29,244 nucleotides of DNA from Alphaproteobacteria bacterium (GCA_030639165.1 DAOWDF010000114.1:1-29244); one strand, 5' to 3'. Shown: positions 1 through 29,244, counted from the first letter of the stretch. Notes: generated by a model from the sequence alone, not told the origin. Numbers and translations are program-made.

Positions 1-1
1 A

Positions 2-457
2 TTACTACTGCTTATCGTAAAACTTACAGAAGAGCATATGCGCAAACGTAATCAACCTGATAAATCCATTATTACAATGGATTCTGCCATGGCTTACCAC
101 ATAAGAGAGCACGGGACTAATCAGGAATTATCAGAAGATTCTATATATTACATGGTAGCTCGCGAGACAGAACTAAACGCCAATGCAATGCATGATGAAA
201 AAGCAATGAAAAAAATAATTGACGAAGTCGCTATTTTAGAAGGTAGAAAAGAGCTAAGCGAAGAAGAATTAGAGGCCAAAAAAACCAGCAAGCTATTCGA
301 TCCTTCAATGAATCTAAAAAAACTTGAAATGAATAAAGAATATCAAGAACAACTAGCCAAAGAAGGAGCTGCAAAACAGGCTGAAGCCATGGCAGGAATC
401 AAAGCAGAAGAAGCGGCAGCAGAAAAAGCTAAAGCTTCACAGAGTGGAGAACTTTAA
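2..457 (+). CDS. Hypothetical protein, 5'-partial (C-terminal fragment, charged/Ala-rich coiled-coil-like tail)
   Basis: The frame of the ATG at 38 is open back to base 2 (LLLLIVKLTEEH-MRKRN...), so the gene probably starts upstream of the window. Stop TAA at 455-457 overlaps the convergent methyltransferase by 29 nt. No family recognised. Confidence 0.6.
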   Translation, partial: LLLLIVKLTEEHMRKRNQPDKSIITMDSAMAYHIREHGTNQELSEDSIYYMVARETELNANAMHDEKAMKKIIDEVAILEGRKELSEEELEAKKTSKLFDPSMNLKKLEMNKEYQEQLAKEGAAKQAEAMAGIKAEEAAAEKAKASQSGEL

Positions 458-1454
458 ACCCCTGCCCTTCATACAACTTACTACTTTTTGGAAATAACTC
501 GCCTAATATATTTTCATAGGCCAAATGACTATTAGCGACCATATAAAGGCCTCCACCACGACGCAAAGATTGGTAAGCCATACCTATAAAAGCTGATCCG
601 ATAGCTTTATCCAGCTTTTTACCCTCATGAAACGGTGGATTCATAATAATAAAATCTAAATTTTTTAATTCAGATTGTGGCTTTGTCAGATCACACCATA
701 AAAATTCTTGCTCGCACTCAAAGTCAGACAGATTTATACGGCAAGCATTAACCGCCCTATAATCAGCATCAGCGCAAATTAAATGTTTTACCTTAGGGCA
801 ATTAGATAAGACAAATTCTGATAAATATCCGTAGCCACAACCAAAATCAGCGCCCCTTCCCTTTAAATTTTTAGGTAGGTAATCCGTTAATATGCTTGAG
901 CCTTTATCAATTTTATCCCAGCCAAAAATTCCAGCGCGCGATATAAACTTACCGCCCAAGATTTTTTGGCTTTCGCCAGCAGAAATCGCTTTAGATATTT
1001 CACCTGCATTCAGATCATCAGCCACTCCGCTCACCGAGCGCGACTTATTTCTACTATCTTCAGACAGATCACTAAAGCCAAAATTATGCATCATTTTTTT
1101 AATGCGAGTACCACCAGCCTTATTATCAGCCGCGCAAATTAACGTTCCACCAGCGCCTAAAAGCTGCGATGCTCGCGCGATTAAATACCGCGCCTCAACC
1201 ATATTTTTAGGAAGCAATAACAATGCTATATCATAAGAACCATCATCATCGGGAATATCAGCGCACGTAGAAAATCCAGCATTTTCTAGCACATCAACAT
1301 ATGGCTTAAAATATTGTTGTAAAACTAATTCACTGGATTTAAAGCAAGACAAATCAGAATGGAATGAGGCATTAATAAAAACTACGCGCTTGTTAGCAAC
1401 ATCAAATGCCCCATTTTGAATTTGATATAATAATGTATCTATAGCCATGGACAT
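429..1454 (-). CDS. rsmC: Class I SAM-dependent methyltransferase, RsmC/MTS family (16S rRNA m2G1207-type)
   Basis: Two-domain layout. SAM motif ADFGCGYG, catalytic IIMNPPFH, FGWDKIDKGS and LYMVANSHLAYE motifs typical of RsmC. Confidence 0.8.
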   Translation of the reverse strand: MSMAIDTLLYQIQNGAFDVANKRVVFINASFHSDLSCFKSSELVLQQYFKPYVDVLENAGFSTCADIPDDDGSYDIALLLLPKNMVEARYLIARASQLLGAGGTLICAADNKAGGTRIKKMMHNFGFSDLSEDSRNKSRSVSGVADDLNAGEISKAISAGESQKILGGKFISRAGIFGWDKIDKGSSILTDYLPKNLKGRGADFGCGYGYLSEFVLSNCPKVKHLICADADYRAVNACRINLSDFECEQEFLWCDLTKPQSELKNLDFIIMNPPFHEGKKLDKAIGSAFIGMAYQSLRRGGGLYMVANSHLAYENILGELFPKSSKLYEGQGFKVLHSVKL

Positions 1455-1459
1455 ATAAA

Positions 1460-2272
1460 TTATTTAAACAATCCTTTAATTCCCTGCTTCAGACCATCAA
1501 AGTCTTTTTCATAGACTTCCTTAAGATTATCCTTAAAAACACCAATACTGCTAACTCCCATATCCTTTAATATATCGACAGACAGCCCTTCCAAAAAACC
1601 TGCTCCGCTAGCAGATTGATTAAACTGCTTTAAAACCGCACTCATAATTTGTGCTATTGCCTCCTCAGCAACTATACCGTTCTCACGCTCTCCAATACCA
1701 CGCAATTTAATATCAGGAACAGTTACAGTGGCAAGGTCAGCACCTACCAACGTAATAGATGGCTTAAGCTGTGCCCCCGTTAAAGAAAACTTCTTAACAA
1801 TTACCTTAATATCGTCTGCCTTAGACTTGGAACTACCAGAGGATTTTTGCCCACTACTAGAAGAATCAGCGCCTATATTATCCTTAATATCACTAAGATT
1901 TGTACCACCCTGACCAACTTCAAGCCCGATATTCACTCCATTTACAGATACAAGAGAAAAAGTCAAAAGATCCTTTGAAAAGCTCTCCCCAGCAATTGTA
2001 ATATAATCAACAGTAATTGCTTCAGAATTTTCATAGCCTTTTGGATTGGCTATACGCAAATCGCGCACCACAATTTTCTTTTCTTCCAAGACAATATCCA
2101 TTTCCCCAATACGAACATTAACGCCTAGGGCATCACTAGCAACTTGCTCTGTCAGCTGTTTGGCCAATGAATCCATATTAATATATAGATATATTGCCCC
2201 ACCAACCAATAATAAAACTAATGAGCTAAAAATAAATAAACTGGCTTTAGCAGTCTTCTTAACAGCAGACAT
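1460..2272 (-). CDS. AsmA-like / DUF748-type membrane-anchored periplasmic protein
   Basis: One N-terminal TM helix, then beta-rich LRIANPKGY / IGERENG motifs. Start moved from 2299 to ATG 2272 (MSAVKK), which has an AAGGGG RBS. Confidence 0.6.
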   Translation of the reverse strand: MSAVKKTAKASLFIFSSLVLLLVGGAIYLYINMDSLAKQLTEQVASDALGVNVRIGEMDIVLEEKKIVVRDLRIANPKGYENSEAITVDYITIAGESFSKDLLTFSLVSVNGVNIGLEVGQGGTNLSDIKDNIGADSSSSGQKSSGSSKSKADDIKVIVKKFSLTGAQLKPSITLVGADLATVTVPDIKLRGIGERENGIVAEEAIAQIMSAVLKQFNQSASGAGFLEGLSVDILKDMGVSSIGVFKDNLKEVYEKDFDGLKQGIKGLFK

Positions 2273-2409
2273 ACGTATATTCCCCTTATGATGTAACAAT
2301 GATTGTAAATGATTGTATATGTAACCAATTAGTACAATAAACCATAGTGTTTTACAAACTAAACCGAAATGAGCTATTATATAGGGGCAACATCAGGACT
2401 TATACAAAT

Positions 2410-2811
2410 ATGAATAAACGGCTATTTCAAATTTTAATCTGCATTACATCGCTTGGAATACTATCCCATAGCGATGCCATGGCTGCTAGCTACACTGCAA
2501 AAAGAAAAAATCCTAAGGGGCATAAACAAATAACAGCTGTTATTAAATGCTCTAAGCAGGATTTACGCGCTATTAAATCATTTAATCGCACAGCAGAAAA
2601 AAAGCTTGAGCAATTTTACGAGATAACAGAAACCCTTTCAATGACCAGATCACCCAGTAAATCCAGATCATTAGGAAAAGAATATAATAAAATAAACAAC
2701 TTTTTCATATCAGAGGAATTTGGGTTTATGGAAGTAATATATAAAAATTGCGGCAAGAAAATACCAAAACCGGAAACAGAAGAACCTTTTTGGCTTCCCC
2801 AAGGCAAATAA
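2410..2811 (+). CDS. Hypothetical exported protein
   Basis: ATG 2410 preceded by AGGAC. Sec-type signal peptide MNKRLFQILICITSLGILSHSDAMA-A. Basic mature region with two Cys. Confidence 0.55.
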   Translation: MNKRLFQILICITSLGILSHSDAMAASYTAKRKNPKGHKQITAVIKCSKQDLRAIKSFNRTAEKKLEQFYEITETLSMTRSPSKSRSLGKEYNKINNFFISEEFGFMEVIYKNCGKKIPKPETEEPFWLPQGK

Positions 2812-2860
2812 AAAGCATATAAACCTCTATTACGATGATTATTCATAAGGAAATAAATTT

Positions 2861-4072
2861 ATGATCCTTACATTTGATGATGTGCTAAGAGCGCGCAAAC
2901 AAATTAAAGATGCCGTTATTTTAACGCCGACAGTTGAAGCAACGCGCCTATCTATGCACTTAGGTATAGATCTTTATTTAAAGCTAGAAAACCTACAGCA
3001 TACCAGCGCTTTCAAAGCCCGTGGAGCATTAAACAAGCTTCTTACTTTAGATGAAAACCAGCGCAAAAAAGGCGTAATAGCATGCAGCGCCGGAAATCAC
3101 GCGCAAGGCATCGCCTACAATGCCACTCGCCTTGGAATACCCTCAACTATAGTAATGCCAAATGGCACGCCATTTAATAAAATAAAACGCACACAAGAAT
3201 TCGGTGCAAAAGTTATTACTTTTGGCAATGGGTTTGATGAGTCTGTTGGCGAAACTATGCGCCTTGCCGAAGAAAAAGATTTAACCTTCATTCACCCATT
3301 TGACGACAAAGCAGTTGTCGCAGGCCAAGGCACATTAGGACTTGAAATGATGGAACAAGTTCCCGACCTTGATGTGATTGTGGTTCCAATTGGCGGCGGC
3401 GGTTTAATTGCAGGTGTTGCTACAGCTGTAAAAAATATTAACCCAGATATTATAGTTATCGGCGCACAAGCCAAAAATTTCGATGCGGTGCTGGCAAAAC
3501 GCGAAGGCAGAGAATTTACTGGTGGTGAAGCAACACTAGCCGAAGGCATAGCCGTAAAATCACCGTCAGAAAACGATATGAAAATTATTGATAAGCTAGT
3601 AGATCATATATATTCCGCTACAGAAGAAGAAATCGAAAAAGCTATATTCGATCTTATAAGTGATGAAAAGTTAGTTGTTGAAGGTGCAACCGGAGCTGCT
3701 CTCGCCGTTATAAAAAATAACATTGATACATTAAAAGGCAAGAAAGTCGGCATGGTAGTAAGCGGAGGAAATATTGACTCGCGCACACTTTCTACATTAA
3801 TAATGCGCGGCCTTGTTCGTGATGGGCGCATAACACGTCTAAGATTTGAAATAAATGACACACCTGGGCAACTTTCCGACATTTCCCGCATCATAGGGGA
3901 ATCAGGCGCAAATGTAGTAGAAGTAATCCATCAGCGCATGATGCAAACCGTATCCCTAAAACAAGCCGAACTCAACGTAGTGATAGAGGCGCGTGACCAG
4001 ATGCATGTTGATGATATAGTACAAACCCTAAAAGATGCAGGATTTAAAGTCTGCATAAAAAGTCGCTCTTAA
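2861..4072 (+). CDS. ilvA: Threonine ammonia-lyase (PLP), short form with one C-terminal ACT domain (TdcB-like)
   Basis: PLP lysine motif SAFKARGA, SAGNHAQG, VPIGGGGLIAG, SGGNID and C-terminal ACT (DTPGQL). AAGGA RBS. Confidence 0.92.
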   Translation: MILTFDDVLRARKQIKDAVILTPTVEATRLSMHLGIDLYLKLENLQHTSAFKARGALNKLLTLDENQRKKGVIACSAGNHAQGIAYNATRLGIPSTIVMPNGTPFNKIKRTQEFGAKVITFGNGFDESVGETMRLAEEKDLTFIHPFDDKAVVAGQGTLGLEMMEQVPDLDVIVVPIGGGGLIAGVATAVKNINPDIIVIGAQAKNFDAVLAKREGREFTGGEATLAEGIAVKSPSENDMKIIDKLVDHIYSATEEEIEKAIFDLISDEKLVVEGATGAALAVIKNNIDTLKGKKVGMVVSGGNIDSRTLSTLIMRGLVRDGRITRLRFEINDTPGQLSDISRIIGESGANVVEVIHQRMMQTVSLKQAELNVVIEARDQMHVDDIVQTLKDAGFKVCIKSRS

Positions 4073-4083
4073 TAAAGAATAGT

Positions 4084-4161
4084 TTATTGTGAGAAGCATA
4101 TATAAAAAACAACCCATATCAGTGGGTTGCTTCGTTCAATTTATTTATCGCTCGCAATGGC
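4084..4161. repeat. Degenerate nested palindromic element (RPE/REP-like)
   Basis: Outer arms TTATTGTGAG (4084-4093) and CTCGCAATGG (4151-4160) pair fully if G-U is allowed. Inner perfect stem CAACCCA/TGGGTTG (4110-4116/4123-4129) is followed by CTTCG. Confidence 0.5.
4101..4130 (-). terminator. Rho-independent terminator downstream of nrdB
   Basis: Minus strand reads CAACCCA-CTGATA-TGGGTTG-TTTTTT: 7-bp stem, 6-nt loop, U-run, about 70 nt after the nrdB stop. Confidence 0.7.
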
Positions 4162-4196
4162 AATAATTATAGTCATTTGAATAAAGAGTGCTAAAC

Positions 4197-5300
4197 TTAA
4201 GCAGCATCCTCATCAGATTCATCACCTAGAGCTTCAATATCAGCTTGATTAGTAATTCCGCCAATTTTCTGACCATAGTTACCGGCAAAAACATCTTCTG
4301 AAAATGCATCTTCCCATGACCCTTCAGTCGCAGCTTTCGCATATTCTGTAGCTCTGCTTTCAAAGAAATTAGCATGCTCAGCGCCGTTAAGAATTTCATC
4401 CATCCATGGAAGTGGATTCTTGGTAACGTTATAATATGCATCCATACCTAATTGCTGCAAACGACGATCACTAATATAACGAATATATTGCTTAATCTCA
4501 TCCGCAGTCAGGCCTTCAATATCACCCATTTCAAAACATAAATCGATAAATGCATCTTCATGCTCAACCGTTAACTTACAAGTCTCAAGTATTTCAGCGC
4601 GCAATTCATCATCCCAAATATCAGGATTTTCGTTGATAAACTCCTTAAATAAACGGATCATAGACAGGCAATGCAAAGTCTCATCACGCACCGACCATGT
4701 AATAATTTGCCCCATACCCTTCATCTTGTTAAAGCGCGGGAAATTCATCAAAATAGCAAAAGACGCAAACAAAGCCACCCCTTCGGTAAATGCTCCAAAC
4801 ATTGCCATAGTTTTGGCAATATCACGGCGATTAGCCATTGATGCATTTTGCAAGTAATCAAATTTATCCTTCATCGCCTTATACTCAAGGAACGCAGAAT
4901 ATTCAGACTCTGGCATACCAATCGTATCAAGCAGATAAGAGTAAGCCGCAATGTGAATTGTCTCTATATTTGAGAAAGCAGCCAACATCATCTGAACTTC
5001 AACAGGGCCAAATACGCGGGAATAATGCTTCATATAGCAATTATTAACTTCAACATCCGCCTGCGTGAAGAAGCGGAAAATCTGAGTTATCAAATGCTTT
5101 TCCGCAGGATTAAGGTTTTTACGCCAATCGCGTACATCCTCTGCCAAAGGAACTTCTTCAGGAATCCAATGAATACGTTGCTGCGTCTGCCATGCTTCAA
5201 AACACCAAGGATATAAAAACGGTTTGTAAATATGACGTTCCTGCAAAAGTTTAGAATCTGATGTTGTTACATCTTCTGAAATTTCATAAGCATCAGCCAT
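4197..5300 (-). CDS. nrdB: Ribonucleoside-diphosphate reductase class Ia beta subunit
   Basis: Metal ligands and radical Tyr present: FFTQAD, ETIHIAAY, FTEGVALF, RDETLH. YKPFLYPW and NFFESRATEY motifs. AAGGAG RBS. Confidence 0.95.
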   Translation of the reverse strand: MADAYEISEDVTTSDSKLLQERHIYKPFLYPWCFEAWQTQQRIHWIPEEVPLAEDVRDWRKNLNPAEKHLITQIFRFFTQADVEVNNCYMKHYSRVFGPVEVQMMLAAFSNIETIHIAAYSYLLDTIGMPESEYSAFLEYKAMKDKFDYLQNASMANRRDIAKTMAMFGAFTEGVALFASFAILMNFPRFNKMKGMGQIITWSVRDETLHCLSMIRLFKEFINENPDIWDDELRAEILETCKLTVEHEDAFIDLCFEMGDIEGLTADEIKQYIRYISDRRLQQLGMDAYYNVTKNPLPWMDEILNGAEHANFFESRATEYAKAATEGSWEDAFSEDVFAGNYGQKIGGITNQADIEALGDESDEDAA

Positions 5301-5333
5301 GGTATTTACTCCTTAAGGTTTATAATTAAGTGC

Positions 5334-5361
5334 ACAATACTCCGCCAGCGCCAGATTTCAA
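5334..5361 (-). promoter_or_regulatory. Possible sigma70 promoter for nrdB
   Basis: Minus strand TTGAAA-N16-TATTGT, 33 nt upstream of the ATG. Weak -10 match. Confidence 0.3.
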
Positions 5362-6533
5362 GCCTTTTCCAATATATTTTTATTATAAATATAGGTCACA
5401 ACTTTCATAAGATTACCCTTATCATCTAAACCATCTATATCCGCCATAGATATCAAGCGACTATCACTAAGCCATGGTATAAATTCTACAAAAACTTTAG
5501 GGACAGGCACAATTTTACCAAACGCCGCCAAGTTTATTGATCCGTCATCAGAAGTAACTATCGCAAGCTTCACATGCTCTGGGCGTACTAAAACGCCTCC
5601 GTTTTGCAAATAACCAAGCAAATCATTAGCCGATAATTGCACATCCCTAGCCTCAACATCCTGCACTTCCTCATGCGATGGTGCAGAGAAATATTCTGCC
5701 ATCCAACGCGAGAAATCATCAGAATGCAACATTCCAACCAAACCATCGCGCACCACATCACGCGCACAGCCATCAATAGTAAAAGCTGCGCTAGAACCAT
5801 CTAGGCCCTGGCCTGAATAGCGATCATCCAGCCTTGAGATCTCACATTGCTCAAGGTAATGGCCATATGCCACCATCATGTCAGATAATTTAGGCCCCAA
5901 AAACCCAACCGAAAATGTCATCGCACTTTGCGTTGTTACGCCTTCATGCGCAAAATGTGGCGGTATATACAAAACATCTCCAATTGACATTTCGACCTCA
6001 ATGCCGTCAAAGCTGTCCTTTAAAATTATTAGCTCCTGACTATCTACATATTCTGCACTATCAACGTCCAAGGCGGTGCGCGCTATCTTCCACTGGCGCT
6101 TACCTATGCCTTGCACCAAAAACACGTGATAGCTATCAGTATGCGGGCCAACAGAGCCGCCTTTTTCGGAATAGCTCACCATTATATCATCCATAAGCCA
6201 GCGCGGTGAAAAGTTAAAATACTGCAATAAATTTGCCGTATCTGTGTGATATTGTTCAACATTTTGCACGAGTAAACTCCACCCCTCATCCCCTAGAGTA
6301 GAAAACTTTTCCTCATCAAACGGGCCATGCTCGCACCCCCACTCACCCCCATCTGGCACAGTAGTAACAATGCGCGATCGAATTTCTTCTTCCAATGACA
6401 AGCCAGCCAAGCTATCACCATCAATCAAACCGTCAATTACATCCGCAGGAATAGCACCACGCACAACAAATGGCCTCTTACCCCAATAATTCTTATAAAA
6501 TTCATCTGTACTTGGAAATTTATCTAATATCAT
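5358..6533 (-). CDS. roxA: JmjC/cupin-4 2-oxoglutarate Fe(II) oxygenase, RoxA/YcfD-like (ribosomal protein uL16 hydroxylase family)
   Basis: F...YW.KRP N-terminus, WSLLVQNVE, DDIMVSYS, GSVGPHTDSYHVFLVQG.GKRQW (HxD), GDVLYIPPHFAHEG (distal His). Confidence 0.8.
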   Translation of the reverse strand: MILDKFPSTDEFYKNYWGKRPFVVRGAIPADVIDGLIDGDSLAGLSLEEEIRSRIVTTVPDGGEWGCEHGPFDEEKFSTLGDEGWSLLVQNVEQYHTDTANLLQYFNFSPRWLMDDIMVSYSEKGGSVGPHTDSYHVFLVQGIGKRQWKIARTALDVDSAEYVDSQELIILKDSFDGIEVEMSIGDVLYIPPHFAHEGVTTQSAMTFSVGFLGPKLSDMMVAYGHYLEQCEISRLDDRYSGQGLDGSSAAFTIDGCARDVVRDGLVGMLHSDDFSRWMAEYFSAPSHEEVQDVEARDVQLSANDLLGYLQNGGVLVRPEHVKLAIVTSDDGSINLAAFGKIVPVPKVFVEFIPWLSDSRLISMADIDGLDDKGNLMKVVTYIYNKNILEKA

Positions 6534-7276
6534 TATTTTATTCTCAAAAATGGTTTAACCAACAATCGCAAGAACCTAACATCTTTTCTGCCCTCTACGC
6601 CAATCTTCATTGCATCAAACCTTCTCGTCGCGCTCTTTGTCTTAAAAACACGATCCCAAAAGCTAAAAATTGTGCCATAATTAGAGTCTGTATCTTTACG
6701 CACAGCGTGATGATGCACCCAGTGTATATTTGGCGTTACAATGATTTTAGATAGTATATTATCAACTAATTCAGGAATTTTTATGTTTGAATGATGAAAC
6801 AGCGCAAAGCTCATCACCAGTGTTTCAAATATCACGATAGATGAAAACGGAACAGCAAAAACCATAATAACCACAGCACGTACTAAGCTGGAAAAAAACA
6901 CCTCACCAAAATGAAACCGCACCGCAGAAGTAGTATCTAAATGCTCATCAAGGTGGTGAACTTCATGAAACCGCCATAGAAACGAAAGCTCATGCATTGC
7001 GCGATGCCACCAATAAATAAACAAATCCAGTATAATAATATCAAGCAATATAAGGCTTGAACGCTCCCACAATAAATGCTGGCTAGCGAAATAGCTTATA
7101 GGCAGAATAATCAGGAGCGATAGACCAATATTTAATGGCCAAAATGATAGGTTTTTTGCAATGCGCCGCCATGTCTGATTATTCGCAGATATCGCAGGGC
7201 GCAAATGCTCCCACGCAAAAAATAGGATAAATACCCCTGCAATTATCCAGCCCTTATATTCAATAATATTATCCAT
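6533..7276 (-). CDS. Sterol desaturase / fatty acid hydroxylase family membrane di-iron enzyme
   Basis: His boxes HRAMH, HEVHH, HHSN, HWVHH, plus DSNYGTIFSFWDRVF and several TM helices. Confidence 0.88.
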   Translation of the reverse strand: MDNIIEYKGWIIAGVFILFFAWEHLRPAISANNQTWRRIAKNLSFWPLNIGLSLLIILPISYFASQHLLWERSSLILLDIIILDLFIYWWHRAMHELSFLWRFHEVHHLDEHLDTTSAVRFHFGEVFFSSLVRAVVIMVFAVPFSSIVIFETLVMSFALFHHSNIKIPELVDNILSKIIVTPNIHWVHHHAVRKDTDSNYGTIFSFWDRVFKTKSATRRFDAMKIGVEGRKDVRFLRLLVKPFLRIK

Positions 7277-8710
7277 TTAAAACGGGAGTCTCTGAAGAAG
7301 TTTTACAACACGTCGCGTTTTATCACTAAACAAGCTTGGAGTATACCACGCACCTGCCGCGCGTTTACTAGCTTCCCCCATAGTCGGATATGGCACAATC
7401 ATAGAAGTTACAGCGCTAATTTTCAAGCCCGAAGAAATGGCCAAAGCCCACATGCCGATTAGCTCTCCGCCGCCTGCCCCGACGATCGACGCGCCTAGTA
7501 TCAATCCCTTTTTGTTAGTTATAATGCGAACCTGACCTTTAGTTATGCGCTCGGCAATAGCGCGGTCATTCTCATCAAAGCCCCACTCGGCCACCTTGAT
7601 ATTATCATCACCATATTTTGCGCGTGCATCCACTTCCGTTAAACCAACTTGTGCAAGCTCTGGGTCAGTATATGTTACCCATGGCAGCGCCTTATAATCC
7701 ACCTTAGCAGGCATTTTGAAACATATTTGACGAATAATAATTCCTGCATGATAACCCGCAACATGCGTAAATTGTGGAGCTTTAGATACATCACCAATAG
7801 CAAAAATATTCTTTGCACTTGTCCGCAGACGCTCATCAACATTAATACCGCCTCGATCGAAATCAATTCCTGCTTTTTCAAAACCAATCCCGCCAGTATT
7901 AGCCTTGCGCCCCGCCGCAACTAAAATATGCGAGCCTGCAACTTCAATAACCTGCCCATCTTTTTCTATCTCCAAAGCTACCATATTATCGCTATGCTTA
8001 ACTTCTTTTATAGATACATGCTCATGAAAATTAATACCTTCATTTTCTAAAGCCGCCTTAACAATAGCTACATTTTGCTGATCATCGCGTGGCAATATAG
8101 AGGCCATATCAAAAACGCTGACCTTGCACCCCAAACGCCTATGAGCTTGCGCCATTTCAATTCCAATAGGGCCACCGCCAATAATAAGTAAATGTTCAGG
8201 CTTTTCGCGCAGCTCAAATATATTTTCATTAGTGAAAGATTTGCTCTGGTCTAAACCTGTTATAGGCGGTACTGCCGCGCTAGAACCTGTTGCAATCACA
8301 AAGTAACGTGCCTTGATAATATTATCGCCAGCCTTAACAGTATCCGCAGCAATAAACTCTCCGCGCGCGCGGATAACATTAATGCCAAAACCCTCAAATC
8401 TTTCTTGCGAGTCATTAGGCTCAATAGTTTTTATCGTATCAAAGACATGATCCTTTACGGCGGCAAAATCAATATCAGGCTCATGCGCTTTTACGCCTTT
8501 AATATCGCCTTTACGCATAATCTGCGCCCGCTTCCCTGCAGCCAGCAAAGCTTTAGAAGGGACACAGCCAGTATTCAGACAATCACCACCCATTTCTGCG
8601 GCTTCAATTAATACAGTACTAAGACCTAGCTGCGCTGCACCAGCGGCGACTGATAGCCCGCCCGAGCCTGCGCCAATAATACAAAGATCTACATTTATGT
8701 TATTAGTCAT
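7277..8710 (-). CDS. Flavoprotein disulfide reductase, LpdA/MerA/RclA-like (no C-terminal Cys pair)
   Basis: FAD motif GAGSGG, redox-active GGDCLNTGCVPSK, NAD(P) motif GGGPIG.E, YTDPELAQVG. YPT in place of HPT. Confidence 0.85.
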   Translation of the reverse strand: MTNNINVDLCIIGAGSGGLSVAAGAAQLGLSTVLIEAAEMGGDCLNTGCVPSKALLAAGKRAQIMRKGDIKGVKAHEPDIDFAAVKDHVFDTIKTIEPNDSQERFEGFGINVIRARGEFIAADTVKAGDNIIKARYFVIATGSSAAVPPITGLDQSKSFTNENIFELREKPEHLLIIGGGPIGIEMAQAHRRLGCKVSVFDMASILPRDDQQNVAIVKAALENEGINFHEHVSIKEVKHSDNMVALEIEKDGQVIEVAGSHILVAAGRKANTGGIGFEKAGIDFDRGGINVDERLRTSAKNIFAIGDVSKAPQFTHVAGYHAGIIIRQICFKMPAKVDYKALPWVTYTDPELAQVGLTEVDARAKYGDDNIKVAEWGFDENDRAIAERITKGQVRIITNKKGLILGASIVGAGGGELIGMWALAISSGLKISAVTSMIVPYPTMGEASKRAAGAWYTPSLFSDKTRRVVKLLQRLPF

Positions 8711-8712
8711 GT

Positions 8713-10125
8713 CTATTTCTCAACTTCACTTGGCTTATTTAAAGACCAGTCATAATTTAAATATTGTAACTTCACTTGCTTATTGAGGGAGATATAAGAT
8801 TGCAGCCATCCTTTAACATCGCCGCCATTAAAATCTGCCTCAAACCACTTAAAAATCTTACTGATCTTAATGTTATTCCCATTTAAACTCAGCCCCTTCC
8901 CCTCATTTCCAAGCGTAAGTAAAACCTGTTCTTCTAGCTGCTTATCAAGTATTTCACTTCGGTAAGCCTCCCCGCGCAGATCAGGGCAAGATATAGATGC
9001 ACAGTTAATTGCAAAATGTATCCGCGCATCGCCCATAGGACGCAATATTTCATGCTCTATATAATTTAGAGTATAGCTCTTACCGCCAATTTTCCAGCTA
9101 TGCTTTTTCCATGGGCTTGTAAACATGGAGCCAAGATTCTTGATAGTCTCACGCTCATTTTCACGAACAATAAGATCAATGGTAAGAAAATTATAAGCAT
9201 TAATCCAAAATGCCATATCACCGCCATTTTCTGCCTGCAAAATCTTCAAAGCCTCGCCATGACGCTTATCCTCTGCCCAGCCATCATAATCAACAGCCAT
9301 ATATTGCTTATTCACAAAAGCCGAACTATTCGGCGATACATAGCTTTGCAATAAACCATCATAAAGAGTTGAAAATCGATCATAATTATCACTAGCCATT
9401 ACATTCGGTGACATAACCATAAGCGCGGCAACCACCATCGCCACAGATTTTCTTCTGCCCTTAATCTTCTTATAAATCATAGGTATAAGCGCAAATAACC
9501 CCAGCAATGTAAATGCCATTAATGTTTGCGGCGATGCTAAATCACCCAAAGAATCAATAGTGCCAAGCTCTCTACCAACATTCGCATAAACAAAAGTCCC
9601 AGGGATAATTCCAATCATAGTTGTCAGCACATAAGGGATAAGTCGCACATTAAATAACGCTGGCACAATATTAACTAGGAAGAACGGGAATAGCGGCACA
9701 AGGCGCATAAACAACATATAGCTAATTGCGTTCTCTTCCATATTCGCCGCAACTTTATCATATAAAGAACCGCATTTATCACGCAACGTCTCGCCCAAGG
9801 CGCTGCGTGCTATCAGGAATAATATGGTTGCACCTAAAGTTGCTCCCGTAACTATAGCCACTGTACCAAGCAAGCTTCCGAACAAGAAACCACCAAGCAA
9901 TGTCAGCACCGTTGCAACCGGAAGCGACAAAGCCACAGCGCCTGCATATATCGCAACAAACGCCAAAACGCTCAATACAGGATGCGCCTCTACTAGGCTC
10001 AAAAGCTCTCCCCGCTGCTGCTTTATTGCATCAAGACTTACCAGCTCCATGAGGCCAGAGGCCCAAGCACTCGCGATCATTCCTATAATAATAACCAAAG
10101 GCAGCCAGCATTTTATAACTTTCAT
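8713..10125 (-). CDS. TVP38/TMEM64 (VTT, DedA superfamily) membrane domain fused to DUF547 domain
   Basis: VTT motifs LTLLGGFLFG and RLVPLFPFFLVN, then DUF547 motifs AFWINAYN, LNYIEHEILR, RIHFAINCASISCPDL, YDWSLN. Start moved from 10197 to ATG 10125 (GGAAAGAG RBS; the longer start overlaps the promoter). Confidence 0.82.
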   Translation of the reverse strand: MKVIKCWLPLVIIIGMIASAWASGLMELVSLDAIKQQRGELLSLVEAHPVLSVLAFVAIYAGAVALSLPVATVLTLLGGFLFGSLLGTVAIVTGATLGATILFLIARSALGETLRDKCGSLYDKVAANMEENAISYMLFMRLVPLFPFFLVNIVPALFNVRLIPYVLTTMIGIIPGTFVYANVGRELGTIDSLGDLASPQTLMAFTLLGLFALIPMIYKKIKGRRKSVAMVVAALMVMSPNVMASDNYDRFSTLYDGLLQSYVSPNSSAFVNKQYMAVDYDGWAEDKRHGEALKILQAENGGDMAFWINAYNFLTIDLIVRENERETIKNLGSMFTSPWKKHSWKIGGKSYTLNYIEHEILRPMGDARIHFAINCASISCPDLRGEAYRSEILDKQLEEQVLLTLGNEGKGLSLNGNNIKISKIFKWFEADFNGGDVKGWLQSYISLNKQVKLQYLNYDWSLNKPSEVEK

Positions 10126-10162
10126 TTTTCTACTCTTTCCAAAATAATCTGTTATGATCACA

Positions 10163-10189
10163 TTCGCTGCTCTACAAACATAGTTACAA
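10163..10189 (-). promoter_or_regulatory. ECF-type promoter 1 (left arm)
   Basis: Minus strand TTGTAAC (10189-10183), N16, CGAA (10166-10163), 37 nt before ATG 10125. Confidence 0.7.
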
Positions 10190-10196
10190 AAAACCA

Positions 10197-10224
10197 TTGT
10201 AACCTTGCCTTATAATTTTGCGAA
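10197..10224 (+). promoter_or_regulatory. ECF-type promoter 2 (right arm)
   Basis: TTGTAACC (10197-10204), N16, CGAA (10221-10224), 36 nt before ATG 10261. Confidence 0.75.
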
Positions 10225-10260
10225 ATACCCTTTATGGAGATATTTATATAAGGAATAATC

Positions 10261-11367
10261 ATGGATCTATCATTAGCATTTATGGCCGCTGGATTGTTAT
10301 TTTTACTATCATTTGCCAATGGCTCCAATGATGTATCAAAAGGTATAGCAACATTAGCTGGATCTGGACTAAGCTCGGTTCGCGGAGCAATTGCATGGGG
10401 AACAATCTGGACAGTTGCCGGCGCATTTTCTGGCCTTTATTGGGGCGGCGCTATAATAAAGAATATCAGCGGCTCAATATATGTCGAAGCCCATGAATTT
10501 TACCTGCCAACAGCTTTAGCCATATCCATTGCACCTATTTTATGGGTAGGGCTAGCTACTTGGCGCAAATGGCCGGTATCCACCACTCACGCAGTTGTTG
10601 GCGGTCTTGTAGGCGCGGGACTAATCGCATACGGAATAACAGGCATTGACTGGCCAACGATCTGGAAGAAAATTGCTTTGCCATTATTGGCTAGCCCATT
10701 TATGGCGATTGGCTTGGCTTGGGTATTATTACCAACATTAGAAAAAACCGCACGCAACATTAATGGCTTGCGTATATGCTTAACCCCTGTGCCAAAATTT
10801 GCATTTGTTAACGCAAGAAACGGCGCGCAAGAGCCATTAGACGATTGCCTTATTTGCAAATGCGATAGCACGCAAGCAGGCTTAACTCACGGAGTATCCC
10901 TTTCAGTAAACCACTTACATTGGCTGACCAGCGGGCTTCTTTCATTTTCACGCGGACTTAATGATACGCCGAAATTAATTGCCATTGTTATGCCCTTTTT
11001 AATGCTGGAACAACTTGTTGCACCCGTTTGGCTATTCACTTTGGGCGCGCTGTCTATGGGCGCAGGTAGCTGGATTGCAGGCCGTAATATAACCGAAGTC
11101 TTAGGGTTTAAAGTTACAAAAATGAACCATGAACAAGGATTTTCTGCTAATTTAGTCTCAGCATTTTTGGTTATAGGAGCTAGCCGTTTTGGCTTGCCCG
11201 TATCGACCACCCACGTATCCTCATCATCAATTATGGGCATTGGGTTATCAAATGGAAAAGGATTGAATATGGCGACAGTTAAATCTATGCTGTTCGCTTG
11301 GGTTGTAACCGCGCCAATCGCAGCCATATTGGCAGCTATAATTTATTTAATCGCAAGTATACTTTAA
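10261..11367 (+). CDS. PiT-family inorganic phosphate/anion transporter
   Basis: Duplicated signature ANGSNDV / RGLNDT, PVSTTHAV and PVSTTHV, multiple TM helices. AAGGA RBS. Confidence 0.85.
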   Translation: MDLSLAFMAAGLLFLLSFANGSNDVSKGIATLAGSGLSSVRGAIAWGTIWTVAGAFSGLYWGGAIIKNISGSIYVEAHEFYLPTALAISIAPILWVGLATWRKWPVSTTHAVVGGLVGAGLIAYGITGIDWPTIWKKIALPLLASPFMAIGLAWVLLPTLEKTARNINGLRICLTPVPKFAFVNARNGAQEPLDDCLICKCDSTQAGLTHGVSLSVNHLHWLTSGLLSFSRGLNDTPKLIAIVMPFLMLEQLVAPVWLFTLGALSMGAGSWIAGRNITEVLGFKVTKMNHEQGFSANLVSAFLVIGASRFGLPVSTTHVSSSSIMGIGLSNGKGLNMATVKSMLFAWVVTAPIAAILAAIIYLIASIL

Positions 11368-11382
11368 AAAGAGAAAACAAAA

Positions 11383-12432
11383 ATGACACAACAAATAATT
11401 GATGACGTTAAAGATTATTACGGACAAATACTTGATACTAAAGATGATTTAAAGACAAGCGCCTGCTGCCCTCTCGAAGCTCCGCCAATGCATGTACGCG
11501 ATTTACTAAAGAATGTGCATGATACCGTGCAGGAAAAATTCTATGGCTGTGGCTCGCCGCTGCCATTAGCTGCGAAGGGCTGCACCGTGCTTGATTTAGG
11601 ATGCGGCACTGGTCGTGATGCCTTTTTACTAAGTCAGATTGTCGGAGAAAATGGCAATGTGATCGGCGTTGATATGACCGATGAGCAACTATCTGTGGCC
11701 AATCAATATCTTGGTTGGCACATGGATAAATTCGGGTTTAACAGACCAAATGTTAAATTCGTTAAGGGCTATATCGAGGATTTAAAAACCGCAGGCATAG
11801 AAGATGAAAGCGTTGATATTGTTATATCTAATTGCGTTATTAACCTCTCCGCCGATAAAGAAAAAACATTTAGCGAGATTTATAGAGTTTTGAAACCTGG
11901 CGGCGAGCTATATTTCTCCGATGTATTCGCAGGCAGGCGCATACCACAAGCCCTACAAATAGATAAAACATTACTAGGCGAGTGCTTGGGCGGAGCGATG
12001 TACACTCATGATTTTCGTCGTATGATGGCAAAAATAGGCATGGCCGATGTGCGCGTCACAGCCAATCGCCAAATGACTTTAGATGATGCAGAAGTCGAAG
12101 CAAAAGCAGGGATGATAGATTTCTATTCCACCACTGTGCGCGCCTTTAAAGTTGATCTAGAAGATATCTGCGAGAATTATGGGCACGTAGCGTATTACAA
12201 AGGAACAATCCCAGAATGCAAGCATAGCTTTACGCTTGACGATCATCACGAGTTCAAAACTGGCATGCCAGTCCCCGTATGCGGCAATACTGCAAACATA
12301 CTAAGCCAGACTAGATTTGCCGAGCATTTCCGCATTGAAGGTGATTTCTCAACTCACTATGGAGAGTTCGATTGTGCATCCCCTAGCCCTACTTCAAACG
12401 ATGAAACTAATTCTGGTGGAGCATGTTGTTAG
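11383..12432 (+). CDS. arsM: Arsenite S-adenosylmethionine methyltransferase, long AS3MT-type
   Basis: DYYG..L....DLKTSACC, KFYGCGSPLP, LDLGCGTGRD, GVDMTDEQL, SNCVINLS, GECLGGA. All four canonical As-binding Cys positions appear present. Ends GGACC. Confidence 0.88.
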   Translation: MTQQIIDDVKDYYGQILDTKDDLKTSACCPLEAPPMHVRDLLKNVHDTVQEKFYGCGSPLPLAAKGCTVLDLGCGTGRDAFLLSQIVGENGNVIGVDMTDEQLSVANQYLGWHMDKFGFNRPNVKFVKGYIEDLKTAGIEDESVDIVISNCVINLSADKEKTFSEIYRVLKPGGELYFSDVFAGRRIPQALQIDKTLLGECLGGAMYTHDFRRMMAKIGMADVRVTANRQMTLDDAEVEAKAGMIDFYSTTVRAFKVDLEDICENYGHVAYYKGTIPECKHSFTLDDHHEFKTGMPVPVCGNTANILSQTRFAEHFRIEGDFSTHYGEFDCASPSPTSNDETNSGGACC

Positions 12433-13010
12433 ATAATGTCAGCATAATAATCCCGACAGCAAGCAATGAAACCAGACTAGGTATATTACTTAATGATTTA
12501 GAGTGCGCTGATGCTGAAATAATAACCTCATCCGGAATTACTAGAGCCAAAAGCATGAACTCTGCCTCAAGCAAAGCTACAAGAGAATATCTATGGTTTT
12601 TGCATGCAGATAGTAGAGTATCATTAGATAATCTAAAGGCTCTTGAAATGTCGTTACAGGAAAATTCAGAATCCCTACGTTATTTTAACCTCGCATTTGA
12701 TGGTGGTTTTGCCACAAATATAAATGCATGGGGAGCAAATATCCGCTCACGAGTTTTTAGCATGCCCTATGGTGATCAAGGTATATGCATCTCTAAAACA
12801 CTATTTGATAAAATCGGCGGCTATCGCGAAGATGTGCCTTATGGAGAGGATCTTATATTTGTATTAACGGCAAAAAACTTTGGGATAAAGCTCCAAAACA
12901 TCCCCTCAAAACTACTCACCAGTTCACGTAAATATAAGCAGCAAGGCTGGCTCAAACTAACAATGATAAGACAATGGCAATTACTTAAACTTTTAAGGAT
13001 TAAGATATGA
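12423..13010 (+). CDS. GT2-fold transferase, TIGR04283-like (arsenosugar-cluster glycosyltransferase)
   Basis: SIIIP start, RA..MN, WFLHADS (DxD-like), PYGDQGICI, GGY.EDVPYGED, TSSRKY. Overlaps arsM by 10 nt and the next gene by 4 nt. Confidence 0.8.
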   Translation: MLLDNVSIIIPTASNETRLGILLNDLECADAEIITSSGITRAKSMNSASSKATREYLWFLHADSRVSLDNLKALEMSLQENSESLRYFNLAFDGGFATNINAWGANIRSRVFSMPYGDQGICISKTLFDKIGGYREDVPYGEDLIFVLTAKNFGIKLQNIPSKLLTSSRKYKQQGWLKLTMIRQWQLLKLLRIKI

Positions 13011-13672
13011 GCGCAGCTATTGCTATATTTGTTAAAACCCCTGACCTATCGCCTGTAAAAACACGGCTAGCCGCGACAATAGGCAAAGATAAAGCACTAG
13101 AGTTTTACCAACTTAGCGTCAAGGCTGTTGAGCGCACTATAATAAATACAGAGGCAAAACCCTTTTGGGCTGTAGGAGAAATCGATGGAATAGATAATCC
13201 ATTATGGTCTGAATTTGATAATATATATACTGGTGATGGCTGTTTAGGAGAGCGCCAAAATCATATTTATAGATCCCTACTTAAAACTCATGATAAGGCA
13301 ATTCTTATCGGTGCCGATGCCCCTCAAATTTCCCCTGATATAATAAATAAAGCCATAGCCGCGCTTGATAACAATGATTTTGTCATTGGGGGAGCAAGCG
13401 ATGGCGGTTACTACCTATTTGGCGGAAGAGAGCCAATTGACCCTAATATATGGACTAACACGCCGTGGAGTGATCCCGCCACCCGCGAATGCCTTGCGGC
13501 CGCCCTACCCTCAAAACCTGCGCACCTACCAATATTAACCGATGTTGATACAATAGATAACCTGACATCTATATTGGCTGAAATGCCTGCAAATACTAGC
13601 CCTGAGCAGCAATCCGTAATAAAGTGGGTAACTTCCTTGGAAAATAAAGCGAATGACTGTGCAGGAGGCTAA
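13007..13672 (+). CDS. DUF2064 / TIGR04282-like transferase (CofC/MobA-like fold)
   Basis: IFVKTP...VKTRLA..IG, LGER, LIGADAP, DGGYYL.G, PWS, DVDT..D. ATGA coupling to the upstream gene. Confidence 0.82.
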   Translation: MSAAIAIFVKTPDLSPVKTRLAATIGKDKALEFYQLSVKAVERTIINTEAKPFWAVGEIDGIDNPLWSEFDNIYTGDGCLGERQNHIYRSLLKTHDKAILIGADAPQISPDIINKAIAALDNNDFVIGGASDGGYYLFGGREPIDPNIWTNTPWSDPATRECLAAALPSKPAHLPILTDVDTIDNLTSILAEMPANTSPEQQSVIKWVTSLENKANDCAGG

Positions 13673-13675
13673 TTT

Positions 13676-14164
13676 ATGGGTAAAAATTTAAACCGCAGAA
13701 ATTTTATAATAGGATTATTAACTACTGGATTTATAATAGCGACAAGCGCTGGAAAGGTTTTAGCGGCCATGACAGAAAAACTGGTTTTAAGCGATGAAGA
13801 ATGGCAAAAACGCCTAAGCGATGAACAATTTCAGGTTCTACGCAAGGAAGCTACAGAAAGGCCTTTCACCAGCCCCCTCAACAAGGAGAAACGCGACGGA
13901 GTGTTTCATTGCTCAGGCTGTGACTTGGAGCTGTTTACCTCGGATCAAAAATTTGATAGCGGCACAGGGTGGCCTAGCTTTTTCGATGGCTTCAAAGACC
14001 ATATAGAAACCAGAGCAGATTATAAAATGTTCTACCCGCGCACCGAATACCATTGCGCGCGCTGTGGCGGCCATCAAGGGCATATATTTAAGGATGGCCC
14101 AAAACCGACAGGCCTGCGCTACTGCAATAATGGTGTAGCCTTAAATTTCAAGAAAAAGGGGTAA
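13676..14164 (+). CDS. msrB: Peptide-methionine (R)-S-oxide reductase with Tat signal peptide
   Basis: GTERPF-like ATERPFTS, Zn ligands CSGC and CARC, KFDSGTGWPSF, GHQGHIF.DGP, RYCNNG. N-terminal NRRNFIIG twin-arginine signal. Confidence 0.93.
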   Translation: MGKNLNRRNFIIGLLTTGFIIATSAGKVLAAMTEKLVLSDEEWQKRLSDEQFQVLRKEATERPFTSPLNKEKRDGVFHCSGCDLELFTSDQKFDSGTGWPSFFDGFKDHIETRADYKMFYPRTEYHCARCGGHQGHIFKDGPKPTGLRYCNNGVALNFKKKG

Positions 14165-14171
14165 GGTTGCA

Positions 14172-14750
14172 ATGCGTTTATTACTTATTTTAATTATGGG
14201 GGTGTTCATGTCTATAGAAGCCAAAGCTAATACTCAAGAAACAGCCATTGTCGCAGGCGGCTGCTTCTGGTGCGTAGAATCCGACTTTGATAAGCTGGAC
14301 GGAGTAACATCTACCGTTTCAGGATATATCGGCGGCAGCGCAGAAGACGCAGATTATAAAAAAGTATCACATGGCGGCACAAATCATTACGAAGCGGTTA
14401 AAATAACATTCGACCCCGCGCGCATTAGCTATAAAGAGCTAATGGATTATTTTTGGAAACATATTGATCCGCTTGATACAAATGGACAATTTTGTGATAA
14501 GGGATCGCAATATCGCGCGGGCATATTCTATATAAATGATGAGCAAGAACAAATTGCTATAAAGTCAAAAGAAACCGCCGCAAAGCTACTAGGCAAAAAA
14601 ATTGTAACTGAAATTCTACCAGCAGATACCTTCTATGACGCAGAAGATTACCACCAAGATTATCATGAAACCCACCCCTTCCGCTATAAATTATATCGCG
14701 GAGGCTGTGGTCGCGACAAACGGGTAAATGCACTATGGGGCAATAAATAA
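14172..14750 (+). CDS. msrA: Peptide-methionine (S)-S-oxide reductase with Sec signal peptide
   Basis: AGGCFWCVE, GYIGG, HYEAV, GSQYRAGIF, AEDYHQDY, resolving Cys in GGCGRD. Signal peptide ending EAKA-N. Confidence 0.93.
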   Translation: MRLLLILIMGVFMSIEAKANTQETAIVAGGCFWCVESDFDKLDGVTSTVSGYIGGSAEDADYKKVSHGGTNHYEAVKITFDPARISYKELMDYFWKHIDPLDTNGQFCDKGSQYRAGIFYINDEQEQIAIKSKETAAKLLGKKIVTEILPADTFYDAEDYHQDYHETHPFRYKLYRGGCGRDKRVNALWGNK

Positions 14751-15166
14751 TGAATATATTATTTCTCTGCACCGGTAACTCTGCGCGCTCTATTTTAGGC
14801 GAGGTCATATGCAATGAATTATTAGCAGGACAAGGCATCGCCTATAGTGCAGGCAGCAAGCCAGTGGGAGAGGTAAATCCTGCTGCTATTATTACGCTAA
14901 AAAATCATGGCAACTCAACACACGGCTTATATAGCAAAAACATTGATGAGTTCACCAAGAGCAGTGCGCCAAAGATTGATCTACTGATCAGCGTTTGTGA
15001 TAATGCAGCGAGTGACTGCCCTGTTTGGCTAGGAAATGGAGAGCCAAAACGCCTCCACTGGCCAATGGCTGACCCCGCCAGCGTAACAGGCCTAACCGAA
15101 AAAGCAGCAGCCTTTGAAGATACTTACCAAATATTAAAATCAAAGCTTAGCGAGCTTTTAAGCTGA
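14750..15166 (+). CDS. arsC: Arsenate reductase, thioredoxin-coupled LMW-PTP fold
   Basis: P-loop CTGNSARS, YSAGSKP, resolving pair VCDNAASDC (CX6C), HWPMADP. 1-nt overlap with msrA. Confidence 0.85.
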   Translation: MNILFLCTGNSARSILGEVICNELLAGQGIAYSAGSKPVGEVNPAAIITLKNHGNSTHGLYSKNIDEFTKSSAPKIDLLISVCDNAASDCPVWLGNGEPKRLHWPMADPASVTGLTEKAAAFEDTYQILKSKLSELLS

Positions 15167-16078
15167 ACATGATCCGCCACCAAGAACGCAGAATTTAGCG
15201 CAATGCGGATGGTTTAAATACACAGCTCTCGATGCCTCTTTTAGAGTAGACCCCATATTGAATTGCTGATCATAGGCGAGCAAGGTACAAGCCTGAACTG
15301 ATGGTTTATCATCGCCCTTGCGCTTTACCACCATGCGCGAGCTACTACACATCATATCATCAGGATTAACGCCCAGTATATCCCAACACGCCGTAGTTAT
15401 TTCAGGAACATCTATATTTCCTTCCATCTCGGGGAATAACATTAACTGCTTTTGATCATGGGCGTTGATTTTAATATTATGCTCTTTAAAAAACGCAGCA
15501 AAGCCATCTCGCAACTCTGCCTCATCTTCTCCCCAGCGAGTGCGCCCCGCTATATCTATATTAAAACCATTGTCAGAAAGCCACTTTATACCCAGCATCA
15601 TCGGCTTCCATGATTTATCCCCGCGCTCTTCCTCGTGCAATTCTTGCTTAAAATTATCGATAGAAACACGTAATGTCATTTGATCGCCATACTCGCCCTT
15701 AAGGCGCAATAACTCCCCCTCGCACTTCATCATAGGGCGCATAGCATTGGTAAGAACCAGCAGTTTAAAACCGCGCTTGAGGCTCTCCTCCATTATTCTA
15801 ATAATATCAGGATTCATAAATGGCTCACCGCCAGTTATTCCAATCTCTTCAACCGCAATATTATCCTGCTTGATCTCATCCAAATATTCCAAAGCTTCGG
15901 CAAATGTCAAATAAACAAGAGCATCATTCTTCGGCGTAGACTCTATATAGCAATTAGCGCACGCTAAATTGCACAGCGTCCCAGTATTAAACCACAACGT
16001 CTTAAGCGCGGTTAAATCCACCCATGCACGCTTCTCACCATTTGATGTGATACGGGAATTAATAAATTTTTCTTTCAT
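15158..16078 (-). CDS. Radical SAM protein related to ArsS, with Cys-rich C-terminus
   Basis: CX3CX2C in GTLCNLACANCYIESTP, ITGGEPF, VLTNA, RVSID. Extra C-terminal Cys (TACW, MMCS, QAC, HPHCAKFC...SCS). Start moved from 16129 to ATG 16078. Confidence 0.85.
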   Translation of the reverse strand: MKEKFINSRITSNGEKRAWVDLTALKTLWFNTGTLCNLACANCYIESTPKNDALVYLTFAEALEYLDEIKQDNIAVEEIGITGGEPFMNPDIIRIMEESLKRGFKLLVLTNAMRPMMKCEGELLRLKGEYGDQMTLRVSIDNFKQELHEEERGDKSWKPMMLGIKWLSDNGFNIDIAGRTRWGEDEAELRDGFAAFFKEHNIKINAHDQKQLMLFPEMEGNIDVPEITTACWDILGVNPDDMMCSSSRMVVKRKGDDKPSVQACTLLAYDQQFNMGSTLKEASRAVYLNHPHCAKFCVLGGGSCSA

Positions 16079-16114
16079 GAAATAAACTCTATTATTTAAC
16101 CATCTACACCAGAG

Positions 16115-16142
16115 TTCGTATATAACCACCTAATAGTTACAA
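16115..16142 (-). promoter_or_regulatory. ECF-type promoter 3 (radical SAM gene)
   Basis: Minus strand TTGTAACT (16142-16135), N16, CGAA (16118-16115), 36 nt before ATG 16078. Confidence 0.72.
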
Positions 16143-16157
16143 GAAAATGCCATAGCA

Positions 16158-18968
16158 TTATTTACCCACTGAATCGACCCTAGAGGAATCATGAGCCAAC
16201 TCCAGTAGCCACTTATTGAGTATTAAAGAAAAATCCTCTTTTACAACAGGCTTAGATATAAAGTCATTCATGCCAACAGAATAGCACTTACCTTTTTCTG
16301 CACTCAATACATTAGCAGTAAGGGCAATTATTGGGATATTTTCATCACACTTACGTATCTCAAGAGTAGCCTCAAACCCATCCATTACAGGCATATGACA
16401 ATCCATAAATATAATATCATAATCTTCTTCACCTGCCATCTCAACGGCAATTTCTCCATTTACCGCATTATCAACTACACAACCATACCCCTCAAGCATC
16501 TCTGTAATTACAAATACATTAACAGCCACATCTTCAACCAATAAAACACGAGCTTCATAAAATGTAGAATCTAATAATATTTGATTTTTAATATTTTTAT
16601 TGGTTAAGTTTTCCAACTCCTTATCTGTTGGAATAAGTAACGGTATAGAAAACCAAAATTCCGATCCTTCACCTTCAACACTACTAAGCTCAACAACCCC
16701 GCCCATCATTTCAACTAAAGCACTACAAATTGATAGCCCTAAACCCGTTCCACCAGCATTTCGAACAGAGGAAGGGTTCACTTGTGAAAATGCCTTAAAT
16801 AATTGTTCATATTTACCTTCAGGAATTCCAGAGCCTGTATCCCCAACGATAAATTTAATATATTCATCGCCATTGTCATCACTAAACACTAACACCTCAA
16901 GAGAAATAGCCCCCTCATCAGTAAACTTCATCGCATTATTTAACAGATTAATAACCACCTGCCTTATACGACCTTTATCACCTACAATATACTCTGGTAA
17001 ATCATCGTATTTCAGTTTTAAATCCAACCCTTTTTCTTGCATTGGAGTTAAGAAAAGATGATGTACCTCATCAACACAATGATAAATATCAAAAGGCTCA
17101 TTTATAATCTTTATCTTCCCTGCCTCCAAACTACTAAAATCTAGTATTTCATTTAAAATAACTAGCAACGCCCTGCCTGAATTTTGAATTGTTCGTACAT
17201 AATTTTGCTGCTTCTCATTTAGATCAGTATCCGCAATTAAACTAGCCGTTCCTATAACACCATTCATAGGTGTACGAATTTCATGACTCATATTAGCTAG
17301 AAAATCACTTTTAGCTTTTGCAGAATATTCAGCATTCACCTTTGCTTTTTCCAACTCATATGCATGTTTTTGTAGTTTTTCAGTCTGCTCACCTACAAGC
17401 TGATTTACCGCAGATGTTCTACCAGTAATAAACAGTAAAAATACACATAGTAACGTACTAAATAATGATCCTAATATTAAGATAACCCATGGATTCCAGC
17501 CTTGCTCAGAAATCATATAATCTTCTGTAAGACTAAGATGTATACCCCATAAACGCCCCCCAACCTCAAATTTACGCTCTAACTCCATAAATCCTGAATA
17601 TAGTTCATCTTCATAAAGTGAAAAATCCAAGCCACGGTCACTCTCATCATGCAAAAGAATTTTTATGCCTGAATATTCTAAATCCCTTAAAATAACATCA
17701 ATCAAATCATCCATAAAAAATAAAGCCGATACATAGCCTTTTAAATTCTGGCCTTGAGCGCCTCCATTTGCATATACAGGGGCAAATGCAAATATACCAT
17801 CTTCAGTTTCTCCCCCATTCATAAAGCTTATTTTTGAAGTAATCGTTATATCTCCAGTATTACGCGCCCTAATAAAAGCCTCTCGTTGTTTTCTATCAAA
17901 GGTTATATCTGCTCCAAAATATTGCTTATTATTTTCATATGGCTCAATGTAATTTACTATAACATGGCCTTCTTCGTTTATATCCTCATCATACATCAAC
18001 TGATCATATGGATTTTTGATACTAAACTCTGCAAACCCTTCAGCTTGTACAGACCTAACAAAAGATTCTAATTCATCACTTAATACGTAGGAGTTAAATG
18101 ATAATAACTTTACTCCTTTATTATACTCTAGAAATAAATCAACAAATTTTTTAAATTCTACTCTCTCTACATAGCTAGAGCTTTCATAAAATCGTTGAAT
18201 GTAATGCAATAAGTCAAAAGCATGTGTGAAATGCTCTTGTAATTCTAGGGACATATTATCCGCACGTTGCTCAAACCTAGTGCTAATAACATTATTCTCA
18301 AAATTCCGTGAACTTATAAAGACTATGACGACACAACAGAACAATATTAAAACAGGTAATATGACAGAAACTCGACGTTTCATCTCTATTATATTTTTCT
18401 TCGCAAGACCCACTACTATCAACGGCATAAAAACCATCACACCCACAGTATCACCAAGCCACCACTTCCCCCAACTTAGAAAAAAATCTTCCGGATTAAT
18501 AACCCCTGCAAGCAACAATGCTATCATGGCAAATGAAGCTGAAATAATACAACTAACCACCCCCCCCATGAATAGAAAGTTAAAGATATCCTTTTCTTGC
18601 TCTAATGGTGTTGGAAATTTAATATATTTCTTAATCAAAAAGCTACCACAAATAGCCTGCAAAGTTGCACCACTAGACACAATAAACAAAAGGCATAAAG
18701 AAGTATTAGATAGAAGGTCATTACCAGCATCAATTGCAATATAATAATTAGTTAGCGCAGCCCCAAAAAAAACACCTAGCGAAATCTTATATCCAAACAA
18801 CAATATTGCTGCCAGCGCAACGCCAGAGGCAGGCCACACAATACTTCCAATCTCTGGGGGTACAGTCAGCAAAAGCCCAAGCTGGCCAAAGGCAAAGTAA
18901 ATCAGAGATAATGCTATAATTTGCAATATCCATTTAGCCAATAAAAATATTTTCACTAAACCACCCAC
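16158..18968 (-). CDS. Hybrid sensor histidine kinase (MASE1-CHASE-HisKA-HATPase-REC)
   Basis: MASE1 (VWPASG, WWLGD..G), CHASE (VER.EF), H-box [17 protein letters not shown] boxes [24 protein letters not shown], receiver [13 protein letters not shown] start. Confidence 0.92.
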
Positions 18969-19089
18969 ACAAGTACTATATACATAACGATATCAATTTA
19001 ATAAGAGCCAATAGCATTTGTAAATCATTATTATTAAATATTGTACACGCATAATATATACGAAATAACAATTATAATCATCAGAAAAA

Positions 19090-22000
19090 TCAAGCCGCCT
19101 TGATAAGCCTTTCCTCAACAAACAGCTGAACAGCCTTGTAATCCGTCTTACCGCTTCCAAGCACTGGTATATGATCAGTCTCCATAATTGTTTTAGGAAC
19201 AGATAGCTCGGTAATCCCATTTTCCGCCGCATAAGCTGACAGCTCTTTTTTATTTGCATTTTTTTTCGTAGTAACAAATATAAGCTGCTCACCTTTACGT
19301 GCATCAGGAATACTCACCACGGCATGCTGCTCCTCTGGGTAAATAGCCTGCACCATTGCCTCAACGCTAGTCAGAGACACCATCTCACCTGCAATTTTTG
19401 CAAAGCGCTTAGCGCGCCCTAAAATTACCACATAGCCCTGATCATCAATATCAACTATATCTCCAGTATCATACCAACCATCCTCAGGCGGTTCCAATAC
19501 ACTAGGGTTATCATCCCTATAATAACCAAGCATCACATTAGGGCCTTTCACAAATAAGCGTCCGCCCTTATCTACTCCTGCGACCTCTTCCAGCCTATAT
19601 TCAATACCAGGCAACAACCTACCAACCGAGCCATCTTTCATATGCATCGGCGAGTTAAGTGCCAGCGCAGGAGACGTCTCTGTCGCTCCATAGCCCTCTA
19701 AAACCCGAACCCCAAAACGATCCATATAAAGCCTGCGCGTTTCTTCCTTGACCTTTTCCGCTCCTGCAAAAATATAGCGCATACGGTAGAAATCATAAGT
19801 ATTAGCCTTACGTGCATATCCATTAAGAAACGTATCGGTTCCAAACATAATGGTAGCATTAGAAGAATACACCAGCTCTGGCACTATGCGGTAATGCAGC
19901 GGGCTAGGGTAAAGGAAAGTTTTTACACCAGAAAGTATTGGCAGCAAAGTCCCGCCAGTCAGACCAAAAGAATGGAACATCGGCAAGCAATTAAACACTA
20001 TATCCTGATTGTTAAAATCAACCCTAGATGATAACTGCACTATATTGCTCATAATATTATTATGGCTTAGCACAACCCCTTTTGGCATACCCTCAGATCC
20101 GGAAGTAAATAAAATCAACGCCGGATCTTCTGGGTTAATTTTTTGCTTTTTATGAATCTTGGCGGCGGATGCTAATAAAGCAACAGCCTTATCAAAAGAC
20201 CCAATGCCCTTAATTATATCTTCCAGATAAATAATTTTAGTATGCTTCTCCAGCTCCTCAATAACATCTTCCATACGGCTCAATTTTACAAAACGCTTGG
20301 AAGTTAGAACCGTTTTCACACTTGCAGTTTCACAAGCCGAAAGCAGAGATTTCACCCCAGCAGAAAAATTAAGCATCGCAGGAACTCTGCCATATGCCTG
20401 CAAGGCAAAGAAACTTGTAATCGCCCCGATAGAGTTAGGAAGCATAAGCCCCACATTCTCTCCCTTTTCTGTCACAGCAGATAGCTCACGCCCAATAACA
20501 ACAGAACCGCGAACAAGTTTTTTAAACTTCATGGATTTACGCTCTATATCCTCCGCTATAATTGCATCCTTGCCATTAATATTATGCGCATCCAGTAACG
20601 CCTCATACAAAGTTTGCTTCCTGTTGCTAGTAACAAACATCATCTCTTCCATCAAATCATAAAGCTGACGCCCTGCTGCAGCGCGGCGCGCCCTACCCTT
20701 AACTTCTTCATCTATTTTGAATTTGCGCGGCTCCAAAATTGTAATAGTGATCTTAGGAAACCTCCGCATTGGAACCTTACCCTTAAGACGAGCAAGGAAA
20801 GTATGCTGAACCCCATCAAGCCTTATCGGTAATATAACCGCATCTGCCTTATCAGCAATCATACCGGGGCCATCATAAACCTTCATCAAAGCGCCGGTTT
20901 CGGTCAAACGGCCTTCAGGAAAAATCACGACTTGGCGACCTCCCTCAACTTTGCGGATAAGCTCTTTCAAGGAAAATGGATTTGTTGGATCAAGCGGAAA
21001 AGTATCAACCAACTTTAAAAACGGCCTCACCCAAACCCAGTTTGCAACATGACTATTCACCGCAAACATCGGGCGACCAGGCAAAAAGGCAGCCAATAAT
21101 GGCGGGTCAAGCAACGACACGTGATTACCTACAATAACTGCGCGCTTACCTGCCTTTTCAAAATTATCAAGCCCCACTACTTCAACATTATAAAGCAGCT
21201 TGAAAAGCCCTTGTAATAAGCTTTTAAATAAATAATCAGGCAGCAACTTACATATATAAATAGCAACAAATGCATTCATAACGGCAAAGGCCAAAAACAG
21301 CTCTCTTATTTCCCAACCCTTCAATATCAAAACAGCAGATATAGCCGAAGATGCAACGATAAATAAAGAATTCATGATAGCACTACCCGCCAAAACGCGC
21401 GCGCGCATATCCTCCGCTGTGTAATGCTGGATCATCGTATTTAAAGGCACAACAAACAGGCCTCCACATAGGGCAATCATTGATATATCAATTACAATCC
21501 GCCAGTTAGAAACCTCACCTAAAAATACATTTATACTCAACAGATCTTCGGAAAACCCAGCAACAGAGCCATTGGCAAAATATAAATCAATAGAAAAAAT
21601 AGTAATGCCGAGCGCGGCTAGCGGCACATAAATCGCCTCAACCCGCCCCCTCAACAAGCGATTATTAAGCAGCCCACCAACAGCAATACCTATAGAAAAT
21701 ATAGCAAGAAAGAATGCCAGAACATATTCATTAGCTCCTAATGTACCGCCAACATAATTAGGCATCTGCGCCATAAACATACCGCCCAGAAAATAAAACC
21801 AAGCAACGCCTATAATTGCCCGCACGACATTACGCTTTTGACTAAATGTCTGCTTCAAAATATCAACGGTTTCAGTTACGGGATTAAAATTTAACTTCAA
21901 ATCAGCAGCTTTCGGCAGTGCTTCTGGTATAAAACGGCTAGCCAAATAACCGCTTAAAGCGCATAAAACAAGCAACCCACAAACAAGCAGCTTACCCGCG

Positions 22001-22518
22001 CCCAATGTAATTAAAACAGTGCCCGCAATAGTACCCAGCAAAATAGCCAAAAACGTGCCTGTATTAAGCAAAGCATTCCCGCCTATCAGCTCATCATCTT
22101 CCAGATGTTGCGGTAAAATAGAATATTTACTTGGCCCAAAAAACGCAGATTGCGTTCCAAGCGCAAATAACACCATAAATGACAAGACTATAGACCCGCT
22201 TAGGATTGCTGCTGCCCCAAGCAAAGCAATAGCTATCTCTGCGAGCTTAATTATCCTTATTACGCGGTGCTTCGGAAATTTATCGGCAAGCTGCCCGCCC
22301 AGCGCAGAAAATAATACAAACGGTAGAATAAATAACCCAGCGGCCAAAGTAACCAACAGCTCCTGATTTTCTACATAGCTTGTACCTACCCCATAAAGCA
22401 ATAATACGACCAACGCATTTTTAAACAAATTATCATGAAACGCCCCAAGAAACTGGGTGACAAATAACGGTAAAAACCGCTTATCATTTAATAATGCAAA
22501 TTGATTACTTTTACTCAT
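19090..22518 (-). CDS. aas: Acyl-[ACP]--phospholipid O-acyltransferase, trifunctional MFS(LplT)-PlsC-acyl-ACP synthetase
   Basis: MFS N-terminus (TQFLGAFHDNLFK), acyltransferase NHVSLLD and FPEGR, adenylation FTSGSEGMPKG and EGYGATE, GSGKTDY. AAAGGG RBS. Confidence 0.93.
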   Translation of the reverse strand: MSKSNQFALLNDKRFLPLFVTQFLGAFHDNLFKNALVVLLLYGVGTSYVENQELLVTLAAGLFILPFVLFSALGGQLADKFPKHRVIRIIKLAEIAIALLGAAAILSGSIVLSFMVLFALGTQSAFFGPSKYSILPQHLEDDELIGGNALLNTGTFLAILLGTIAGTVLITLGAGKLLVCGLLVLCALSGYLASRFIPEALPKAADLKLNFNPVTETVDILKQTFSQKRNVVRAIIGVAWFYFLGGMFMAQMPNYVGGTLGANEYVLAFFLAIFSIGIAVGGLLNNRLLRGRVEAIYVPLAALGITIFSIDLYFANGSVAGFSEDLLSINVFLGEVSNWRIVIDISMIALCGGLFVVPLNTMIQHYTAEDMRARVLAGSAIMNSLFIVASSAISAVLILKGWEIRELFLAFAVMNAFVAIYICKLLPDYLFKSLLQGLFKLLYNVEVVGLDNFEKAGKRAVIVGNHVSLLDPPLLAAFLPGRPMFAVNSHVANWVWVRPFLKLVDTFPLDPTNPFSLKELIRKVEGGRQVVIFPEGRLTETGALMKVYDGPGMIADKADAVILPIRLDGVQHTFLARLKGKVPMRRFPKITITILEPRKFKIDEEVKGRARRAAAGRQLYDLMEEMMFVTSNRKQTLYEALLDAHNINGKDAIIAEDIERKSMKFKKLVRGSVVIGRELSAVTEKGENVGLMLPNSIGAITSFFALQAYGRVPAMLNFSAGVKSLLSACETASVKTVLTSKRFVKLSRMEDVIEELEKHTKIIYLEDIIKGIGSFDKAVALLASAAKIHKKQKINPEDPALILFTSGSEGMPKGVVLSHNNIMSNIVQLSSRVDFNNQDIVFNCLPMFHSFGLTGGTLLPILSGVKTFLYPSPLHYRIVPELVYSSNATIMFGTDTFLNGYARKANTYDFYRMRYIFAGAEKVKEETRRLYMDRFGVRVLEGYGATETSPALALNSPMHMKDGSVGRLLPGIEYRLEEVAGVDKGGRLFVKGPNVMLGYYRDDNPSVLEPPEDGWYDTGDIVDIDDQGYVVILGRAKRFAKIAGEMVSLTSVEAMVQAIYPEEQHAVVSIPDARKGEQLIFVTTKKNANKKELSAYAAENGITELSVPKTIMETDHIPVLGSGKTDYKAVQLFVEERLIKAA

Positions 22519-22538
22519 AATTCTACCCTTTCAAATTC

Positions 22539-23429
22539 CTAATGCCTTTCAGAGGCATCTACATGCAAAAATTGTCCGTTTTCTATAAAATAAATGGCTT
22601 GCTTCACAGTTTGCCTACCCCAAAGCATCAAGGTATGGCTTCCTTTGACTTGTATAAAATCAGCAGCAAGCTCAATTTGCGCGGAATCCCTTGAAACAAC
22701 AACATCATTATCTTGTCCAGCCAATGGGTTTAGACCTAGCTTATTGCCTGTCCCCCCAATCATAACCCCTATAGGAACTTTCACAGGCGGTAGTTCCCCA
22801 GCCCCTTTAGTTGTTAAGTCATAGCCAGCACGACCACAAACCCACTCAAACAAACCGTTAAACTGTGGCTGTTCACTAACCAAATCAGCAACAAATGATC
22901 CACCATGCGGCGAAGCTATATTGACTATATTACCAAGTTCAAGGCGGCTATACCATTCATGATCTTTAGCCAGCAGCGCCCTTACTATTAGGCCGCCCAT
23001 ACTATGTGCAACAAAAGATACCTTCTCCACCCCTTCAAGATCTCCTATCAGTGAAGAAAGCCTATCAGCATGCCCAACACTATCTGCACGATTACTTGCA
23101 AAATTCCAGATTAAGGTTTCATAACCACGATCCCTTAACCCCTTCTCCATAGAGGAAAAAGTAGAAATTATATTATTAAGACCAGGAACTATAATAACTA
23201 GGTGACTATTACGTGGAGAAAGACCGCGCTCCCTCCGCTCATCAATAACGGACAAACACTCTTCTTTTGTTTGTTTCTTCCATGTCCTACCTGTAGGGCT
23301 AAGAACACGATAACGGCAATTAACCTCATTTTTTTGTATGCGCCAACCAGCATAGAAGTATATATCATAATATTTTCGCCAGCCCGGCAAAACAGCCATA
23401 GATATTTGCGCTAGCCCTTTATTTTTCAT
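22539..23429 (-). CDS. Alpha/beta hydrolase (lipase/PGAP1-like) with N-terminal extension
   Basis: Nucleophile elbow VAHSMGG, SPHGGS, Asp in NDVVV, His in GSHTL. The start could also be about 30 nt downstream (MAVLPG). Confidence 0.8.
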   Translation of the reverse strand: MKNKGLAQISMAVLPGWRKYYDIYFYAGWRIQKNEVNCRYRVLSPTGRTWKKQTKEECLSVIDERRERGLSPRNSHLVIIVPGLNNIISTFSSMEKGLRDRGYETLIWNFASNRADSVGHADRLSSLIGDLEGVEKVSFVAHSMGGLIVRALLAKDHEWYSRLELGNIVNIASPHGGSFVADLVSEQPQFNGLFEWVCGRAGYDLTTKGAGELPPVKVPIGVMIGGTGNKLGLNPLAGQDNDVVVSRDSAQIELAADFIQVKGSHTLMLWGRQTVKQAIYFIENGQFLHVDASERH

Positions 23430-24150
23430 GGTTGAATACCCCGTTTTTTAGGAATTGAGCTATTTGTATATGCACATCTGTCTTATCCATTATAAAAGTA
23501 TGAGTACCGTTCACACTTACATGATCTTTCATACCTTCCAGCTTTGTCTTTTCAACCGTTACACGGCCATCACTTTTGCCAGGCGTAACAAAAGCAGCAA
23601 CAAAGTAAGGCCACTCCTTGGTTCCTGCTATAATGCCCAAATCATAATATATATCACTTTTATTTTTAGACTGAGCCTCCGTAGTAAGCTCATCTCCCGC
23701 AGAACCATAATACCATTTATAAGGCGCTATATTGTGAATCAGATCAGACACCTCACTACCACCATTAGGAGGCGCAAGCATCACAACACGCCCCAAACTA
23801 TGTTCTGGAATTATATCCTTATAATTATCAAGATAACGCCTAGCCACAAGCCCTCCCATAGAGTGAGTAACTATATGCACCTGCCCTGCGCTACGCCAAA
23901 ATTCTTCTGTTAAAAATTTAGACCTTAAATATTTTGCTATACCATCAATATTATTATCAGTTGAAGGGTATGTGATGTTTAAAGTTTTATAACCTGCGCT
24001 TTGCAAATAATCTTCAACATTAATCATAGAACTGCTGGTTCTGGCTATACCGTGCAATATAACAACCGTCTCTTTTTTATCCGCAGCCTGCGCAAAATTA
24101 CCTAGAGATATTACAAAAAATAAAACCAAACAAACTCTAACAGCAAACAT
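23419..24150 (-). CDS. Exported alpha/beta hydrolase (lipase/PGAP1-like)
   Basis: Signal peptide ending AQA-A, oxyanion LHGIAR, VTHSMGG, APPNGGSE, SDGRV, GTHTFIM. ATG 24150 has a GGAG RBS (alternative GTG 24165). Confidence 0.83.
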   Translation of the reverse strand: MFAVRVCLVLFFVISLGNFAQAADKKETVVILHGIARTSSSMINVEDYLQSAGYKTLNITYPSTDNNIDGIAKYLRSKFLTEEFWRSAGQVHIVTHSMGGLVARRYLDNYKDIIPEHSLGRVVMLAPPNGGSEVSDLIHNIAPYKWYYGSAGDELTTEAQSKNKSDIYYDLGIIAGTKEWPYFVAAFVTPGKSDGRVTVEKTKLEGMKDHVSVNGTHTFIMDKTDVHIQIAQFLKNGVFNHEK

Positions 24151-24246
24151 TATTAATAACTCCACTTAAAGGTAAGTATATATTATTTACAAGATAGCCC
24201 AAACAATATGGCTCCAACCTAGTATATTTACCTAACAAACATTAAA

Positions 24247-24281
24247 ACACTATTAATTTAACAGTGTTCATTTAATAGTGT
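24247..24281. promoter_or_regulatory. Candidate operator upstream of lipase-aas operon
   Basis: Perfect 10-bp inverted repeat ACACTATTAA (24247-24256) / TTAATAGTGT (24272-24281). A third near-copy TTAACAGTGT (24258-24267) sits in the spacer. Confidence 0.45.
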
Positions 24282-24366
24282 CGCATAGCTCATGCGTATT
24301 CACAACAAAAAAATTAACGCTGTTCATAATGTGGGCGCACCAATCGTGCAGCGTACGTATCAGCGC

Positions 24367-24714
24367 TCATCGCATGTAATTTTTATAGGGGGAGTAAATA
24401 TATGGTACAGCTTCGAAAGTATTGGTATTACTAACCTTGGACAATGCTTTCTTTTTTTGCTTATCAAGGGAGGGGTCAATGCCTAAAGCTATTAACTCTT
24501 TCGCTTTTAGCATGGCATCACGTGCCTGTTTAAGGGTAACGGCTGGATAAACGCCTATTGATAAACGCTTTTCTTTATTATCAATGCGGTATTTCAAACG
24601 CCAATATTTAGAGCCACTAGGGGTTACTTCCAAATATAAGCCTTTTCCATCACCTAGCTTGTATGGCTTGGCTTTACCCTTGGCGTTCTTGCATTCACTG
24701 TCTTTAAGCTTCAT
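24367..24714 (-). pseudogene. Truncated P4-family tyrosine integrase (Arm-DNA-binding/DUF4102 domain only)
   Basis: KPYKLGDGKGLYLEVTPSGSKYWRLKYR, LSIGVYPAVTLKQAR, GIDP, NTFEAV. Recognisable similarity stops at about 24406; the core-binding and catalytic domains are absent. Confidence 0.85.
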
Positions 24715-24765
24715 TTGGGGGCATCTCTTATCTACATATTATTTAATGCCCCCAAACATGCCCCC
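24714..24765. repeat. P4-type integrase arm-like sites
   Basis: TTTGGGGGCAT (24714-24724) and ATGCCCCCAAA (24746-24756) form a perfect 11-bp inverted pair. An extra ATGCCCCC lies at 24758-24765. Confidence 0.6.
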
Positions 24766-24889
24766 TTTTTTAGTTGATAGGGAAACATGATAAAAAGCAT
24801 TGATATACAAACATAGACAGCAAACCCTTTTAAATCAAGGCGTATGGTATATAATCATGGATAAGGGGATATGATGAAAGACAGGTAAA

Positions 24890-24980
24890 TGGCGGAGACG
24901 GCGGGATTCGAACCCGCGTAGGGCTATAAACCCTAACACGCTTTCCAAGCGTGCGCCTTAAGCCACTCGGCCACGTCTCC
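24890..24980 (-). tRNA. tRNA-Ser (GGA anticodon), CCA encoded
   Basis: Minus strand GGAGACG...CGTCTCC-G-CCA acceptor stem, anticodon arm CACGC-TTGGAAA-GCGTG, long variable arm TAGGG-TTTATAG-CCCTA, T arm GCGGG-TTCGAAT-CCCGC. Confidence 0.97.
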
Positions 24981-25020
24981 ATCATAATCTTTATACCTAA
25001 AAAGGCATATGAATTGGCGC

Positions 25021-25049
25021 AATGTAGAGCTTATTTTATAAAAACACAA
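25021..25049 (-). promoter_or_regulatory. Probable sigma70 promoter of tRNA-Ser
   Basis: Minus strand TTGTGT-N17-TACATT followed by a GC-rich discriminator GCGCC, typical of stable-RNA promoters. Confidence 0.45.
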
Positions 25050-25123
25050 GTACCTGCTTTGCAAAGAAATATTTCACTGTTAAGATACAAAAATAATTCA
25101 AACTAGATCCGAAAGATTTTATC

Positions 25124-25666
25124 ATGCGTAAGTTTCTATTTTTTATAATCCTAATACCGTTTTTTGCAACATTAGGGCATGATATATATATCTTTACACA
25201 AGATCAGAGAAAAGGATTTCGCCTGTCTGATATTGGCGCATTATGGAGCAAATACCATAAAGAAAGCCATGATCAGTGGAAAATTAAGCTTAGTGAAGTT
25301 AATAGTATTGCCGCAGATTTAACACCAGACATAACAATTCACAACAACATGACACAAGAAACACAATCACCAAGCAATATAAAACAACCTACCTATGCTG
25401 AGAGCTTCACACAAACAAGCGAAGAACATAAGAAAGATGTTGTAACACAACTCAAAAAAAGTAGCGCTATGGAAAAAACAAGCGAAGCACACAAAGTGAT
25501 TGGTTTTATTCTTGAGCAAACTGCCATTTTTGTCTTTGGTGGCTTCGCTGCATTTATATTCATTATGAGTTTAATATTCGGCTTTATTTTTGGCGGTAGA
25601 TCAAGCAATAGCGATTCCTCATCAGCAGGCAGAAAAGTCAATAAAAAACAATATAGCCGTAAATAA
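25124..25666 (+). CDS. Hypothetical membrane protein (N- and C-terminal TM helices)
   Basis: Hydrophobic N-terminus, GFRLSDIGALW, Thr/Gln/Ser-rich linker, second TM helix, basic tail. Confidence 0.65.
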   Translation: MRKFLFFIILIPFFATLGHDIYIFTQDQRKGFRLSDIGALWSKYHKESHDQWKIKLSEVNSIAADLTPDITIHNNMTQETQSPSNIKQPTYAESFTQTSEEHKKDVVTQLKKSSAMEKTSEAHKVIGFILEQTAIFVFGGFAAFIFIMSLIFGFIFGGRSSNSDSSSAGRKVNKKQYSRK

Positions 25667-25672
25667 AGGACC

Positions 25673-26425
25673 TTAACAAATATCCGTTATAGCCTTATTA
25701 ATTACAGCTAAGTCTTGATCACGTGATAAACTGTGATCACCATCATCAATGAATATGATATTTACCCTATCACCTTGAAAGCAATCCTGTATCTTTAAGG
25801 CCTTACCCCACTCAACCGATGCATCCTTCTTACCTTGGATAAGAGTAATGGGAACTGATACTGCATGTGTTTTATCAAGAACGCTCTGCTTACTACCATC
25901 TTCGAGCAATTCTCTGGTAAATATATACGGCTCATCACTATAATCATTAGGGACTTCTAAGCGCCCTAGCCTAACCATCATATCACGATCATCCTGCCCC
26001 ATTTGGCTTTCTATATCTTTAGTAAAATCAGGAGCGGCCGCAATACCGACAACCCCTTTAATACACACATTACCCCCCAGTAATAAAAGCAGAGCTATCC
26101 ACCCGCCCATAGACGAGCCAACCAATATAACATCACGCTCTATAATGTTATCAAGAATATCCATGGCATTTTGCTTCCATGATCCGATAGTACCATTTAC
26201 AAACTCACCACTCGACTTACCATGGCCAAAATAATCAAAGCGCAAAAACTCTTGCCCACGCGCGCGACACTGCCGTTCAAAAAACAAAGCCTTAGTGCCT
26301 TCCATATCTGACTTAAAGCCCCCCATAAACATAACTGCTGGCAGTTTTCTACCCTCACCGGTTGCAGCAAAATGCACATAAGCAAGATTATCACCATTAT
26401 CACTGGCAAAATAAGAAATAGTCAT
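25673..26425 (-). CDS. Alpha/beta hydrolase (ABHD10-like)
   Basis: GGFKSDMEGTKA, RFDYFGHG.S, VGSSMGGW, AAAPDFT, LIQG..D, DGDHSLSR. Start moved from 26497 to ATG 26425 (GGAAGG RBS). Confidence 0.85.
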   Translation of the reverse strand: MTISYFASDNGDNLAYVHFAATGEGRKLPAVMFMGGFKSDMEGTKALFFERQCRARGQEFLRFDYFGHGKSSGEFVNGTIGSWKQNAMDILDNIIERDVILVGSSMGGWIALLLLLGGNVCIKGVVGIAAAPDFTKDIESQMGQDDRDMMVRLGRLEVPNDYSDEPYIFTRELLEDGSKQSVLDKTHAVSVPITLIQGKKDASVEWGKALKIQDCFQGDRVNIIFIDDGDHSLSRDQDLAVINKAITDIC

Positions 26426-26469
26426 ATATTTTCCTTCCCTGAAATGAAAAATGCTATAACTTAGAATAT

Positions 26470-27660
26470 ATGAATAAGAACTCTTCGCAACCAACAATAA
26501 TGCAAATCATCCCCGAACTTGGCGCTGGCGGCGCAGAGCAAGGATGCATAGACATGGCTGGAGAAATCGTCAAAGCTGGCGCTAAAGCCATCATTGTATC
26601 GCATGGTGGATACCGCGTACCAGAATTAGCGCGTAATGGCGTAACCCATATCAATTTACCCGTACATAGCAAAAACCCCGTTACAATATGGCGTAATGCC
26701 TCAAGGCTCAAAAAAATCATAAAAAGCCAAAATGTTAATATCGTTCACGCCAGAAGCCGCGCCCCCGCTTGGAGCGCATGGCAGGCTTGTAAAAACACAA
26801 GCGCTCACTTCATGACAACATGCCACGCTCCCTATAATATAAATAGTGAGGCAAAAAGACGATATAATAGCTCTATGGCCAAAGGTGAGATTATCATTGC
26901 AATATCGCAATATGTTGCAGATTATTTAGTTGAAAATTATGATGTAGAGCCTGAGCGCATCCGCCTTATCCATCGCGGCATTCCAATGGAACGTTTTCAT
27001 CCGACTGCCGTAAACGCAGAACGCATGATTAATCTTGAAAAGCAATGGCGCATTCCCGATGGCGCTACCATCATAATGCTACCTGGGCGTATAACACGCT
27101 GGAAGGGGCATCATATATTAATAGAGGCCATGGCTAAATTAGCACGCAAAGATATATTTTGCGTAATGATTGGATCCGACCAAGGACGTAGTGAATATCG
27201 ATCAGAATTAGAAAAATCCATCGAAGAATATGGACTGGGAGAGCAAATACGCATCATTGATCAATGCCATGATATGCCAGCAGCTTATATGCTAGCCGCT
27301 GCCGTAATATCAGCATCCACTGATCCCGAAGGGTTTGGGCGCATTCCCGTAGAGGCACAAGCAATGGGCAGACCAATTATAGCCAGCGATCATGGCGGAG
27401 CGCGCGAAACAATATTACGCGGCGAAACAGGTTGGCACGTACCGCCATCAGATCCTGACGCTTTAGCGCATGCCATAGATGAAGCATTATCTTTAACACC
27501 AGAGCAAAGATCTATCTTAGCTACAAAATCCATGGCTCATATTGCCGCAAATTTCACCAAAGATATTATGGCAGAAAAAACGCTGGCAGTTTACTCCGAA
27601 CTTCTACAAAGCCCTATGATCACAAAAAAACCTACAGAGCCCATAAATCAGTATGGTTAG
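26470..27660 (+). CDS. Glycosyltransferase family 4 (GT-B)
   Basis: GAGGAE, HARSRAPAW, PGRITRWKGH, PEGFGRIPVEAQAMG, ASDHGGARE. Confidence 0.9.
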   Translation: MNKNSSQPTIMQIIPELGAGGAEQGCIDMAGEIVKAGAKAIIVSHGGYRVPELARNGVTHINLPVHSKNPVTIWRNASRLKKIIKSQNVNIVHARSRAPAWSAWQACKNTSAHFMTTCHAPYNINSEAKRRYNSSMAKGEIIIAISQYVADYLVENYDVEPERIRLIHRGIPMERFHPTAVNAERMINLEKQWRIPDGATIIMLPGRITRWKGHHILIEAMAKLARKDIFCVMIGSDQGRSEYRSELEKSIEEYGLGEQIRIIDQCHDMPAAYMLAAAVISASTDPEGFGRIPVEAQAMGRPIIASDHGGARETILRGETGWHVPPSDPDALAHAIDEALSLTPEQRSILATKSMAHIAANFTKDIMAEKTLAVYSELLQSPMITKKPTEPINQYG

Positions 27661-27664
27661 TTAA

Positions 27665-28597
27665 ATGACTATAAATAATGAACATATTCTAGTTATAAAA
27701 CTCGGAGCATTAGGGGATTTTGTACAAGCTCTCGGCGCAATGAAGGCCATAAGAGACAACCATAAAGATGCACATATAACCTTACTGACAACAAAATCAT
27801 TCGAAGAATTCGGCAAAAAATGCGGATATTTTGATGATATACTGATCGATAAAAAACCCCAATATTTTGATGTAATGGGCTGGCTTAAATTAAAAAAACG
27901 TCTTATTAACTCAGGCTTCACGCGTATTTATGACCTACAAAACAATGATCGTACCAGTCTTTATTTCAAACTATTCCCCAAAAGCAAAAGGCCAGAATGG
28001 GTAGGCGCAGCGAAAGGAGCCTCCCATCAAAATGCCTCAGCACAGCGCATAGCAGGCCACGCCTTTGACGGGCATAAGCAAACGCTAGCCCTTGCTGGAG
28101 TTAATAATATTGAAATTGATAATTTCAGTTGGGTAGAAAAAGAAAATATCTCCAAGTTCAATTTGCAAGCTCCATATATAATTTTTGTTGCAGGATGCTC
28201 ACCGCAACACCCGCACAAAAGATGGCCAGAGGAAAAATATGGCGAACTAGCTAACATATTGAAAGACAGAGGATATCAAGTTGTACTTATAGGCACTAAT
28301 TCAGAAATCGACGCTATCAACTCTATAAAACATATATGCCCAGAATCAATAAATTTATGCGGAGAAACCGACCTGTTTCAAGTTGCCGCACTAGCCAAAA
28401 ATGCAAATGCAGCAATCGGCAACGACACAGGCCCTATGCACATAATTGCTGCAACAGGATGCCACAGCATAACTCTATTTTCAGGCTCCAGCGACCCTAA
28501 AAGACACGCACCAATGGGCAGCAACTCCACAACCTTACAGCAAAACATATTAAGTGAATTAGAAGTAAAAGAAGTACTAAGCAAACTACAGCTGTAA
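27665..28597 (+). CDS. Glycosyltransferase family 9 (ADP-heptose:LPS heptosyltransferase-like)
   Basis: IKLGALGDFVQ, YDLQ, KRWPEEKY, GNDTGPMHIIAA. Confidence 0.9.
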   Translation: MTINNEHILVIKLGALGDFVQALGAMKAIRDNHKDAHITLLTTKSFEEFGKKCGYFDDILIDKKPQYFDVMGWLKLKKRLINSGFTRIYDLQNNDRTSLYFKLFPKSKRPEWVGAAKGASHQNASAQRIAGHAFDGHKQTLALAGVNNIEIDNFSWVEKENISKFNLQAPYIIFVAGCSPQHPHKRWPEEKYGELANILKDRGYQVVLIGTNSEIDAINSIKHICPESINLCGETDLFQVAALAKNANAAIGNDTGPMHIIAATGCHSITLFSGSSDPKRHAPMGSNSTTLQQNILSELEVKEVLSKLQL

Positions 28598-28599
28598 AA

Positions 28600-29187
28600 C
28601 TAGAACGATGAGATATCCTTGTCATTATCGTCATCATTATTATTCTGATTTACCCCTTCAGAAAAACCAAACCAAGAACGCATATTTTCACGTCTCGAAT
28701 CACTAATTTTATTCTTAGGCGCTCTTAATTTTTCTATACAGTGAAGACATGGATTATAATCCGATCCTGTATAATTCTCGCTGAGCATAGCTGGGCATTT
28801 CAAACAATCCTTAGCATTAAAAAAATGCTGATTTTCGTCAATGGTAATATCTCCACCAATCTTAAAATGACCAATAATAACCACATCACTGGATATCTCG
28901 ACATCATCCATTATTATTGCGGAGCCACGCACTACGGCACGCCCTTTAATAGATGCATTATCCTTTACAGTAACAAAAGCAGATATCTCGGCATTATCGC
29001 CTATAACTGAATTATCGAGAACATGTGCATAACCAAAAACCTGTGCATTTCTTTCTACCCTAGCACTATCATCAACATGCGCTGTATCGGCTACCCAACC
29101 TCCACCATTACAATGACGGTGAGCAAAAACTAACCCATTACCATCCTTAAAATCATATTGAACGCTCTCTTCTGGTACACTACGCAT
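28600..29187 (-). CDS. Left-handed beta-helix (hexapeptide-like repeat) protein with Cys-containing and acidic C-terminus
   Basis: AHRHCNGGGWVADTAHV followed by imperfect six-residue repeats (VERNAQ VFGYAH VLDNSV IGDNAE...). GGGAGAGG RBS. Confidence 0.7.
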   Translation of the reverse strand: MRSVPEESVQYDFKDGNGLVFAHRHCNGGGWVADTAHVDDSARVERNAQVFGYAHVLDNSVIGDNAEISAFVTVKDNASIKGRAVVRGSAIIMDDVEISSDVVIIGHFKIGGDITIDENQHFFNAKDCLKCPAMLSENYTGSDYNPCLHCIEKLRAPKNKISDSRRENMRSWFGFSEGVNQNNNDDDNDKDISSF

Positions 29188-29244
29188 GATAGACCTCTCC
29201 CTTGTTTTTAGTAAATAAGCACTCCATTAATTGTTGAATTGACG

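Follow-up and report, generated by a model that had tools for sequence, protein, structure and literature searches.

Among the closest described relatives of the locus reported here are the ArsM/ArsS arsenosugar starter pathway and the NCBIfam 'arsenosugar biosynthesis' set (TIGR04167, NF038099, TIGR04282 and TIGR04283), with which it shares its parts list: an ArsM-type methyltransferase, a Cys-rich radical SAM protein, a DUF2064/CofC-like protein and a GT2-like protein. ArsS (TIGR04167) adenosylates DMAs(III) (PMC13598754), and canonical ArsS clusters of proteobacteria also combine VTT and reductase genes with TIGR04283, TIGR04282, ArsS and ArsM (e.g. L046). In the arsinothricin pathway, a radical SAM enzyme makes a C-As bond from SAM and ArsM methylation is encoded in the same cluster (bioRxiv 10.1101/2024.02.01.577332). 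The classical ars operon consists of ArsR, ArsB or Acr3, and ArsC. On the regulatory side, sigmaF/NrsF regulons are known from Caulobacter crescentus (metal stress; bufferin operons) and from Azospira suillum (hypochlorite; MsrP-MrpX).

The window, i.e. the whole stretch of DNA that was analysed, comprises 29,244 nt of an Alphaproteobacteria bacterium (GCA_030639165.1 DAOWDF010000114.1:1-29244) from a cold-seep metagenome. The genome is a fragmented MAG of 332 contigs, 85% complete and with 3.5% contamination. Pfam and NCBIfam profile matches define a cluster of 12 tightly packed genes in three transcription units at 5358-16142 (Table 1). All 12 lie where the first-pass annotation had placed them, as two divergent operons and one convergent gene, and belong to the families it had named (including PF09335 and PF04784 in the VTT-DUF547 protein), except that its 'desaturase' is a fatty-acid hydroxylase-family protein. 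Successive gaps are 2, 0 and -1 nt in the minus-strand unit and 15, -10, -4, 3, 7 and -1 nt in the plus-strand unit. For both the VTT-DUF547 gene and the radical SAM gene, the longest ORF (starting at 10197 and 16129, respectively) runs across the gene's own promoter, so that the ATG codons at 10125 and 16078 are the likely starts.

Table 1. Genes and promoter motifs of the cluster in window coordinates; functions are predicted from homology.
Feature	Position	Strand	Remarks
JmjC_2/RoxA(YcfD)-like Fe(II)/2-oxoglutarate oxygenase	5358-6533	minus	PF08007, 96 bits; last gene of minus-strand unit
Fatty-acid hydroxylase family membrane protein (His-box di-iron, OlsE-like)	6533-7276	minus	PF04116, 97 bits
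NAD(P)H flavoprotein disulfide reductase, CLNTGC active site	7277-8710	minus	Pyr_redox_2 and Pyr_redox_dim
VTT (DedA-type) membrane domain fused to DUF547, CASISC motif	8713-10125	minus	PF09335, PF04784; first gene of minus-strand unit
sigmaF(ECF16)-type motif TGTAAC-N16-CGAA	10163-10188	minus	Minus-strand unit; 37 nt before ATG 10125
sigmaF(ECF16)-type motif TGTAACC-N16-CGAA	10198-10224	plus	Plus-strand unit; 36 nt before ATG 10261
PiT/PHO4-family oxyanion transporter, putative phosphate/arsenate importer	10261-11367	plus	PF01384, 240 bits
ArsM-type As(III) S-adenosylmethionine methyltransferase	11383-12432	plus	Structure matches; four Cys
Divergent TIGR04283-like GT2-type transferase	12423-13010	plus	TIGR04283, 142.6 (cut-off 182)
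Divergent TIGR04282-like/DUF2064 protein (CofC/MobA-like nucleotidyltransferase type)	13007-13672	plus	PF09837; TIGR04282, 121.5 (cut-off 134)
Periplasmic MsrB, Tat signal (NRRNFI)	13676-14164	plus	TIGR00357, 152.5 (cut-off 113)
Periplasmic MsrA, Sec signal	14172-14750	plus	TIGR00401, 182 (cut-off 108)
LMW-phosphatase-fold, thioredoxin-coupled ArsC-type arsenate reductase (putative)	14750-15166	plus	PF01451
Radical SAM protein	15158-16078	minus	Convergent; 9-nt overlap with end of LMW phosphatase gene
sigmaF(ECF16)-type motif TGTAAC-N17-CGAA	16115-16141	minus	Radical SAM gene; 36 nt before ATG 16078

Compared with the canonical arsenosugar set, the components here are divergent paralogues that fall below the family cut-offs (score/cut-off: ArsS 55/300, TIGR04283 143/182, TIGR04282 122/134, NF038099 129/400). 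Against their canonical counterparts, the radical SAM protein and the two transferases show 23-31% identity, the VTT domain and the reductase 34-38%, and ArsM 47%. The arsinothricin pathway differs further: its enzyme ArsL is noncanonical and transfers a 3-amino-3-carboxypropyl group, its NCBIfam ArsM model gives 164 for our ArsM against a cut-off of 500, and neither a nucleoside phosphorylase nor sugar transferases are expected in it. A thioredoxin-type ArsC is common to this cluster and the classical ars operon, but no ArsR-type gene was present among the scanned window ORFs of at least 100 aa, the genome, at 85% completeness, yielded neither ACR3 nor ArsB, exporters of arsenite or organoarsenicals were not seen, and control appears to lie with an ECF sigma factor. 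No characterisation of this gene combination was found in the literature searched, although the combination is a variant of a gene set already named by NCBI.

The three units share the motif TGTAAC-N16/17-CGAA, with three copies in the window against 0.12 expected (none of 100 shuffles reached three), all at a uniform 36-37 nt upstream of an ATG. The copy preceding the plus-strand unit is an exact match to GTAACC-N16-CGAA, the experimentally mapped consensus of Caulobacter sigmaF (PMC3511200). No sigma factor gene lies within the window; an ECF sigma gene and an NrsF gene abut on contig C266 (L001 905-1459 and 1462-2103). The NrsF (DUF1109) protein reaches 84.5 bits (cut-off 26.8), and its C130 and C180 correspond to Caulobacter C131 and C181, the two sensor cysteines being common to the known systems and this genome. 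The other motif sites of the genome are located upstream of dsbD and of two bufferin operons, one encoding DUF2282-MbnB-DUF2063-DoxX and the other a Cys-rich peptide and then a protein in which MbnB and DUF2063 are fused. The same gene types, bufferin operons and DsbD, belong to the Caulobacter sigmaF regulon, whose promoter consensus is also the same. No copy of the motif was found upstream of the genome's own sigma gene. Upstream of cassette genes, GTAAC-N16/17-CGAA gave 23 matches in 16 related loci against 0.29 expected, and sigma/NrsF homologues are encoded inside the cassette in three other genomes (L014, L017, L028). The motif, the sigma/NrsF pair and this conservation support both the common promoter and the ECF control proposed by the first-pass annotation, and the cluster appears to belong to an ECF16 (sigmaF/NrsF) stress regulon. 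As in Azospira suillum, its output would include methionine-sulfoxide repair, MsrA and MsrB taking the place of MsrP. It differs from the published sigmaF regulons in that an ArsM/radical SAM cassette lies behind the motif here and in the 16 related loci, whereas no arsenic-metabolism or radical SAM genes were found for such regulons in the literature searched.

The ArsM-type protein aligns with Chlamydomonas ArsM (5evj) at 369 bits over residues 8-341 and with CmArsM at 306 bits over its full length, and has Cys at all four As-binding positions (C44, C72, C174 and C224 of CmArsM). It remains below the PRK11873 cut-off (195 bits vs 263) as well as that of NF038099, a model that the ArsM adjoining a true ArsS in L046 likewise fails, at 91.5 bits. 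In the ArsC-type protein, the CX5R P-loop (CTGNSARS) and the Cys82/Cys89 pair (VCDNAASDCP) align with pI258 and B. subtilis ArsC; its TIGR02691 score is 63 bits against a cut-off of 174, and the gene occurs in 8 related loci. The four cysteines of ArsM and the Cys triad of ArsC support the arsenic chemistry predicted for both. Homologues of the PiT protein with 70-81% identity are found in the cassettes of L003, L014 and L028, and L017 has a PstS-type ABC importer at the corresponding position; phosphate-type importers of two unrelated kinds recur in the cassette, together with phosphate porins.

The radical SAM protein (PF04055, 69 bits) carries the CX3CX2C motif as CNLACANC at residues 36-43, invariant across 26 sequences, in addition to the invariant C231, C244, C264, C293 and C297 and the near-invariant C304. 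The protein is not ArsS: it scores 55.4 bits on TIGR04167 (ArsS, with a DUF3641-type C-terminal half) against a cut-off of 300, matching model positions 5-150 only, and its identity to ArsS is 23%. Nothing elsewhere in the genome exceeded the TIGR04167 cut-off. Using hhalign, columns 24-289 of the radical SAM protein aligned with columns 22-287 of ArsS (probability 97.3%, E 1.9e-11), with modest confidence in the C-terminal alignment and an ArsS profile built from 2 sequences. Both proteins have the C-terminal tail H-C-x2-3-C-x2-G-x-G-x1-2-C. The AF2 model (pLDDT 84.6) resembles twitch/SPASM-type enzymes, and no solved structure close to it was found. Judged from these alignments, the protein is a member of a widespread unnamed family and a distant full-length homologue of ArsS. 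Adenosylation followed by sugar transfer, as suggested initially, is then a reasonable model given the profile alignment and the linkage to transferases, even though the enzyme is not ArsS.

TIGR04283 and TIGR04282 are the only NCBIfam matches of the two transferases, both of which miss the curated cut-offs; canonical examples reach 259-278 and 203 bits, respectively. The best NCBIfam match of the reductase is PRK06370-type (427 vs a cut-off of 620), and in the PDB it is equally far from MerA and LipDH (238 bits each). Homologues with 61-74% identity to it are encoded in 15 related loci, and those of canonical ArsS-type clusters reach 37-38%. We also considered mercuric reductase MerA and rejected it: the TIGR02053 score is 351 bits, below 454, and both the N-terminal metal-binding (NmerA) domain and the C-terminal Cys pair are missing. 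The VTT-DUF547 protein has hydrophobic segments in residues 1-245 followed by DUF547, and no solved relative was found; 6 loci have this fusion, whereas 10 have a VTT protein alone. An MTAP-type phosphorylase is absent from the cluster and encoded on contig C262. This enzyme lies in the cassette of 18 of 26 related loci, a regular presence that distinguishes the variant described here from the canonical ArsM/ArsS set.

The radical SAM family adjoins divergent TIGR04282/04283-like transferases in about 26 other genomes. Among 40 radical SAM loci, many of which end early at contig ends, we counted TIGR04283-like genes in 26, TIGR04282-like genes in 25, MTAP-type genes (TIGR01694, 275 vs a cut-off of 274.85) in 18, ArsM in 16, a VTT protein in 16, the reductase in 15 and ArsC in 8. 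The core thus recurs in other genomes; the hydroxylase, JmjC and Msr genes were found in only 1, 0 and 2 other loci, respectively. The hydroxylase (NCBIfam OlsE, 86 vs a cut-off of 475) has a homologue with 67% identity 3' of the reductase in L025 only. The JmjC protein, with a weak ROXA-like wH match and the HxD...H residues present, has no homologue adjoining the cassette in 43 other loci. Lipid tailoring by the hydroxylase and a part for JmjC therefore find no support in this comparison. The Sec and Tat signals of MsrA and MsrB agree with the periplasmic methionine-sulfoxide repair first proposed, but its coupling to the cassette is weakened by the presence of Msr genes in only 2 other loci. 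Their distribution marks the hydroxylase, JmjC and Msr genes as additions particular to this lineage rather than steps of the pathway.

Our preferred reading, held with moderate confidence, is that the cluster is part of an ECF16 stress regulon and that its conserved core is a paralogous ArsM/ArsS 'arsenosugar-type' gene set. It most likely converts arsenic to a sugar-linked organoarsenical, by a mechanism whose functional steps are all deduced from homology and from the linkage of the genes. The periplasmic C130 and C180 of NrsF would be attacked by an oxidant or a thiol-reactive compound, for instance As(III), Cd, Cu, chromate or hypochlorite, and the sigma factor thus freed would direct transcription from the three TGTAAC-N16/17-CGAA promoters, the two bufferin operons and dsbD. 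PiT would admit arsenate, the ArsC-type phosphatase would reduce it to As(III) and ArsM would methylate it. The radical SAM enzyme could then move the 5'-deoxyadenosyl group of SAM onto the trivalent arsenical, in the way that ArsS acts on DMAs(III), and the MTA-phosphorylase-type enzyme could remove adenine, giving 5-arsinoyl-5-deoxyribose-1-phosphate. This sugar phosphate would be activated by the DUF2064/TIGR04282-like nucleotidyltransferase-type protein and passed by the TIGR04283-like GT2 to an acceptor, yielding an arsenoriboside. The flavin reductase and VTT-DUF547 protein probably hold an intermediate in its reduced state (e.g. by converting a pentavalent organoarsenical to the trivalent form), deal with the product at the membrane, or do both. 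MsrA/MsrB, the hydroxylase and the JmjC oxygenase would serve stress repair independently of the pathway, having come under the same promoters in this lineage. Of the full route initially envisaged, the chemistry of ArsM and ArsC is retained, while a local nucleoside phosphorylase and scores above the arsenosugar cut-offs are lacking. Deliberate import of arsenate is odd for pure detoxification, which counts against this main reading, as do the lack of a visible exporter, the missing motif upstream of the sigma gene, the scores below the arsenosugar cut-offs and the low identity (23%) of the radical SAM protein to ArsS.

Arsenic is the probable substrate rather than a proven one because some genomes that carry the radical SAM family yielded no ArsM. 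Radical SAM proteins with 67-75% identity sit in rSAM-MTAP-TIGR04283-like-TIGR04282-like operons of five genomes, and no ArsM homologue was found in any of these five; among 5 genomes whose radical SAM copy is unlinked, ArsM was found in just one (the completeness of the genomes behind these counts is not established). The cluster may house two unrelated chemistries, a possibility we regard as real but rather unlikely: ArsC and ArsM would do no more than detoxify arsenic by reduction and methylation, and the radical SAM-MTAP-transferase-reductase-VTT module would make or recycle a non-arsenic 5'-deoxyadenosyl or 5-deoxyribosyl compound or modify the envelope, for example through a sugar carried on polyprenyl phosphate, with the DedA-type VTT protein handling it. 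Canonical TIGR04282/04283, reductase and VTT modules also occur in complete genomes without either radical SAM family, so that the link between the transferase/reductase core and ArsS-type chemistry is not universal. Of 401 Pseudomonadota genomes sampled, 184 have a TIGR04283 match above the cut-off, which seems far too many for an arsenic speciality. In addition, MTAP enzymes also clear 5'-deoxyadenosine, a radical SAM by-product (PMC8102628). Against a separate module, ArsM is co-operonic with the transferases, their frames overlapping or abutting, both in the window and in 15 loci elsewhere; the cassette repeatedly includes ArsC, phosphate-type importers and phosphate porins, and the radical SAM protein is homologous to ArsS along its whole length.

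The same logic could apply to another element, the methyltransferase and the radical SAM enzyme acting on Sb(III), selenide/selenite, tellurite or a sulfur species to give a riboside of selenium, sulfur or antimony. Other metalloid oxyanions are also accepted by ArsM-type enzymes and PiT carriers, the ArsM-less radical SAM operons adjoin YeeE/YedE-type Sulf_transp and DUF302 genes, and an S/Se analogue had been raised at first pass. We consider this improbable: ArsM retains its four As(III)-binding cysteines and ArsC its triad, the ArsM-containing cassettes have phosphate-type and not sulfate- or selenate-type importers, and the sediments of the cold-seep habitat are arsenic-enriched (PMC10060404).

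A further, highly speculative reading is that the conserved module, rather than detoxifying arsenic, builds a redox-active riboside, an antioxidant that is associated with the envelope and sacrificed under hypochlorite or metal stress. The redox couple of this compound could be trivalent arsine and arsine oxide or, in the operons that lack ArsM, a chalcogen analogue, and the flavin reductase and DUF547 would regenerate its reduced form. If true, this would explain the dedicated importers, the absent exporter and the use of a stress sigma factor instead of ArsR.

A chance or merely syntenic neighbourhood in one MAG, possibly a mis-assembly, is compatible with the fragmentation and contamination of the genome and with the JmjC, hydroxylase and Msr genes not being conserved partners, but is extremely unlikely given that the promoter motif is common to the units and conserved across loci, that the core set is found again, with its gene order kept, in Alpha-, Zeta- and Betaproteobacteria and Bdellovibrionales MAGs, and that one public run, which may be the sample of origin, contains 89% of the sampled words of the stretch.

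ORF listing and Pfam/NCBIfam scans bore out the 12 genes, and their families, that the first-pass annotation had claimed for the cluster. Starts at 10125 and 16078 were placed for two of these genes, because their longest ORFs cover their own promoters. The source MAG of contig C258 amounts to 1.73 Mb in 332 contigs and is 85% complete. Loci related to the window are labelled Micavibrio or Alphaproteobacteria, and the window stretch is contained in cold-seep metagenome runs.

Features of the window, of other contigs of the same genome and of two comparison loci. The motif is TGTAAC-N16/17-CGAA; contigs C23 (L051 2022-4542) and C320 (L052 259-2223) hold the two bufferin-type operons.
Feature	Location	Strand	Remarks
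Unit of VTT-DUF547, flavin disulfide reductase, PF04116 fatty-acid hydroxylase and JmjC_2 oxygenase	window	minus	gaps 2, 0, -1 nt
Unit of PiT, ArsM-like methyltransferase, TIGR04283-like, TIGR04282-like/DUF2064, MsrB, MsrA and LMW phosphatase	window	plus	gaps 15, -10, -4, 3, 7, -1 nt
PiT	window 10261-11367		Cys-rich loop CLTPVPK...DDCLICKCDS
ArsM-like methyltransferase	window 11383-12432		C-terminus ...GGACC, terminal Cys pair
Radical SAM gene	window		convergent with phosphatase gene, 9 nt overlap
MASE1-CHASE hybrid histidine kinase, LplT-Aas fusion (MFS, acyltransferase, acyl-ACP synthetase), two tandem alpha/beta hydrolases	window 16158-24165		adjoin radical SAM gene; no motif copy upstream
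Truncated integrase	window 24367-24980		115-aa Arm-DNA-binding domain only; beside tRNA-Ser(GGA)
Bufferin-type RiPP operon, DUF2282 precursor-MbnB-DUF2063-DoxX		minus	TGTAAC-N17-CGAA upstream
Second bufferin-type operon, 106-aa Cys-rich secreted peptide, then MbnB/DUF2063 fusion		minus	TGTAAC-N17-CGAA upstream
DsbD-family protein, 711 aa (DsbD_N, DsbD_TM, thioredoxin-like)	C61 (L053 1479-3614)	plus	sigmaF-type motif 35 nt upstream
PiT-like carrier homologue	C214:1138-2100	minus	in-frame stop at relatives' Tyr (VQW*HAAAP)
PstS-type ABC importer, in PiT's place	L017 15798-16693 and neighbours		own sigmaF-type motif
ECF sigma of another type (TIGR02943)	L046 10202-10975		between TIGR04282 and ArsS

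The radical SAM enzyme belongs to a very large and highly conserved family, named in databases only as 'radical SAM protein', whose members in MAGs of Alpha-, Zeta- and Betaproteobacteria and of Bdellovibrionales are 55-80% identical. Its spread is patchy: of 18 congeners, 5 carry it, and it is absent from all 12 genomes taken from the order's other families. When 26 members were aligned, the CX3CX2C motif and cysteines C231, C244, C264, C293 and C297 proved invariant, and C304 near-invariant. ArsS adenosylates DMAs(III) to 5'-deoxy-5'-dimethylarsinoyladenosine (PMC13598754). That the window enzyme is simply unrelated to ArsS was rejected, since profile-profile comparison aligned its columns 24-289 with ArsS 22-287 (probability 97.3%), giving full-length homology; both families also end in a similar three-cysteine tail. 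That it is ArsS itself was rejected as well: it scored 55 on the ArsS model of NCBIfam, against a cut-off of 300 and over the N-terminal core only, and BLAST against the true ArsS of locus L046 aligned the first 155 residues only, at 23% identity. No other NCBIfam model reached its cut-off. The enzyme is thus an ArsS paralogue. Its AlphaFold model (pLDDT 84.6) retrieved generic twitch/SPASM-type radical SAM enzymes in a fold search (TM 0.4-0.58), with no solved close relative and no functional clue, and a PDB sequence search gave a marginal BlsE match only.

We compared 40 non-redundant loci carrying this radical SAM gene, in which partner counts are lower bounds owing to contig ends. TIGR04283-like and TIGR04282-like genes accompany it in at least 26 and 25 loci, respectively, an MTAP-type phosphorylase in at least 18, ArsM and VTT or VTT-DUF547 in at least 16 each, the reductase in at least 15, ArsC in at least 8 and PiT in at least 4. 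The first-pass annotation had staked its reading on the genes occurring together in other genomes, and for the core genes they do, the same partners recurring across the 40 loci. In class A loci, which resemble the window, the radical SAM gene converges on (ArsC)-TIGR04282-like-TIGR04283-like-(MTAP-type phosphorylase)-ArsM, with reductase and VTT(-DUF547) genes nearby and, often, an added PiT, PiT-like carrier, PstS-type ABC importer or phosphate-selective porin. Class B loci, from Rhizobiaceae/Hyphomicrobiales MAGs, show a co-directional radical SAM-MTAP-TIGR04283-like-TIGR04282-like operon without ArsM; in L019-L021, L024, L026, L029 and L030 these four genes adjoin YeeE-type Sulf_transp and DUF302 genes. 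Class C comprises remoter members (54-61% identity), set among housekeeping genes whose arrangement is conserved. Since 4 of 5 class C genomes hold a TIGR04282-like gene elsewhere, the neighbouring genes for O-succinylhomoserine sulfhydrylase, ApaG, GTP cyclohydrolase I and TrkH were read as inherited gene order and rejected as partners.

The MTAP-type phosphorylase reaches the cut-off of the MTAP model TIGR01694. Its gene is absent from the window, and a 66%-identical copy, without motif, lies on contig C262 of the same genome. Transferases found beside this radical SAM, in classes A and B alike, mostly score under the curated cut-offs, whereas those that neighbour a true ArsS, or occur with no radical SAM gene at all, exceed them by a wide margin; each radical SAM family thus pairs with its own transferase sub-branch. 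The canonical proteobacterial ArsS cluster L046 is built of the same parts, namely a VTT-reductase fusion, TIGR04283, TIGR04282, an ECF sigma of another type, ArsS and ArsM. The truncated integrase, about 8 kb from the cluster, looks like the remnant of an integrated element, in keeping with the patchy occurrence of the cassette among congeners (5 of 18).

The methyltransferase aligned over its full length with solved ArsM structures (369 bits to 5evj, 306 bits to CmArsM), and all four As(III)-binding positions are cysteines. Like thioredoxin-coupled ArsC, the LMW phosphatase possesses the CX5R loop and, downstream of it, the pair of cysteines. Although these defining residues are present, both proteins fall under the NCBIfam cut-offs and are therefore not named automatically. 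The terminal cysteine pair of the ArsM-like protein and the cysteine-rich loop of PiT are possible extra metalloid-binding sites. The carrier homologue on contig C214, 64% identical to the PiT-like carrier in the L005 and L022 cassettes, is either a pseudogene or an assembly error.

TGTAAC-N16/17-CGAA occurs three times in the window against 0.12 expected, a number matched by 0 of 100 shuffles, and each copy lies 36-37 nt upstream of the first ATG of a unit. Sigma-70-like sites in the cluster region were at chance level. The motif corresponds to the sigmaF-binding sequence mapped in Caulobacter crescentus, GTAACC-N16-CGAA (PMC3511200). No sigma factor gene, ECF included, is present in the window. 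On contig C266, an NrsF/DUF1109 gene starts 3 nt past the end of an ECF sigma gene; its product has cysteines at 130 and 180, and C131 and C181 are required in Caulobacter NrsF (PMC3511200). Counted over the whole genome, exact copies of the motif (7) do not exceed those of a reversed-pattern control (11). Nevertheless, of the four sites outside the window, three precede genes, namely two bufferin-type operons and one DsbD-family gene, and only one has no gene behind it; bufferin-type operons are the central members of the sigmaF regulon in Caulobacter (PMC3511200). Across the comparison loci, GTAAC-N16/17-CGAA immediately precedes cassette genes at 23 sites in 16 loci, a count that overstates independence as it includes close relatives, against 0.29 expected from background density and only 10 occurrences elsewhere in the 643 kb. 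The enrichment of the motif is therefore positional rather than global. Homologues of the sigma/NrsF pair lie within the cassettes of L014, L017 and L028. ECF16 control of the cluster is a well-supported prediction: the shared ECF-type promoter of the first-pass annotation finds backing in the three window copies, the pair on C266 and the recurrence in 16 loci.

The Msr pair was found beside the cassette in L025 and L027 only, the hydroxylase in L025 only, and the JmjC gene in none of the compared loci. We therefore treat these genes as probable lineage-specific members of the regulon. Arsenolipid tailoring, which the first pass had proposed for the hydroxylase under the name of a desaturase, was rejected for that enzyme and also for the JmjC enzyme, for want of conservation in other loci. 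The signal of MsrB is of the twin-arginine type and that of MsrA of the Sec type; the DsbD-family protein, whose gene follows a copy of the same motif, is a potential donor of electrons to both enzymes in the periplasm.

Arsenosugars rank with the most abundant organoarsenicals of the sea. To our knowledge, only the first two enzymes of the route, ArsM and ArsS, are known, and the literature searched held no characterisation of TIGR04282, TIGR04283 or DUF2064, of arsenosugar gene clusters, of this radical SAM family or of a link between ECF16 and arsenic; the canonical transferases bear the NCBI name 'arsenosugar biosynthesis glycosyltransferase'. Judged by sequence, the cluster is a cassette of the ArsS type, made up of paralogues and placed behind promoters of the sigmaF/NrsF type. 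As the most economical model, we propose a sigmaF-driven arsenosugar-type route, each biochemical step of which we infer from facts of sequence. NrsF would detect stress and sigmaF would then switch on the three units. Arsenate would be imported, reduced and methylated, and the ArsS-like enzyme would adenosylate the trivalent arsenical. MTAP-type phosphorolysis would free a sugar phosphate, to be activated by the nucleotidyltransferase-type protein, and the GT2 enzyme would transfer the sugar, the reductase and VTT-DUF547 acting as putative redox or membrane helpers. The interpretation made at first pass is partly supported: ECF control and the arsenic enzymes, by the defining residues of ArsM and ArsC, are kept, the radical SAM enzyme is a paralogue of ArsS and not ArsS itself, and lipid tailoring by the hydroxylase is lost.

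ArsM homologues were found in none of five class B genomes searched (L019, L020, L021, L026 and L030) and in only one of five class C or unlinked genomes, all of unknown completeness, and the substrate of the class B module may be a compound other than methylated arsenic. Of 401 Pseudomonadota genomes sampled, 184 have a TIGR04283 score above the cut-off, and canonical TIGR04282/04283-reductase-VTT modules occur in complete genomes without either radical SAM family. For these reasons, the transferase/reductase/VTT core may have a role wider than arsenic, and a trivalent arsenical is a candidate substrate of the new radical SAM family.

The cluster and its relatives define a second, widespread radical SAM family in the place of ArsS. 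They offer candidates for the late steps, with an MTA-phosphorylase-type enzyme that would release ribose-1-phosphate, a CofC-like nucleotidyltransferase that would activate it and a GT2 enzyme for transfer, together with a candidate reductase for pentavalent organoarsenicals. Through these candidate functions, the late steps and a second family of As-C bond-forming enzymes become directly testable. Organoarsenical synthesis would also be tied to the sigmaF/NrsF stress sensor, which has the copper-binding bufferins under its control as well. Such a tie points to NrsF as a possible arsenite sensor and to arsenic transformation as a possible part of a general envelope-stress response in arsenic-rich sediments.

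In one congener (L017), the cassette itself contains the sigma gene and nrsF, and the PstS-type importer lies next to them. The ECF sigma gene of L046 is part of a canonical ArsS/ArsM cluster from another proteobacterium, and ECF control of ArsS/ArsM-type clusters may be a wider theme.
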